From an uncultured Fibrobacteraceae bacterium (GTDB taxonomy: Bacteria; Krumholzibacteriota; Krumholzibacteriia; LZORAL124-64-63): 64,000 nt of DNA. Location of the stretch: the NCBI GenBank assembly GCA_964437115.1, contig CAYTFE010000005.1, positions 34,966 through 98,965 of the forward strand. The letters run 5' to 3'. Positions 1 to 64,000 of this stretch are shown here, in pieces. A program made the position numbers and the translations under genes. Under the pieces are notes generated by a model. The model worked only from the letters and a program-made list of their open reading frames with translations, did no database searches and had not been told where the DNA came from. Positions within the stretch are counted from its first letter, which is position 1. Each line of letters starts with the position of its first letter.

Positions 1-477
1 GGTTGGATTGCCAGAGGCGCAGCGCATAGGGCAAAATCGATGACTTCACAATACCTCGCACTCGGTGGCTACATAATTGCCGAGGCTCTGATATTTATTC
101 CGATGCTTGTCATGGCAGAATACTATGCACCAGGTGCTATTAAAAGTGCTGGCCTTTTAACTCTGATTGGCTTTGGTGGATTGACCTGGATTGCATTTAA
201 CTCAAGACACGATTTTACTTTTATGGGTGGGCTGTTGAAGTGGATTGGTGTTGTTGTTCTTATTGCAATTGTAGGTAGTCTGTTATTCGGTTTTCAACTA
301 GGGACATGGTTCTCTGTATTGATGGTCGGTGTTGCAGGCATTTCAATTTTGAGAGATACATCGGCAATTATTCATCACTATCCAACAGATAAACATGTTG
401 CAGCATCGCTTGAGCTGTTTGCGTCAGTTGCATTGATGTTCTGGTACTTGCTGAGATTGTTTACAAGTCGTCGTTAG
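1..477 (+). CDS. Bax inhibitor-1/YccA family membrane protein (5' partial)
   Basis: The frame is open from base 1 (GWIARGAAHRAKSMTSQY). It has several hydrophobic segments and the BI-1-like C-terminus 'RDTSAIIHHYPTDKHVAASLELFASVALMFWYLLRLF'. Confidence 0.85.
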   Translation, partial: GWIARGAAHRAKSMTSQYLALGGYIIAEALIFIPMLVMAEYYAPGAIKSAGLLTLIGFGGLTWIAFNSRHDFTFMGGLLKWIGVVVLIAIVGSLLFGFQLGTWFSVLMVGVAGISILRDTSAIIHHYPTDKHVAASLELFASVALMFWYLLRLFTSRR

Positions 478-579
478 AAAAAGTCATTGTCATCGCAATC
501 CATGAAGTCGATGAACTATTAACTGGAGGGTCACTTGTTCTAAAATAGAAACTGCCGTATTCTGATACATGGAGGCTTT

Positions 580-1023
580 ATGATGCGATGGTTTTTATTA
601 ATACTACTGGTCATGGTTGCTGGCTGCGAAGATCCTTATGCACCAGGCAATACGCCACAGAACAATGAGTTCAGTGGTGATTGGGCCGGGACTTATTCAG
701 GCATAGGGCGACTTACTTGTGCTGCATTAAACGTGAATGGTGAACAAAGATCAGTAACAGTAAGATTTACCGATTTAAATAATAACTGGCTACGTGTTGA
801 ATTGTTTATGACCCCGCCAACACCAGTTTCACCTATATATAGGGTTGAGGGTGAGGTTGCAACCATGTCCAGGTTCAACCCAAATTTTGAAAGTAATGGT
901 CATCATTTTATAACAAACTTTGTCAGAAGTGGAAATACATTGCATCCAGGAAGTGGTGTTGTAATTACGGATATCAATGGCAATGAACAGTGGCGGATGG
1001 AAAATATAAGTGCAATAAATTGA
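580..1023 (+). CDS. Hypothetical lipoprotein
   Basis: GGAGG RBS; signal peptide with lipobox 'LLVMVAGC'; no recognisable family. Confidence 0.7.
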   Translation: MMRWFLLILLVMVAGCEDPYAPGNTPQNNEFSGDWAGTYSGIGRLTCAALNVNGEQRSVTVRFTDLNNNWLRVELFMTPPTPVSPIYRVEGEVATMSRFNPNFESNGHHFITNFVRSGNTLHPGSGVVITDINGNEQWRMENISAIN

Positions 1024-1047
1024 CCGCGGAGTTGTAAAACCCCGCGG
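1024..1047 (-). terminator. Hairpin between convergent genes (probable terminator)
   Basis: On the minus strand CCGCGGGGTT-TTAC-AACTCCGCGG forms a 10-bp stem with one G-U pair, just past the S9 peptidase stop. Confidence 0.65.
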
Positions 1048-1057
1048 CCATAAAAAA

Positions 1058-3109
1058 CTAGTCAGTCCACTTTTGCAGCCAACCCATAACTTCATTATGC
1101 CACTGAATAGAGTTCTGTGGTTTTAGTACCCAGTGATTTTCATCTGGATAGTAAAGCAGTCTTGCGGGAACACCCATTCTTCTCAAAGCAGTAAAAGTAC
1201 TCATTCCTTGAGTATCTACTACCCGATAATCCAATGCACCATGAACTACCAGAGTTGGCACATGCCAGTTCTGTACATAATCGGCAGGATTATGTGTGCC
1301 ATATCCACTGCCTTCTTCCCAAGGTGCACCGTTGTGCTCCCATTCAGGGAACCAGAGTTCTTCTGTGTCGTAGTAAGCCATTCTTTCATCAAGGTTTCCA
1401 TCGTGGCAGATAAACGCCTTGAATTTCTTACCAAACTCTTGTCCATGCATCCAGTTGATCATGTAGCCACCATAGCTTGCGCCTGCAGCTACAATATTGT
1501 CGGCATCCATCCATCTGTATGTTTCAAGTGCAGCAGCCAGCCCTTTTTCCAGATCTTCCAGAGGTCTGTCGCCCCAGTGGTGGCTGATTGCATCGCAGAA
1601 ATCCTGCCCATAACCGGTTGAGCCGTGAAAATCTACAGCAATAGTTGTGAAGCCTGCTCCAACATAAGCTTGTGGATTCCATCGATAGTGGAAGTCGTTA
1701 CCAAAACTACCTTGAGGTCCACCGTGAACCAGAAAAGCGATTGGCCACTTTTGACCGGCATCAGCTTTTTCCTGAGTCCAGTCGTAAGGTTTTACCACAT
1801 AGGCGTAAACGGTTTCGTCGTTCCAGCCTTTAAAGGTCATTTGTTCAGCATCGCCTGTCAGGCAGGCAGCAATTTTTTCATCGTTGATGTGAGTGACAAT
1901 TTTGTGGTCTTTACCATTGTATTTTACGCTATGAATTTCAGCAGGACCTGCCAGAGATTCGTGTGCGTAATAAAGTCTGTCTTTGCCAACAGCGAGTTGC
2001 TGGTTTTTGCCATCACGAACAAGCAGTTTGACTTTATTGTCTTTTACTCTGACTGAGAAAATAGATCGTTGACCAAGATGGTTTGCAAAACAGATCAGCG
2101 ACTTTCCATCTGGTGACCAGCTGTATCCATAAGGGCTGAGATCAAGATTGTTGTAAATCAGATCCAGTGTCTTCTCTGAACCGTCTTTCCAGTTGCGAAG
2201 TACAAAGTGGAACCTGTCAGCCTCAAAGTTTGGCCTGTCCATTGCCAGATAGCAGAGAGTTTTCCCGTCAGGTGAAAACGATGGAGTTGTATCCCATGCC
2301 TTGTTCTCTGTAATCTTTGTCCACTGACCAGAGCCATCGGTTGGAACGGAGTAGATGTTGTAATCTGTGCTCCATGCAGGTTCGCTGCCTGGCAGAACTT
2401 TTGCTGTGAAAAGCAGAGCAGAACCATCTGGAGTGAGGGTGACCTCTTCCATGCCACCCCAGGGGTGAGTAGGAGTGTCGGCATCAAGAGTTGACATCAA
2501 GTCCCAGGTCTTGCCGCCAACAGATGGGTGCTGTGAAATAAAGATGTGAGTTCGTTTGCCATCTTCCCAGGTATCCCAGTGGCGGAACATAAGTTCGTCG
2601 TAAACCATACCTGTTGTTGGGTTCGATGCAATTTCTTCATCACGCAGAACAGTTTCTTCCATTGTCAGGCCAGGGTAAACATCAATGGCCAGCAAGAATG
2701 AATGCAGCTCGGGAGAAACTTCCATTCCACCAATACCAAGAGGCAAATCTGTTACCTGTGATGCTTCACCACCGTCAGGATTAATAAGCCAGACCTGTGA
2801 TGAGCCACCGCGAGTAGACAGGAAAACTATCGATCCGCAAGGTCCCCATCTGGGATTGAAGTCTGCAGCAGGGTCAGTAGTAAGTTGTCTGAGGTTTTGA
2901 CCGTCACTGTCAATGACCCAAAGGTCGGTTCTGCCTTTGTTTGCTTCAAGGTCTGTTGACCTGAGTACAAAGGCAATGCGACTGCCATCGGCAGAAACCT
3001 GGGGATCACCAATACGGTCCATTGCAAGCATATCGTTAATAGTAAATGGATGTGCATCGGCGAGACAGAGAACGGGAACTAACAGCAAAAAGAAAACAAG
3101 AAAACGCAA
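1058..3109 (-). CDS. S9 family (prolyl oligopeptidase/acylaminoacyl peptidase-like) serine peptidase, secreted
   Basis: PD40/TolB-like propeller repeats, VHGGP, nucleophile GASYGG, 'D YRV' Asp region and ENHW His. The start is moved from 3142 to TTG at 3109 because GGAGG lies just upstream and a clean signal peptide follows. Confidence 0.92.
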   Translation of the reverse strand: MRFLVFFLLLVPVLCLADAHPFTINDMLAMDRIGDPQVSADGSRIAFVLRSTDLEANKGRTDLWVIDSDGQNLRQLTTDPAADFNPRWGPCGSIVFLSTRGGSSQVWLINPDGGEASQVTDLPLGIGGMEVSPELHSFLLAIDVYPGLTMEETVLRDEEIASNPTTGMVYDELMFRHWDTWEDGKRTHIFISQHPSVGGKTWDLMSTLDADTPTHPWGGMEEVTLTPDGSALLFTAKVLPGSEPAWSTDYNIYSVPTDGSGQWTKITENKAWDTTPSFSPDGKTLCYLAMDRPNFEADRFHFVLRNWKDGSEKTLDLIYNNLDLSPYGYSWSPDGKSLICFANHLGQRSIFSVRVKDNKVKLLVRDGKNQQLAVGKDRLYYAHESLAGPAEIHSVKYNGKDHKIVTHINDEKIAACLTGDAEQMTFKGWNDETVYAYVVKPYDWTQEKADAGQKWPIAFLVHGGPQGSFGNDFHYRWNPQAYVGAGFTTIAVDFHGSTGYGQDFCDAISHHWGDRPLEDLEKGLAAALETYRWMDADNIVAAGASYGGYMINWMHGQEFGKKFKAFICHDGNLDERMAYYDTEELWFPEWEHNGAPWEEGSGYGTHNPADYVQNWHVPTLVVHGALDYRVVDTQGMSTFTALRRMGVPARLLYYPDENHWVLKPQNSIQWHNEVMGWLQKWTD

Positions 3110-3217
3110 GGTTGTACCTCCGGTTAAGAGCGTTAAATCCACTGCAGGAATATACTAGATTTTAGCCGGTGTTGCGACATAGAAGTAAATTACTGTATAT
3201 TCAGAGCGGAGGAATTA

Positions 3218-5002
3218 ATGATTCGATTTTTAATACTACTGTTGATGGCTACTCCTTTAGCTGCCTCAGAGCTTCCATATCCTTGCGGTGCAGAGCCAAG
3301 ACATGACTCTGTTACCGGGCCAGTGCTGCCTCATATTTCAAGCCCTTTGCCAACAGCACTTGACTGGACAGATAACGATGGTAACTGGATTACTCCGGTT
3401 CGTGATCAGGGACTTTGTGGTGCCTGTTGGATTTTTGCGCCGGTTGCTGCTTTCGAATCGTGGCTTATGATTGAAGAGGGCATTCCCGGGCAGATGGATA
3501 TTGACCTTTCCGAGCAACGAATTCTGTCTTGCAGTATCAATCAGACCGGATGTGTGGTTGGTATTACCCGGCATGCATTTGACTTTATGGTTGAAAACGG
3601 AGTTTGTGATGAAGCGTGTTTTCCATACCAGGCTGACGATCAGATATTATGTGACGCGGCTTGTCCTGATGTCGATTCCAGATTGGAGTTTCTTGGAAAT
3701 TGGGAAGAAATTACAAATGCGAATATAAATATTGGCGAAATTAATCAGGCGCTTCAGTTTGGTCCTGTAGTTGCATATCTGGATATTTACAATGACTTCT
3801 TCTGGCACGATGAAGGGGTGTATGATGCATACGGCTCCTTGCCAACTGGTTCAAGTCATGAGCTTCTACTTGTTGGATATGATGATGATATTCAAGCTTG
3901 GAAAGTTAAAAATTCCTGGGGCGAGCAGTGGGGCGTTGATGGGTTCGGCTGGATTGCTTACGACAGTGGCTGTAATTTGGGGGCCTGGACTTCCAGGTGT
4001 TCTCCCTATAATTCACCACCAAGACTGAACAATGCTGTCCTGGATCCTGTTGAAGGAGAAGAGGGAGACTACTTTAACTGGCAAGTTGAATACAGTGATC
4101 CTGAGGGCGATTTTCCTATTCTCCACAAAGTAAATATTTACTGTGATGGCGATTTCTATTTTGAAATGTCGATGAATTCTGACGGGCAGCAGGGAGAGTA
4201 CGGAACAATATGGACTGCCAGCGCAGTTCTGGATTCCATCGCAACTTATGCATACTCATTTAATTTTTTGAATAATATTGGGCAGCGAGTCAGGTGGCCG
4301 TCGGTTCCTATTGAAGGGCCGGTTGTTCGTGAAGATGTAGATTGGCCTCCGGAGTTGTTTGATCCTTCATGCTCACCAGACGAAGGTCCTGCAGGTGATT
4401 TTGAATTCCAAATTCGATATTATGACAGGGACGGAGACTGGCCATCAACAAGCAGACATGTAGTAATTGGTCTGCCAGATGAAGAGGGTACTTTTGAGCT
4501 TGAAATGGAAACATCTGGAAGCAATCCTGCCGACACATTGCTATACACAGCAACTGCAAATCTGGAAATAGTTGGTGATTACCGGAACAGGTTCATATTT
4601 GTAAATGAGCCAGGCGACATGGTGATTTCTCCGGAAGTATGGGAAGGTTGGTACGAAGGACCTGTAGTAACCCATGAAACTGCTGTTGAAAATCCTCCTC
4701 CAGATCCCGAGCAACAAACCACTTTATCGACAACACTTTTTGCACCAAGACCTAACCCTTCATATGGCGATGTTCAGATTGCATTTGAACTTGCCACCGG
4801 CGCCTTTGCTGTTGTTGAAGTATTTGATCTTGCAGGTCGCAGAGTTAAAACCTTATGCAAGCAATGGATGCCTGCAGGAACATCAGACTTGTACTGGAAC
4901 GGGAAAACTGCTTCAGAAGTTCCGGTTGCAACTGGAGTATATTTTATTCGATTACAAACTGACACAGCTGTATTTACGCGTCGGGTTGTGATGGCGAGGT
5001 GA
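3218..5002 (+). CDS. Papain-family (C1) cysteine peptidase with C-terminal FlgD-Ig/T9SS-like sorting domain
   Basis: Signal peptide; DQGLCGACW (Gln, Cys), SHELLLVGYD (His), KNSWG (Asn); CTD 'PRPNPS...VFDLAGRRV...WNG...GVYFIRL...VVMAR'. Confidence 0.9.
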   Translation: MIRFLILLLMATPLAASELPYPCGAEPRHDSVTGPVLPHISSPLPTALDWTDNDGNWITPVRDQGLCGACWIFAPVAAFESWLMIEEGIPGQMDIDLSEQRILSCSINQTGCVVGITRHAFDFMVENGVCDEACFPYQADDQILCDAACPDVDSRLEFLGNWEEITNANINIGEINQALQFGPVVAYLDIYNDFFWHDEGVYDAYGSLPTGSSHELLLVGYDDDIQAWKVKNSWGEQWGVDGFGWIAYDSGCNLGAWTSRCSPYNSPPRLNNAVLDPVEGEEGDYFNWQVEYSDPEGDFPILHKVNIYCDGDFYFEMSMNSDGQQGEYGTIWTASAVLDSIATYAYSFNFLNNIGQRVRWPSVPIEGPVVREDVDWPPELFDPSCSPDEGPAGDFEFQIRYYDRDGDWPSTSRHVVIGLPDEEGTFELEMETSGSNPADTLLYTATANLEIVGDYRNRFIFVNEPGDMVISPEVWEGWYEGPVVTHETAVENPPPDPEQQTTLSTTLFAPRPNPSYGDVQIAFELATGAFAVVEVFDLAGRRVKTLCKQWMPAGTSDLYWNGKTASEVPVATGVYFIRLQTDTAVFTRRVVMAR

Positions 5003-5003
5003 T

Positions 5004-5978
5004 TTAGCTTAACAGGAATTCAGCATCAACCAGCACATTCCCGGTTTCATCATGAACCGCATACTGAAAACCTTTGCCGATAGCAAAAGCGCCAGCTTCA
5101 CCACGCTTGTTGATTGCCAGGAAACCAACCTGAACTTTTCTATACTCAGGATATCTGTTTACAATTCTTTCAACCGCAGCTTTACATGCTTCCTGTGGTG
5201 ACAAGCCTTGTCGCATTAATTCAACAACCAGAAAACTGCCGACGGTTTTAATTACCGCTTCACCAACTCCTGTTGCACATGCGCCGCCTACTTCGTTATC
5301 GACAAAAAGAGCAGCGCCGATAATAGGAGAGTCCCCAACACGACCGTGCATTTTGTATGAAAGTCCACTGGTTGTGCAGCAGCCAGACAAGTCGCCGGCC
5401 TGGTCAATGGCAAGCATGGAAATTGTGTCGTGGTCAGCCTGATCCGGGCGGATCGGTTCGTAGTGGCCACCATCTTTGAGCCATTGCTTCCAGCTTGCTT
5501 CAGCTTTTGGTGTCAGCAGGTTTTCTTTTTCAAATCCCTGGTCCAGAGCAAATCGCAGCGCACCTTCACCAACCAACATTACATGTGGCGTTTCTTCCAT
5601 AACTTTTCTGGCAACCGATACGGGATGTTTTATGTGTTGCAAAAATGCTACAGACCCTGCGTTGCCGGTTTCGTCCATGATGCAGGAGTCAAGAGTTACA
5701 TAGCCATCTCTATCAGGGTAGCCACCGTAGCCAACAGTTCTGACTTCCGGGTCACCTTCGCATACACGCACACCGGTTTCTATGGCATCGAGTGCACGTT
5801 CACCGCTTGCAAGTTTTTCCCAGGCAGCAACATTGGCTGGCATGCCAAAAGACCAGGTGGAAACCACCAATGGCTTGCGAACTGGACCTGTTGATGCAAT
5901 TAATCTGGAAGCGTTTCCTGCTGTTAGAGCAGCAGCTCCCAGGGCGGCAGTTTTAATAAATTCTCGACGTGTTTTCAT
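5004..5978 (-). CDS. N(4)-(beta-N-acetylglucosaminyl)-L-asparaginase (Ntn-hydrolase), Tat-exported
   Basis: TRREFIK Tat signal; VGYGGYPD; autoprocessing site HD|TISM; GRVGDSPIIGA; ATGVGE. Confidence 0.92.
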   Translation of the reverse strand: MKTRREFIKTAALGAAALTAGNASRLIASTGPVRKPLVVSTWSFGMPANVAAWEKLASGERALDAIETGVRVCEGDPEVRTVGYGGYPDRDGYVTLDSCIMDETGNAGSVAFLQHIKHPVSVARKVMEETPHVMLVGEGALRFALDQGFEKENLLTPKAEASWKQWLKDGGHYEPIRPDQADHDTISMLAIDQAGDLSGCCTTSGLSYKMHGRVGDSPIIGAALFVDNEVGGACATGVGEAVIKTVGSFLVVELMRQGLSPQEACKAAVERIVNRYPEYRKVQVGFLAINKRGEAGAFAIGKGFQYAVHDETGNVLVDAEFLLS

Positions 5979-5984
5979 AAATTA

Positions 5985-8267
5985 TCACCGTTGAATAATA
6001 AGTTTTTGCGTGTCTCTTCCAGTTTCGTTTTCCAGACTCAACAGATAAACTCCAGTTGCCAGGTTATCAACATTAAGTGTCATCAGTTGAGCTGCTGGTC
6101 CTGTTGGTACTTTCTTAACGAGCCTTCCAGCCAGATCGTAAATAGCTATGCGAGTGTTCAGTCCTACTCCTGGAGTAAAACGAATAGAGACATCGTTCTT
6201 TGCCGGGTTTGGCGAAATGCTGTTGAGTGCAAGCATCGGAATAAAGTTGGGTGAATATTCCACTGTTCCAACCTGATATTCCGAGCCGTTTTCATCAATT
6301 ACATTCAGTCTATAAAGAACAGTTTCGTTTGGGCCAATAGGGTGTTGATCCAATGCTGACCAGTTGTAGTTCTGCATTTGATTCAGAGGCACATCCCACT
6401 GATTGCCATTACTGTTTCCAGTCAAAGCAAAATTCAAGTTGTCAGCAGTAACTGTCCATTGCAGCAGAGCACCATTTGCGGCAGGTTCGACAGAAAAGCT
6501 GGCCAACATGACAGGTTGGAAAGAACCGTTTATCTCACCTGGTGAACCGTAATTAAGAGAAGATGCACTCCAATTATCAGCCAGGTTATTGTTCAAGTTG
6601 TTGGAGATTAATTCAAGAGTAGGGCCGTTGCCGTCTGGCGCAGTTGGCCATGGTGCGTCGTCATCGTAAAGCACGTAGTCAACAAGTAGTCCTTCGGTAT
6701 TGAAAAGTCTGATTATTTCGCCACCGCCGGAAAATCCAAACCCGATATTTCCAACTGCATCAACACCAGGGAAAGCAGCTGAAAAATCAAAGATGCTATT
6801 GCACAAGACAAGATAACCATCAGCTGGGATCACTGTTTCTGCCGGGAGATAAAATGAATGGGAATCATTCTCATCGCGCAGACACCAGCCCGATACATCC
6901 AGCGGTTCTACCATCGGGTTGTAAATTTCGACCCAGTCGCCAGGATCAAAATCATCGGCAGAGTTGTAGTTGATTTCATTTATTACCGGGTCAACAGGCA
7001 TTTCAATTCCCCATTGAGTGTCCAGCCATGCAACGCGATCATGCATCCAGTCTCGCAGCCACTGAACTTCTTCAAGCCATGTGTCACCGATGAAGTAGTT
7101 GGGCCAGACATGTTCTCCAAGTCGTGGCCAGCGTTCGAAATCCCGTTCCTGGGCTTCAGTAAGAAACTCTGTGTAGTCGTCCAGCAAGTCATCGATTTCT
7201 GCAAGCCTCAGAACACTTTGTCTACGACGAGACCAGCTTTCAGCGAGTTGTTCCTGAATATTGTGAACAGGGTTGAAAACCATAGGTGCAGACCATAGCT
7301 GGGTATTCATGGACCACCCTTCAAAGTTCCAGTTGTTGCTGTACTCATTATTGCCAAGTGCGATGTTGAAATCCCAGACAGGGCCAAGGTGCAGAGGATC
7401 GTTGTAGTTGCTGTTGATAAATGTACTCGCAAGAAAGAAATCAGGATTGCGAGTTAATCCGTTGAGCAGAATTATATCAGTGAATGAGGCCATATCAAAC
7501 TGATCCCGATAGTCAGGTAGAGATCCACTGTAAAGTGCGGTGTCAAAGGTTGTAACTTTATCAGTAATAAAGCTGATCATGTCTGGTGTCAGGTCTTCGG
7601 AGTTTGGGTAATTTACTACCCAGAATCGATCAACGTATTGTGAACCAAAATAAATATCATCTTCTTGTAGATGGAAATTCGGTTTTATTTCAGCAATGAA
7701 TCCCCAGTTGGGGTCAGTTGGCGGCTCCATATTTATTCGTTCAGAATTTTGCGTGACTTTTTCCATGAAAACATAAATTCCATCGTAGTTGCCGTTCAAC
7801 ACAACTTCACAATATCTGGTTCTTGGTGCCCAGTAACCCATATCTCTGGCAAGTTGATAGATAATAACATTACGCATAAAAGTTTTGTCGCTGTATGGGG
7901 CCTGTAGTACCCATTTGTTTTCAGCTGGCATATCCAGAACTGAAACATCTATGCCAGTATTAACGCCGTACTGTTTTTTGGGGAAGTAGTACTGACTTGA
8001 GTGGCCGCGTGTCTGTATCCCGATATCATAATCTACTGAAGGATCAGTTACATAATTTCGGTTGCCCGGGCCGTTGTCGATGACGCTCATTTGAGCAACA
8101 ATATCCATAGAATCAGGTATTGCCTGGCCACCGGTTTCAATCAAAATGATTGGCAGGTTCGATGAGGTAAAATCGACCTGAGCACATAGAGTGCTACTGA
8201 TTAATAGGAGGAGAATAGTTAGTGTTTTCACAATTACCGATTGTAGGGGTGTAAGCATGTCGGTCAA
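5985..8267 (-). CDS. CotH kinase family protein with lamin-tail domain and T9SS-like CTD
   Basis: TRGHSS, KKQY, WVL, DKTFMRN, GPVWDFN (CotH); VINEINYN...DWVEIYN (LTD); CTD ending KLIIQR. The exact start is uncertain (TTG 8267, ATG 8258 or GTG 8231). Confidence 0.88.
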   Translation of the reverse strand: MTDMLTPLQSVIVKTLTILLLLISSTLCAQVDFTSSNLPIILIETGGQAIPDSMDIVAQMSVIDNGPGNRNYVTDPSVDYDIGIQTRGHSSQYYFPKKQYGVNTGIDVSVLDMPAENKWVLQAPYSDKTFMRNVIIYQLARDMGYWAPRTRYCEVVLNGNYDGIYVFMEKVTQNSERINMEPPTDPNWGFIAEIKPNFHLQEDDIYFGSQYVDRFWVVNYPNSEDLTPDMISFITDKVTTFDTALYSGSLPDYRDQFDMASFTDIILLNGLTRNPDFFLASTFINSNYNDPLHLGPVWDFNIALGNNEYSNNWNFEGWSMNTQLWSAPMVFNPVHNIQEQLAESWSRRRQSVLRLAEIDDLLDDYTEFLTEAQERDFERWPRLGEHVWPNYFIGDTWLEEVQWLRDWMHDRVAWLDTQWGIEMPVDPVINEINYNSADDFDPGDWVEIYNPMVEPLDVSGWCLRDENDSHSFYLPAETVIPADGYLVLCNSIFDFSAAFPGVDAVGNIGFGFSGGGEIIRLFNTEGLLVDYVLYDDDAPWPTAPDGNGPTLELISNNLNNNLADNWSASSLNYGSPGEINGSFQPVMLASFSVEPAANGALLQWTVTADNLNFALTGNSNGNQWDVPLNQMQNYNWSALDQHPIGPNETVLYRLNVIDENGSEYQVGTVEYSPNFIPMLALNSISPNPAKNDVSIRFTPGVGLNTRIAIYDLAGRLVKKVPTGPAAQLMTLNVDNLATGVYLLSLENETGRDTQKLIIQR

Positions 8268-8281
8268 CAGCTAAAATAATC

Positions 8282-8310
8282 TTTACCAACAAGTAAATAA
8301 TTACTATATT
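8282..8310 (+). promoter_or_regulatory. Putative sigma70 promoter for the 8388-11345 operon
   Basis: TTTACC-17 nt-TATATT upstream of the RBS (AGGAG) and ATG 8388. Confidence 0.45.
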
Positions 8311-8319
8311 CATTTTAAT

Positions 8320-8343
8320 ATTCCATACCAGATGGTATGGAAT
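8320..8343. promoter_or_regulatory. Perfect 10-4-10 palindrome, probable repressor operator
   Basis: ATTCCATACC-AGAT-GGTATGGAAT, just downstream of the putative -10 box. Confidence 0.6.
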
Positions 8344-8387
8344 GCTTCTAAAATTCAATATCGCAATGCTAGTACAGGAGTTACAAA

Positions 8388-9638
8388 ATGTCAGACATCA
8401 AGATCACCGCTGAAATGACTCTCTTTGAAGTCACTGAAAAATACCCCGAAACCATCCCGGCTTTTGTGGAAAACGGATTTGCCCATGTTGGCGATGAAGA
8501 AAAGCGCACCAAACAGGGTAAAATGGTCACTCTGGAACAGGCTATGATGATGAAGGGGAAAGACTTTGAGACTTTCAGGGATCTGCTTGTTGAGGCAGCT
8601 GAAAACGCACGTGAGTCTGAAGATGTGACACTGAATGTGGTTGATGACAGCCAGATGTTCCCAAGCAGTGGCGATATCAAGGTTGCCGGTTTGTTGCCAT
8701 GCCCGGTTCGTCTGCCATTGATTGAAGCTTTTGAGTATGTTCGTGATGATGTTGAAAAGAAACACAATTTGAAAATTGGCTACAGGTTGGCTGCTGCAAG
8801 CATCGGCATGGACGCAGTTGAAAAAGAGATGTTACGTATCAAGACTCAGGATGATCTGCCGCACCTGTTTTTGTCGGCTGGTTTTGAAGCATTTTTCGAT
8901 CACAAAAACATGGCTCGATTCAAGGACAAAGACGTATTTATTGACAGGTCCTGGGAGAACACCAACTCAGATTTTGCCGGCATCGATTTAAAAGATCCCG
9001 ACAGTCATTTCTCTATGATTTCTGTAGTACCTGCAATTTTCCTTGTCGACAAAACTCAGCTTCAGGAGGGGGAAGAAATTCCTCGCACCTGGAAAGAGCT
9101 GCTTGATCCAAAATTTGAGCGTCGGGTAGCAATGCCTGTTGGTGACTTCGATCTGTTTAACGGAATATTGCTCACACTTTACAAGCATTATGGTGAAGAT
9201 GGAATTCGTGGTGTTGCCAGAAATCTGCTCAAGTCAATGCACCCAAGCCAGGCTGCAGGCAGGTTTGCAGGTCGTCAGAAAGAAGAGTCACCTGCAATTA
9301 CAGTTATCCCGTATTTTTTCAGTAAAATGGCTCACATGAATCCTAACGTGGAGATTGTCTGGCCGGAAGATGGCGCAATTATCAGTCCTGTGTTTATGCT
9401 TGAACAGACAGATGCTCCCGAGGGCACAAAAGAGCTTGCTGATTTCTTCATGAGTAATGAGACGGGCGCAATTCTGGCACAGCGCGGGTTGTTCCCATCG
9501 TTGAATCCTGATGTTGAAAACCCGTTGCCTGAAAACGCAACCTGGTTATGGTTGGGCTGGGACTTTATTAAAGAAAATGATCTTGGTGTGTTGATTCCAA
9601 AACTGCTGGATATCTTTACCGAGAACGCGGAGGTTTAA
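8388..9638 (+). CDS. DUF1858-like N-terminal domain fused to an ABC-type solute-binding fold; no signal peptide
   Basis: 'TLFEVTEKYPETIPAFVENGF' resembles DUF1858. The SBP-like region has LLPCPVR, 'PRTWKELLDPKF' and 'WPEDGAIISP'. The N-terminus is not hydrophobic. Confidence 0.8.
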   Translation: MSDIKITAEMTLFEVTEKYPETIPAFVENGFAHVGDEEKRTKQGKMVTLEQAMMMKGKDFETFRDLLVEAAENARESEDVTLNVVDDSQMFPSSGDIKVAGLLPCPVRLPLIEAFEYVRDDVEKKHNLKIGYRLAAASIGMDAVEKEMLRIKTQDDLPHLFLSAGFEAFFDHKNMARFKDKDVFIDRSWENTNSDFAGIDLKDPDSHFSMISVVPAIFLVDKTQLQEGEEIPRTWKELLDPKFERRVAMPVGDFDLFNGILLTLYKHYGEDGIRGVARNLLKSMHPSQAAGRFAGRQKEESPAITVIPYFFSKMAHMNPNVEIVWPEDGAIISPVFMLEQTDAPEGTKELADFFMSNETGAILAQRGLFPSLNPDVENPLPENATWLWLGWDFIKENDLGVLIPKLLDIFTENAEV

Positions 9639-9639
9639 T

Positions 9640-10377
9640 GTGAAACTAGTAACAGTAAGTGGGCCGCCGTCGTCTGGAAAAACATCGGTGATTTTGAAAA
9701 CGCTGGAACATTTGCAGGCAGAAAAACGCAATGTTGGCGTAGTGAAATTTGACTGTCTTTACACTGACGATGATGAAATTTATCGCAAGGTTGGAGTACC
9801 AGTCAAAAAAGGACTTTCAGGCGCACTTTGCCCCGACCACTATTTTGTCAGCAATATTGAAGAGTGTGTGCAGTGGGGAATCAAAGAAAATCTCGATGTT
9901 CTGGTTAGCGAAAGCGCCGGGCTTTGTAATCGATGTTCACCTTATGTACGAGAAATTCTTGCAGTCTGTGTGATCGATAATCTTTCCGGTATAAACACTC
10001 CTAAAAAAATTGGCCCGATGCTCAAGAGTGCTGACATCGTAATCATCACAAAAGGTGACATTGTAAGTCAGGCAGAGCGTGAGGTTTTTGCGTCGCGAGT
10101 GCACAGAGTAAATCCAAAAGCACGAATTATGCATGTCAACGGCATCACCGGACAGGGCAGTTTTGAGTTTTCAACTCTGTGGACCGATGGCGATGAAGTT
10201 GAAACTGTTGAAGGTAAAAAATTGCGGTTCTCAATGCCGGCTGCGCTTTGCAGTTACTGTCTGGGTGAAACCAGAATCGGTAGTGAATTCCAGATGGGTA
10301 ATGTTAGAAAGATGGACCTTGGCGATACTACAAGACAAACTGCAGACCCAATGACTTCACCCAAGGAGAGCAAGTAA
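9640..10377 (+). CDS. HypB/UreG-like (G3E) GTP-binding protein
   Basis: GPPSSGKTS, KFDCLYTDD, LCPDHY, ESAGLCNRC, TKGD and a C-terminal LCSYC; GTG start. Confidence 0.88.
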   Translation: MKLVTVSGPPSSGKTSVILKTLEHLQAEKRNVGVVKFDCLYTDDDEIYRKVGVPVKKGLSGALCPDHYFVSNIEECVQWGIKENLDVLVSESAGLCNRCSPYVREILAVCVIDNLSGINTPKKIGPMLKSADIVIITKGDIVSQAEREVFASRVHRVNPKARIMHVNGITGQGSFEFSTLWTDGDEVETVEGKKLRFSMPAALCSYCLGETRIGSEFQMGNVRKMDLGDTTRQTADPMTSPKESK

Positions 10378-11345
10378 TGGATATTCGTAAAGAACTTGCT
10401 TCAATCATTGTTGGAGATCTGAATTCACGATGGCCTTACGCCACAACTTTTCTGGCAAAAAATAATCTGGAAATTGAAGACGACCCATCACAAAAGCTGA
10501 GTGAAGTTGCCAGTGATGAACTGCTGGACCAGCTCGCTGAATTCATTATCGAAATGGAATCTTTTCTTTCTGACGATGAAGAAGTTGTCGATGAAATTAC
10601 CATCTTTGGTGGCAAATGTAAAAACGGTGAGCCGGAAGGTGTGCGTGAGTTGACCATCAGAGTTGGTGAAGTTATCTGTATTGTCGGGCCAACCGGTTCG
10701 GGCAAAAGCAGACTACTTGCCGATATTGAATGGGTCGCTCAGAAAGATACGCCAACCGGAAGAAGCGTACTGATCAATGGTAAAATTCCTGAAAGCAAGT
10801 GGCGCACATCAAGTGAACACAAGCTTGTTGCGCAGTTAAGTCAGAACATGAATTTTGTAATGGACTTGTCTGTAGAAGAATTTCTGACACTGCACGCAGA
10901 GAGCAGGCAGACAGAAAACCCTGAAGAGAAGATTCAGCAGATCTGGAACGATGCCAATGCTCTTGCTGGTGAACCTTTTGCATTGGATACTCCAATTACA
11001 AGTCTCAGTGGCGGACAGTCCAGAGCGTTGATGATTGCAGATACTGCAATACTTTCAAAGTCGCCAGTTGTGTTGATTGATGAGATTGAAAACGCAGGTA
11101 TCGATCGTCAAAAGGCACTCGATATTCTAGTAAGTCAGGATAAAATTGTGTTGATGGCAACCCATGATCCAATCCTGGCACTGATGGGCGATCGACGAGT
11201 TGTAATCAATAACGGTGGTATGAAGTCTGTTGTTGAGCCTAGCGAAAAAGAACACGCAAATCTTGTAGACTTGCGTGCTCTTGATGACAGAATGATGAAG
11301 CTTCGCCACAGGTTGAGAATGGGCGAGAGGCTGGATGAAGTTTAG
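10377..11345 (+). CDS. ABC-type ATPase with N-terminal extension (no cognate permease nearby)
   Basis: Walker A GPTGSGKS, signature LSGGQ, Walker B VVLIDE, H-loop ATHD; overlaps the previous stop (TAATG). Confidence 0.9.
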   Translation: MDIRKELASIIVGDLNSRWPYATTFLAKNNLEIEDDPSQKLSEVASDELLDQLAEFIIEMESFLSDDEEVVDEITIFGGKCKNGEPEGVRELTIRVGEVICIVGPTGSGKSRLLADIEWVAQKDTPTGRSVLINGKIPESKWRTSSEHKLVAQLSQNMNFVMDLSVEEFLTLHAESRQTENPEEKIQQIWNDANALAGEPFALDTPITSLSGGQSRALMIADTAILSKSPVVLIDEIENAGIDRQKALDILVSQDKIVLMATHDPILALMGDRRVVINNGGMKSVVEPSEKEHANLVDLRALDDRMMKLRHRLRMGERLDEV

Positions 11346-11941
11346 TTCTCTTCTTTAGGCATATACTCGTCAGGCACAACCAGCTCAACAGTTTTTTCAA
11401 ACAGGAATTCGCGATTCCAGTACACACGCATAGCGTAGGTGCCGGGGTCGCGTTCTTTTTCAGGAGAGATGTTGAGTTTTGTATCAAGCCTGAAAGTTGG
11501 TTTTTCAGTAATGATTGGATCTGCAACTTTTGAGTAATGCAGATCTTCAGCTTTCAGCCAGACAATATTTGTGGTGTAGCTGTCATCGGTTTTAGTCATT
11601 GTGACTTCACCAAACTTGCGGAACATCTCTTTGCCGTCCGGTCTGATCCAGCCCAGATGGATCTGATGAGTTTTATCCAGTTGTGGATTACTGATATCGA
11701 TAGCAGCTCTCAAGTATTTGTTTTTCTTTTTACTGCTGACTTTGAACGTGTCTTTCACGCCAAGCAACTTGCCTGACTTTTTACTTACAGCACGATAGAA
11801 AATTATATCGCTCCCAAACTGATCTTCTGCCAGCTCAGAACCAGCATCAACAACAGCCTTGAATTCTTTGACATCGCTCTGCTCGCAACCGCTGATCAAA
11901 GCACCACATACCAATAATAAAACCAGAAACTTACTCATCAT
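11342..11941 (-). CDS. Hypothetical lipoprotein
   Basis: The start is moved to ATG 11941 behind AGGAGG; lipobox 'ALISGC'; beta-rich mature region. Confidence 0.72.
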   Translation of the reverse strand: MMSKFLVLLLVCGALISGCEQSDVKEFKAVVDAGSELAEDQFGSDIIFYRAVSKKSGKLLGVKDTFKVSSKKKNKYLRAAIDISNPQLDKTHQIHLGWIRPDGKEMFRKFGEVTMTKTDDSYTTNIVWLKAEDLHYSKVADPIITEKPTFRLDTKLNISPEKERDPGTYAMRVYWNREFLFEKTVELVVPDEYMPKEEN

Positions 11942-11967
11942 TGTCCTCCTTGTCAGACGAACATAAC

Positions 11968-11998
11968 AAAAGAGGAGACACTTTGCATCTCCTCTTTT
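11968..11998. terminator. Intrinsic terminator (second of a tandem pair)
   Basis: AAAAGAGGAGA-9 nt-TCTCCTCTTTT perfect inverted repeat with T tracts on both strands. Confidence 0.75.
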
Positions 11999-12013
11999 TG
12001 TAAAAACTGAAAA

Positions 12014-12047
12014 GGCAACAAGGCGAAGCGGGGAACGCCTCGTTGCC
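12014..12047 (-). terminator. Intrinsic terminator after the large C25 gene
   Basis: Minus strand GGCAACGAGGCG-loop-CGCCTTGTTGCC followed by TTTTCAGTTTTT. Confidence 0.7.
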
Positions 12048-12053
12048 ATAGTT

Positions 12054-15000
12054 TTATTTCAGTAACAGCATCTTGCGTGTTATTGATTTTCTTTCTGTAT
12101 CAAGACGATAGAAGTAAACGCCTGATGCAGTGATGTTGCCATTGTCAGATTTACCATCCCAGGTCACAAAGTGTGTGCCTGCGTCAAGCTCGCCACTAAT
12201 CAGAGTGCGAACCAATCGACCAGCAGTATCGTAAATTTGCAAGCTGGCCCTGGTTTGAGCTGGCAAGGCAAACGATATCTCTGTGCTTGGGTTGAATGGG
12301 TTTGGATAGTTGCCATTCAACATGACAGTTCTAGGTAGCTCATCACCAACTGCACTTGCACCATCTTCGATAGTAAAGTCTCCATCGGAAGCATCGTCAC
12401 TCATATTCAACTGAGTATCAAATGCAACAACTTTGATTCTGGCACTGGTTGATTGCAGCATAGGCAGATTAACATCGACCTGTGAATCTGCAGCTCCAGA
12501 ATATAGAATCTGTGACCAGGAGTCACCGCGGTCATTTGAGAACATTACTAATGAACCAGCAACAGAGTTGTTGTCACTTGAAGTGAATTCAACACTGATG
12601 TTTTCACCACTGCTAAATGTCTCGCCACCGTTTGGAGCAGTAAGTGCTACCATTGGGTCTTCTGAGTCATAGCTGGCTGTGTAGCCACCAAGTGTAAACT
12701 CATCAACACCAGCTTCAACAACTGAGCCGTTGTTATAGTCACTGGCAACAAATCGGAACTGTACTGTTGAGCTCATGCTAATTAAGCCGTCCAGAGCAAA
12801 GCTCTGCAATGACCAGCTGCGGTCACTGGTAGTTGTGTTTTCAAGTTCAACCCACGCGCCACCGTCAGATACTTCAACAACCCAGAAGTCCTCATTTGGA
12901 CCATAGCCAGTGTCATTGGTGTACCAGCGTCTGTATGAAACAGTAACATTATTGTAACCGGTCAGGTCGAAGACTGGAGAGAGCAGTGTTGTTGCTCCAC
13001 CATCGACATCTTCAGTACCCTGTGGAGAACCCGGGTCGCTTTGTCCTGTTATGAAACACATAGTTCCAGGATTAGGAGTTGCATCATCTTCAGGAGCAAT
13101 CTGAGTGCCTGCTGCTTCAACTCCGTTTGGATCAACACGAGTCCAGATACCTGTTGTGGCATCATCACCTGCTGCACCAACAGTCCAACCAGTATCTGAT
13201 TCCATATCATGGTAGTCTGACATTTCCTCGTCGATGCGGAATGAATAACTGCCTGCTGGACCGTTCGCAGGATCGCTTGAGAACAATCCTTGAATGTCGG
13301 TACCAGTTAACCAGTAACGGACACGAGTGCCAATTGGCTGGCCAGGAATTTCAGCCTGATAGTTATCATTACCAAGGTCAGCAAGGGCAAGTTCATAAAC
13401 CTGAGTACCGCCACTTGTCATGTAGTAGAAATGCAATTCATCGATGCCACTGAAATCAGTAGCATTGGTCTGGATTACATAAGGACCAGTTGTGTTATTT
13501 GAACCTTGATAAACAGTTGTATTTGTAAACTCAGGTCCAGCAATATCAGTCAAAGTAAAGTCACATGTAGTTGTCTGACCTTCAACAATATCAATATTGT
13601 AAAGAGTATCAGACTCAAGGCTTGCGTGATAGGCAACAATATCATATGTGCCTACAGGAACGCCACCCATGTAATCACCGTTTGCATCGGAAGTGAAAAT
13701 TCTTCCACTGCCAAGAACGCCAACAGTTACGCCTGCTGCTGCACGGGAAGCTGGCATCGCAATATCGATGTGACCTGCAATAGTTCCCTGAGCAGTTGGA
13801 GCCACCGGCATAAAGCGAATTGCTCTGCCAGCTGTCAATGTTGCTGCACCATCTGCATATTGATTCCAGTAGGTGTAAGTAAGACCATCAGAGTGGTCAA
13901 GATTTTGTAATCCAACTGTAGCATAACCGTTCTGAGTGTCGTAGTTATCAACTGCCTGGTATTGGATATCGATCATACAATCACCAGTGTCAGTTGGGTA
14001 ATGGGCTGGATCGTAAATTATTACCTGGAATGTCTGGTAACGATTCAGGTAGTTCATGACGTTATCCCATTCAATAATAAACATATTGTTAACAGTGTCA
14101 TGATAGTAATAGACGCCACCAGTATCTGTTGTCAGGTTGTCCCAGAATGCGGCAATCATACCGTTTGCAGTAGCTGCAGTAGGTAATGCCCAGTTACGAT
14201 AGTTCTGCATTGAAGTAGTACCAGGAGCAATCCAACCGTTTGAACAGATAGAAACTTTGTCGAAAACTTCACCGTAGTACTGGAAATCAAATGGCATATC
14301 CAGTGTTCTGGTATCGTCCTGTTCCCAGCCATTATCGTTCAGACCAACACTTGAACCAGTGGCTGAAATTTCAATCCAGTCATAGACAGGTGCAAAACCG
14401 TAATCAGTGTCAGTGTTGTCAAACATGTAGTAACCATATCCATCTGGTCCAACAGGATCAGTAGAAGATGCGGTTCCAACATTGGCTGAGAATTCAGCAG
14501 TATCTTCACTGCCATCAGCATATGTGATTTCGATAGCAAAGTTTGCCATGTGTCCAGGGTAGCAGTCATTTGCTACTGAAACAGCAAACTGGTCGCCACT
14601 GTTGTCTGCATGTCCACCTGCTGGGATGGAACCGTAGTTACCAGTTGGGTCTGAAATTGTTACCCAGGGACTGTTGCTGGTAAGAGTTGCAGTGAATGAG
14701 CCGGTAGCCATATTTCCATCGTTTACAAGGGAAACAGTTACAGCACCTGATTCACCTGGATCAAGATCATTGCCAGGAACATAGAATGTAGCCTGGTTGA
14801 AAGTGGCATCGGCACCAAAGACTTCAACAGAAACACCGGAAGTCCATGAGTCGCCACCAGAAGTGATAACCATTTCAAGCATGATATCTGATCCACCAGG
14901 GCAGTCTGCAGAAATCTGGATGTCATAGTCACCAGCAAAAGTTGCTCCTGCAGCCACAGTACCAAAGTCAATAGATCCGGAAAGAACATTGATATAAGGA

Positions 15001-17117
15001 TTGTTACTGAAAAGTTCAGCTGAAACATTGTTCATTTGAGTTGAATCATAGTTGAGCATGTCGATGCTCAAAGTAGCAGATTCATTTGGATTTACCTGGC
15101 CATCTCCATTAACGCTGAAAGATGAAACCGCAGCATAGTTTGCATTAGCAGAAACAGTGATATCCTGTCGATGAGGAATCATGTCGTGACCTGTAATGGT
15201 CAGCCTCATTGTGCTTCCAGCAAGACCAGACAGTGGCAATGTAATATTACCGCTATCATCTGTACGACCGTGAACTGATCCTAATCCATCATTCAGAAGT
15301 ACAACCATTGCATTTGGAACAGGACTGCCATATGAGTCAAGGGCAACAACATTATATGAAGTTGCAGCTGCTGGAATTTCAGGTGCATTTACAGGAGCAA
15401 AATCACCAGGAAGTGATGTCCACATTTCTGTAGCAGGATCACCCATCAGGTTGTTCCATACACACCAGACTTCAACATTATTAGGTTCAGAAAGATTGTA
15501 GTTGTTGTACATTGCAAGCTTGCCATAAGTAACTGCAGGACCAACTCTGAAATCGCCAGTGTTGATTACGCCATCAGCAATACCTGTGTAAACACAGTTG
15601 TTGTATCGAGTGTGTGTTCCTGTTGTTGCTGTTCCAATACTAGCTACAGCACCACCGTTGGGGGCCCTCAGAAATGCTTCACTATTACAGTTGCCATCAG
15701 ATTCAAAAGTACCTGTATCACAGGTTAGAAGTACTGCAAATGGCAGTTCATAGCCGTTGTCCATGTACATAATGTTTGTAGCATTAAGGCCACTCATACC
15801 CCAGTAACCACGATAACCAAAGAAGGAAATTCCGTCTCCAACTCCATTCATCATTTCAGAGGAGAAGTTTCCACTCCAGACAGTATCGATTTGAGTGTAA
15901 CCAAAGTTGAGTAGTTCATTTTTTACCCATTGGTTTACATAAATAGTTGTGATACCACTGGCAGATGGATCGCCAACAAGAAGTGCTCTGTCAAACCAGC
16001 CAGGATCAGTACCTGTTGGAGGAGTCATCTCGTAAGTTACGATTTTATCGATAACTGTTTCAAGTTCAGTTGTACTGGAAACAGAGATACGCCCCAGGTG
16101 AACATCAGAAAGTATATCGCCACCTTCAAGGCGTGTATAAGTATGATCACCTTCACCACCGTAACCACTGAGGCCTTCAGTATATGTAGGAATTGCAACT
16201 GAACCGTTGGCATCGCCAACAAGAGTTACAAATTCAAGTGGTATCTGCAAAGTGTCATACTGGTTTTGAATATAGTTTTTGATTGAGGCAGTGCTTGTTC
16301 CAGTTTGTGATGTTGTAGCAGTGATTACATTGTAACCCTGTTCTTCACGCCAGCCAACCAGTGGTTTTACAAGATTTGAGATAGTATCATCAGTAGGGTA
16401 GATAATCAGATAAGTACCACGATCTACAGTTACACCTCTGGAATCAGAATCATAGTTGGCAACTGAATTGCGGTACATGTTGTCAAATGATTCGGTAATT
16501 ACTGTGTTGTGCCTTGCTGGTGAATTTGTGCGGTCAACACCTGAGAAGTTAATATCTGCACTGATTCTTGAAGCAATAGTTGCTTTTCCTGTTTCCGGGT
16601 TCCAGCTCAAAGGATTGAAAGTAACTTGAACAACACGCAGGTTACCCATCAACGCAGGGCTGCCAACCTCGGCTGCGCTGAGTTGTGTTGCTCTGCTGTA
16701 GGCAACATTGTCAACTTCAAAACTTTCCCCATCGTTCTGAATAGGGAGAATTTTAACATCGTTGATAACAGTTGAAGAAACAACTGATGACGATGCTGAA
16801 ACTCCGGCAATATCTGGAATAGCTACCAGAGTTGAAAATGTAGGGAGACCAGGCTCGCCATTGGCACCACGGAATTCGCCACCTTTTATGGAGAAATGTT
16901 GCCAAGATTCACCTGCAATTATGACATCTTCTCTGGTAATTTCAGGAAGAGTGAATTCAAGTGTTAAACCATCAGCAGTTTCACTTAAGACAGCCACTGC
17001 TGGTTTAGAGTTGGGAATAGAGTTATCCAGAGCCAGGACTTGCTGCTGAACTTCAGTAGCAAAGGCAGAGATAGACAGTAGTAAACAGAAAAATACGACA
17101 GTTAGTCGAGGGCGCAT
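12054..17117 (-). CDS. Large C25 (gingipain-like) family protein: propeptide, C25 domain, Ig-like and NIDO-like domains, carboxypeptidase-regulatory-like domain, jelly-roll, FlgD-Ig CTD
   Basis: Start ATG 17117 behind GGAGG. Propeptide 'GEPGLP'; 'WREEQGY', 'LVGD', 'LGRIS', 'NLMGDP'; GPDGYGYY; CTD 'NYPNPFNP...WDG...SGVYFYRL...KMLLLK'. The catalytic His position reads YRG; Cys is retained (TCDTG). Confidence 0.9.
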   Translation of the reverse strand: MRPRLTVVFFCLLLSISAFATEVQQQVLALDNSIPNSKPAVAVLSETADGLTLEFTLPEITREDVIIAGESWQHFSIKGGEFRGANGEPGLPTFSTLVAIPDIAGVSASSSVVSSTVINDVKILPIQNDGESFEVDNVAYSRATQLSAAEVGSPALMGNLRVVQVTFNPLSWNPETGKATIASRISADINFSGVDRTNSPARHNTVITESFDNMYRNSVANYDSDSRGVTVDRGTYLIIYPTDDTISNLVKPLVGWREEQGYNVITATTSQTGTSTASIKNYIQNQYDTLQIPLEFVTLVGDANGSVAIPTYTEGLSGYGGEGDHTYTRLEGGDILSDVHLGRISVSSTTELETVIDKIVTYEMTPPTGTDPGWFDRALLVGDPSASGITTIYVNQWVKNELLNFGYTQIDTVWSGNFSSEMMNGVGDGISFFGYRGYWGMSGLNATNIMYMDNGYELPFAVLLTCDTGTFESDGNCNSEAFLRAPNGGAVASIGTATTGTHTRYNNCVYTGIADGVINTGDFRVGPAVTYGKLAMYNNYNLSEPNNVEVWCVWNNLMGDPATEMWTSLPGDFAPVNAPEIPAAATSYNVVALDSYGSPVPNAMVVLLNDGLGSVHGRTDDSGNITLPLSGLAGSTMRLTITGHDMIPHRQDITVSANANYAAVSSFSVNGDGQVNPNESATLSIDMLNYDSTQMNNVSAELFSNNPYINVLSGSIDFGTVAAGATFAGDYDIQISADCPGGSDIMLEMVITSGGDSWTSGVSVEVFGADATFNQATFYVPGNDLDPGESGAVTVSLVNDGNMATGSFTATLTSNSPWVTISDPTGNYGSIPAGGHADNSGDQFAVSVANDCYPGHMANFAIEITYADGSEDTAEFSANVGTASSTDPVGPDGYGYYMFDNTDTDYGFAPVYDWIEISATGSSVGLNDNGWEQDDTRTLDMPFDFQYYGEVFDKVSICSNGWIAPGTTSMQNYRNWALPTAATANGMIAAFWDNLTTDTGGVYYYHDTVNNMFIIEWDNVMNYLNRYQTFQVIIYDPAHYPTDTGDCMIDIQYQAVDNYDTQNGYATVGLQNLDHSDGLTYTYWNQYADGAATLTAGRAIRFMPVAPTAQGTIAGHIDIAMPASRAAAGVTVGVLGSGRIFTSDANGDYMGGVPVGTYDIVAYHASLESDTLYNIDIVEGQTTTCDFTLTDIAGPEFTNTTVYQGSNNTTGPYVIQTNATDFSGIDELHFYYMTSGGTQVYELALADLGNDNYQAEIPGQPIGTRVRYWLTGTDIQGLFSSDPANGPAGSYSFRIDEEMSDYHDMESDTGWTVGAAGDDATTGIWTRVDPNGVEAAGTQIAPEDDATPNPGTMCFITGQSDPGSPQGTEDVDGGATTLLSPVFDLTGYNNVTVSYRRWYTNDTGYGPNEDFWVVEVSDGGAWVELENTTTSDRSWSLQSFALDGLISMSSTVQFRFVASDYNNGSVVEAGVDEFTLGGYTASYDSEDPMVALTAPNGGETFSSGENISVEFTSSDNNSVAGSLVMFSNDRGDSWSQILYSGAADSQVDVNLPMLQSTSARIKVVAFDTQLNMSDDASDGDFTIEDGASAVGDELPRTVMLNGNYPNPFNPSTEISFALPAQTRASLQIYDTAGRLVRTLISGELDAGTHFVTWDGKSDNGNITASGVYFYRLDTERKSITRKMLLLK

Positions 17118-17202
17118 GATGCCTCCAGGTTGCGAATTCCTGAGATGGGGCGGGGTGTGTGCCATCGGGGCGGAATGCAGTAAGTGTTATAATCGTCCGC
17201 AT

Positions 17203-17231
17203 ATTATACACTATTTATTGCATATTGTGAA
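17203..17231 (-). promoter_or_regulatory. sigma70-type promoter for the 12054-17117 gene
   Basis: Minus strand TTCACA (17231-17226), 17-nt spacer, TATAAT (17208-17203). Confidence 0.65.
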
Positions 17232-17310
17232 GAGGGTCAGGCGATTTTTGTTTGAGTAAATGAATGACATTGAATAATTGTACATTTTTACACACAATCA
17301 ACGAATTATA

Positions 17311-17319
17311 TGCTACAAT
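17311..17319 (+). promoter_or_regulatory. Extended -10 promoter for the 17387-30722 operon
   Basis: TGcTACAAT about 70 nt upstream of ATG 17387 (RBS GGAGG). Confidence 0.45.
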
Positions 17320-17386
17320 GCAAGCTCGAGTCATCGTTCCCGCCAGATGACCACATATTCAAAATAAGCTTCTTTGGAGGATTCCT

Positions 17387-18982
17387 ATGTTAAGGAACGC
17401 ATCTTTGATTGCCTTCTTGTTCTTTGCACTGCCTGCTTTGGCAGCAACAATTTATGTCCCAGGTGACTATGCCCAGATTCATGATGCTGTTCAGGCAGCA
17501 AATTCTGGTGACGTAGTCCAGGTCGCTGCTGGTACATATAATGACTGTACACATGAAACCGAAGGCCCTGAAAGTACTCCTGCGTGCGTTATCATGAAAT
17601 CTGGTGTTACTTTGCGTGGCGCTGGCCCTGATGCAACAATTATCGATGCCCAAGGTCTGGGTCGTGGAATATTCATTGAAGGTGTTTCAAACTGTAGTGT
17701 TGAAAACCTGCAGGTTCGCGGTGCATATGCAGCAATTTATGGTGCTGGTATCCTGATTCGCCAGGTTGGCATCGATGTAACAATCACCGATGTATCAATC
17801 ACCGAAAATCTTGATGGCGGGCTGATCTGCTATGACAACGCCTCTCCATTTTTATTGAGATTGCACTGTTACAATAACGAAGCAAAACAGGGTGGTGGAA
17901 TCTCTGTTGAAGAATTCAGTTCTCCAGTTATTGAAAGCTGTATTGTAGAAAATAATGAAGCACCTAGTGGTGCTGGTATTTTCATTCGTAACCAGAGTGA
18001 TGCAACAATTCTCTATTGTACAATTACCGGAAATGTTATCAACGCAGCGTATGGTAATGGTGGTGGAATTTGTGTTACCGGTTCAAACCCTATAATCAGC
18101 GGTTGTGAGATAAATGGTAATACCACTTTGGGTTATGGTGGTGGCGTCAGCTATTTGAATAACTCTGGTGGATCGCTTTCAAGCAGTAGAATCAACGATA
18201 ATATCGCTTCAGGTGACAATTCACTTGGTGGTGGTATTTCTGTTAACGGATCAACTCCTCTGATTGAATACTGCCTGATTGCAAGAAATAGCCTGACTGG
18301 TGTTTATGGCGATGGTGGGGGCGTAGATTGTACCGGAACTCCATCTGCTACTTTTGATCATTGTACCATTATAGAGAATTCAACTGTAGGGTCTGCTGGT
18401 GGAATGTTTTTCCAGTATGGCGCAGATCCTATAATCGAACACAGCATGATTTTGGATTCTACTGCTGGTGAGGCGCTTTATTGCACCTTTGGTGGTACAC
18501 CAACCGTTTCCTGTAGCAATATCTATGGTAATGCTGGTGGCGATGCTATTTGTGGTAATGATACCGGTGACAACATCAGTGCCGACCCTGAATTTTGCGA
18601 TCTTGCAACTTTCACTCCATCGGATGTCAGCCCTGCTGCTGATATTTGTGGCGGATACTGCGGATATATTGGACCTGGTTGTGCGTCTGGCGTAGAAACT
18701 CCTGCGTCGGTTCACCTCCTGGGGAATTACCCGAATCCGTTTAACCCATCAACAACAATAGCTTTCATGCTTGACGAACCTGCTTCTGCTGAGTTAATAA
18801 TCAGGGATGTGCAGGGTAAAGCGGTGAAGCATATCACCCTGGGTGACCTCCCGTCAGGTCGCCACGAGTCCGCTTGGAATGGTCGAGACAACAACGACCG
18901 CCCCGCCGCAAGCGGTGTATATTTCTATGAACTACATGCCATGGGCATGAAACAGTCGAGGCGAATGATTCTAATTAAATGA
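17387..18982 (+). CDS. Right-handed parallel beta-helix repeat protein with FlgD-Ig CTD
   Basis: Signal peptide; 'IYVPGDYAQIHDAV'; repeated GGGI/N-x-A motifs; Cys-rich linker; NYPNPFNP CTD. Confidence 0.88.
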   Translation: MLRNASLIAFLFFALPALAATIYVPGDYAQIHDAVQAANSGDVVQVAAGTYNDCTHETEGPESTPACVIMKSGVTLRGAGPDATIIDAQGLGRGIFIEGVSNCSVENLQVRGAYAAIYGAGILIRQVGIDVTITDVSITENLDGGLICYDNASPFLLRLHCYNNEAKQGGGISVEEFSSPVIESCIVENNEAPSGAGIFIRNQSDATILYCTITGNVINAAYGNGGGICVTGSNPIISGCEINGNTTLGYGGGVSYLNNSGGSLSSSRINDNIASGDNSLGGGISVNGSTPLIEYCLIARNSLTGVYGDGGGVDCTGTPSATFDHCTIIENSTVGSAGGMFFQYGADPIIEHSMILDSTAGEALYCTFGGTPTVSCSNIYGNAGGDAICGNDTGDNISADPEFCDLATFTPSDVSPAADICGGYCGYIGPGCASGVETPASVHLLGNYPNPFNPSTTIAFMLDEPASAELIIRDVQGKAVKHITLGDLPSGRHESAWNGRDNNDRPAASGVYFYELHAMGMKQSRRMILIK

Positions 18983-27291: not shown

Positions 27292-29628
27292 ATGACCTTT
27301 CGCAAGATAACTTTGTTAGTGATGGCACTGGCGGTCCTGGTTTCAGGCTGTGGTCGTGAAGACCTTTTCGAGTTGCCACATACTCCACTTCATCAAATCA
27401 GTTTTATTGAAATGCCTTCAAGTTGTGATGGCATTACATCGATGGGTAACTACGCCTATGTTGCTGGTGGCGAAGCAGGACTTGAAGTTCTGGACATCAC
27501 TGATCCAGCCAATCCTGAGCTGATTGCAATTTACGATACCAATAAATACGGTGAAGGTATTGAAGTGGTTCGTATTATGGATAACGACCAGCTTTGGGAT
27601 GTTGCAGTTGTTGTTGAAGCAACTGAAGGTCTGTCTACATACGATATTACCGATCCTGCAAATCCTGTTTCTTTTGAGCAGGGTGGTGGTGCTTATGATG
27701 CACAAAAAATCTTCATCGAACCAGGTGATGATCCTGGTGATCCATACATTCTTTACATGGCAGACAGCTGGCGTGGACTTCGGATATTCCGATCAGTTCC
27801 TGGCACACCAGGAGCACACACTCAGTTGCTGAATGCTGAAGAACCTCGTGGTTACACCAAAGATGTTGTTGTAAAAGATGGCGTTGCTTATGTGGTGGAA
27901 AACGAGATGGGTGTAGCGGTTTACGATGTTTCAGATCCTGACTTTCCTGAGCTTCTTCCACAATGGACAGATACTTATGGTAATGCGTTGGGTATCGATA
28001 TTGCAGGAAACTATATATACATCGCCGATGGTGTTGAAGGTATCGTAATTATGAAAATCAACGGCACTGATGCTCCTGAAATTGTGGCATCGATTGATCT
28101 ACCGGCATATAGCAGAAGTATTACGGTTCGCAACGGTTGGGCACTGCTTGCTGCAAGCGATGGCGGAGTTCACGTTGTTGACGTAGCTGATCCGGAAAAT
28201 CCTGTTTACTCAGGTACAGTTGAAGCCGGTTTTGCACTGGACTTGTGTGTAACTGACAGCGGTCATGTTCTGGTTGCTGATCGTGACGATGGAATTTTTG
28301 TACTTGGCGGCCTGGATCTGGTTGTCGACACAACAGCACCTGCAAAAATCAATTCTCTGGAAGCTGAAGCGCTGAGTTTTACAGAAGTTGAGCTCAACTG
28401 GTTTGCAACCGGCGATGACGGGTTGCACGGCAGAGCGACAAGTTACCAGATCAGATATCTTGATACTCCTATAGAAAACGATGCTGACTGGGAAGCTGCA
28501 ACAGTAGTTGAAAATGTGCCAACTCCGGAAGTTCCTGGAGTAAATGAGACTATGGTTATCGACATGTTTTCTGCTGGTCAAACCTTGAACTTCTGTGTTC
28601 GCGCAATGGATGATCAAGGGTACTTGTCACCTATTGGCAATAGTTATGAAGTTGTAATGCCTGAAGGTATTTTGCTTCTTGGTGGTGTCGATCAGGACGT
28701 AGCTCCTGCTCAACATGAATTTGTTTTTGAAGTAGTCTATTTCAATTCTGAATCTCGTGACCCGGATACTGCCAACCTTTATGTTGGTGCTAGCATTTAT
28801 GATATGGAATACATCGAGGGCGATAATTTTACCGGCGCAACTTACCGTAAGTCGCTCTTCATGGATCTTGGCCAATACAATTACTTTTTTGGATTCAACG
28901 ATGGCCAGGGATTCTCTTCACAAACAGAGATACAACAAGTATCAGTTCTGACTCGATTCTTCTATGAAATGGGAAGTCCTCTGGAAGAAGAGGGTCGCAA
29001 CGATGATGAAGTTCTGCACACAGCAGGACTTCGTGACTCACTTGTCTGTTCTCCATACGAAGTAACTCAGGCAGAGTGGGTGGCAGTGGGAATGACCAAC
29101 AACTCAAATTTTGTTGGCGACAACCTGCCTGTTGAAACAGTGACCTGGGCTGAGGCTCTTGAGTATTGTAACGCTCGGTCTGTTGCTGATGGACTTACTC
29201 CTGTGTATGACGGAACTGACTGGAACAGAAATGCCGATGGTTGGAGACTACCAACTGAAGCAGAGTGGGAGTACCTGTGCAGAGCAGGTTCTGAAACTCC
29301 TTACAATGGTGAAGATTTGGACAATCTTGGTTGGCACGATGGTAACTCAGGATTCCAGACTCATCCTGTCGGCGAAAAAAGTCCCAATGCATGGGGACTT
29401 TATGACATGCACGGTAATGTTCGTGAATGGTGCTGGGACTGGTACGGAGATTACACAGAAGGCATAGAACTTGATCCAACCGGCCCACAAACAGGTGTTC
29501 AAAAAGTAGTTCGTGGCGGGAGCTGGCATTATCTGGCAAGAGAGTGCAGAAGTGCAGCTCGTGGTGTTTATTACCCGGGATCAGCAGATGATTTCATCGG
29601 CCTCCGAGTAGTTCGAAGCGTTCAATAG
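27292..29628 (+). CDS. Lipoprotein with LVIVD repeats, Fn3-like domain and C-terminal SUMF1/EgtB/PvdO (FGE-sulfatase) domain
   Basis: Lipobox LVSGC; 'YAYVAGGEAGLEVLDITDP' repeats; 'WFATGDDG...YQIRY'; 'RLPTEAEWEY', 'PNAWGLYDMHGNVREW', 'VVRGGSW'. Confidence 0.88.
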   Translation: MTFRKITLLVMALAVLVSGCGREDLFELPHTPLHQISFIEMPSSCDGITSMGNYAYVAGGEAGLEVLDITDPANPELIAIYDTNKYGEGIEVVRIMDNDQLWDVAVVVEATEGLSTYDITDPANPVSFEQGGGAYDAQKIFIEPGDDPGDPYILYMADSWRGLRIFRSVPGTPGAHTQLLNAEEPRGYTKDVVVKDGVAYVVENEMGVAVYDVSDPDFPELLPQWTDTYGNALGIDIAGNYIYIADGVEGIVIMKINGTDAPEIVASIDLPAYSRSITVRNGWALLAASDGGVHVVDVADPENPVYSGTVEAGFALDLCVTDSGHVLVADRDDGIFVLGGLDLVVDTTAPAKINSLEAEALSFTEVELNWFATGDDGLHGRATSYQIRYLDTPIENDADWEAATVVENVPTPEVPGVNETMVIDMFSAGQTLNFCVRAMDDQGYLSPIGNSYEVVMPEGILLLGGVDQDVAPAQHEFVFEVVYFNSESRDPDTANLYVGASIYDMEYIEGDNFTGATYRKSLFMDLGQYNYFFGFNDGQGFSSQTEIQQVSVLTRFFYEMGSPLEEEGRNDDEVLHTAGLRDSLVCSPYEVTQAEWVAVGMTNNSNFVGDNLPVETVTWAEALEYCNARSVADGLTPVYDGTDWNRNADGWRLPTEAEWEYLCRAGSETPYNGEDLDNLGWHDGNSGFQTHPVGEKSPNAWGLYDMHGNVREWCWDWYGDYTEGIELDPTGPQTGVQKVVRGGSWHYLARECRSAARGVYYPGSADDFIGLRVVRSVQ

Positions 29629-29636
29629 GAGAGTCA

Positions 29637-30722
29637 ATGCGATTTACATTCATAGATCGGTTCCGTGGTCTGATTGGTGTCATGATGGCACTTGGTCACA
29701 GCAATTATTATTTCAATGCTGCGTGGCTGAGCCTGGATCCGCTTGATCCATTTTTCGATAACACCGGTCAGTTCTGGTTACGATACATGGGCTATCTCTG
29801 TGCTCCAGGTTTTCTGGCAATGAATGGCGCAATGGTTTACTGGGCCTACAAACGACGTATCACTCACGGCCTGTCACATGCACAAGCATCGTGGGAACTG
29901 ATTCAGCGTGGACTGTTCCTGATTGTAATGCAACTTGTCTGGGTTAACTCAAGTTGGAGTGGATTGGCCAGACTGAGACTTGCTCACTTTGGTATTATTG
30001 CAACCATCGGTGTGTCAATGATATTGCTGACTCTGATTGTTCGATGGAAATGGTGGCAACGCGCAATTCTGGCAGCTGCCCTTTTCATTGGCCAACCGTT
30101 CCTGCTGAAAATCAGTTACGATATTGATGGCCCCTGGCATTATCTGAACCAGTTTCTTTTCGATGCCGGAGACTTCAACAAATACCCGGTTTTGCCCTGG
30201 TTCGCATTAGCAGTTGTGGGTAGCATCATGGCTCACTTCTGGTTTGAGAAATGGCAGACCGACAGTGAACGAGCTAACAAGAGTATGTTGATTGGCCTTG
30301 GTCTGACAGCCCTTGCTTTGATAGTCAGACTTGGCAACGGCTTTGGAAATCTGTTTGAAACAGGCGACTTTATGAGCTGGTCATTCATGCTTGTTCAAAA
30401 ATACCCACCGACACTTGTTCATCAACTCTGGTTAAGTGGCGCAGTGATTTTCTTTGTCGGCCTGATGTGCAGAATCGGAATTCATTCCAATATTTTTGCA
30501 TTCCTTGGTATAGTTGGTAAAGTGCCGCTGTTCTTTTACGCAGTGCATATTCCATTGCTTGCAATCTTTGCAAAACGGATGGGATATTTTTATCGCGAAG
30601 GTGCCGTTAAAGAATCACTGATTGGCTGGGTCATACTGGTTGCAATTATGTTGCCGCTTGCTTACGGGTTTGCAAAAGTTAAAAAGAAGTACAGGAAAAA
30701 CTGGTTTATCAGGATGATTTAA
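29637..30722 (+). CDS. DUF1624/HGSNAT-like membrane acyltransferase
   Basis: 'IDRFRGLIGVMMALGH', 'LCAPGF', 'YPVLPW', 'QKYPPTL', 'LFFYAVH'; multi-TM. Confidence 0.85.
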   Translation: MRFTFIDRFRGLIGVMMALGHSNYYFNAAWLSLDPLDPFFDNTGQFWLRYMGYLCAPGFLAMNGAMVYWAYKRRITHGLSHAQASWELIQRGLFLIVMQLVWVNSSWSGLARLRLAHFGIIATIGVSMILLTLIVRWKWWQRAILAAALFIGQPFLLKISYDIDGPWHYLNQFLFDAGDFNKYPVLPWFALAVVGSIMAHFWFEKWQTDSERANKSMLIGLGLTALALIVRLGNGFGNLFETGDFMSWSFMLVQKYPPTLVHQLWLSGAVIFFVGLMCRIGIHSNIFAFLGIVGKVPLFFYAVHIPLLAIFAKRMGYFYREGAVKESLIGWVILVAIMLPLAYGFAKVKKKYRKNWFIRMI

Positions 30723-30874
30723 ATGTGTTGCAGAGCTGGTATTGAAAGATGATATACCCATGACAGTAGCTTCTGGCAGGGTTTGAAATCGCAATTATGC
30801 AAAGTATTTTTGCAGTGATACAAGATGTGATTGTAGTGATTTATTTGGCGTAACTTTGCTTACTACATAATGAT

Positions 30875-30905
30875 ACCACTGGTTGTGATGGCCGGTGGTT
30901 TTTTC
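30875..30905 (+). terminator. Intrinsic terminator closing the pgs operon
   Basis: ACCACTGG-loop-CCGGTGGT followed by a T tract. Confidence 0.6.
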
Positions 30906-30998
30906 TACTCTATAATATTATTCAAAAACTCGGTTTTTTTTTGTTCCCTATGCGGAAGTATGTATTGATAATTATTTATTGGAAATTGGAGGCTCGAA

Positions 30999-33758
30999 AT
31001 GAAAAATCTCTCTTATGCTATTCTTTTCGTGATGCTTTTATCTTCTGGGGCTGTTTGTGAGCAGTGGATTGAGGATAATGTTTTGATAAAATTTGAAGAG
31101 GGTTTTTTAGAACCTGCACTTTCAGACATTCAACTATTATATAATGTTGAGCTAACAAAATCTCTAGGAGATGATGTATATAAGTTAGTACTACCTATAG
31201 AGTCAGACGAAGTTCAAGTCATGGAAGACATCAAATCACTATGGTCTGCTGAAATAGTATTTGTTGATTTGAATTATTATCATACGATTGATTTTGGCGG
31301 CAGGTCCTCAAATACAATAGATCCGTTACCGGTTGATTGGGAATTTCCATTTTCCTGTTCTGAAACATCACAAGAACAGTGGGGGCTGGCTGATAATTTA
31401 TTGAATGTGTGTGATGCTTGGGAGTGTACAAAAGGAACTAGTGATGTAGTTGTGATTGTGATTGATGCTGGAGTTAATAGAAATCATTTAGAGTTACAGC
31501 CGTATGGCAGAGTGCCTATGGAGGGAATATCTTTTTCAGACCAAGAGTGGTTTCATGATCTTAGCGGCCATGGGACGGCAATAGCAAGTATTATTTGGGC
31601 AAATCATGATGAATACGGAATAAGCGGAGTGGCTCCTAATGTACGGTTGTGGTCTTGGCAAGTTGGAATACCAGGTACTCAATATGAAGCTCAATACCCG
31701 AGTGATTTATTTATAACCGCTTTAGATACTCTAGATGCAATATCTCAAGAAAATTGTGATACTAATTTTATTGTTAATATCTCCATTGATTATGGATCTA
31801 CAATAAATAGTAATACTGCAAATATTATTCGTGAGAAAATGGAATCAATTGTTACCAACAGTGGGAATGTGCTTTTTGTTGCTGCTAGTGGGCAAGATAA
31901 TAGTTGGCGCCCGGGTGATGAACATTTAATAATCGGCAGAGTTGTTGTTCCAGCTTCTTTTTCTGGAGCTGGAGATCAGTTAGGCAACTTCTATTCTCAA
32001 GAGGTTGATAACAATACAATTGCAGTAACTTCTATTACTGCTTCTTCTTCATGGTTTGAGCCATTTGGTTGTAATACTTATGATTACAATCTTGTGGCAC
32101 CATTCAATCAAAATTGGGCTTATGCTCTTGGGGGTGAGTCAGGAACGGCTATTGATACTTGTAGTGTGATTGTTGACTGTGTTGCTCCCGGTGGTGGCCA
32201 CGCTTGGCTCAATCCTCCATATTCAGTTGAAATCAATGGAATTGGAGTTTATGTAGCTGATTTCGAGGGTGGTCATTATTGGAAAACTGGTAATTCTCTT
32301 GCAGCTCCTCATGTTGCTGGCGTTGCCGCTTTGGTGTGGTCCCTTACTCCAGGAATGAATGCAGATGTAGTAAAAGACATTATTCGGAGATCTAGTAATA
32401 GATCCTATATTAATTATAAAGATGATTTTAGTCATAGTCACGAATGTGTTTTTCATGGTATTTCATTGCACAAAGATCATGAGTTTGTATCAAGTTATGA
32501 GGATAATTGCCCTCATCCTGAACCAGTAATAGAAGGAGGATGGACACCGGGTGTGTCTTCAACAGGGAGGAGTCAGTCTTACTTGGATAATTATTCTAGT
32601 GTAGTGATGGGCTCAGGAATGGTAGACGCGTATATGGCCGTTTTGGCTGCTGAATATCAAAAAACATTCCTCATGTATTCAGGTGGAATTATTGATGAGC
32701 CTATTGTGATTAACGATGTAAGAGCAATATATCTATTCGGTGATATGCTTATTGAAAATGGCGGTTCTTTACGCTTATACCCGCCAGACGGGGTTTCTGA
32801 TGTTCGTATTATTGTTATGGATGTAGATGAAAATGATATATTTGGAAATGAGTTAATTAGCATTCATGTTGGTGATGGCGGCAGCATTACGTGTGATGGT
32901 GATATTTATTTTTATTCAGAACATGGTCCTGCTTCTACAGATCAAACATGGGAAGGCCTTGTATTAGAACAGGGTTCTGCGGTTAGTATTACTGGAGACA
33001 ATTTTATCAAAATCAGAAATTCCAATATCGGCCTACAGGATGAGGGGGGTCATACTATATCTAATCCGGTTTATATTGAGGATTGTGGATTTGGTTTATC
33101 AATTTCAGGAGATTCAGTTTATTCAGATATTCATGTCAGCGATTGCGATTTTGGGGTAGAAATCTCTAATAGTAACATAAGTCCTGAATTGACAGGTATT
33201 ATCGAGGATATAAGTGTTGGAATCCTTATTAACAGCAAAAATGAGATTTTCTTGAATTTGAAAAATTTAGAATGCACAGGAGGCTATTATGGGGTGAATG
33301 TTTTGAATGGAAATAATATTACTATTAAAAATGGTTATTTTGAAGGCTCAACTATACATGGTATTTATGCTATGAATTCAACAGGAGTTGTTCTAACAGA
33401 TATTGAAATTAGAGATGTTTCACAGGATGGAGTAAGACTTGATTCAAGTATTGCTCAATTGAAAGCTTTGTCGTTGATAGATAATTCTATAATAGCAGTA
33501 TCTTGTTTTGGCACCAGCGAAGTATCCATGAGTGATTGTATAATATCAGGAGGTTCTAACGGGCTGGCTGTTTTTGATTCATCGATAGCAGATCTTGAGT
33601 CTGATGGTGGAGATAACGTAATGAGTGATGTTAGTTATTATTTTGTCACAAATTTGAATTCACCAGAATGTATTCCTGCACAAGGTAATATATGGAACAG
33701 ACATTCATGTATTGACCCTTCCAAGAAATTGGGATGTGTTGATGATGGCTGTCAATAG
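30999..33758 (+). CDS. S8 subtilase-like protein with C-terminal beta-helix region (atypical active-site motifs)
   Basis: Signal peptide; VIDAGV (Asp), HGTAIASII (His), GNSLAAPHVAG (Ser); beta-helix-like repeats at the C-terminus; no CTD. Confidence 0.8.
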   Translation: MKNLSYAILFVMLLSSGAVCEQWIEDNVLIKFEEGFLEPALSDIQLLYNVELTKSLGDDVYKLVLPIESDEVQVMEDIKSLWSAEIVFVDLNYYHTIDFGGRSSNTIDPLPVDWEFPFSCSETSQEQWGLADNLLNVCDAWECTKGTSDVVVIVIDAGVNRNHLELQPYGRVPMEGISFSDQEWFHDLSGHGTAIASIIWANHDEYGISGVAPNVRLWSWQVGIPGTQYEAQYPSDLFITALDTLDAISQENCDTNFIVNISIDYGSTINSNTANIIREKMESIVTNSGNVLFVAASGQDNSWRPGDEHLIIGRVVVPASFSGAGDQLGNFYSQEVDNNTIAVTSITASSSWFEPFGCNTYDYNLVAPFNQNWAYALGGESGTAIDTCSVIVDCVAPGGGHAWLNPPYSVEINGIGVYVADFEGGHYWKTGNSLAAPHVAGVAALVWSLTPGMNADVVKDIIRRSSNRSYINYKDDFSHSHECVFHGISLHKDHEFVSSYEDNCPHPEPVIEGGWTPGVSSTGRSQSYLDNYSSVVMGSGMVDAYMAVLAAEYQKTFLMYSGGIIDEPIVINDVRAIYLFGDMLIENGGSLRLYPPDGVSDVRIIVMDVDENDIFGNELISIHVGDGGSITCDGDIYFYSEHGPASTDQTWEGLVLEQGSAVSITGDNFIKIRNSNIGLQDEGGHTISNPVYIEDCGFGLSISGDSVYSDIHVSDCDFGVEISNSNISPELTGIIEDISVGILINSKNEIFLNLKNLECTGGYYGVNVLNGNNITIKNGYFEGSTIHGIYAMNSTGVVLTDIEIRDVSQDGVRLDSSIAQLKALSLIDNSIIAVSCFGTSEVSMSDCIISGGSNGLAVFDSSIADLESDGGDNVMSDVSYYFVTNLNSPECIPAQGNIWNRHSCIDPSKKLGCVDDGCQ

Positions 33759-33768
33759 GAGGAAAAGA

Positions 33769-34458
33769 ATGTTTAAGACTACAATACTATTACTAATGCT
33801 GTTTGTTGCAACATCTCTTTGGGCAATAACTATTACGCCGGCCAATTATCTTAATAATAGCGCTGTCTGTATTGACCTGGAGGATGATTATGAAGATTTT
33901 AGTGGAATACTAATTGTCGAGCTACCGCTATCTGTTTCCGATAGTGTTGAATATGGTGAAATGAGAGCAATTCGAGTTATTGCTGAAGGTTCAAGTGATT
34001 TAATTGAACAACTTGGGTGTATTGGAAGTAATACATATCCCATTGAGTTGAGTAACTATACTGACAGTCGTGTGTTTTTTGTATTCTCACCGGAAGCAGA
34101 TTTGAATCTTTCACAAGAGAGAGCAGAGATTGTAGTATTAGCTATGAACTTCAATAATGATGTTAATGAATTTATTATTGATCATAGTTGTAGTGGTGAT
34201 AATATAGATAAACCTGTTGCATTATTGGTTGTCAAAGATGGTAATATTTCACTTGCAGCAAATAGTGCTCAAAGTGACTATGCTGAATTATCTCTTTTTG
34301 ATATTCGTGGTCGTTTTGTTTCAAAGGTGACTAATGCAACAGGAGAAATATCAATGAATATCAATGAACATAGGTTGTCATCAGGTGTATATTTGTATAT
34401 TATCAATAATACAACTGGGGTTAAGGTTGCGTCTGGGAAGGTTGTTATAGTTCGATGA
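33769..34458 (+). CDS. Small secreted protein with T9SS-type CTD
   Basis: Start ATG 33769 behind AGGAGG; signal peptide; 'LSLFDIRGRFV...LSSGVYLYII...KVVIVR'. Confidence 0.78.
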   Translation: MFKTTILLLMLFVATSLWAITITPANYLNNSAVCIDLEDDYEDFSGILIVELPLSVSDSVEYGEMRAIRVIAEGSSDLIEQLGCIGSNTYPIELSNYTDSRVFFVFSPEADLNLSQERAEIVVLAMNFNNDVNEFIIDHSCSGDNIDKPVALLVVKDGNISLAANSAQSDYAELSLFDIRGRFVSKVTNATGEISMNINEHRLSSGVYLYIINNTTGVKVASGKVVIVR

Positions 34459-35003
34459 AAACTACAGGGTGCATAATATTTTTATTTGTCTCACATGTAA
34501 TGATTATTGATGCATTTGCTTTAACATTAGATGTGATTTCAGACGTGACAGTAGATACCCAGTGGATTGATTATTATTATTTCAGTCTTAATGAAGTATT
34601 GTCTGAGGTCACAGAAGTAAGACTAGTTGCTCATGTTAATATTGCAGAGGTGCCAGCAATTCATAGTGATGATTTAAACATGACACTTCCTTGGGGCTTT
34701 AGCCTTTATTGTGTAATTGATGGAGATTCTTGGGAGAGTATTGGGACAGAACAATATTTTCATTCAACCTCAAGTGGTGATTATTATGTTGATATTATTT
34801 TTAATGGTAACGAGGGATATGGATTTATGCTCGACTCTGAAGAGCTTCGCCTGATATCTGGTTTTTTACCATTGAGTAGACCTCCTGGGTGGAATTTTAT
34901 CACACACGGAGAGATTTATATCGATTATTTCACTTTGGAAATTAATGGTGTTCTTCCAACTGATGAGACATCAATGGGTCGACTTAAGTTGTTGTTTAGA
35001 TAA
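34455..35003 (+). CDS. Secreted hypothetical protein, tandem paralog 1 (tail GVLPTDETSMGRLKLLFR)
   Basis: Signal peptide; conserved SDVT...FSL..V.SEVT.VR core shared with the next two genes. Confidence 0.8.
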   Translation: MKTTGCIIFLFVSHVMIIDAFALTLDVISDVTVDTQWIDYYYFSLNEVLSEVTEVRLVAHVNIAEVPAIHSDDLNMTLPWGFSLYCVIDGDSWESIGTEQYFHSTSSGDYYVDIIFNGNEGYGFMLDSEELRLISGFLPLSRPPGWNFITHGEIYIDYFTLEINGVLPTDETSMGRLKLLFR

Positions 35004-35012
35004 TTAGCAAGA

Positions 35013-35585
35013 GTGAGGTTAGGCTCTGTGAAATTCGTAAGAATTATTATAACTATGTTAATGCTATCTATTTCGTTTGTCGCAGTTGCCTATGCTACTA
35101 CAGTTGAAGTGTTGTCGGATGTAACAATATATACTTCTTCTGGATATGGTCATGAGTTTTTCAGTCTTGATGGAGTTATGTCTGAAGTAACCGATGTTAG
35201 AGTGGTAACTCATATTAATGTGATACATCTTCCAACAATTATTAACCCTGAGACAGGTGAAGTTCTACAATGCGGCATTAAATTAGGCTGTGGGATTTCC
35301 AGGGAAGTATCTCCATACCCAGCAATTGGTGAATCTGTAGAGTTTTATTCATTGGGAGAGATGTCTGTGGATATGGAAATGTCCGGTTACTGGGGTTATG
35401 ACTTTATGACTCTAGGATATGTTCTTGATGCATCGGTCAGGTTCAGCAGTGTATCGCCTTATGTGAATGGTTGGTATCCTTATGATGTTGGAGAAGTCTA
35501 TGTTGATCACATAGATTTCGTAGTTGATGGTGTGTTACCAACTGAGCAAACATCCTTTGGTGGTGTAAAGATGTTATTCAGATAG
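35013..35585 (+). CDS. Secreted hypothetical protein, tandem paralog 2 (tail GVLPTEQTSFGGVKMLFR)
   Basis: Same core and tail. GTG start; an alternative GTG lies a few codons downstream. Confidence 0.8.
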   Translation: MRLGSVKFVRIIITMLMLSISFVAVAYATTVEVLSDVTIYTSSGYGHEFFSLDGVMSEVTDVRVVTHINVIHLPTIINPETGEVLQCGIKLGCGISREVSPYPAIGESVEFYSLGEMSVDMEMSGYWGYDFMTLGYVLDASVRFSSVSPYVNGWYPYDVGEVYVDHIDFVVDGVLPTEQTSFGGVKMLFR

Positions 35586-35608
35586 CTTCTTTATGGAGGT
35601 ACGTTTCA

Positions 35609-36166
35609 ATGAAAACAGCTAACAGCATAATTCTTTCAATATTGATATCGCTTGTTCTATGTGTTGATACTTCTGCTTTAACAATGGAAGTAGCTTCGGA
35701 TGTTACTCAAAATGCTTTATGGTCAGAATCTACATATTTCAGTCTTGATGGAGTAATGTCAGAGGTAACAGAAGTCAGGCTCATTGCTCATATTGATATT
35801 ATAGAACTTCCTACAATACGCAACTACGAGCTGAATGAGACACTTCCCTGGTACTTAATTATTAGTAGTATAATTTGGATAAATTCCAGCAGAGGATTTG
35901 TTTCTGCAAGTCAGACTTTTACCCCCGATTCAAATGGTGAATACTATGTCGATATTGTTTTTGAAGGTGGTTCTGGTTATGAATTTATGACTGAAGTGCC
36001 AGAGATACAGTTATTGACTTTTTTTGATGCTCTTCTTCCAGGGGATCCTAATTGGCAAATTGAAACTTATGGTGAGATTTACATCGATTATATAACTGTA
36101 GAAATTGATGGTGTACTACCAACCACGCATACATCCTTCGGTGGTGTGAAGGCGTTATTCAGGTAG
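35609..36166 (+). CDS. Secreted hypothetical protein, tandem paralog 3 (tail GVLPTTHTSFGGVKALFR)
   Basis: GGAGG RBS; same core and tail. Confidence 0.8.
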   Translation: MKTANSIILSILISLVLCVDTSALTMEVASDVTQNALWSESTYFSLDGVMSEVTEVRLIAHIDIIELPTIRNYELNETLPWYLIISSIIWINSSRGFVSASQTFTPDSNGEYYVDIVFEGGSGYEFMTEVPEIQLLTFFDALLPGDPNWQIETYGEIYIDYITVEIDGVLPTTHTSFGGVKALFR

Positions 36167-36167
36167 C

Positions 36168-37946
36168 TTATTTTAACAACGTCAATCTGCCAGCCTGCTC
36201 AAACTGATCACTTGTAATTCTGAAGAAGTAATTTCCCGATGCAACTTTGTTTCCACCATTGTCATCGCCATTCCATCTCATCTGGTGAGTTCCTTCAATC
36301 AAGTAATTATCAATCAAAGTTGCTACCAACTGCCCCGAAATATTGTATACAACAACCGATGTTCTGCCAGGCCTGTTCTGAGAAAACTGAATTGTTGTCG
36401 ATGGGTTGAATGGATTCGGGTAACAGTTTACATCGGAAATTATCTGTCCAGGAATCTCATGCGGGACATTTGTAATGTCGCAGTATACAGGCAGTGCACC
36501 AATCAGACCACAGTCACCGTTATTTTGTTCTGAACAGGGGGAGCCGCAGAGAAGGAGTGGCAATTCAACAGTGTCATCGAACATTGGATCAAGACGCAGG
36601 TTGTTATTGATTATTAGTTGATCAGATATTCGATCAACCCAGTCACCGCCAGAGTTTCCAAAAATGTTACTGCATGAAATTGTGGCAAGGCCATCTTCAA
36701 TAATCTTGATACTCTCTCCAGCGGTCGAGAAAGCAATGATGGAGTTGTTTATATCAGCTGAAGATCTATATGTGAGAAAAATGCCTCCACCTTCTGCAGC
36801 GGAATTGGAAGTCAGCGTGCAGTTCAAAAGACTGATATTGGAGAAGTAGCATCGTATTGCGCCACCACGATTTGTTGTTGTGTTGTATTGGAAAACTGAC
36901 CTGGAAATATCAGCTGTTGAGTTGACGAAATTGATTGCCCCGCCACGATTTTCAGAACTGTTATTGATGAAATTGCAATCTGTTATGACTGCATCGGAAT
37001 TCCAGCAGTCAAATGCTCCGGCGCTATATTGCGTTGCAATATTTTGCACAAAATCACAGTTTCTCAAATAGGGGCTCGAGTCACTGGCAGAGTAGATTGC
37101 ACCACCGGAGTTGGCAATGTTGTTGAAAAAAGTACAATTCAGAAATTGGGCAGAAGCACCATATTCATAATAAATGGCAGCACCGGTTCTGGCCTGGTTG
37201 AAAGCGAAATAACAATTAAGGAATGTTGATGCATCGCCGCCGACTGAGTAAAACCCACCAGCACCAGCTGCTGTGGAGTTGGAAAGGAACTCACTGCCGA
37301 TTACTGAGATCTGGCAATTGTTGAAGAAGAATCCTCCGCCATCGCCAAGTGTGTTGTCAGTTGTGAATGCAGTGTTTTGAGAAACTTCACAGTTGCGAAT
37401 GGTGCCAATGCATTCTTTTGCCCAGATTGCGCCACCAGCTGCCCATAGTTCGTTTACAGCTCTGTTTGACCTGAACTTGCAGTCAACAATATCGAGAGTA
37501 CTTTCAAGTGCGCCAAGTCCGGCACCAGCAAAAGCAGTATTGTTGATGAAGGTACAGTTTTGGATAGAGATATTGGAATTAAGTGCGCGCACACCTCCGC
37601 CAATTGCATCGATCCATCCTTCAGAAACGTAGCCATTGCGGAATGTGATATTTTTGATTGTTGTCAGCTCGGAAAGATTGGAACAGTCAATAATTCTGCC
37701 CTGATTATCAGCAGAAATTGTGACATCGGCGGCGTTATCTGTGTCACCAGAAAGAGTAACTCCCGCTTTCATGATTATTCCAGATTCAGAATAGAGTCCG
37801 CTGGCAATTACAACTGTGTCACCTGAAGTTGCTGCATCGATACCGGATTGAATATCTGGAAAATCAGCAGGCACAAAAAAAGTTGATGACAGGCATTGGC
37901 TTGAAATCAGAAGCAGAGTTATAATTAGGGAACGTATATTTATCAT
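36168..37946 (-). CDS. Right-handed parallel beta-helix (GGA[I/F]-repeat) protein with FlgD-Ig CTD
   Basis: 'FFVPADFPDIQSGID'; many 'N.A..GGAI' repeats; CYPNPFNP CTD ending LTLLK; paralog of 17387-18982. Confidence 0.88.
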   Translation of the reverse strand: MINIRSLIITLLLISSQCLSSTFFVPADFPDIQSGIDAATSGDTVVIASGLYSESGIIMKAGVTLSGDTDNAADVTISADNQGRIIDCSNLSELTTIKNITFRNGYVSEGWIDAIGGGVRALNSNISIQNCTFINNTAFAGAGLGALESTLDIVDCKFRSNRAVNELWAAGGAIWAKECIGTIRNCEVSQNTAFTTDNTLGDGGGFFFNNCQISVIGSEFLSNSTAAGAGGFYSVGGDASTFLNCYFAFNQARTGAAIYYEYGASAQFLNCTFFNNIANSGGAIYSASDSSPYLRNCDFVQNIATQYSAGAFDCWNSDAVITDCNFINNSSENRGGAINFVNSTADISRSVFQYNTTTNRGGAIRCYFSNISLLNCTLTSNSAAEGGGIFLTYRSSADINNSIIAFSTAGESIKIIEDGLATISCSNIFGNSGGDWVDRISDQLIINNNLRLDPMFDDTVELPLLLCGSPCSEQNNGDCGLIGALPVYCDITNVPHEIPGQIISDVNCYPNPFNPSTTIQFSQNRPGRTSVVVYNISGQLVATLIDNYLIEGTHQMRWNGDDNGGNKVASGNYFFRITSDQFEQAGRLTLLK

Positions 37947-38051
37947 TGTTCTCCAAAGTCATTGTAACATTTAATAAAATATCTTGTCAAATTGATGGCT
38001 GTTGGCAGATACTTCGTGTCGCTGAATAACGTCACACCAAAGAGGAAATAA

Positions 38052-39074
38052 ATGAGCATCAACAGAAAACAGTTCACAGTTCTAATCTACGTATTCTTGT
38101 TAGTGATTCTATCCCAACTTGCTTTTGCTCACGGTATTTCCGATTCCGATAAGCAGGCTGTAGTTGAGGGTGGCAATCTGCGCTTCATCTCTCTTGGCGC
38201 AAGTCACATGCTCACTGGCTATGATCATCTCCTGTTCCTGTTTGGAGTAATCTTTTTTCTGACCGGGTTCAGGCAGATTGTAAAGTTCATTACTGCGTTT
38301 ACAGTTGGACATTGTATTACACTGGTTGCAGCAACATTTATGGGGATTTCTGCAAACTATTTTATTATCGATGCCTTGATTGCTCTGACAGTTGTCTACA
38401 AAGGCTTTGATAACCTCGATGGATTCAAAAAATTATTAAGAACAGCGTCTCCAAACTTGCTGCTGCTTGTTTTTATATTTGGCCTGGTACACGGCTTTGG
38501 ATTGTCTACCAGACTTCAACAACTGCCACTTGGCACCGATGGGCTGCTTCTCAAAATAATGTCATTCAACCTGGGTGTAGAAGTAGGGCAGATAGTTGCA
38601 CTTGCAGTAATGCTGGTGCTGTTGAACTTGTGGCGCAAAAGGCCATCGTTCAAGAGATTCAGTACAGTCTCAAATGTTGGGCTTGTGATTGCTGGTCTGG
38701 GGCTGTTTGCGTTTCAGATGCACGGATTTGCAAATGAAGAAATAGAATGGCAGGATACAATCACTGTCACAGTTCCAGCTGAAAACGGAATCGAATATAA
38801 AGTTTATGCTTACGAAGGTAATGAATTTGAATTTGCCTGGCAGACAGACTCAACAGAACTCTATTTCGATTTTCACGGCGAACCTGCTGGTGACACAACC
38901 GGTTATTTCAAAAGCTACAAAATTGCAACAAGTACAACTGACGCTGGTTCACTTGTTGCGCCGTTTGAGGGTATTCATGGTTGGTATTGGCAGAACAACA
39001 GTACAGAAGATGTTGTTGTGACGGTTAATGTCAAAGGGGAGTACCAGAGGATGGATACCAGCCCTGCCGAATGA
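38052..39074 (+). CDS. HupE/UreJ family membrane protein fused to a soluble C-terminal domain
   Basis: 'LGASHMLTGYDHLLFL', 'TAFTVGHCITL', 'FGLVHGFGL', 'FNLGVEVGQ'; C-terminal 'FDFHGEP...HGWYWQN' domain. Confidence 0.85.
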   Translation: MSINRKQFTVLIYVFLLVILSQLAFAHGISDSDKQAVVEGGNLRFISLGASHMLTGYDHLLFLFGVIFFLTGFRQIVKFITAFTVGHCITLVAATFMGISANYFIIDALIALTVVYKGFDNLDGFKKLLRTASPNLLLLVFIFGLVHGFGLSTRLQQLPLGTDGLLLKIMSFNLGVEVGQIVALAVMLVLLNLWRKRPSFKRFSTVSNVGLVIAGLGLFAFQMHGFANEEIEWQDTITVTVPAENGIEYKVYAYEGNEFEFAWQTDSTELYFDFHGEPAGDTTGYFKSYKIATSTTDAGSLVAPFEGIHGWYWQNNSTEDVVVTVNVKGEYQRMDTSPAE

Positions 39075-39095
39075 CAGGGCTGACAGTACAATTAT

Positions 39096-41804
39096 CTATC
39101 TGACCAGACTCAATCTTTGAGTCACAGTTTTTCCGAGGCCATCAGTCATCTTTAACATGTAAGTACCACTTGCAAGGTTACTGCCACTGTCTGTCTTGCC
39201 ATCGAAAGTTATGCTTCCAGAAACTTCAGTTACAAGATCGTTATGCAGTGTTCTGGTTTTGCGACCCATCATATCAAACAACTCGATAGTCAATTGTCCA
39301 GGCTCGGAAATTGTCCAGGAAATTGATGTGTGCGGGTTGAATGGATTTGGATAGATGGAAATCTGTGGTTCAACAATCACAGGCAATTCAACGGCAGTTA
39401 TTAAGTTGCCATCGTCAAAGGTTACATCATCAAAGAAGAAGCCTGTGCCAGATGTAGCGTCATCACTCTTGAGTACAAGTCTGAACTGGATTGCAAAATT
39501 GGCGTACTCTTCGATGTCAAACACAGCGCCTTGCCAGCCGTTGCTGTTGCCTGACCATGCAGGTTCCTCATCGAAAGCGCTGACATTGCCGTTGTATCCA
39601 TTCAGCGGAGTAATTGAGTGCCATTGGCTGTCAGACAATATCTGAAGTTGAACACCATCGACACCTTCTTCAGTGTCACACCAGTAATGAAGTGAAAGAA
39701 AAAGATGATCATAGGTGTAGAACGTGAAACTTGGTGCATAGACAATATCGTAGCTATCGGGGTCATAGCCGGTACCATCTGTGCCAACTCCCCAGCACTT
39801 GTTACTGCCGAAACCAGAGTTTGGTCCAGCTTGAGGAGTACCCCAGGTCCAGCTGTCGTCAGCGCATTCATACGATTCCCACCACAGCTCGAAGGTGTTG
39901 TCAGCCAATGCGAGTACAGTATAAACAGTTGATCGTTCGTTTGTGTCAACAGAGACCAGGTCAACTCCAAAGCCAGGTTCGTTGTCGAACAGCAGGTCAT
40001 ATGTGCCACCAACTGGTACACCACTTATCACAAATGAGCCGTCGCCTGCACTGGTGTCAGCAACCAGAGGTGAACCGACAACTGTACAGCGTGCATTTGA
40101 AGCAGTAGTACCATCTTCAGTTCTGATCATTCCTGAAATGTCGGTTGTCGGAATCAGAGCCAGTGTTGCATCAACAACAATGGTGTTGCTACTCAACAAA
40201 GTTACAACAGAATCAAGGGGAGTGTGGAAAAATGAACGAAACTCCAGAGTTTGAGGGCCATCGACAGTTGTGATTGAGTAAAATCCGGCTGCATCAGTTG
40301 TGGTTGTTGCACCAGTGCTTTGAACGGTAACTGTAACGTCTTGAACTGGTCCACCAGTATCAGATACAGTTCCTTCTACAGTACCGGTACCGGACTGAAT
40401 AGATTCCCAGGCTGCCAGAATATCAGGGCGAGGTCCAACATGATTCACACCGTTTTGAGGTGATCCTGTTTCTATCAGTACATCACGAATTGAAAATGCA
40501 TCAAGTGGCGTTCCCGATGAATCTTTTATTATTCCCTGCAACGCAACAACAGAACCTACAATGATTGGCGATGCACCACTGGTTCCACCAAAATTACTGG
40601 TGTACCATTCTTCCTCATTGCCACCCTGTAAGTCACCATAACCACAAGTAACAATGCTTGAGCCCCAGCCATTGACATCAACACGAGCACCGTAGTTGGT
40701 AAACCATTCCGGGTATCCGCTACTGGTTGCGGCACCACACATTATTGCCCCGGAGTCACGAACTTCGGGATCAAAAGTTGTCCCATAAATGGGGTCGTCC
40801 AGGTTCTGCTCACCATTACCAGCAGCTTCACAGACAATACGCCCGTTTGCAGTGATAACCTGTATAGCATCAAAGTTTTCCTGCCAGTATTCCATCGGTA
40901 CATAACCAAATTGGCCGGTACCATTTGAGTTTGGGCCAGGAGCATGAAGTTCGATAAGAATTACATCACCAACATCAAGAGCCAGCGAAGCTGTATAGAG
41001 TGCAGTAGCGACTGAAAGGGCTGCAATTGATACTCCACCAACTTCACATTCAGGAGTAATACCTCTAACGCCAAACCCGTTGTCACTACCACGAATCTCA
41101 CCAAGAACTGCAGTGCCGTGATCACGCCAACTTTGATCAGGGTATTGACCACCGGCAGTATAGAACGGTACAGGCAAATCTTCGTGATCCCAAAGCCATG
41201 CACCTTCAATGTCCAGCATCTGCATGTCGCCACCGCGAGCTCCAGGAATTCCATCAACCGCAAGTGCATTTACACCAACTGGTGGTGCACCAAGGTAACC
41301 CTGTTGACTTTGGTAGTTGGGAGTACGAGGTCCTCTTGGGGCAAGAATTTCAGGACCGGTGTAATCGCCGGTAAATGCATCGAAACCAAGCGATGCAGGA
41401 ACAGCTACCGGTTCCAGAAATGCAGTCTCGACATTGGGATCTTGGAGGATTTGTTCCAGCAGTTGCAAAAGTTTTTCTCTGTTCTGTGTGCCGGGATCAA
41501 TCACACCGTAACGATTCAGGTTTGGTAGTGTATGACCGACAATTTGTTCGCCACGCAATCGATCAGCATCAATAATTTCCATGCTTGTTGAAAAGCGTCT
41601 TGCCACCATTCCAAATGCTGTAGACAAGCCTCTCTGGCCAACAACGATACCGGACTCATCGCTGTATTTAACAACAATCTTGCCGGTGGGCGCCATGGTT
41701 TGCATCGACATAACCTGAGATTTTTCAGGTACAGTTCGTTGAAGTTCAGTTGCAAAAGATGAAGCCGCGAGAAGAAGCAGAAGAATTAGAATTATTTTAC
41801 GCAC
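39096..41804 (-). CDS. S8 serine peptidase with carboxypeptidase-regulatory-like repeats, jelly-roll domain and FlgD-Ig CTD
   Basis: DIEG (Asp), HGTAVLG (His), AAGNG, GGTSGASP (Ser); IYPNPFNP CTD ending LSLVR; GTG start. Confidence 0.88.
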   Translation of the reverse strand: MRKIILILLLLLAASSFATELQRTVPEKSQVMSMQTMAPTGKIVVKYSDESGIVVGQRGLSTAFGMVARRFSTSMEIIDADRLRGEQIVGHTLPNLNRYGVIDPGTQNREKLLQLLEQILQDPNVETAFLEPVAVPASLGFDAFTGDYTGPEILAPRGPRTPNYQSQQGYLGAPPVGVNALAVDGIPGARGGDMQMLDIEGAWLWDHEDLPVPFYTAGGQYPDQSWRDHGTAVLGEIRGSDNGFGVRGITPECEVGGVSIAALSVATALYTASLALDVGDVILIELHAPGPNSNGTGQFGYVPMEYWQENFDAIQVITANGRIVCEAAGNGEQNLDDPIYGTTFDPEVRDSGAIMCGAATSSGYPEWFTNYGARVDVNGWGSSIVTCGYGDLQGGNEEEWYTSNFGGTSGASPIIVGSVVALQGIIKDSSGTPLDAFSIRDVLIETGSPQNGVNHVGPRPDILAAWESIQSGTGTVEGTVSDTGGPVQDVTVTVQSTGATTTTDAAGFYSITTVDGPQTLEFRSFFHTPLDSVVTLLSSNTIVVDATLALIPTTDISGMIRTEDGTTASNARCTVVGSPLVADTSAGDGSFVISGVPVGGTYDLLFDNEPGFGVDLVSVDTNERSTVYTVLALADNTFELWWESYECADDSWTWGTPQAGPNSGFGSNKCWGVGTDGTGYDPDSYDIVYAPSFTFYTYDHLFLSLHYWCDTEEGVDGVQLQILSDSQWHSITPLNGYNGNVSAFDEEPAWSGNSNGWQGAVFDIEEYANFAIQFRLVLKSDDATSGTGFFFDDVTFDDGNLITAVELPVIVEPQISIYPNPFNPHTSISWTISEPGQLTIELFDMMGRKTRTLHNDLVTEVSGSITFDGKTDSGSNLASGTYMLKMTDGLGKTVTQRLSLVR

Positions 41805-41920
41805 AAGAACACTCCTAAGTGTCAGTTTGTTATTAGGCGGGAGGTATCATAAAAATATACACTATAAAACAGTTGTGGCGCAACTAGAGTGCGCAAACTA
41901 AGGTGTTGGCAGGAGGAATA

Positions 41921-42430
41921 ATGAGCACAGTTGTTTTTGCACACGGAAAATTAAGTACGCCCAAAAGTGGTAAGGTAAAACACCTTGCAAGTATTGCCCG
42001 GGATTATGGGCATCGAGTGTTGGTGCCTGACTATTCAGAAACTATTGACCCTGAACAACGACTGCAGATGTTGTGCGAGCTGCTTGAAAAGGAGCAGACC
42101 GATGACCTGATACTTGTTGGTTCAAGTATGGGCGGTTTCATATCAACAGTTGCAGCAACCCGATTCAATGTAAGCGGATTGTTTTTGATGGCGCCTGCGT
42201 TGTATCGGCCACATTATCCGCAGTACGACTATGAGGTACTGGCAGATTCTGTTACTGTGATTCATGGCTGGCTTGACGACGTTGTTCCACCAGATGCGTC
42301 AATTAAGTTTGCATCGTCCGGAAATTATCCGTTGCATATGTTGGTAGACGGGCATTCACTAGGTGAATCACTGGGAGTTATCGGTGGTTACTTCAGACTT
42401 ATGCTAAAAGAACTGGGGAAGAAAAAATGA
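41921..42430 (+). CDS. Small alpha/beta hydrolase (YqiA/YcfP-like)
   Basis: Start ATG 41921 behind AGGAGG; 'FAHG', GSSMGG, 'HGWLDDVVP', 'DGH'. Confidence 0.88.
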   Translation: MSTVVFAHGKLSTPKSGKVKHLASIARDYGHRVLVPDYSETIDPEQRLQMLCELLEKEQTDDLILVGSSMGGFISTVAATRFNVSGLFLMAPALYRPHYPQYDYEVLADSVTVIHGWLDDVVPPDASIKFASSGNYPLHMLVDGHSLGESLGVIGGYFRLMLKELGKKK

Positions 42431-42951
42431 AATACCTGTTACTGTTTTTACTAGTTGCCACTGTCTGTTTTGCACATCAGGATGAGCCACATTTTATTCA
42501 GGTCGATGAAGAAATTATTGGTGAAGTCACGCTCGCTGATATTGATAAAACTATTCTCGACTGGAGTGTTGAAGCCGAGATCTGGGAACCTGATTATGCG
42601 CTGGTTGATGAGTTAAGCAAAGTTGATTTCCCGGTTGGAATACTCTGTGTGCTTGGTACATGGTGCGGGGACTCTGTAAGGGAAGTGCCCCGATTTGTGA
42701 AGCTGCTCAAGGTGACTGAAAATCCGAATTTCAAATTGAAAATGTTGGCAGTTGGTCGCAAGGATAATGAGTTGGCACTGGAATGGGAAAAGCAAAATGG
42801 TTTTGAAGTTGGAGTACGAGCTGAATATGACATCGAGTTTGTACCAACTTTTATATTTTACAAAGATGGCGTTGAGATTGGTCGCATAATCGAGACACCT
42901 GAGATTTCACTTGAGATTGACATGGCTCACATAATTGGAGATGCAAAATGA
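42427..42951 (+). CDS. Exported thioredoxin-fold protein (CxxS)
   Basis: Signal peptide; GTWCGDS; 'VPTFIFYKDGVEIGRI'. Confidence 0.85.
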   Translation: MKYLLLFLLVATVCFAHQDEPHFIQVDEEIIGEVTLADIDKTILDWSVEAEIWEPDYALVDELSKVDFPVGILCVLGTWCGDSVREVPRFVKLLKVTENPNFKLKMLAVGRKDNELALEWEKQNGFEVGVRAEYDIEFVPTFIFYKDGVEIGRIIETPEISLEIDMAHIIGDAK

Positions 42952-44708
42952 ACGCAAAGCAAAAATTGAAAGCAATCCGCGAGTTGATGAAAAAGAATGG
43001 ACTGAACGCTTATTACATTCCAAGTGTTGATCCACATCAAAGTGAGTATCTACCTGAATGCTGGAAGCGCAGACATTGGCTAAGTGGTTTCAACGGCTCA
43101 GCTGGCGACCTGGCAGTCACAACAACAAAAGCTGCTTTGTGGACAGATTCCCGATATTTTTTGCAGGCAGAAATACAACTTGCAGGCAGTGGTATTGAAC
43201 TGATGCGCATGGGCGATCCTGGAGTTCTGGCAATGGAGCAGTGGGCTTGCAAAGTGCTGAAAAAAGGGCAGGTCCTGGGTGTTGACCCTGCGGTTATGTC
43301 GGTCAATGCAGCAATGTCACTGGAAACCTCACTCAATAGTGAAGGCATTAAAGTAAAATATGTTGCCCGTAATCTCGTTGATCAGCTTTGGAAAGATCAG
43401 CCTGAAAAGTCCCTTGCACCATTGCAACTGCATGCCAAAAAGTTTGCTGGTGAATCAGCAATAAGCAAACTGAAGCGACTTCGCGATGAAATGAAAAAAG
43501 GAGACTATGCAGCGCAGATAATTGGTGCGTTGGATGAAATCGCCTGGCTGTTCAATATCAGAAGCAGCGACATTCTCTGCACTCCGGTTGCAATCAGTTA
43601 TGCAATTGTCACTCGAAGAGGCGCAACCCTCTACATCGATGAAAGAAAAGTCAGCAAAAGTGTACGCAAGTCTCTTGCAAAATATTTGAAGATCAAATCT
43701 TACAAAGATATTGGCAGCGATCTGAAGAAGCTGAAAAATGCAAAAGTTCTGGCCGATCCTGCAACTACCAACAAGTGGATAGCAGATCATCTTAAGAACT
43801 CCGCTTTCAGCACATCGCCAATTGTTGCAATGAGAGCAATCAAGAATCCGGTGCAGATTGAAGGACTGAAAGAAGCTCATCGACGCGATGGTGTTGCGCT
43901 GGTCAAGTTCCTCAAATGGCTTGAAGCTGCAGTTCCAGAAGGTGGCGTCACTGAAATGTCAGCTGCAAAAAAACTGACTGAGTTCAGAGCTGAAGACAAG
44001 ATGTTTCGCGATATTTCTTTCGATACAATCAGTGGCTACGCAGGCAACGGCGCCATTGTGCATTACACAGTTACTGAAGAATCCAGCAAGGATCTCAAAC
44101 CACACGGTCTGTACCTGATTGACTCAGGTGGACAGTATCCCGATGGCACAACAGACATCACCAGAACAATTGCACTGGGCAAACTGACCAAGCGTGAAAA
44201 GAAAATGTACACGCTGGTTCTCAAAGGGAACATCAACATCACGATGACTCCATTCCCGGATGGAATGAGTGGACAACGACTGGAAATTCTTGCCCGTCAA
44301 CCGCTGTTGCAGCACTGTGCGAACTACGGTCACGGAACTGGTCACGGTGTTGGCCATTACCTTGGAGTTCATGAAGGACCGATGTCAATATCACCTCGCG
44401 ATATTGCGAATGTCCATTTGCAGACCGGACATTTTCTATCGATTGAACCTGGTCACTATGAAGCTGGAAAATTTGGTGTCAGAATTGAAAACCTGGCGTT
44501 TGTTGCAGACAAAAAACCGGGCTGGATGGAGTGGGATGTGGCAACGCTATGTCCAATCGACATGACACCAATTGATATTGATCTGATGTTGCCGGGAGAA
44601 TTGAACTGGCTCAATAAATATCACAAGCGTGTTTACAAAGAGCTTGCACCGATGCTGGATGCTGAGCATAAGAAGTGGTTGAGAGGGAAGACCAAAAGCA
44701 TAGGGTAA
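42948..44708 (+). CDS. Xaa-Pro aminopeptidase (M24B, aminopeptidase P)
   Basis: 'DPHQSEY', 'WTDSRY', 'DSGGQYPDGTTDITRT', 'HGTGHGVG..LGVHEGP', 'IEPG', 'GVRIEN'. Confidence 0.95.
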   Translation: MNAKQKLKAIRELMKKNGLNAYYIPSVDPHQSEYLPECWKRRHWLSGFNGSAGDLAVTTTKAALWTDSRYFLQAEIQLAGSGIELMRMGDPGVLAMEQWACKVLKKGQVLGVDPAVMSVNAAMSLETSLNSEGIKVKYVARNLVDQLWKDQPEKSLAPLQLHAKKFAGESAISKLKRLRDEMKKGDYAAQIIGALDEIAWLFNIRSSDILCTPVAISYAIVTRRGATLYIDERKVSKSVRKSLAKYLKIKSYKDIGSDLKKLKNAKVLADPATTNKWIADHLKNSAFSTSPIVAMRAIKNPVQIEGLKEAHRRDGVALVKFLKWLEAAVPEGGVTEMSAAKKLTEFRAEDKMFRDISFDTISGYAGNGAIVHYTVTEESSKDLKPHGLYLIDSGGQYPDGTTDITRTIALGKLTKREKKMYTLVLKGNINITMTPFPDGMSGQRLEILARQPLLQHCANYGHGTGHGVGHYLGVHEGPMSISPRDIANVHLQTGHFLSIEPGHYEAGKFGVRIENLAFVADKKPGWMEWDVATLCPIDMTPIDIDLMLPGELNWLNKYHKRVYKELAPMLDAEHKKWLRGKTKSIG

Positions 44709-44735
44709 ATCTTTTATGGGTCGAGAAGGACTCGT

Positions 44736-44912
44736 ATGAAGCTTGCTTACAAAATTAAGATTACTCTGCCATGTATTCTGATATTTGGCTCAGTTGGAGC
44801 TTTGATTGCAGGCACTAGTGGTGGTGACCTTAATTGGATTAGAGCCGGAATTATATTCGGTGGAATTGTGGCATTCTTTATTCTTAAACGGAAGCAATCC
44901 GGCGCAAGTTAA
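44736..44912 (+). CDS. Small 58-aa two-TM membrane protein (absent from the ORF track)
   Basis: GAAGGA RBS; MKLAYKIKITLPCILIFGSVGALIAG...RAGIIFGGIVAFFILKRKQSGAS*. Confidence 0.55.
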   Translation: MKLAYKIKITLPCILIFGSVGALIAGTSGGDLNWIRAGIIFGGIVAFFILKRKQSGAS

Positions 44913-44960
44913 GATATCGATTTCTGTTGGAAATATTCTCGATACGGAGATTGATAAACA

Positions 44961-45805
44961 ATGATTAAAAAGCATTTTCTGCAGTACTCATTTGTTGCAA
45001 TTATTTTGTGTTTTCCCGTTTTGTGTTTTGGGTCCAGCCTTGATGCCTTTGTGTTGGCCATTCAACATTTTGATCCCGATCATGAACTGGGAATAGAATA
45101 TGAAGGCGAAGAAGTTGAGCTCATGCGTCAGGTTTTGTCAGAGGCGCAGGAATCTGTGCCAGCGATTGCCGGAGTGCATGTCCGTGTAGATGGTTCATTG
45201 CAATCAGAATTCGGGCCATCGATGTTTCGTTCGCTAAGGGTTATACCTCAGGGAAAATTATCTGCCAGATCAGATGCAGAAGTAGCTGGGCTGAGGAAAA
45301 TCAGTGAATCCATTGGGCTGGGTTGCAGATATGATGAGCAGACTAATAACACGCATCGTTCAAACAAGTTTACATCGATTACTAAACAGATACGATGGGA
45401 TATAGGCCGAGATTGTAATGAGGAAGAAGACGGCCGCCTCTGTGAGAATGTGGAAATAGTTGATTGGCTTTGCTCCCTTGGCGTCGGATCAGTAACTCTC
45501 AGGGAACATGAGTATAAGACCATATCTTCTGCTGAGCTCTCCCTCGGATATAATAGTCTGGTTGATCTTGAGTACTGTGCAAAACGATTGGCGACGGACC
45601 AACTATGCGCGTTGTACCCACTGCTGGTTTGGATGGTTATCAAGGAGTCAGGGTTGAGTTCTCAATCGGTTGGAATGATTGTGAGGGAGGCTGTATTAAT
45701 AGACATTTTTGGTTGTTTGAGTATCGAGTTGAAGGTCACCATGCCGGCAATGACTGGCCGCTGGTTGGTGGCTTGATTGAAGAGAGCGGGGATCCGCTTT
45801 ATTAG
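44961..45805 (+). pseudogene. Exported hypothetical protein with probable frameshift near 45580 (C-terminal GWNDCEGGC motif lies in another frame)
   Basis: ORF 44961-45776 starts with a signal peptide. The overlapping frame from about 45584 reads TIGDGPTMRV...SIGWNDCEGGCINRHFWLFE...EESGDPLY*, which looks more protein-like than the in-frame tail. Confidence 0.5.
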
Positions 45806-46138
45806 GGTACTTTTAGGTGAAGTTAAACGTCAGGCAATTAATGGGAGCTCATTTTGATTAATGCAGGCGCTACTGAGGACACGCTAATTGTACTTAATTG
45901 TGACGATAAAACTAGTCGACAGGTAATGGTGGATTTCTTTGGCGAGCTGAATAAAGGTGGTTTTAAAAGGATATCGTTGTTACAAGCAGCTAGTAGCGAT
46001 AATTGAATGTGTTGTCATTAACGAAGTAAATTTTCATATAAAAAAACCTGAAAACAACCCACATATTTCATCTGTTTTACTTGATTTTCAAAACCAGTAT
46101 ATTATATTTATATCATCTCCCAGAAATGCGATAAGACT

Positions 46139-47131
46139 ATGTCTAGCAACAATATCCAAAAGATTCAATCAGCCAGAAATGCTCACGAAAAACTAGTGAT
46201 ATTGCTTGAGAAAATGCGCAAATATGAGCAATCTGCTCTGCTTGTTTTTTCAGAAATATTGCATCAAAAACTGTATGAACAGTTGGGCTATTCGAGCATG
46301 CACAACTACGCAACAGATGCTCTGAAAATCCCCAGATCAACTGCATTCCACTACATCAGTTTGACCAAAAAACTTGAAGCTTTGCCTGAAACCAGAAAAG
46401 CAGTTGAAAGTGGCGAGCTTGGCTGGACTAAAGCAAAAGAAGTTGTAAAAGTTGCAACTCTCGAAACAGAAAATCAGTGGGTGGCAGAAGCCAAAAAGTC
46501 TACCCGGGTAGACTTTATTGAGAAAGCAAAACAAGCCAAGCAGATTGCGAAAAATGAATCAAAACAACAACCTGATCTGATTCCTGTTGAATCACTCCCA
46601 AAAGCAGAGCCCAAAGTTTCAACATCGTTGAGTCTCTCAGTTGAACAGATGGAGCGATTCAATGCGTTGATTGAAAAGATGCGCAAGCAAGGCGAAACCG
46701 GAACTCGTGAAGAATTGCTTATCAAAGCACTCACAGATTCAACTTCTGAAAAGTCCACGCGCGTGGAATCTGCTCCATCAACCCAAATCGTAATTCGTCA
46801 TTGCCCCGATTGTGGAAAAGCTGAGACCGGAGCTGGTGAAATCAGCCAGAATGACCTTGAGAAAGCGTACTGTGATGCTAGTGTGCTGGAAAATGGGAGA
46901 AACAAATCGACAATAAAGCCCTCAGTGAGGCGTGAGGTTTTGAGTCGAGACAATCACACTTGTCAGGGCAAAGGTTGTAGCTCAAAAAGGTATCTGGAAG
47001 TACATCACAAGGTGCCGCGGTCAGCTGGTGGGAGTAACGATGAGTCAAATCTGATAACTCTGTGTTCGGCTTGTCATAGTTTTGTTCATAATCGGCGAAG
47101 TAATCTGATTGATACGGTTTGTAGTATATAG
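46139..47131 (+). CDS. HNH endonuclease with long helical (DUF222-like) N-terminus
   Basis: C-terminal 'CQGKGC..LEVHHKVPRSAGGSNDESNLITLCSACH'; internal CPDC; AT-rich upstream region with TTGATT-16-TATATT. Confidence 0.85.
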   Translation: MSSNNIQKIQSARNAHEKLVILLEKMRKYEQSALLVFSEILHQKLYEQLGYSSMHNYATDALKIPRSTAFHYISLTKKLEALPETRKAVESGELGWTKAKEVVKVATLETENQWVAEAKKSTRVDFIEKAKQAKQIAKNESKQQPDLIPVESLPKAEPKVSTSLSLSVEQMERFNALIEKMRKQGETGTREELLIKALTDSTSEKSTRVESAPSTQIVIRHCPDCGKAETGAGEISQNDLEKAYCDASVLENGRNKSTIKPSVRREVLSRDNHTCQGKGCSSKRYLEVHHKVPRSAGGSNDESNLITLCSACHSFVHNRRSNLIDTVCSI

Positions 47132-47194
47132 TAACCAGCAACTGGACATAAGATATTTGAAATAAGAACGGACTGACAGAGAGCGAGAGTGGAT

Positions 47195-47284
47195 ATGCTG
47201 GAGTTTATTTACGCTGTGAAGCCGACGCGCTTGGAAATGCTGAGCGAGGGTTCGACTGAGAATGAGTCTGCTCAACATCGTTAG
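47195..47284 (+). pseudogene. 5' fragment of a YciI-like gene
   Basis: MLEFIYAVKPTRLEMLSEGSTENES resembles the N-terminus of YciI-like proteins, then runs into inverted CTD sequence and stops. Confidence 0.5.
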
Positions 47285-47721
47285 CAACAAGTTTCAGATA
47301 GTAAACACCCGATGGTACAGCGGCACCATTGTCATTGTACCCGTTCCATACTTCCTGGTGTTGTCCAGCTCCCTGTGGTTGGTCCACAATAACAGCAACC
47401 AGTCGGCCTTTTGCATCAAAGATCGATAAGTTGACCATACCTGGTTCACGCAAATCATAGCTCAAGGTTGTTTGCGGGTTAAAAGGATTTGGATGACAAG
47501 ACCAGAGCTTGGTAGCTAATACTGGAGGGATATCGGGGATTGGATCCGGATCTGGTGAGATCCCTGTTGCAGCATCAAGATTAAACAATTCACTCAAAAC
47601 CCATATCCAGGCTCCTGATTGACAAGTAGGGAAGGTCGCGGGATTCATTCTGACTGTTTGCAGAAACATTCAGAACAGAAATCAACAGCAAGGCAATAAT
47701 GAGGATACTTTTTTTCATCAT
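47263..47721 (-). pseudogene. Relic of a CTD-bearing secreted protein (signal peptide plus CTD, core missing, 3' end lost)
   Basis: ATG 47721 gives MMKKSILIIALLLISVLNVSA... with a stop at 47590. Another frame gives linker + CHPNPFNP...WNG...SGVYYLKL, lacking the terminal K/R strand. Confidence 0.65.
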
Positions 47722-47769
47722 ACAGTGCTCAGTTCATCCAGGGTTCAAGTTTCATTATTATAATCTACA

Positions 47770-47803
47770 CAACTACCACTGTTAACGTCAGCAGTGGTAG
47801 TTG
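47770..47803. terminator. Hairpin downstream of the MscS gene
   Basis: CAACTACCACTG-10 nt-CAGTGGTAGTTG perfect 12-bp inverted repeat. Confidence 0.65.
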
Positions 47804-47834
47804 GTTGTTTAATAATTTCACCTGAGTGTAGAAG

Positions 47835-48899
47835 TTATTCTTTCTCCAAATGTACAGTTTGTGTAGGGAATGCCATTTCTACATTCATACCATCAAGCAG
47901 GTCCATAATCGAGAGGCTGATATCCTGTTTGACTTGAGAGAAGCCATCATAGCCAGTTTCAATTGTGAAATATTTAAATTCGATGTCCAGGGTTGAGTCA
48001 CCAAAGTTTGTGAAACGTACATTCTGATCATCGGGGTCAACTCCAGGGTGATCGATAAGCAATTTTTCGATACCGGAAATTACCTGTCTGATCTGATTTG
48101 GAGTTGTGTCATAAGTCAGTCCAATTTGCATCAATACTTTTCTGCGTGGTCTTACTGAAGTATTTTCAACAGTCGCATTTGCCATCTCTGCATTTGGAAT
48201 TGAGATCATAGTTTTATCAAAAGTTCTAATCCTGGTTGATCGCAAGCCAATTTCTGAAACTACGCCGGTACTAGAGCCGGTAGTAATTATGTCACCAACT
48301 TTAAATGGTCTATCAATCAATATTGTTACTGATCCAAACAGATTTGCCAGAGTATCTTTTGCTGCCATGGCAAGTGCCAGACCACCAATACCAAGTCCAG
48401 CAACCATTCCAGTTATCGAAACACCAAGATTTTGCAGCACCATTACAAAAGTTATTATACCTACAAATACTTTTGAAGTTTTACGGAGTAAGGGAACAAT
48501 CTGGTCGTCAAAAGATGTTTCGGTCTTGTCGGCAAGAAGGATGAAAAACAGAGATGCTGCATCAATCAGTTTTAGAACAACGCGAGCAATCATAATAGTT
48601 ACGATAACATCGAAAGCTATCTTGCTTCGCTCGAGCAGCAGCAAGTGTTCGCTGGCAAGAGTTCGCAAAGCTAAATAAACAGCTATTAAAATTACCACGT
48701 TTCCAAGAGGAGAGACGACCGCCTTTATTGCAATGTCATCGGCTTCAGTTTCTGTTTTTTTGGTAAGCGCGAGCGCTTTTTTTGCAATAAAACTTGTTAT
48801 AATAAAGCGCACAATTAAACCAACAAAAATTATCGCCAATGCCGTCAGGAGTTCTCCATAAGTCCATTGTCCCATTGTTTTGGCTAAAAAATCAGTCAT
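47835..48899 (-). CDS. Small-conductance mechanosensitive channel (MscS family)
   Basis: 'GLGIGGLALAMAAKDTLANLFGS', 'DRPFKVGD', 'IGLRSTRIRTFD', 'AFPTQT'. Confidence 0.93.
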   Translation of the reverse strand: MTDFLAKTMGQWTYGELLTALAIIFVGLIVRFIITSFIAKKALALTKKTETEADDIAIKAVVSPLGNVVILIAVYLALRTLASEHLLLLERSKIAFDVIVTIMIARVVLKLIDAASLFFILLADKTETSFDDQIVPLLRKTSKVFVGIITFVMVLQNLGVSITGMVAGLGIGGLALAMAAKDTLANLFGSVTILIDRPFKVGDIITTGSSTGVVSEIGLRSTRIRTFDKTMISIPNAEMANATVENTSVRPRRKVLMQIGLTYDTTPNQIRQVISGIEKLLIDHPGVDPDDQNVRFTNFGDSTLDIEFKYFTIETGYDGFSQVKQDISLSIMDLLDGMNVEMAFPTQTVHLEKE

Positions 48900-50550
48900 T
48901 GTTCTCCTTCATAAAACCGCACCTGTCAAACAGATCAACTGCAGTTTCAGTTATTGCCTTATTTTCGCCATTAATATCACTATCGAGTTCAAGAAAACTT
49001 AGAAATGCTGCACAGCTTTTCTCAATTTCAGAAGGTGGCAAAATCAATTGTGATTCATCATACATAAACGGCATAGTCGTGTCACTTTTAATCATCGCTT
49101 CACGCAGAGCAAATCTTGCTTCTGCAAATTTTCCCAATGCGATATCACTCAATGCCAAATAAATTAATGGTTGTGGCATTTGGCCCCAGAATTTCAAAAT
49201 CGGCCCAGCATCAACAAGTATAATTGCATCTTTTGGGGTGGAGCTGTCCAGCCTGGTTTTCCAGGACAGGTCTATGCCTTCAAGTGCAAGCAGTGAAACT
49301 ATTGTCTGCCCACCGATTGCGTTGTAGATTGGCGTAGGTTTCAGCAGACTAGTATTTTTCCTGTCTGAAGGTTGTAATATCACAACCGGGTTGTTCTGGA
49401 AAGTACGAATCTTCGAGACAGCTGCATATGAAATTGAAGTTTTGTATACAACCGGATCTGCTGCTAAACCATCACTGGCGCGCAGGGAGATTCTGGCTTC
49501 CATCAGCCCAAAACCGATCAGCAGCATCATAAACGACATAATAACTGATTTTTTTACAGAGAAACTGAATTGGCTGACCGCAAGTTGAGCAACCAGAATG
49601 TAAAACGGAATTGCAGCCAAAAATGCCATGTAAGGATAATGATGTGTTTTCAATGCCAGGGCTGGAGCAATCGATGCCAATGAAGAAATCAGTAATATAG
49701 CTGGAACTGAATCATTGTTACGCCAGGTTTTAAAACTATATATTCCCCATAGCAACCAGACTGAAAGCCCTGCAATTAATTCCATTAGTCCCAGTTTAAT
49801 TGTATATGGAATACCGGGCGATAGCATCCACCAGCCATATCCTGCAAGATGAGTGAAAACAGACTGTAGATTTCCAAGCGCATATGGCATGCCAGGGGTG
49901 TGCTTGAATGTATTTAGAACCAGCCAGCCTTCGAAAATTGCAAGAGCTCCCAGAAGAGCAATTACCAGCCAATGCTTCCATGTTTTGCTGACGAAAATAA
50001 ATGGCAGAATCAATGGTAGCAGGATTGCATTTTCTTTTGAGAGAATCGATAAAATGCCAAGCAGAAGAACTGGCCAGATTCTGTTTTGCAAAGCAAAGTC
50101 AATTGCTCGCAACGCAAATAAGGCACCAAGCAGAGTCTGAACTCCACTTGCCCAATACAATGGCGTAAAAGCCAGCGGAGAAGCAGCAACAAGTAGCCCG
50201 GCAAAAAGGCGGGGCAGTTTTTCCATACCAAGGTGTTTACAGATTCTTACTGTAGTCCAGCTGATGCCACCAAAAAGAAGCAAGCGCACAAATGCCCAGC
50301 CTTGTGCGTTATCGCCAAAGATTGGATGAAATATTTCCCAGAAGACTACCTGGCTGAAAATGCGCGGCGATGGTCCATCGGCAAAAGCTACATTTGCTGC
50401 ACGGGCAAGCAGATTCCAGTCGTCAAGGTTCCACCATGCGCCAAGAGCGGGTAATCGACAAAGAACTGCTCCAATGGCGACAATAAGTCCAATTGGCAGG
50501 AGTTGTTTTGCTTCATATTGAGAATTGTTGGTTTTTGTATTATTGTTCAT
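48892..50550 (-). CDS. Multi-TM membrane protein, GT-C/ArnT-like fold suspected
   Basis: 'WWNLDDWNLL' acidic motif after TM1, 'SKENAI', about 10 TM segments and a soluble C-terminal region. Confidence 0.55.
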   Translation of the reverse strand: MNNNTKTNNSQYEAKQLLPIGLIVAIGAVLCRLPALGAWWNLDDWNLLARAANVAFADGPSPRIFSQVVFWEIFHPIFGDNAQGWAFVRLLLFGGISWTTVRICKHLGMEKLPRLFAGLLVAASPLAFTPLYWASGVQTLLGALFALRAIDFALQNRIWPVLLLGILSILSKENAILLPLILPFIFVSKTWKHWLVIALLGALAIFEGWLVLNTFKHTPGMPYALGNLQSVFTHLAGYGWWMLSPGIPYTIKLGLMELIAGLSVWLLWGIYSFKTWRNNDSVPAILLISSLASIAPALALKTHHYPYMAFLAAIPFYILVAQLAVSQFSFSVKKSVIMSFMMLLIGFGLMEARISLRASDGLAADPVVYKTSISYAAVSKIRTFQNNPVVILQPSDRKNTSLLKPTPIYNAIGGQTIVSLLALEGIDLSWKTRLDSSTPKDAIILVDAGPILKFWGQMPQPLIYLALSDIALGKFAEARFALREAMIKSDTTMPFMYDESQLILPPSEIEKSCAAFLSFLELDSDINGENKAITETAVDLFDRCGFMKENND

Positions 50551-50622
50551 TGCTTGAAACTAATGGCTTTTGGGCTGTTGGGCAATGATTCGTTAACTAC
50601 AAGTTCGGAGTTGAGAGTAATA

Positions 50623-51261
50623 ATGAAGAAATTTTTACCACTAATATTGCTGCTTCTGGTTATTGGTGCATGCAGCCCTGAAATTCCCGGTGCAATTTCA
50701 ATGGACGATGCACAAAAAGAAGCCTGGGAAATCAGACTTGTTGAAATGCGTATAGATAGAAACGAAAGATTTATGGATCCAGAACAGAGTCCACTTCTGC
50801 CAGCCGACCAGGCAGGCTTTATCGGGCTCAATTATTATTATCCAGATGAATCACTCAGGTTTGTTACAAAGTTTGAAAAAGCAAACTCTGAAGAGACAGT
50901 TGTCATGGAAAAACGCAGTGGCAAAAAAGTTGAGTACCTGCGTAAAGGCTCTGTAAGCTTTAAAATCGACGAAGAAATCCACACTCTATGGGCTTATGGT
51001 CCTGTTGATACAACTAAGCATGGGGACTATCTCTGGCTTCCATTCTACGATGCAACAACCGGTAAAGAAACTTATGCTGGTGGACGTTATCTTGACCTGA
51101 AAATTGATGATGACGGAACTGTAGAACTTGATTTCAACTTTGCCTACAATCCTCTCTGCGATTACAACACTGTAGATTATAACTGCACAATGCCTCCTGC
51201 AGACAACACCCTCAATTTTGAGGTAACAGCTGGTGAAAAATCATTTCACCTGGAGTTATAG
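50623..51261 (+). CDS. DUF1684 family lipoprotein
   Basis: Start ATG 50623; lipobox VIGAC; 'PFYDATTGKETYAGGRYLD', 'LDFNFAYNP.C'. Confidence 0.9.
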   Translation: MKKFLPLILLLLVIGACSPEIPGAISMDDAQKEAWEIRLVEMRIDRNERFMDPEQSPLLPADQAGFIGLNYYYPDESLRFVTKFEKANSEETVVMEKRSGKKVEYLRKGSVSFKIDEEIHTLWAYGPVDTTKHGDYLWLPFYDATTGKETYAGGRYLDLKIDDDGTVELDFNFAYNPLCDYNTVDYNCTMPPADNTLNFEVTAGEKSFHLEL

Positions 51262-51797
51262 TGCCGGGGCTTTCTGAATTATCTTTTTTAGGTGTCTGGG
51301 GTTTGTTTTTTCTCTGGGCACTGTTGCTGGTTGTCTCTTCGTTGTTGGTCTATCTGGGCCTTGGCGGAACGATGGCAGTTTTTATGCTCGCCCTTACTCA
51401 TGGTGTATTTACCGGTTTTGACCCGATATCATGGAAATTGCTAGCTATTCTTGGTGGTTTAGTGATTCTGGCCGAGAGCGTGGAATCCTTGCTTGGAGTT
51501 CTCTACACAGCCAAAATGGGTGCAACCAAAAGTGGAGTAGTTGGCGCATTTATCGGTGGTATTGCCGGTGCTTTTGTTGGTAGTGGTATTGCTCCGGTTT
51601 TTGGTACTTTGATGGGTGGCTTTTTTGGCGCTTTTGGAGGTGCCGTTCTTGGTGAATATATCAGAGAGAAAAGGCTGGAAGAGAGCTTGCGCATCGGTGT
51701 TCATGCATTTATAGGTAAACTGCTGGCAATATTGTTCAAGCACATTGTTGCGCTTGTAATGGTCGGCTTGATTTTACGAGCTACCTGGCCCAGTTGA
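51261..51797 (+). CDS. DUF456 family membrane protein
   Basis: Gly-rich TM segments; 'GATKSGVVGAFIGG', 'GAFGGAVLGEY'; GTG start. Confidence 0.82.
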   Translation: MPGLSELSFLGVWGLFFLWALLLVVSSLLVYLGLGGTMAVFMLALTHGVFTGFDPISWKLLAILGGLVILAESVESLLGVLYTAKMGATKSGVVGAFIGGIAGAFVGSGIAPVFGTLMGGFFGAFGGAVLGEYIREKRLEESLRIGVHAFIGKLLAILFKHIVALVMVGLILRATWPS

Positions 51798-52338
51798 TTT
51801 CTATCATTACAGAATAGTGACTCGCCCAGACTTCCAGATCTTTGCCAACTGACCCGCTGTAATAAATTTGAGGGCCGATTTCCATGCCTTCAAATTTAAA
51901 CACATAGCCAACAGCACAACTCACTGCTGAGCCAAAGTCTCTTTTTCTGTGCCAGTCACCTCGTTCAAGATAGTCTACACCGGTAAAAGAGATGCCAGCT
52001 CCAGGTCGAACATAAAAATTGTTTTGTCCAGGGAACCAGGTCGCTACTGGTGTAATTACCAGGTGATCAAAATCAAAAGTGCCAGTTCTGGACCAGCTGT
52101 CGATCACCAGGCCAGGCCTGAAATCATGAAGCAGGACATATCCCAGTTGTAGTTGTATACTGTAGCCTTGTTCTGCAGCATAAAGTTGAGGATCACGGGA
52201 GTAGTCGTCGAAAATATGAAAAGCGTTGTTGCGCATTTCGCCACTGCCAACTCCAGTACTGAAGCCGTAGAAAAAATCACCCTCGTATGCAAGAAGAGGG
52301 ACAGCAAAAAGTAACAGACAGACAATCAAAGTTTTCAT
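51781..52338 (-). CDS. Small outer-membrane beta-barrel protein
   Basis: Start ATG 52338; signal peptide; alternating strands; ends EINWAR. Confidence 0.65.
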   Translation of the reverse strand: MKTLIVCLLLFAVPLLAYEGDFFYGFSTGVGSGEMRNNAFHIFDDYSRDPQLYAAEQGYSIQLQLGYVLLHDFRPGLVIDSWSRTGTFDFDHLVITPVATWFPGQNNFYVRPGAGISFTGVDYLERGDWHRKRDFGSAVSCAVGYVFKFEGMEIGPQIYYSGSVGKDLEVWASHYSVMIEINWAR

Positions 52339-52372
52339 GAGTTGAAAGTACAACTCTTATAAGGCATCGGCA

Positions 52373-53650
52373 ATGAACAGTTTTTGGAAAAAGTTTACAG
52401 ACGGCAAAGATGTTCCAGCATTGGAACTGCTTACCCTGCAACGATACATGTTTGGCATGTTGTTCCAGGGTGTCTGGTGGGCTGGTTATGTAATGTTTCC
52501 GTTTGTGCTTGGCAAAAGTCTTGGTGCTCCCGGTTGGTTGATAACAGTTGTTGTAACAATGGACACTGCTGGAATGTTGCTGGCTCTTTACTGGGGTCAC
52601 TTGATGGCATCTGGTGGTAGGCGCAGGGGGTTGTTCTGGGGTGGACTGTTAGGAAGATTTATCCTGGTTCTGATGCCACTTTCCGGTAGTATGGTCTGGT
52701 TTGTTGTATTGGTCGCGATGGTAAACACTTTTACCGCAATTCTTTACCCGGCCATGAATGGAATATTTCAGGCAAATATTCATCCTGACAGACAAGGTCG
52801 ATACTTTGGTTACGGCGCATTTATTCAACACACAATGGTCATACTTTCCAGTCTTGTAATCGGTAAAATACTCAGTGATGATCCAGCTTCGTATCAATAT
52901 ATTTATCCGGTTATCGGAATTTGCGGGTTTGTCTATATGTTCATTCTGGCGCGTTTGCCAAGACCGGAAGATGACAAAACCCATGACCCTGAACCGTGGT
53001 CCATACCAGGGTTTTCAGGAAAAATTCCATCATACAAATCACTGTTGAAACCATTTCAAGATGCCAGGGATACTTTTTCAATCGACAAGAAATTTCTATG
53101 GTATGAGATGAATTTCATGCTCTACGGTTTTGCATTTATGATGTTGAGCTCTGTTGTGCCATTGTATTTTATTAATAAACTAAATCTCGGTTACGACGAA
53201 ATCACCAACGCAAGATTGTTGATTGCCTCAGCCGGTGTGGCTCTGTTTGGTCCTCTGATGGGTAAGCTGATGGATAAATACAAACCGGCAACGCTCTGTT
53301 GCGTATCGTTCACTATCCTTGGATTTTACCCGATTGCATTGCTTGTTGCCGAAGGCTCAACCTGGGCAGCTCCTGTGACGATGGCCTACATCGCATTCGC
53401 AGTTTATTCGCTCGGAATGAGTGGAGTCAATGTTGCATGGCATGTTGGTTCTATCAGTTTTGCTCCAAAAGGTGAGGGCGGATATTATCAGGGCATCCAT
53501 GTAGCGATGGTCGGTGTGCGAGGTGTTTTCGGTCCGCTGGTTGGCTATCTGGTAATGAAAGTCTTCGGTTATTACGAAGCCTTTGCCGTAACTGCTATTT
53601 TATTCTGGCTGGCAGCAATTTCATCGTTTGTGATGGGTAGGAAAAATTGA
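52373..53650 (+). CDS. MFS transporter
   Basis: About 12 TM segments; 'GKLMDKY' motif A-like; 'QGRYFG'. Confidence 0.85.
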   Translation: MNSFWKKFTDGKDVPALELLTLQRYMFGMLFQGVWWAGYVMFPFVLGKSLGAPGWLITVVVTMDTAGMLLALYWGHLMASGGRRRGLFWGGLLGRFILVLMPLSGSMVWFVVLVAMVNTFTAILYPAMNGIFQANIHPDRQGRYFGYGAFIQHTMVILSSLVIGKILSDDPASYQYIYPVIGICGFVYMFILARLPRPEDDKTHDPEPWSIPGFSGKIPSYKSLLKPFQDARDTFSIDKKFLWYEMNFMLYGFAFMMLSSVVPLYFINKLNLGYDEITNARLLIASAGVALFGPLMGKLMDKYKPATLCCVSFTILGFYPIALLVAEGSTWAAPVTMAYIAFAVYSLGMSGVNVAWHVGSISFAPKGEGGYYQGIHVAMVGVRGVFGPLVGYLVMKVFGYYEAFAVTAILFWLAAISSFVMGRKN

Positions 53651-53955
53651 TGAGTTCTATCAAGGTTTTCAACGGACTGTTGGTTGTGGATCTTTTGTTG
53701 CCGGGATGTTCCAGCTTGAAAGATCGGCGTAAACCGTTACGTTCACTTTTGCAGAAGCTGCACAATCAGGATTTCAGTGCTGCGCAGTTTGGAGATGCAG
53801 ATTTGCATCAGAGAGTTTTTCTTGCTGTTTCAGTTGTTTCGGGTAATGCTGTGAAACTGGAAGAATTGTTGGATGCTGCTGAGAGAATTATTCTTGGTTC
53901 CAGTTTCGAGATGCGAATAATTCAGAGAGAAACAAAAACATTCAGTGAATATTGA
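53647..53955 (+). CDS. DUF503 family protein
   Basis: 'LPGCSSLKDRRKPLRSL...SAAQ...DLHQR..LAVSVVS'. Confidence 0.85.
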   Translation: MMSSIKVFNGLLVVDLLLPGCSSLKDRRKPLRSLLQKLHNQDFSAAQFGDADLHQRVFLAVSVVSGNAVKLEELLDAAERIILGSSFEMRIIQRETKTFSEY

Positions 53956-53964
53956 GGTCAGGTT

Positions 53965-54900
53965 TTGTTCGAGTTTGGATTCATCACAGAATTTGTTCTA
54001 GGTGTTATTCTGCTTATCGCAGGCGCGTGGGCCCTTGTGCATGGCGGAAGTCGTATTGCGGAAGCTTTTGGTATTCCGCCGGTTCTGGTTGGCTTGACAA
54101 TCATCGCCTGGGGAACTTCAGCACCGGAATTGATTGTTTCATTTACGGCTGCTATGGTAGGCAGCCCCGATCTGATGCTGGGTAATATTGTAGGTTCCAA
54201 CCTGGCAAACATTGGCTTGATTTTGACAACCGCGGCGTTGTTGATGCGGCCTCCAGTAGAGTCCAGGTTGTGGAAATTTGATATCCCGATGCTTTTGCTG
54301 GCTACTTTTATGCTTTCCAGTTTTTGTTACACTGGCAAAGAAATCAGTCGCTGGGAAGGTGCTTTGATGATGCTGGTTTTTGCCGGTTACACGTATCGCA
54401 TAATTTCCAATGCATTCGATAAATCAGAGTCACACGATCGTCTGAAGGGTTACCCGTACTGGCATGATATTTTGTATATAACTGCTGGTGGCATAGGATT
54501 GTTTTACGGTGGAGAATTTGTTGTTGAATCATCAATCAGGATTGCAACAAAACTGGGTGTTTCCGAGGCATTGATTGGTTTGACGATAGTTGCGGTTGGT
54601 ACCAGCCTTCCTGAAATGGCTACAACTCTGGTAGCTGCCTATCGACGGGAAACTGGTATTGCCATCGGAAATGTGGTAGGCTCTAATATGTTCAACCTAC
54701 TTGCAATTGCCGGGCCCATTGCGGTAATTAGTCCTGTAGAAGTTACTCCAGGATCCATCAAATTTTTGCCAGGGATGATTTTAATTACGGTACTTCTTCC
54801 AATCGTGATTTTCAAAACTGACAAGTTGAATAGAAGCAGAAGTGTAATATTATTAGCTGCTTATGTCTGGACAATTGCAGCATTGATTAAAGGACTCTAA
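53965..54900 (+). CDS. Calcium/sodium antiporter (YrbG family)
   Basis: Two alpha repeats, 'GTSAPEL...GNIVGSN' and 'GTSLPEM...GNVVGSN'; TTG start. Confidence 0.93.
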   Translation: MFEFGFITEFVLGVILLIAGAWALVHGGSRIAEAFGIPPVLVGLTIIAWGTSAPELIVSFTAAMVGSPDLMLGNIVGSNLANIGLILTTAALLMRPPVESRLWKFDIPMLLLATFMLSSFCYTGKEISRWEGALMMLVFAGYTYRIISNAFDKSESHDRLKGYPYWHDILYITAGGIGLFYGGEFVVESSIRIATKLGVSEALIGLTIVAVGTSLPEMATTLVAAYRRETGIAIGNVVGSNMFNLLAIAGPIAVISPVEVTPGSIKFLPGMILITVLLPIVIFKTDKLNRSRSVILLAAYVWTIAALIKGL

Positions 54901-55643
54901 TGTCGACAAAAGATTCAGAAACAACCACTCATCTTCCAGGCTCAATGGGACTTGCCAGGTTCATTTCCAAAGCTGGTTATGGTACTCGGAAGCAGGTTGA
55001 AAAGAAGGTGTCTGAGGGACACGTGAATGTGGATGGTGAAAGGATTACGGACCCAGGTTTTTCTGTTACACCTGACATGATGATTTCAATTGATGGCCAG
55101 CTGCTGGTTGAACATGACAGACATTATATTGCATTCAATAAACCTGCAGGCGTTGTAGTTTCCGGTCATTATAATCGCAGAGACAGAACTCTTGCAGAGT
55201 TTCTACCACACGATATTTTAGGACTTCAGCCAGCAGGCAGGTTGGATAGCTCGACAAGTGGTTTGCTTCTGATTTCAAATGATAATTCCTGGAATGCAGT
55301 TGCTGCCGGTGGAAATCATCTGGAAAAAGAGTTTCTGGTTACAGTGTCTGGTTCAGTTACTGATGCTGAAATTGGAGTTCTCAGTACTGGAATGATTATT
55401 CCCGGATTGGGAGCTATCAATCCTGCTAACGCAAAAATCGAAACCCAAAAAACAATGTCGACAGTAATCAGGATAAGTCTTGATGATGGAAAAGTAAGAC
55501 CGATAAGAGATCTTTTTAAAGCGCTAATGCATGATGTAGAGCAAATTCATCGAGTCAAAATCGGCCAAATTGAGCTCGGTAGCCTCCGCAGTGGAAACTA
55601 CCGACATCTCAAACCGGAAGAAATAGAAGCTATCAGAGGCTAA
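54900..55643 (+). CDS. RsuA/RluB/E/F-family pseudouridine synthase
   Basis: N-terminal S4 domain, NKPAG, catalytic 'GRLDSSTSGLLL'. Confidence 0.9.
   Translation: MSTKDSETTTHLPGSMGLARFISKAGYGTRKQVEKKVSEGHVNVDGERITDPGFSVTPDMMISIDGQLLVEHDRHYIAFNKPAGVVVSGHYNRRDRTLAEFLPHDILGLQPAGRLDSSTSGLLLISNDNSWNAVAAGGNHLEKEFLVTVSGSVTDAEIGVLSTGMIIPGLGAINPANAKIETQKTMSTVIRISLDDGKVRPIRDLFKALMHDVEQIHRVKIGQIELGSLRSGNYRHLKPEEIEAIRG

Positions 55644-64000: not shown

Follow-up and report, generated by a model that had tools for sequence, protein, structure and literature searches.

What can a solute-binding protein, a GTPase, and an ABC ATPase accomplish together when no membrane subunit is encoded with them? The question is raised by three consecutive genes (A, B, and C) in a 64,000-nucleotide stretch of DNA, hereafter the window, from an uncultured bacterium of the Krumholzibacteriota. 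Current annotations of the module read "ABC transporter substrate-binding protein" and "GTP-binding protein", and we found no published description of it in the literature that we searched. The initial annotation had proposed a soluble machine for metal or Fe-S cofactors rather than a transporter. Our analysis supports that proposal as an inference, based on the lack of a permease, the lack of export, and an Fe-S-type genomic context. The reading we favor, with a probability of roughly 55%, is a soluble module with two NTPases that acts on iron or Fe-S centers and is induced by nitrite/NO or Fe-S stress. The genes are as follows.

8388 to 9638, + strand: gene A, 416 aa, candidate cytoplasmic cargo-holder.
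9640 to 10377, + strand: gene B, 245 aa, G3E-type GTPase.
10377 to 11345, + strand: gene C, 322 aa, soluble ABC ATPase.

The open reading frames lie exactly at these coordinates and are arranged for translational coupling, as had been claimed at the outset. Gene A ends with TAA at 9636–9638 and is separated by a single nucleotide from the GTG start of B at 9640, which is preceded by a GGAGG ribosome-binding site. The ATG start of C at 10377 overlaps the TAA stop of B (10375–10377). One neighbor of the triad in the window encodes a CotH/LTD/T9SS-tail protein and the other a small lipoprotein that has no match in Pfam; both lie on the opposite strand. Neither is related to the triad, and no membrane subunit adjoins it in the window, which agrees with the initial annotation.

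The same arrangement extends well beyond this genome. We surveyed 80 close loci from about ten phyla, including Krumholzibacteriota, Gemmatimonadota, Latescibacterota, Myxococcota, Cloacimonadota, Spirochaetota, Fermentibacteria, and Desulfuromonadota. The order A-B-C was kept in every locus on a sufficiently long contig, which is far beyond chance. A neighborhood survey for a co-conserved permease had been suggested as a check, and a hydropathy scan of the 80 loci found no permease recurring within 4 kb of the triad. Some protein with at least four transmembrane segments was present within that distance in 27 of the 80, with no family extending beyond a few related genomes. B and C are fused as a single protein in two separate lineages, one represented by a cluster of 11 members (mostly 613–616 aa, with one of 538 aa) and the other by 5 members of 509 aa on contigs of up to 189 kb. 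Two kinds of apparent A-B fusion were rejected. A 663-aa frame in locus L076 is continuous only across a run of N, and in GC-rich genomes, open frames of 680 aa come from stop-poor overlaps in which A and B occupy different frames.

Gene A combines a small N-terminal domain with a body of the binding-protein type.

aa 6–63, nucleotides 8403 to 8576, + strand: DUF1858 head of A (Pfam, E = 1.4e-15).
aa 78–85, + strand: flexible linker of A.
aa ~97–416, + strand: class-II binding-protein body of A.
aa 155–397, + strand: SBP_bac_6 domain in A (Pfam, E = 5e-74).
8700 to 8702, + strand: invariant C105 of A, in the motif LPCPVR (alignment A1).

Neither a signal peptide nor a lipobox was found in any of the 15 sequences of alignment A1 (A from the window plus 14 homologs), and in all of them the N-terminus is the DUF1858 domain itself. 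Pfam and the alignment thus bear out the initial description of a binding-protein fold with no signal peptide and a DUF1858-like N-terminal domain. Export of this protein, one of the outcomes that would have spoken against a soluble machine, was not indicated for any of the aligned homologs. Besides C105, the invariant positions in alignment A1 include AGFEAFFD, PVGDFDLFNG, H285-PSQ, and WPEDGA.

A search of PDB sequences with A returned no match, and a PDB profile search returned the DUF1858 head only, plus weak binding-protein matches. The head matches PDB entry 2FI0 (E = 8e-9). The AlphaFold2 model of A (pLDDT 86.8) gave its best Foldseek matches to FutA1, FbpA, AfuA, and P5PA, with E-values of about 1e-12, TM-scores of 0.6–0.68 on the target, and 12–17% identity. 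As modeled, the body comes closest to the fold of proteins that bind Fe(II) or Fe(III). FbpA, FutA, and AfuA are cluster-D binding proteins of ABC importers, and A differs from them in its low identity, its predicted cytoplasmic location, and its DUF1858 head. Ferric-binding proteins use a Tyr/His ligand set, whereas the conserved candidate ligand residues of A are Cys, His, and Asp.

Gene C encodes an ATPase domain that is likewise preceded by a helical head.

aa 1–64, nucleotides 10377 to 10568, + strand: helical head of C (AlphaFold2 model), followed by a linker.
aa ~72–290, + strand: nucleotide-binding domain of C, with a C-terminal helix after it.
aa 91–236, + strand: ABC_tran domain in C (Pfam, E = 4e-16).

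The motifs of an ABC ATPase are all present (Walker A GPTGSGKS, LSGGQ, Walker B VVLIDE, and H-loop ATHD), and alignment A3 shows no variation in GPTGSGKS, LSGGQ, LIDE, or THD. In the model of C (pLDDT 86.7), the head has the same helix pattern as that of A. It is probably DUF1858-like (hhalign probability 55%). Foldseek retrieved generic nucleotide-binding domains and did not separate SufC/SmsC-like proteins from transporter ATPases; SmsC was no better a match than the others. C nevertheless resembles SufC in SufBC2D, and SmsCB, in being an ABC-type ATPase predicted to have soluble partners in place of a permease. It differs from SufC in its family-specific motifs, IEWVAQxDTPTGR and KLVAQLSQNMNF, and in its N-terminal head. 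The window also lacks SufB and SufD, and the partners of C are instead a GTPase and a binding-protein fold. The initial annotation had pointed to cysteine motifs in all three proteins. Those of A and B are invariant, but the Cys of GKCK in C, although present in the window, is not conserved in alignment A3. Because this residue varies among homologs, the original statement is literally correct but meaningless for C.

Since A and C come from families that mostly serve transporters, the module could be a conventional ABC importer, with a permease gene located elsewhere and a binding protein exported by an unrecognized route. We consider this extremely unlikely. A begins with a folded cytoplasmic domain, its homologs lack export signals, and no permease recurs among the 80 loci. 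In addition, A and C are always separated by the GTPase, which two lineages have joined to C in one protein, and where true importers do adjoin the module in distant genomes (described below), they have their own binding lipoprotein and ATPase.

The GTPase also provides a hint of metal handling, including one short site that can be compared directly with a known metal ligand set.

9829 to 9840, + strand: C64-P-D-H67 of B (alignment A2).

B matches the cobW/HypB/UreG domain PF02492 in Pfam above the cut-off (E = 1.1e-14). Its motifs are, in order, GPPSSGKT, C39, C64-P-D-H67, ESAG-L-C96-N-R-C99, C110, TKGD, and C204-S-Y-C207. All seven Cys residues (in DCL, LCPDH, LCNRC, and LCSYC, and C110) are invariant in alignment A2, where identity across phyla is 69–80%; across the survey loci, it is 66–99%. 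The G3E hallmarks, Walker A GPPSSGKT and the Glu of the G3/Walker B motif (ESAG), are both invariant. The guanine-specificity position aligns with INKID of UreG and reads TKGD, also invariant, instead of NKxD. The CPDH motif aligns with the Ni-binding CPH of Helicobacter pylori UreG (PDB 4HI0).

A 2022 review gives only UreG, HypB, MeaB, and COG0523 as G3E subfamilies (PMC9164220). Judged by its sequence, B matches none of these four. It scored 53.2 bits against the NCBIfam model for HypB (TIGR00073, cut-off 121.2), 27.6 bits against that for UreG (TIGR00101, cut-off 204.2), and 14.7 bits against the ZigA model (cut-off 600). COG0523 proteins are marked by a CxCC motif and a C-terminal domain of the CobW_C type. 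B lacks CxCC, its CxxC pairs follow ESAG and occupy the C-terminal end, and its length is no more than 245 aa. B is like HypB and UreG in its Walker A motif, its ESAG Glu, and its Cys-Pro-x-His site, but it is unlike them in having four extra invariant Cys (the two CxxC pairs) as well as C39 and C110. It is also always paired with, and sometimes fused to, an ABC ATPase, and it is unlinked to hydrogenase or urease genes.

Which metal such a module might serve is suggested in part by its predicted regulation. Upstream of gene A and elsewhere in the genome, we located the following elements.

8277 to 8302, no strand assigned: imperfect operator-like site TAATCTTTACCAACAAGTAAATAATT over the -35 region, the second-best matrix match in the genome.
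8282 to 8310, + strand: promoter-like TTTACC-17-TATATT (consensus scan, 9/12 matches; alone not significant).
8320 to 8343, no strand assigned: perfect 11-2-11 palindrome ATTCCATACCA-GA-TGGTATGGAAT, likely operator.
G000, C2:191726–192163: predicted Rrf2 repressor (Rrf2a), 95.9 bits against TIGR00738 (cut-off 73.3), placing it in the superfamily.
G000, C19:21390–21632: unlinked 80-aa mini-protein with an MHDGC N-terminus and two CxxC motifs.

In a scan with a weight matrix built from orthologous operators, the palindrome ranked first (score 30.3) and the site at 8277 (C5:43242) second (score 20.9) in the whole 2.32-Mb genome. Both the position of the palindrome and its half-site (aATTCyATACC-N4-GGTATrGAATt) are kept upstream of the triad in 12 related genomes, and in relatives a promoter-like TTGCG(G)-17/18-GATATT element directly abuts the operator. 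The palindrome is likely the operator of an Rrf2-family repressor. Rrf2a falls below the cut-offs of both named equivalogs (71 bits against IscR, cut-off 207.6; 31.8 bits against NsrR, cut-off 182). Searching for the palindrome core with four mismatches allowed gave nothing but noise; the weight matrix took its place, together with a stricter pattern for which the reversed pattern served as control.

The operator recurs in the window genome upstream of an Rrf2/NapH-like polyferredoxin/Rrf2 operon. Similar sites lie upstream of Rrf2a orthologs in 9 of the 13 genomes that have one, against a chance expectation of about 6e-4 per upstream region. It also recurs in the window clade upstream of the unlinked HypA-like mini-protein gene (c3), and upstream of nrfH-nrfA. 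The two nrfHA sites count as about one observation because their source genomes are closely related. The recurrence upstream of the Rrf2/polyferredoxin, mini-protein, and nrfHA genes is a new result of this work, as are the B-C fusions, the scarcity of Hcp in the window clade, and the settings of the distant B+C pairs described below. Other lineages have different candidate sites: TGGAy-N6-rTCCA in Krumholzibacteria, which is too short for a genome-wide scan, and TTGAy-N4-ATCAA boxes between hcp and A in Desulfuromusa. A link between an FmdE-family gene and the mini-protein was rejected as a general feature; it is confined to the window's genus, and no operator was found upstream of the FmdE-family/mini-protein operon in the window genome.

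In a second clade, the triad is accompanied by an Rrf2 regulator, a cupin, a HypA-like mini-protein, and the hybrid cluster protein Hcp. Hcp was ruled out as an obligate client because most of the window clade lacks it: it is present in 3 of 28 window-clade genomes and in all 22 of the other clade. Neither a Prismane-family (Hcp) gene nor NrfA was found in the window genome, which leaves other genomes and an unclassified Rrf2 regulator as the grounds for the link to NO. A itself has a weak match to TIGR03980, a "hybrid cluster protein-associated" domain, and this is the sole trace in our analysis of the relationship between DUF1858 and ScdA_N. In its general plan, A is like RIC/YtfE/ScdA: a small helical head on a candidate iron-binding body, with NO-stress regulons and Hcp as a neighbor. 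However, the body of A is of the binding-protein type rather than a hemerythrin-like di-iron domain (Pfam found no hemerythrin domain in A), its head lacks the Cys pair, and RIC/YtfE works without NTPases.

More distant relatives also occur beside genes for iron proteins. In locus L151, a C+B pair immediately precedes sufB-sufC-sufD and ferritin, with a PF04060 Fe-S protein alongside, and this suf operon has its own SufC. Other distant B+C pairs adjoin nitrogenase-like gene pairs. FecCD-type importer genes accompany the module, in its operon or locus, in three distant lineages. A full set of Peripla_BP_2 lipoprotein, FecCD, and ABC_tran is present in two of them (L149 and L153/L154), while the short contig of the third (L150) shows no more than an ATPase fragment and the lipoprotein. 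The true binding lipoproteins in these loci carry signals, unlike A.

These importers, together with FetAB-like genes downstream of the triad in Fermentibacteria, are what one would expect if the module were the cytoplasmic receiving end of import, with A catching a chelate from a separate importer and B and C stripping and passing on the metal. We regard this as quite unlikely. No such importer adjoins the triad anywhere among the 80 close loci, the flanks in the window are unrelated, and the predicted regulation appears to be of the Fe-S/NO type rather than that of Fur-type iron starvation.

A stronger challenge comes from the choice of metal. The same soluble machine might, by analogy with HypA/HypB and UreG, carry nickel, or else zinc, cobalt, molybdenum, or tungsten, for one client enzyme. 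Among solved structures, UreG and HypB come closest to B, whose CPDH motif aligns with a nickel site. The mini-protein, with MH(D/E)GC and two CxxC motifs, resembles HypA with its MHE N-terminus and zinc ribbon, and it is predicted to be co-regulated with the triad; its match to HypA (PF01155) is weak, at 19 bits for a cut-off of 28.9, and the aligned part is the zinc ribbon only. The window genome encodes [NiFe] hydrogenases. In several Krumholzibacteria loci modABC lies three genes from the triad, and a lone distant B-like gene is found amid ModE, TOBE, and molybdopterin-enzyme genes. On the other hand, a canonical HypB-like gene already adjoins a hydrogenase in this genome, and B falls below the HypB and UreG family cut-offs. 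The control sites are of the Rrf2 or FNR type, and no NikR or ModE gene adjoins the triad. Neighboring or co-regulated genes encode iron proteins (Hcp, NrfA, NapH-like, SufBCD, and ferritin), and the modeled fold of A is closest to iron-binding proteins. Overall, we judge a metal other than iron to be unlikely.

It is also conceivable that nothing is transferred and that A senses a small ligand while the two NTPases relay the signal. Binding-protein folds often serve as sensors, and DUF1858 heads are found in nitrate-respiration regulators such as DrpB of Thermus (PMC6282519). We think such a regulatory device very unlikely, since the conserved unit has no output domain or DNA-binding partner, the nearby regulator genes differ between lineages, and the invariant Cys/His set of B is typical for metal carriers.

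The favored reading remains a soluble module for iron or Fe-S centers. Pointing to metal or Fe-S handling are the Rrf2 or FNR-type control, the hcp, nrfHA, sufBCD-ferritin, and nitrogenase-like genes that lie nearby or are co-regulated, the UreG-like Cys-Pro-x-His site of B, and the natural B-C fusions. Counted against the favored reading are the nickel carried by the nearest characterized relatives of B, the HypA-like mini-protein, and the hints of molybdenum or imported chelates (modABC, ModE/TOBE, and FecCD importers).

From these data we infer a complex, what it carries, which way transfer runs, and what induces it. A, B, and C would work as one soluble complex that needs no membrane and handles a metal center. 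Its cargo would most likely be iron or a small Fe-S or iron-nitrosyl fragment. The FbpA/FutA-like cleft of A would hold this cargo, with invariant Cys105 at the start of the first helix, His285, and the DFD loop as candidate ligands. A dimer of C may clamp and open A by binding and hydrolyzing ATP, following the logic of an importer ATPase but without a permease, and the flexible DUF1858-type heads of A and C may be docking pieces. A dimer of B could then take the metal at an interface Cys-Pro-Asp-His site, helped by four more Cys, and pass it on upon GTP hydrolysis, with the unlinked 80-aa mini-protein as a HypA-like adaptor. Expression would be controlled by an Rrf2-family Fe-S repressor bound to the palindrome at 8320–8343 and to the weaker site over the -35 region. 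Damage to or loss of the repressor's cluster, for example through nitrite/NO stress or Fe-S shortage, would release the promoter.

A broader idea, which we offer tentatively as possible rather than probable, is that B and C form the core of an unrecognized two-NTPase metallocenter machine, with B as a fifth G3E branch and either A or, in other lineages, a PF04060 Fe-S protein as the soluble cargo holder. It would act as an inward-turned importer without a membrane, supplying or rebuilding complex iron or Fe-S centers (NO-damaged clusters, the Hcp hybrid cluster, or nitrogenase-like clusters) alongside ISC, SUF, and NIF.

If the favored reading is true, the module would be a new type among the few nucleotide-driven metallochaperone systems and the first case of an ABC ATPase and a G3E GTPase jointly serving a cytoplasmic "periplasmic-type" binding protein. 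It would also be a concrete candidate for the re-supply or repair of iron and Fe-S centers in anaerobes under nitrite/NO stress, a task so far assigned, to our knowledge, to RIC/YtfE and the general ISC/SUF systems alone. The module is widespread in uncultured phyla, and it is testable because cultured bacteria include at least one carrier, Desulfuromusa kysingii DSM 7343, in whose locus L061 gene A is followed by genes at 6414–7112, 7112–8110, and 8132–8374. In the meantime, present annotations mislead metabolic reconstructions, in which an iron or polyamine importer is counted that is probably absent.

The three genes lie on the plus strand exactly where the initial annotation had placed them, between two unrelated flanking genes:

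5985-8267, minus strand: CotH/LTD protein with a type IX secretion tail
8388-9638, plus strand: A, binding-protein fold, 416 aa
9640-10377, plus strand: B, G3E GTPase, 245 aa, GTG start
10377-11345, plus strand: C, ABC ATPase, 322 aa
11342-12049, minus strand: lipoprotein-like protein, 235 aa, lipobox LISGC, without a Pfam match

One base separates the TAA of A from the GTG of B, which has a GGAGG site ahead of it, and the stop codon of B overlaps the ATG of C in the sequence TAATG. From these junctions, A, B and C are translationally coupled. The convergent lipoprotein-like gene ends in a 4-nt overlap with the stop codon of C, and the window has no terminator between the two genes.

Protein A consists of a DUF1858 domain (aa 6-63, E 1.4e-15), which resembles the solved DUF1858 protein 2FI0 (E 8e-9), and an SBP_bac_6 domain (aa 155-397, E 5e-74). 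The DUF1858 domain opens every aligned homolog directly, which bears out the earlier claim that A has no signal peptide. In the AlphaFold2 model (pLDDT 86.8), the linker at aa 78-85 is disordered and the body is a class-II binding protein whose top structural matches are FutA1 with Fe(II), FbpA, AfuA and P5PA (E about 1e-12, identity 12-17%). A has one invariant cysteine, C105 of GLLPCPVR, where the first helix begins, so that the LPCPVR motif noted in the initial annotation holds among the aligned homologs. Other invariant residues are AGFEAFFD, PVGDFDLFNG, H285-PSQ and WPEDGA.

Protein C carries the full ATPase motif set of an ABC nucleotide-binding domain, and a fold search returned generic domains of this type (CbiO, LptB, SmsC, MalK). 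Its model starts with a head of roughly 64 aa that is made of helices and joined through a linker of lower confidence. This head weakly resembles DUF1858 (hhalign 55% over 63 columns), and the heads of C and A share the same helix pattern in both models (aa 12-18 and 20-28). The cysteine of GKCK, which had been listed as a motif of C, is not conserved among homologs.

Protein B belongs to the G3E GTPases and shares 69-80% identity with the aligned homologs from other phyla, with GPPSSGKT, ESAG and TKGD invariant. Its cysteine motifs had also been singled out, and these are invariant in the alignment: C64-P-D-H67, which corresponds in the alignment to the Cys-Pro-His that binds nickel in H. pylori UreG, and further C39, C96/C99 (ESAGLCNRC) and C204/C207. 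C110 is invariant as well. B fails the family tests for HypB (53 bits, cut-off 121) and UreG (28 bits, cut-off 204), and both the CxCC motif and the CobW C-terminal domain are absent from it. A 2022 review recognizes only four G3E subfamilies, namely UreG, HypB, MeaB and COG0523 (PMC9164220).

We surveyed 80 loci, taking one genome per species. A-B-C order on the same strand was found in every locus with a long enough contig, across Krumholzibacteriota, Fibrobacteraceae-labelled MAGs, Gemmatimonadota, Latescibacterota, Myxococcota, Cloacimonadota, Spirochaetota, Fermentibacteria and Desulfuromonadota, including the cultured Desulfuromusa kysingii DSM 7343. A hydropathy scan placed proteins with at least 4 transmembrane segments within 4 kb of the triad at 27 of the 80 loci, and no family of such proteins recurred beyond a few related genomes. 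Those seen were NapH-like polyferredoxins at three Myxococcota-type loci, FetB-like proteins at three Fermentibacteria loci, and ModB at several Krumholzibacteria loci, on the opposite strand and three genes away. The initial annotation had seen no membrane subunit at the operon, and across the surveyed loci no permease is a consistent neighbor of the triad. In the window's phylum, 43 of 201 sampled genomes carry B, all of them within the window's own family, and the triad is therefore a patchily distributed accessory module. Public names of all three proteins are generic, in line with the initial annotation, and we found no published description of the module.

Upstream of A, at 8320-8343, lies a perfect 11-2-11 palindrome. 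In 12 related genomes it is kept in place together with its half-site (aATTCyATACC-N4-GGTATrGAATt), at or just past a promoter-like element. With a weight matrix built from the 12 orthologous sites, we scanned the whole 2.32-Mb genome of the window. The palindrome itself ranked first (score 30.3), followed by window 8277-8302, over the -35 element and 42 nt upstream of the palindrome (20.9), and by a site (TATTCTATACCGATAGATAATTATTT) 17 nt before an Rrf2-family gene on another contig (19.5). This gene, which encodes the predicted repressor Rrf2a, is the first of the following operon of the window's genome:

C2:190132-192205 (outside the window): Rrf2 regulator of 145 aa (Rrf2a, C2:191726-192163), NapH/MauN-type membrane polyferredoxin of 356 aa, second Rrf2-like gene

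The arrangement and its operator-like site are conserved in related genomes. Clear orthologs of Rrf2a (46-92% identity) occur in exactly those genomes whose triad has the ATACC-type operator. A site lies 8-28 nt before the Rrf2a start in 9 of 13 genomes with an ortholog; eight of these score at least 15.8 and the ninth 8.8, at a chance expectation of about 6e-4 per upstream region (from a genome-wide rate of five such scores in 2.3 Mb). Krumholzibacteria genomes have a different operator (TTAAAT-TGGAy-N6-rTCCA, about 60-90 nt before A) and no Rrf2a ortholog, so another regulator must act there.

Beyond triad promoters, a scan of seven genomes with a stricter operator pattern found only two sites, both 20-50 nt before nrfH-nrfA (cytochrome c nitrite reductase):

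G007:C7:4327-4350 (locus L136, 1501-1524): operator-type site before nrfH-nrfA
G009:C64:38144-38167 (locus L137, 1501-1524): operator-type site before nrfH-nrfA

Because these two genomes are closely related, the sites amount to about one observation, and the window's genome has no nrfHA. Rrf2a falls inside the Rrf2 superfamily and under the NsrR and IscR cut-offs, so a link to nitrite or NO is inferred from its apparent targets. Elsewhere in the window's genome, and outside the window (C7:36083-38184), the gene of a sulfide:quinone-oxidoreductase-like flavoprotein precedes that of another Rrf2 regulator, and a weaker ATACC-type half-site (14.7) lies directly before the start of the regulator.

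In a second clade (Cloacimonadota, Spirochaetota, Fermentibacteria and Desulfuromusa), the triad is part of an extended unit, with an Rrf2 regulator and a cupin upstream and, downstream within the operon, an 80-aa Cys-rich protein with a weak HypA match (MH(D/E)GC ... CxxC ... CxxC ... PCH). The hybrid cluster protein Hcp (PF03063, E 7e-180) is encoded downstream or divergently upstream, and the Desulfuromusa hcp/A intergenic region has TTGAy-N4-ATCAA boxes of the FNR/HcpR type. Hcp is present in 22 of 22 second-clade genomes versus 3 of 28 in the window's clade, and is absent from the window's genome (92% complete). For these reasons Hcp is a frequent companion of the triad and is ruled out as its obligate client.

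Within the window's clade, 13 of 20 genomes encode the mini-protein, never near the triad. In the window's genome (C19:21390-21632, HMM E 6.5e-37), it ends a group of abutting or overlapping genes:

C19:20305-21632 (outside the window): cyclophilin, FmdE-family protein (196 aa, GHSCP motif), mini-protein (MHDGC/CxxC)

The pairing with FmdE is limited to the window's genus, and no operator was found upstream of this group in the window's genome. Operator-like sites (scores 11.6-19.7) precede the mini-protein gene in five genomes with the ATACC-type operator, and three Krumholzibacteria upstream regions, read by eye, contain that group's own operator type. Because of these sites, the mini-protein appears to be co-regulated with the triad. 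Nickel or another metal is a less likely cargo of the module: B resembles UreG/HypB and the mini-protein resembles HypA, and the window's genome encodes [NiFe] hydrogenases, although a canonical HypB-like gene already lies next to one of these.

A search of 1.84 billion cluster representatives with a B profile gave 91 at E ≤ 1e-30. Among the distant members, B is 43-48% and C 38-48% identical to the window's proteins. Two clusters are natural B-C fusions, one with 11 members (mostly 613-616 aa, one of 538 aa) and one with 5 members, each 509 aa long, that come from several assemblies and lie on contigs of up to 189 kb. An apparent 663-aa A-B fusion (L076, 679-2670) is spurious and results from a stretch of masked N positions in the database entry. 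The distant loci include:

L149 1-7530, L153 1510-9226 and L150 3-4725: operons of the module with two Oxidored_nitro genes and a FecCD-type importer
L151 1001-7725: head-less C, B, two paralogs, sufB-sufC-sufD, ferritin, in that order
L157 5148-7696 (AP021879.1): B-like GTPase without A or C, after a 620-aa radical-SAM gene

In the nitrogenase-like loci, the importer occurs together with B, C (fused or separate) and a head-less, cytoplasmic form of A in which LPC and HPSQ are retained; a CRP/FNR-type regulator is encoded at one of them. The importer gene set is complete at L149 and L153, whereas the short contig of L150 shows an ATPase fragment and the lipoprotein. The L151 paralogs have a C-terminal domain in common, and one has a PF04060 Fe-S-binding N-terminus; another distant context consists of C, B and a PF04060-like protein. 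At L157, the surroundings include ModA-type transporters, a molybdopterin enzyme and genes of the ModE-like and TOBE kinds, and this GTPase may represent a subfamily of its own with a link to molybdenum or tungsten. The constant element across the distant loci is B plus C, and the cargo holder varies.

The initial annotation had proposed a soluble, nucleotide-driven metal or Fe-S machine rather than a transporter. The evidence excludes an ordinary importer and supports a soluble two-NTPase module handling a metal centre, while the iron or Fe-S part of that proposal stands as our best guess. We favor this cargo because iron-binding proteins are the closest fold relatives of A, the regulators belong to Fe-S-sensing types, and the companions (Hcp, NrfA, a NapH-like polyferredoxin, SufBCD, ferritin and nitrogenase-like enzymes) are iron proteins. 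In such a module, A would hold the cargo, a dimer of C would serve as the clamp and a dimer of B as the transfer gate, and the heads may be docking pieces.

What the first reader, a model, noticed from the sequence alone, without database searches (positions are those of the whole stretch)
17387..30722. Candidate new surface system: poly-gamma-glutamate synthase co-transcribed with a C25 (PorU/gingipain-family) protein, OM barrel and acyltransferase
Seen: nine same-strand genes with overlaps or gaps under 10 nt (beta-helix-CTD, C25-CTD, pgsB, pgsC, pgsW, duplicated beta-sandwich, OM barrel, LVIVD-Fn3-FGE lipoprotein, DUF1624 acyltransferase). They lie between a promoter candidate and a terminator, with a second C25 gene divergent. 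capA/pgsA, capD and capE are absent from the operon. Known: PgsB/C make PGA; in B. anthracis the transpeptidase CapD anchors it; in Bacteroidota the C25-family PorU cleaves CTDs and links cargo to an anionic surface polymer (A-LPS). Inference: a diderm PGA pathway with its own export channel, in which the C25 protein may replace CapD, or may couple CTD cargo to PGA in a sortase-like way.
Basis: partly seen in the sequence, partly recalled or inferred. Interest (0 to 1): 0.88.

Follow-up and report, generated by a model that had tools for sequence, protein, structure and literature searches.

The report
Polyglutamate export cluster with C25-like partners
An uncultured Gram-negative bacterium carries a widely conserved gene cluster that joins the poly-gamma-glutamate synthase to a basic outer-membrane pore and to secreted gingipain-like proteins lacking the usual catalytic histidine, which gives the first testable candidate for how two-membrane bacteria export and handle this polymer.

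Summary
Nine same-strand genes (17387-30722) overlap or are at most 9 nt apart, and the domain calls are almost all correct. PgsB, PgsC and the TIGR04332 protein (PgsW) score above curated cut-offs. No CapA, CapD or CapE is present. The linkage is real: among 80 species-level genomes found through PgsW, a C25-like gene lies directly upstream of pgsB in 52 of 60 assessable loci. The two unnamed genes, an LVIVD protein and the HGSNAT-type acyltransferase follow in 46-70 loci each. This holds in two deep clades whose C25 proteins are only about 25% identical. Gene 7 models as a 14-strand porin-like barrel. Genes 6 and 7 are basic outliers among otherwise acidic exported proteins. The C25 proteins are neither PorU nor ordinary gingipains. 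The catalytic Cys is invariant, but the canonical His is replaced by Trp, Glu or Tyr in every copy, next to an invariant Arg. They belong to a large uncharacterised family combining a C25-like domain, a NIDO-like domain and a T9SS tail. The best reading is a dedicated two-membrane polyglutamate synthesis and export system with T9SS-delivered surface partners. The sortase or CapD-replacement idea remains unproven. Nothing comparable was found in the searchable literature.

The parts
11342..12049 (-). gm1: small lipoprotein, no family. The likely start is the MMSKF... Met near 11941, with lipobox LISGC. It lies downstream of g0 on the minus strand.
   Evidence: No Pfam hit. N-terminus read. Homologs sit directly after the acyltransferase in at least 12 clade-B loci and in L076, and divergently next to the cluster in L039.
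12054..17165 (-). g0: divergent 1703-aa paralog with a C25 propeptide, a His-less C25-like domain, a NIDO-like domain, Ig-like domains and a T9SS type-A CTD.
   Evidence: Pfam and NCBIfam. In the RgpB alignment His211 aligns with Tyr and Cys244 with Cys. It is conserved divergently in most clade-A loci.
17166..17386 (.). Divergent intergenic region. It holds sigma-70-like hexamers on both strands and a GGAGG ribosome-binding site before g1.
   Evidence: The promoter matches are not above the shuffle expectation.
17387..18982 (+). g1: right-handed beta-helix protein with a T9SS CTD, found in clade A only.
   Evidence: Beta_helix 87.7 bits; TIGR04183 24 bits against a cut-off of 23. It is 44-57% identical over about 96% of its length in clade-A loci. 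A beta-helix plus CTD gene persists in L045, which lacks the C25 gene.
18979..22599 (+). g2: 1206-aa protein with a C25-like domain (residues 146-490; Cys376 kept, canonical His replaced by Trp342, invariant Arg340), a C25 Ig domain, a NIDO-like domain (about 800-1016) and a T9SS CTD (1124-1206).
22606..23760 (+). g3: PgsB, the poly-gamma-glutamate synthase (amide ligase).
   Evidence: TIGR04012 404 bits against a cut-off of 222.7. 36% identical over 95% of its length to B. anthracis CapB.
23757..24230 (+). g4: PgsC, the membrane subunit.
   Evidence: TIGR04011 122.6 bits against a cut-off of 96.45. 36% identical to CapC.
24214..25332 (+). g5: PgsW (TIGR04332), with two transmembrane helices flanking an alpha/beta domain. 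It takes the place of PgsA/CapA.
   Evidence: 316.7 bits against a cut-off of 100. AF2 pLDDT 89 and pTM 0.87, with no PDB fold match. No homology to CapA.
25319..26170 (+). g6: exported, basic (pI 9.3-9.5), internally duplicated protein of unknown fold.
   Evidence: Signal peptide. Duplication. pI. No Pfam or PDB sequence hit. A g6-like domain is fused to the barrel in long g7 forms. Present in 73 of 74 loci.
26167..27282 (+). g7: 14-strand porin-like OM beta-barrel with the tract KKKKKKKKAKPK directly after the signal peptide; pI 9.4-9.5.
   Evidence: AF2 pLDDT 80 and pTM 0.74. Foldseek matches OmpG, CymA and chitoporin. Weak OM-barrel Pfam hits occur across orthologs. Lys-rich tract in 20 of 46 orthologs. 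Lumen-facing phase has 25 K+R against 12 D+E. Present in 70 of 70 loci.
27292..29628 (+). g8: lipoprotein with LVIVD repeats and a C-terminal FGE-sulfatase (GldK/PorK-like) domain.
   Evidence: Present downstream in 56 of 60 loci. The one clade-B example scanned (L058) has LVIVD repeats only; other clade-B loci match 15-43% of g8.
29637..30722 (+). g9: polytopic HGSNAT/DUF1624-type membrane acyltransferase.
   Evidence: PF07786 57 bits. 46-67% identical across both clades, the best-conserved accessory gene. Present in 46 of 52 loci.
30875..30909 (+). Intrinsic-terminator-like hairpin (11-bp stem) with a T run, marking the right end of the unit.
   Evidence: In a close relative an IS3 transposase follows g9.

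Best explanation
This is a dedicated, envelope-spanning poly-gamma-glutamate (PGA) system of T9SS-bearing bacteria of the Fibrobacterota-Chlorobiota-Bacteroidota (FCB) group. PgsB, PgsC and PgsW polymerise glutamate at the inner membrane and pass it to the periplasm. That step is established for PgsB and PgsC in Bacillus; the role of PgsW as a non-homologous substitute for PgsA is inferred. The two basic exported proteins, g6 (duplicated periplasmic protein) and g7 (14-strand porin-like barrel with a poly-Lys tether), take the polyanion across the outer membrane. The lipoproteins g8 (LVIVD propeller) and gm1 assist them. This step is inferred from fold, charge, fusion and synteny. The HGSNAT-type acyltransferase g9 modifies the polymer or its acceptor on the periplasmic face; this is speculative. 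The T9SS delivers g2, g0 and, in this clade, the beta-helix protein g1 to the cell surface, where they act on the emerging polymer. I commit to g2 and g0 being polymer-processing enzymes with a remodelled active site: Cys376, the invariant Arg340 and a relocated His416. In this view they are functional analogues of CapD or PgdS. Whether they cut PGA or transfer and anchor it is left open.
For: The synthase genes pass curated cut-offs, and PgsB and PgsC are 36% identical to CapB and CapC. Gene order is conserved in 80 genomes: pgsB 70/70, g7 70/70, g6 73/74, g8 56/60, g9 46/52, and C25 directly upstream of pgsB 52/60, with four more nearby. This holds in two clades whose C25 proteins share only 25-27% identity. 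All genes show the same two-clade identity pattern, so the block is inherited as a unit. g7 is a 14-strand barrel. g6 and g7 have pI about 9.4, while every other exported protein in the window has pI 4.0-4.6. The Lys-rich tether recurs in both clades. A g6-like domain is fused to the barrel in some lineages. Cys376 is invariant in 55 of 55 linked copies and present in 148 of the 150 nearest family representatives. The propeptide is kept in g0 and in the clade-B copy scanned. In L080, which lacks the C25 gene, an M14 carboxypeptidase occupies the slot directly upstream of pgsB. Nitrospirota loci keep pgsBCW-g6-g7 but lack the CTD proteins, g8 and g9.
Against: No polymer has been detected, so the product is inferred from homology only. 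The canonical catalytic His is absent from every linked C25 copy. His416 is kept in only about half of the wider family, so catalysis is unproven. g2, g0, g1 and g8 are very acidic (pI about 4.1), which does not favour simple electrostatic binding of a polyanion. The g7 model rests on 16 sequences. g6 has no model. Co-transcription is inferred from spacing only. T9SS core genes are not in the window.
Confidence: 0.6

Rival explanations
1. The C25-like proteins are non-catalytic surface scaffolds or adhesins (pseudo-proteases). They hold or organise the PGA layer through the NIDO-like and Ig domains, and the rest of the cluster works as described.
For: The canonical His is lost in all linked copies and in 148 of the 150 nearest representatives. 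The conserved NIDO-like domain matches the N-terminus of the T9SS adhesin RemA (E=5e-13) and is present in 123 of 124 full-length relatives.
Against: Cys376, Arg340, Thr417 and Asn420 are invariant across 25% identity, which is unusual for a decaying active site. The propeptide is retained. The proteins are strongly acidic, which disfavours polyanion binding.
Confidence: 0.3
2. One reading: the C25 protein is a PorU-like sortase. It removes CTDs and couples T9SS cargo to PGA, or anchors PGA in place of CapD, by transpeptidation.
For: The genes are tightly linked to pgsB. The fold belongs to clan CD, which includes PorU. PGA offers a free alpha-amino terminus as a nucleophile (chemistry, from general knowledge). 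The window holds many CTD cargo genes.
Against: They are not PorU-family members: 42 bits against a cut-off of 420, with only the tail matching. PorU keeps YAGHG, whereas these proteins have YRG followed by W, E or Y. They carry CTDs themselves, like ordinary cargo.
Confidence: 0.15
3. The neighbourhood is coincidental. The C25 genes are ordinary nutritional proteases of a proteolytic bacterium that happen to sit next to a three-gene PGA cassette.
For: The window is rich in secreted peptidases: C1, S8, S9, M24 and M48.
Against: The adjacency is conserved in 52 of 60 loci across two deep clades, with gaps under 200 nt in 58 of 59 cases. The canonical protease dyad is absent.
Confidence: 0.05

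Closest known systems
Bacillus PgsBCA(E) / B. anthracis CapBCADE poly-gamma-glutamate systems
   Same: PgsB and PgsC are orthologs at equivalog level and 36% identical. As with capD and pgdS, a gene for a likely polymer-processing protein sits next to the synthase genes.
   Different: There is no PgsA/CapA: PgsW is unrelated in sequence and has no PDB fold match. There is no GGT-type CapD and no CapE. The cell has two membranes, and five to six extra envelope genes are present.
Three-gene capB-capC-third-gene cassette of Gram-negative PGA producers (F. nucleatum, Candela 2009 as cited in PMC3815933; Cloacimonadota, bioRxiv 10.1101/2025.11.11.687785, where the third gene is called PgsF)
   Same: The synthase core is the same: PgsB, PgsC and a third membrane protein in place of PgsA.
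   Different: Those descriptions stop at three genes. The Cloacimonadota preprint does not mention an outer membrane, secretion or gingipain. Here the core is embedded in a conserved block of 10-11 genes. Whether PgsF is the same protein as TIGR04332 was not tested.
T9SS attachment complex (PorU sortase, A-LPS anchoring) of Porphyromonas gingivalis
   Same: The catalytic domain has a C25/clan-CD fold. The proteins have a T9SS type-A CTD. In both cases an anionic surface polymer is associated with T9SS proteins.
   Different: The NF033707 score is far below its cut-off. The catalytic His is absent. An invariant Arg and a NIDO-like domain are present instead.
Gingipains RgpB and Kgp
   Same: These are the best PDB sequence matches (profile E=8e-61). 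The catalytic Cys, the Ig-like C25_C domain and, in g0, the propeptide are shared.
   Different: His211 is replaced by Trp, Glu or Tyr. The S1 residue Asp163 is replaced by Thr, so no Arg or Lys specificity is expected.
Synthase-dependent exopolymer secretion systems (Pga, Alg, Bcs, Pel)
   Same: The logic is the same: an inner-membrane synthase, a periplasmic partner, an OM beta-barrel and a membrane acyltransferase are encoded together. This comparison is from general knowledge.
   Different: No components are homologous apart from weak generic barrel hits. The barrel has 14 strands, like OmpG and CymA. There is no TPR scaffold. The polymer is a polyamide.

Membership tests
Poly-gamma-glutamate synthase PgsB/PgsC | Score above the curated equivalog cut-offs of TIGR04012 and TIGR04011 | tested here: met
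   404 against 222.7 and 122.6 against 96.45. 36% identity to CapB and CapC.
TIGR04332 poly-gamma-glutamate system protein (PgsW) | Score above the cut-off and position next to pgsC | tested here: met
   316.7 against 100. It overlaps pgsC by 17 nt.
Bacillus-type PgsBCA(E)/CapBCADE operon | A PgsA/CapA (PGA_cap) subunit | tested here: not met
   No PGA_cap hit in any window ORF. PgsW profile against CapA: hhalign probability 0.05%.
Bacillus-type PgsBCA(E)/CapBCADE operon | CapD (GGT-family transpeptidase) and CapE | tested here: not met
   No GGT family in the window. All operon junctions are 9 nt or less, so there is no room for capE. The rest of the genome was not available.
Active C25 cysteine peptidase (gingipain type) | C25 domain with the catalytic Cys | tested here: met
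   PF01364 at 159 and 175 bits. Cys376 aligns with RgpB Cys244 and is invariant in 55 of 55 copies.
Active C25 cysteine peptidase (gingipain type) | Catalytic His (RgpB His211) in the H-G motif | tested here: not met
   The residue is Trp342 in g2, Tyr in g0, Trp or Glu in all 55 linked orthologs, and His in only 2 of the 150 nearest representatives.
PorU, the T9SS sortase | Full-length match to NF033707 above its cut-off, and a His/Cys dyad | tested here: not met
   42.4 bits against 420, and only model positions 1001-1079 match. PorU 6za2 has YAGHG where this family has YRGW.
T9SS type-A cargo | C-terminal sorting domain above the TIGR04183 cut-off | tested here: met
   g0 39.4, g2 31.2 and g1 24.0 bits against a cut-off of 23. 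Actual secretion and the presence of T9SS core genes could not be tested.
Outer-membrane beta-barrel channel | Signal peptide, closed antiparallel barrel, similarity to known porins | tested here: met
   Signal peptide. 14 strands, pLDDT 80. Matches OmpG, CymA and chitoporin at E=1e-8. This is a prediction only; conductance for PGA is untested.
HGSNAT/DUF1624 membrane acyltransferase | PF07786 above its cut-off and a polytopic topology | tested here: met
   57.3 bits against 22. Multiple hydrophobic segments. Substrate unknown.
Formylglycine-generating enzyme (active) | The catalytic Cys pair in the C-terminal motif | tested here: inconclusive
   The domain is present (133.7 bits). The tail ...RGGSWHYLARECRSAARG shows a single Cys. 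The motif definition is from memory, and the best NCBIfam matches are non-FGE members such as PvdO and GldK.

The most novel reading that the evidence does not exclude
The Arg/Cys C25-NIDO-CTD proteins are a new class of surface transpeptidases. They would covalently attach poly-gamma-glutamate to the outer membrane or to T9SS cargo as it emerges from the dedicated g6/g7 pore. That would be a polyamide counterpart of A-LPS anchoring, using a catalytic arrangement not seen in gingipains or PorU.
Probability: 0.15. Interest if true: 0.9.

Novelty: new variant of a known kind. Interest (0 to 1): 0.7.

Why it matters
PGA is a capsule, a biofilm matrix and an industrial polymer. How two-membrane bacteria move it across the outer membrane and retain it is unknown. 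Published models of PGA loci contain only CapABCDE-type genes (PMC5542703) or a three-gene cassette (bioRxiv 10.1101/2025.11.11.687785). This cluster names concrete candidates for each missing step: a basic pore and its partner, lipoproteins, an acyltransferase and T9SS-delivered C25-like proteins. It also shows that they are inherited together in dozens of uncultured FCB lineages. In addition, it exposes a large, coherent and uncharacterised family (C25-like domain with Arg and Cys but no canonical His, plus a NIDO-like domain and a CTD). That family is either a new catalytic variant of clan CD or a widespread pseudo-protease.

Tried and rejected
1. Profile searches of g6, g7 and PgsW against PDB sequences found nothing.
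2. Pfam scans of 49 g6 orthologs gave only scattered chance hits.
3. Foldseek of the confident PgsW model found no fold match (best E=1e-3, TM below 0.3). Its fold stays unassigned, and a PgsA-like fold could be neither shown nor excluded.
5. I considered Glu342 of clade B as a substitute general base. I rejected it because clade A has Trp at that position.
6. I considered His416 as a universally relocated base. I weakened this idea because only about 77 of the 150 wider-family representatives keep it.
7. The sigma-70 promoter scan is uninformative, with fewer sites than in shuffles.
8. Literature searches for pgsW, TIGR04332 or PgsF together with T9SS or PorU found no relevant paper.
9. The downstream S8 gene (30999-33758) was rejected as a member. 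It lies after the terminator, has no ortholog in any related locus, and is replaced by an IS3 element in a close relative.
Full report
OBSERVATION. All lie on the + strand. Their junctions are overlaps of 4-17 nt or gaps of 6-9 nt. Pfam and NCBIfam confirm nearly every domain call.
- g1 is a right-handed beta-helix protein with a T9SS type-A C-terminal domain (CTD).
- g2 has a Peptidase_C25 domain (159 bits), a C25 Ig domain and a CTD.
- g3 is PgsB (TIGR04012, 404 bits against a cut-off of 222.7).
- g4 is PgsC (122.6 against 96.45).
- g5 is the TIGR04332 'poly-gamma-glutamate system protein' (316.7 against 100).
- g8 has LVIVD repeats and an FGE-sulfatase domain behind a lipobox.
- g9 is an HGSNAT_cat (DUF1624) acyltransferase.
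- The divergent g0 (12054-17165) has a C25 propeptide, a C25 domain and a CTD.

An 11-bp-stem terminator-like hairpin follows g9 at 30875-30899. None of the window ORFs of at least 150 aa that were scanned matches CapA (PGA_cap) or a GGT/CapD family. The junctions leave no room for capE.

Four corrections apply. g6 most likely starts at the ATG at 25319, as called in a relative 89% identical in g6. No Fn3 domain was detected in g8. The promoter candidate is not above chance. The label 'PorU/gingipain-family' needs qualification, as explained below.

IS THE LINKAGE REAL? A profile of PgsW homologs retrieved 80 loci from one-genome-per-species contigs, each with 10-kb flanks. I ran tblastn with the window proteins against these loci and then extracted ORFs. 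Counting only loci with enough flanking sequence to judge:

| Gene | Loci with the gene / loci assessable |
|---|---|
| pgsB | 70/70 |
| g7 | 70/70 |
| g6 | 73/74 |
| g8-like | 56/60 |
| g9 | 46/52 |
| C25-like gene directly upstream of pgsB | 52/60 |

For the C25-like gene, four more loci (L065, L066, L074, L076) have it nearby. The gap between the C25 gene and pgsB is under 200 nt in 58 of 59 cases.

The loci fall into two deep clades. Clade A carries MAG labels of Krumholzibacteriota, Latescibacterota and 'Fibrobacteraceae'. Its C25 proteins are 37-47% identical to g2, and it includes the window. Clade B carries labels of Bacteroidales, Lentimicrobiaceae and Ignavibacteriales, with C25 identity of 25-27%. 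Every gene shows the same two-level identity pattern, so the block is inherited as a unit.

An annotated clade-B example (L058) reads C25(propeptide, CTD)-pgsB-pgsC-pgsW-g6-g7-LVIVD protein-HGSNAT-small ORF, followed by an unrelated gene on the other strand. That small ORF is homologous to the window lipoprotein gm1 (11342-12049, downstream of g0). gm1 homologs follow g9 in at least 12 clade-B loci. gm1 therefore belongs to the set, and the system extends left of the reported span.

Nitrospirota loci (L054, L056) keep only pgsBCW-g6-g7. The core module is thus these five genes, and the C25, LVIVD, acyltransferase and gm1 genes are an FCB add-on. The right boundary is g9. The S8 gene downstream has no ortholog in any related locus. 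A close relative has an IS3 transposase at that position.

THE SYNTHASE. PgsB is 36% identical over 95% of its length to B. anthracis CapB. PgsC is 36% identical to CapC. PgsW models confidently (pLDDT 89, pTM 0.87) as an alpha/beta domain held between an N-terminal and a C-terminal transmembrane helix. It has no PDB fold match (best E=1e-3, TM below 0.3). It has no detectable homology to CapA (hhalign probability 0.05%). It occupies PgsA's place without being related to it. A three-gene capB-capC-third-gene cassette is already described as typical of Gram-negative PGA producers (bioRxiv 10.1101/2025.11.11.687785; F. nucleatum is cited in PMC3815933).

THE EXPORT CANDIDATES. g7 has a signal peptide followed directly by KKKKKKKKAKPK. 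With a 16-sequence alignment, AF2 gives a 14-strand barrel (pLDDT 80, pTM 0.74). Its best structural matches are the 14-strand monomeric channels OmpG and CymA, together with chitoporin (E=1e-8, TM up to 0.65 on the target). Orthologs give weak but consistent hits to OM-barrel Pfam families.

A Lys/Arg-rich tract just before the first strand recurs in both clades: 20 of 46 orthologs have at least 6 K/R in 12 residues. A rough assignment of strand phases gives 25 K+R against 12 D+E facing the lumen.

g6 is exported and internally duplicated (E=3e-4). It has no Pfam or PDB sequence match. In many clade-A genomes the barrel carries an N-terminal extension homologous to the g6 repeat (hhalign 79%, E=1.6e-5). 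This fusion argues that g6 and g7 work together.

g6 and g7 have pI of about 9.4. Every other exported protein in the window has a pI of 4.0-4.6. Two basic outliers encoded directly after a polyanion synthase are what a PGA conduit would look like. This is inference, not demonstration.

THE C25-LIKE PROTEINS. The best PDB matches are the gingipains (profile E=8e-61), and PorU is a distant fifth (E=1e-17). In those alignments RgpB Cys244 aligns with Cys376, which is invariant in 55 of 55 linked orthologs. RgpB His211 aligns with Trp342 in g2, Tyr in g0, Trp in all of clade A and Glu in clade B. PorU keeps YAGHG, whereas this family has Y-R-G followed by W, E or Y, with the Arg invariant. The S1 residue Asp163 of RgpB is Thr here.

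Only one His column is conserved in the catalytic domain. It is His416, in the motif [S/T]-H-T-x-Y-N, present in 53 of 56 sequences. It lies two residues after the Trp that aligns with the Trp in RgpB's ...QSW... loop. From memory, that RgpB Trp is Trp284, the S1 lid.

A full-library search with the catalytic domain finds 6,936 cluster representatives, 476 of them at E no higher than 1e-30. Among the nearest 150, Arg340 is present in 147 and Cys in 148. The canonical His is present in 2, and His416 in about 77.

A second conserved domain (g2 residues 800-1016) is NIDO-like in 34 of 37 orthologs. It matches the N-terminus of the T9SS adhesin RemA (8gl6_D, E=5e-13). It is present in 123 of 124 full-length relatives.

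g2 and g0 therefore belong to a large, coherent and uncharacterised family that combines a C25-like (Arg/Cys) domain, a NIDO-like domain and a CTD. They are not PorU: NF033707 scores 42 bits against 420, on the tail only. They are not canonical gingipains either.

Three points favour a catalytic role. The Cys, Arg, Thr and Asn residues stay invariant across 25% identity. The propeptide is retained in g0 and in clade B. In L080, which lacks the C25 gene, an M14 carboxypeptidase sits directly upstream of pgsB (a single case). Two points count against it: the His is missing everywhere, and His416 is not universal in the wider family. The proteins are strongly acidic (pI about 4.1), which argues against simple electrostatic capture of PGA.

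MECHANISM, WITH STATUS OF EACH STEP.
1. PgsB and PgsC make gamma-PGA at the inner membrane. This rests on homology to characterised enzymes.
2. PgsW substitutes for PgsA. This is inferred from position and family definition.
3. g6 and g7, with the lipoproteins g8 and gm1, carry the polymer across the periplasm and outer membrane. This is inferred from predicted fold, charge, fusion and synteny.
4. g9 acylates the polymer or an acceptor from the membrane. This is speculative. By analogy with HGSNAT, the free amino terminus would be one possible target.
5. The T9SS places g2, g0 and g1 on the surface, where they process or retain the polymer. The CTDs pass their cut-off, but the function is inferred.

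I put 0.6 on this overall picture. Within it, I put roughly 0.4 on g2 and g0 being catalytic, about 0.15 on covalent anchoring or sortase-like coupling, and about 0.3 on a non-catalytic scaffold.

NOVELTY. The synthase core and the TIGR04332 family are known. PGA loci are known to be widespread in two-membrane phyla (PMC5542703). I found no paper that links PGA genes to T9SS, to C25-like proteins, to an OM barrel or to an HGSNAT acyltransferase. The searchable library omits most subscription journals. I therefore rate this a new variant of a known kind. The mechanistic content is high if confirmed.

Noticed in passing
window 30999-34458: An S8 subtilase plus beta-helix gene (919 aa, no CTD) is followed by a 248-aa ORF in another frame. 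That ORF overlaps it by 47 nt and carries a T9SS CTD. This looks like one cargo gene split by a frameshift or a sequencing error.
   Followed up: partly
window 30001-36000: G+C drops to 0.36-0.40, against 0.43-0.47 elsewhere. The stretch contains small ORFs with no family. In a close relative (L081) an IS3-family transposase sits at this position, so the region right of the cluster appears variable.
   Followed up: partly
window 1058-8267 and 36168-41804: The window has a high density of T9SS-CTD cargo: a papain-like C1 peptidase, CotH kinase plus lamin-tail domain, an S8 protease and an unknown 592-aa protein. All have pI 4.0-4.3, which suggests an acid-shifted secretome such as that of a salt-adapted, proteolytic organism.
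   Followed up: partly
L080:6816-8126: In an Ignavibacteriaceae locus without the C25 gene, a Peptidase_M14 zinc carboxypeptidase lies directly upstream of pgsB. This may be a positional replacement by another peptidase. It is a single case.
   Followed up: no
L012, L013, L015, L020, L024, L029, L036 (g7 orthologs of about 500-535 aa): Long forms of the barrel protein carry an N-terminal domain homologous to the g6 repeat, while a separate g6 gene is still present.
   Followed up: partly
window 46139-47131: A stand-alone HNH endonuclease gene (330 aa) sits among housekeeping genes, with no obvious mobile-element partner among the ORFs scanned.
   Followed up: no
window 8388-11345: A solute-binding protein with an N-terminal DUF1858 domain, a CobW/HypB/UreG-type GTPase and an ABC ATPase are encoded in a row just left of the cluster. 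This may be a metal-handling unit, with a HupE/UreJ gene at 38052-39074.
   Followed up: no

Follow-up and report, generated by a model that had tools for sequence, protein, structure and literature searches.

In the window (the whole stretch of DNA analysed, 64 kb in length) three tandem open reading frames of the plus strand encode Sec-signal-bearing proteins that are 24–60% identical and have the common ending GVLPTxxTS[FM]GxxKxLFR, followed at once by the stop codon. The paralogs are co-oriented with a cargo gene carrying the C-terminal domain (CTD) of type IX secretion (T9SS), the stop of which overlaps the start codon of the first paralog (ATGA). The features of the locus are as follows.

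30999–33758, plus strand: S8 subtilase with beta-helix, 919 aa, opening the co-oriented run and lacking both CTD and tail
33712–34458, plus strand: gene upstream of the paralogs in the same orientation, 248 aa, product with a type A CTD of T9SS
34455–35003, plus strand: paralog 1, 182 aa, orphan-family protein, small and Sec-exported, probably a beta-sandwich
34455–34520, plus strand: predicted Sec signal peptide of paralog 1, MKTTGCIIFLFVSHVMIIDAFA/L, putative cleavage site by the AxA rule
34947–35000, plus strand: tail of paralog 1, GVLPTDETSMGRLKLLFR, read from the sequence
35013–35585, plus strand: paralog 2, 190 aa from GTG 35013 or 185 aa from GTG 35028
35028–35096, plus strand: predicted Sec signal peptide of paralog 2, MKFVRIIITMLMLSISFVAVAYA/T, putative cleavage site
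35529–35582, plus strand: tail of paralog 2, GVLPTEQTSFGGVKMLFR, read from the sequence, matching the codon pattern used for scanning
35609–36166, plus strand: paralog 3, 185 aa, with a GGAGG ribosome-binding site upstream
35609–35677, plus strand: predicted Sec signal peptide of paralog 3, MKTANSIILSILISLVLCVDTSA/L, putative cleavage site
36110–36163, plus strand: tail of paralog 3, GVLPTTHTSFGGVKALFR, read from the sequence, matching the codon pattern
36168–37946, minus strand: convergent PMP-repeat/beta-helix protein, 592 aa, with T9SS CTD

Three tandem paralogs with an 18-residue C-terminal tail had been described at this place by an earlier, sequence-only reading, and all the reading frames and tails are present as claimed. 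The true start of paralog 2 is probably GTG 35028, which has GAGG 9 nt upstream; it is the likelier one because the orthologs (P0003 and L035) begin with MKFVK. The same reading had ascribed to the proteins a Sec signal, a conserved N-terminal core with similarity at the DNA level and a divergent middle, and each of these is borne out. AxA-type sites were found by eye after the N-terminal hydrophobic signals (AFA/L, AYA/T and TSA/L in paralogs 1, 2 and 3, respectively). The DNA motif TTCAGTCTTRATGRAGT occurs in exactly three copies, at 34581, 35160 and 35738, and in none of 100 shuffles, and two conserved DNA blocks recur with a period of about 580 nt. Pairwise identity of the proteins is 44–55% in the N-terminal core and 43–60% in the C-terminal core with the tail, against 24–40% in the middle.

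None of the three paralogs has a Pfam or NCBIfam match at E≤1, CTD models included, and a profile search of 1.84 billion representatives returned only four real clusters of this orphan family, which was found in one marine lineage (paralog 3 and its ortholog P0001 are 90% identical). Candidate remote homologs came down to short repeat-like matches in two giant Ig/PKD adhesins and were set aside as uninformative. The three paralogs are small Sec-exported, non-lipoprotein proteins, probably beta-sandwiches, and in view of their tail three orphan proteins of the envelope or surface are predicted for the window. The fold of the window protein itself and the idea of a diversifying family that binds ligands remain tentative, as they come from a low-confidence model with weak CBM-like matches: the AlphaFold2 prediction, made from a 7-sequence alignment, has pLDDT 58 overall and below 50 in the tail, and Foldseek gave only weak matches to jelly-roll, CBM16, lectin and phage receptor-binding structures (TM ≤0.38).

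Nine to ten ORFs of the window carry a CTD, while searches for T9SS core genes (SprA/Sov, PorKLMN, PorV, PorU) found none within its 64 kb. Its two C25 peptidases were considered as PorU and rejected, because the match of the PorU model is confined to their CTDs. The tail was found on no other ORF, either in the window or in about 25 kb more DNA of its lineage, so that over the roughly 90 kb sampled it is present there only on the paralog family. The locus turned up in no RNA run.

Outside this lineage the picture is different. From about 120 proteins the tag can be defined as T-S-[WFL]-G-x-[VILM]-K-x-L-[YF]-R with a stop codon directly after it. It consists of two parts, a Pro/Thr/Glu-rich linker c-x-V-P-T-E-x and an 11-residue unit T-S-W-G-x-[VIL]-K-[AS]-L-[YF]-R at the free C-terminus. 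Paralogs 2 and 3 agree with the definition exactly. Paralog 1, whose tail is the most divergent of the three, fits the consensus except at position −9, where Met replaces Trp/Phe/Leu, and for this reason it lies outside the codon pattern, which has two matches in the window and none in shuffles. The linker element V-P-T-(E) at −16 to −13 is represented in all three paralogs by G-V-L-P-T at −18 to −14, where the consensus is C/G, P/V, V, P/A and T/V. The window copies are thereby slightly divergent members of the class, with Phe or Met where most tags have Trp.

A codon-pattern scan of species-representative genomes gave at least 119 stretches with 124 matches in them, of which, as listed, about 110 end ORFs of 120–630 aa. 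By MAG label the loci among the matches listed belong to Eisenbacteria (27), Krumholzibacteria (17), Fibrobacteraceae (5), Coatesbacteria (4), Zixibacteria (3), Gemmatimonadota (2) and Latescibacteria (1), with about 50 more that have no label; nine matches listed in other taxa are all at the ends of ORFs of ≤58 aa, which is near chance expectation. A metagenome scan for the F-G-G variant, aimed at further tail families of the window's lineage, gave four stretches, one from the paralog family, two from unrelated high-GC organisms and one without a long ORF. The 123 tail proteins among the matches listed represent at least 28 unrelated Pfam families, including beta-helix/PMP, cupredoxin, NHL propeller, CHRD, CBM96, LTD, pectate lyase, ExeM/NucH-like nuclease and others, and the tag is also carried by NHL proteins related to the PEP-CTERM protein ScyF. 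The earlier statement that similar tails end many proteins in these candidate phyla was right, and two of the conditions that would have refuted the sorting-signal idea, a motif confined to one family or occurring internally, are contradicted by the spread of the tag over about 120 proteins and by the stop codon that directly follows 140 of 142 relaxed-motif matches. A Sec-like N-terminus was registered in 87 of 103 tail ORFs against 236 of 1,674 other ORFs among the matches listed, and only one of the tail ORFs so checked has a lipobox.

The scan pattern itself fixed T, S, G, K, L and the final R. The unforced positions are narrow as well (among the matches listed, 96 of 116 have A/S/G at −4, and the linker has V/P/T/E), and in a family of 1,598 members, which was found by homology and not by the pattern, W, K and [YF]R are kept almost without exception in the tails among the best 120 hits. 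Rare variants do exist: six proteins have three residues beyond the motif (YRG[AST]R or YRGKQ) and a few end in ...YH, ...FE or ...FD, and a free terminal Arg is therefore not absolutely required. In Pfam and NCBIfam no model covers the tag, NCBIfam CTERM models do not match it either, and our literature search with motif strings and phylum/T9SS terms found no paper on it. The tag is thus absent from curated family libraries, in keeping with the earlier remark that no characterised machinery is known for such tails. All-against-all clustering of ORFs from 110 loci also revealed no non-cargo family recurring beside tail genes.

The tag is appended to the folded passenger domain and lies outside it. 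A tail-bearing cupredoxin aligns with solved amicyanins through chain residue 104 of 105, leaving 18 residues over, and the amicyanin and CHRD models stop 18–21 residues before the C-terminus of the tail proteins. In the AlphaFold2 model of P0118 (111-sequence alignment, pLDDT 91) a beta-sandwich at 28–220 is followed by a linker at 221–230 and a helix W231–L237 (pLDDT about 78). A motif that modelled as an integral strand of the fold would have refuted the sequence-only reading, but complete domains end ahead of it. We regard as very improbable a structural or family-bound role of the tail (a terminal strand, an element for oligomerisation, a tag for degradation in the periplasm) in place of localisation. 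The model of the window protein does draw residues 177–184 as a strand, at pLDDT <50, and the restriction of the tail to three paralogs in the sampled DNA of this lineage speaks for such an explanation; C-terminal peptides are, in addition, the usual ligands of PDZ-domain proteases. Against this, the tail is found on at least 28 unrelated folds, past complete solved or modelled domains, and inside a single family known sorting endings (CTD, TM anchor) take its place; it would also be hard to see why hundreds of proteins in several phyla should retain a degradation tag.

The swapping deserves particular attention. None of the 123 tail ORFs listed matches a CTD model built from the same genomes, and this model finds 28 other ORFs, in 27 of the tail loci among the matches listed. 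At locus L102 two adjacent paralogs are 57% identical over the signal peptide and passenger; one ends with a 19-residue tail, the other with a CTD of about 100 residues. The best 120 hits of the 1,598-member family comprise about 100 proteins with the tail, 17 with a FlgD_ig/T9SS CTD and 3 with a TM helix followed by RRR. The ortholog of the 592-aa CTD protein of the window at locus L035 has a passenger homologous to tail-bearing beta-helix proteins of other phyla. These three cases directly show that, as had been proposed, the tail alternates with the CTD on homologous domains. The tag and the CTD exclude each other, replace each other and have the same job in gene architecture, for which the CTD uses 70–100 residues.

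Such a relation brings up the possibility that the tag is a minimal type IX signal, a pared-down last strand of the CTD (motif E, "C-t.") read by the T9SS or a PorV-like shuttle, possibly jointly with the CTD protein that is encoded directly upstream and would be co-expressed; we find this improbable. The FCB-type host genomes are indeed rich in T9SS-like CTD proteins, as counted above for the tail loci and the window, and both endings close with Lys, a few hydrophobic residues and then Arg/Lys. Transport by the T9SS requires the C-terminal motif of the CTD, in which a Lys of beta7 is conserved (PMC11285876). In the window and at 12 or more other loci a tail gene comes directly after a CTD gene of the same orientation, but this adjacency is weak evidence, because genes for secreted proteins cluster anyway. 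T9SS recognition, on the other hand, is reported to need a folded beta-sandwich of 70–100 residues with the L-beta3-beta4 loop and the PorM-binding motif D (PMC11285876; bioRxiv 10.1101/483123), and the tag has neither this loop nor motif D. No CTD model matches it: ten 42-residue tails gave no hit to T9SS CTD models of Pfam and NCBIfam at E≤10. The likeness of the two ends, pointed out by the sequence-only reading, holds approximately in composition and fails in spacing (K-x-L-[YF]-R in the tag, [KR]-h-x-h-h-[KR] in the CTDs of the window). The tag is, moreover, predicted to be helical and not a strand, and whereas CTDs tolerate a C-terminal extension (PMC11285876), it is almost always exactly terminal.

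According to the P0118 model, the tag is probably a short amphipathic helix. In this helix G(−8) and A/S(−4) would form a small-xxx-small face, which hints at close packing against a partner. The mixture of W, Y/F, L, K and R is typical of interfacial helices, and since the composition of the tag is that of a weak interfacial amphipathic helix, passive binding to the membrane or LPS could explain its use. The tag would then be a machinery-free anchor, an 11-residue in-plane helix with Trp, Val/Ile, Leu and Tyr/Phe on one face and flanking Lys and Arg, tethering the Sec-exported protein peripherally to a leaflet or to anionic LPS, in the manner of the C-terminal helices of PBP5/DacA and MinD, with neither receptor nor translocon. 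We consider this explanation rather unlikely, though it is the chief rival of the sorting-tag reading. The predicted helix W231–L237, of moderate model confidence, and the hydrophobic moment of the tag (0.44–0.53 at 100–120 degrees, against 0.33 in the shuffled control) agree with it, as do the cupredoxin and CHRD carriers, for which a tethered periplasmic location is suitable; and as members of one family may end in a TM helix instead, tethering could plausibly be what such endings have in common. However, the moment at strand periodicity (0.46 at 170 degrees) is just as high and so does not tell helix from strand, the unit is short, making fewer than three turns, and its sequence is constrained far beyond amphipathicity across phyla and at least 28 unrelated families. 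Many carriers come from families that are typically found at the cell surface or outside the cell (PMP/beta-helix, pectate lyase, CBM96, LTD, ExeM/NucH-like nuclease), and where another ending replaces the tag it is most often a secretion domain, not an anchor.

Taken on balance, we lean towards a modular envelope-sorting or retention tag that would be read by a conserved envelope factor. After Sec export and removal of the signal peptide, this factor would read the exposed C-terminal 11-residue unit and set the final location of the protein. We infer all three elements of this scheme, the role as a sorting signal, the protein reader and the route taken, and it is the sequence constraint, and this only, that speaks for reading by a factor. 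Some carriers, cupredoxins for instance, would be suited to the periplasm without crossing of the outer membrane, which counts against the sorting-tag reading. Being widespread, unannotated and present in place of the CTD across several phyla, the tag is probably a new kind of protein address label. A further step, which we hold possible though doubtful, would make it the label of an undescribed sorting pathway that works beside type IX secretion with its own receptor, translocon or attachment enzyme. With the same reservation, the element that this pathway recognises might be a C-terminal helix of 11 residues, in place of a folded domain or a motif with a TM anchor, and its conceivable hosts would be the FCB-group phyla other than Bacteroidota (Eisenbacteria, Krumholzibacteria, Coatesbacteria, Zixibacteria, Latescibacteria and the marine lineage of the window).

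In several phyla of which few or no members are in culture, a large part of the predicted secreted proteins, so far unannotated in this respect, bears the tag; a single passenger family counts about 1,600 homologs, and most of its best 120 hits are tagged. LPXTG, PEP-CTERM and the T9SS CTD each led to a secretion or anchoring machine and are now routine in surface-proteome prediction. A profile for the tag would improve the annotation of MAGs, divide exported proteins of the same organisms into CTD and tag classes and give a handle for finding the reader. If the tag alone suffices for sorting, an 11-residue signal would also be a useful tool.

Among known systems, the type A CTD of T9SS (TIGR04183/PF18962, FlgD_ig-like) is one of the closest. 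Like the tag, it stands at the extreme C-terminus of Sec-exported, non-lipoprotein and mostly surface or extracellular proteins of the FCB group, occurs in many copies per genome, closes with Lys, hydrophobic residues and then Arg/Lys, and is found on the same passenger families, with endings swapped between close paralogs. It is, however, a folded seven-strand beta-sandwich of 70–100 residues with motifs B, D and E, whereas the tag comprises 11–18 residues, predicted as a linker and a 7-residue helix, lacks motifs B and D and matches neither TIGR04183 nor PF18962. The tripartite sortase-type signals (LPXTG/sortase, PEP-CTERM/exosortase, GlyGly-CTERM/rhombosortase) are, like the tag, short, modular, lineage-restricted and borne by many unrelated secreted proteins of a genome, with the same "choice-of-anchor" behaviour. 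In them the motif is followed by a transmembrane helix and a basic cluster, and a dedicated membrane enzyme does the cutting. The tag is devoid of a membrane-crossing hydrophobic span, only seven residues follow its TS[WF]G, one of them Lys, it is matched by no NCBIfam CTERM model, and to our knowledge no processing enzyme for it is known. The beta-signal of outer-membrane beta-barrel proteins, read by BAM, is also a short conserved C-terminal motif with an aromatic residue beside the end, but it forms the final strand of the barrel, mostly with Phe or Trp as the terminal residue, while the tag ends in Arg, is predicted to be helical and follows soluble beta-sandwich, beta-helix or propeller domains. 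Amphipathic-helix anchors (Escherichia coli PBP5/DacA and PBP6, the membrane-targeting sequences of MinD and FtsA) resemble the tag as terminal helices, predicted in its case, of about 10–18 residues rich in aromatic, aliphatic and Lys/Arg residues. These anchors are kept only within their own family and as an amphipathic pattern, whereas the tag is retained as a near-fixed sequence on dozens of unrelated families in several phyla.

Three co-oriented open reading frames (ORFs) of the window end in the same 18-residue tail, hereafter the tag, composed of a linker and an 11-residue unit with the consensus T-S-W-G-x-[VIL]-K-[AS]-L-[YF]-R:

34455-36166, plus strand, three ORFs of 182, 190 and 185 aa (paralogs 1, 2 and 3, from ORF reading)

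Their C-terminal ends are GVLPTDETSMGRLKLLFR, GVLPTEQTSFGGVKMLFR and GVLPTTHTSFGGVKALFR, respectively, and aligned with paralog 1 the others show 37-50% identity. Each possesses a hydrophobic N-terminal signal with an AxA-type cleavage site, read from sequence; since orthologs of paralog 2 begin with MKFVK, its start is likelier to be GTG 35028 than 35013. Compared pairwise, the N-terminal cores are 44-55% identical, the middle parts 24-40% and the C-terminal cores with the tail 43-60%. The DNA motif noticed in the sequence-only reading is present in three exact copies (none in shuffled sequence), and two conserved DNA blocks repeat with a period of ~580 nt. Thus ORFs, identities and DNA motif bear out in full its description of three tandem paralogs with Sec signals, similar cores, divergent middle and common tail. 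No match to any of them was found in Pfam or NCBIfam. Homology search in 5.8 billion proteins returned the family as four clusters, all tail-bearing, and profile search in 1.84 billion representatives again gave four real clusters; marine metagenomes are the only known source of the host organism. AlphaFold2 with a shallow alignment produced a low-confidence beta-sandwich (pLDDT 58, tail <50), and weak structural matches of this model to CBM16-type jelly rolls, a fimbrial lectin and phage receptor-binding domains make a ligand-binding role plausible. The paralogs are divergent, lineage-specific carriers of the tag; they are its only carriers in ~90 kb of the window's lineage, and the F-G-G variant was registered in just four stretches of the metagenome scan.

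A wider search was made in one genome per species with the codons for T-S(TCN)-[FWLC]-G-x-h-K-x-L-[FY]-R-stop, for which ~13 chance matches in 596 Gb are expected from information content. At least 119 stretches of species-representative genomes matched. Among the matches listed, 27 loci belong to Eisenbacteria, 17 to Krumholzibacteria, five to Fibrobacteraceae, four to Coatesbacteria, three to Zixibacteria, two to Gemmatimonadota, one each to Latescibacteria and Udaeobacter, and ~50 to MAGs without label. About 110 of 124 listed matches close ORFs of 120-630 aa with mutually unrelated upstream sequences, in agreement with the statement of the sequence-only reading that such tails end many proteins in these candidate phyla. 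Nine listed matches in Bacteroidales, Pelagibacteraceae, Clostridium, Chloroflexi, Anabaena and others, all in ORFs of at most 58 aa, served as an internal chance control. One locus (L035, from a Saanich Inlet MAG) represents the window's own paralog family. Another, on a contig labelled Candidatus Udaeobacter (L016), contains a genuine tail-bearing ORF of 374 codons from stop to stop in a verrucomicrobial MAG, and reflects either a binning error or extension of the tag outside the FCB group.

Nor is the tag confined to the paralog family: 123 tail proteins among the matches listed fall into at least 28 Pfam families, including Beta_helix (11), Chlam_PMP (6), cupredoxins, NHL propellers, CHRD, CBM96, LTD, DUF2341 and pectate lyase, and NCBIfam also revealed relatives of ScyF, a cyanobacterial PEP-CTERM protein. 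No model of Pfam or NCBIfam extends over the tail itself, nor did 42-residue tails searched in isolation at E<=10 yield a match, and nothing on the motif was found in the literature searched, where subscription journals are thinly covered; in these sources the statement that no characterised machinery is known for it held. The tag is real, strongly non-random, widespread and without annotation in the libraries and papers searched.

The consensus of 116 distinct tails reads, from position -18, C/G, P/V, V, P/A, T/V, E, x, then T-S-W/F/L-G-x-V/I/L-K-A/S-L-Y/F-R, with W in 83, F in 23 and L in 10 of them. The paralog tails, GVLPTxxTSFGGVKxLFR, conform to it throughout; where most tails have Trp, they have the rarer Phe or, in paralog 1, Met. 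Several positions are preset by the search pattern; an unbiased view is given by the family of an adjacent gene pair in locus L102, collected by homology, in which the least variable residues are W, K and the terminal [YF]R. Possible internal occurrence was checked with a relaxed motif, stop codon not required, over 864 kb: in 140 of 142 matches a stop follows immediately, one match lies one residue before it and the other is a chance hit. A Sec-type N-terminus was detected by a simple heuristic in 87 of 103 tail ORFs vs 14% of other ORFs, and a lipobox in only one of the 103. An L102 sub-clade (P0129, P0148, P0155, P0168, P0178) has three residues past the tag (…ALYRGAR, …YRGSR, …YRGKQ), and the second tail gene of an Eiseniibacteriota locus (L045) has a one-residue insertion, TTWGRLKSLLFR; these are natural tests of how strict the requirement for a terminal position is.

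Another possibility, that the tail is an integral strand of the fold, is at variance with models and alignments. A tail-bearing cupredoxin aligned with solved amicyanins up to chain residue 104/105, leaving 18 residues beyond, and amicyanin and CHRD models stop 18-21 residues short of the C-terminus in tail proteins. For the tail protein P0118 (AlphaFold2, 111-sequence alignment, pLDDT 91) a CBM16/22-like jelly roll occupies 28-220, residues 221-230 are an unstructured linker and W231-L237 form a helix (pLDDT ~78). Lying beyond these domains, as a predicted linker and helix, the tag is an appendage, not a strand of the passenger, i.e. of the exported domain preceding it; its interpretation as a structural element or a degradation tag seems very improbable.

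As the sequence-only reading proposed, the tag alternates on homologous domains with the type A C-terminal domain (CTD) of type IX secretion (T9SS). A CTD model made from sequences of these genomes detected 28 CTD ORFs in 27 of the tail loci, plus 9-10 within the window; 0 of 123 tail ORFs matched it. The two adjacent divergent genes of L102 share 57% identity along the 222 residues of signal peptide and passenger; the product of one ends in DMPVSTTQTSWGRLKALYR, that of the other in a ~100-residue CTD. Among the best 120 of 1,598 homologs of this family, 80 have the strict tail and ~20 more have variants (TTWG, WA/WS, K-to-Q, ...YH, or YRG[AST]R with three residues added); a FlgD_ig/T9SS CTD closes 17 others (16 of ~324 aa and one 306-aa fragment; NCBI lists one under the name T9SS type A sorting domain protein), and three (P0134, P0144, P0146) end in a TM helix and RRR. 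In these three a tag-like W-G pair opens the TM-type ending: ...P(A)SGPWG/AAGTWG, hydrophobic helix, RRR. Tail-bearing beta-helix proteins from other phyla show 26-33% identity with an L035 protein, the ortholog of the 592-aa PMP/beta-helix CTD protein encoded in the window; these alignments end just short of the CTD in one protein and of the tag in the other. Such exchange on like passengers is the "choice of anchor" pattern typical for sorting signals.

On balance, the tag would behave as a sorting or retention signal: after Sec export it would be read, somewhat probably, by a common envelope factor, as suggested by strong sequence constraint across phyla and unrelated families, near-always terminal position, exchange with sorting endings and the small-xxx-small pair formed by G(-8) and A/S(-4) on the predicted helix. 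If the tag has its own machinery, a new pathway is implied. When the ORFs neighbouring tail genes were clustered, no non-cargo family recurred among them. A passive in-plane amphipathic anchor, PBP5- or MinD-like, is the main rival to such a reader; it is consistent with the helix prediction and with periplasm-compatible carriers, e.g. cupredoxins, the hydrophobic moment does not tell helix from strand, and we regard the anchor as possible though doubtful.

The surroundings of the paralogs in the window include:

12054-17165 (minus), 18979-22599 (plus), 3218-5002 (plus), 5985-8267 (minus), 39096-41804 (minus), dense T9SS-CTD cargo genes
22606-25332, plus strand, PgsB (TIGR04012, E 5e-121) and a poly-gamma-glutamate system protein (TIGR04332), directly downstream of a C25 peptidase gene
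38052-39074, plus strand, HupE/UreJ-type membrane protein, C-terminally extended by a soluble region of ~110 residues
46139-47131, HNH endonuclease gene adjoining the next ORF
47205-47669, minus strand, 154-codon ORF with a clear CTD (NPFNP...GVYYLKL), its last strand exchanged for unrelated …THSQSNPRSAFPSASASQRK

The last ORF has the appearance of a CTD remnant left by truncation or frameshift, and every related contig has the HupE/UreJ-type gene next to the paralogs. The CTD cargo comprises two gingipain-like C25 peptidases (1,703 and 1,206 aa), a papain-like C1 peptidase, a CotH-LTD protein and an S8 subtilase; neither C25 peptidase is the PorU sortase, since only their CTDs match the PorU model. 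GC content of 30000-36000 (S8 peptidase, CTD gene and paralogs) is 0.36-0.40 vs 0.43-0.47 in the flanks, and seven independent related-strain assemblies (L001-L006, L035) all break within or just upstream of paralog 1, which points to an island that varies between strains or is tangled by repeats. Transcript data for the locus were looked for, and none were found. In 16 of the loci listed, two to four tail genes stand in tandem.

A CTD gene (33712-34458) overlaps paralog 1, which begins at 34455, and a CTD gene precedes a same-strand tail gene, frequently abutting or overlapping it, in L007, L028, L030, L041, L051 and L052, and further in L059, L063, L067, L081, L096 and L122. This adjacency could mean functional coupling or merely clustering of secreted-protein genes. 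The upstream position of CTD genes, in the window as in at least 12 loci, co-occurrence of the tag with CTD cargo and the Lys...Arg/Lys ending common to both signals would suit a T9SS-linked reading of the tag, which is nevertheless unlikely: T9SS is reported to require a CTD folded from 70-100 residues that includes the L-beta3-beta4 loop as well as motif D (PMC11285876; bioRxiv 10.1101/483123), whereas the tag has neither loop nor motif, and C-terminal extension, tolerated by CTDs, is rarely tolerated by the tag.
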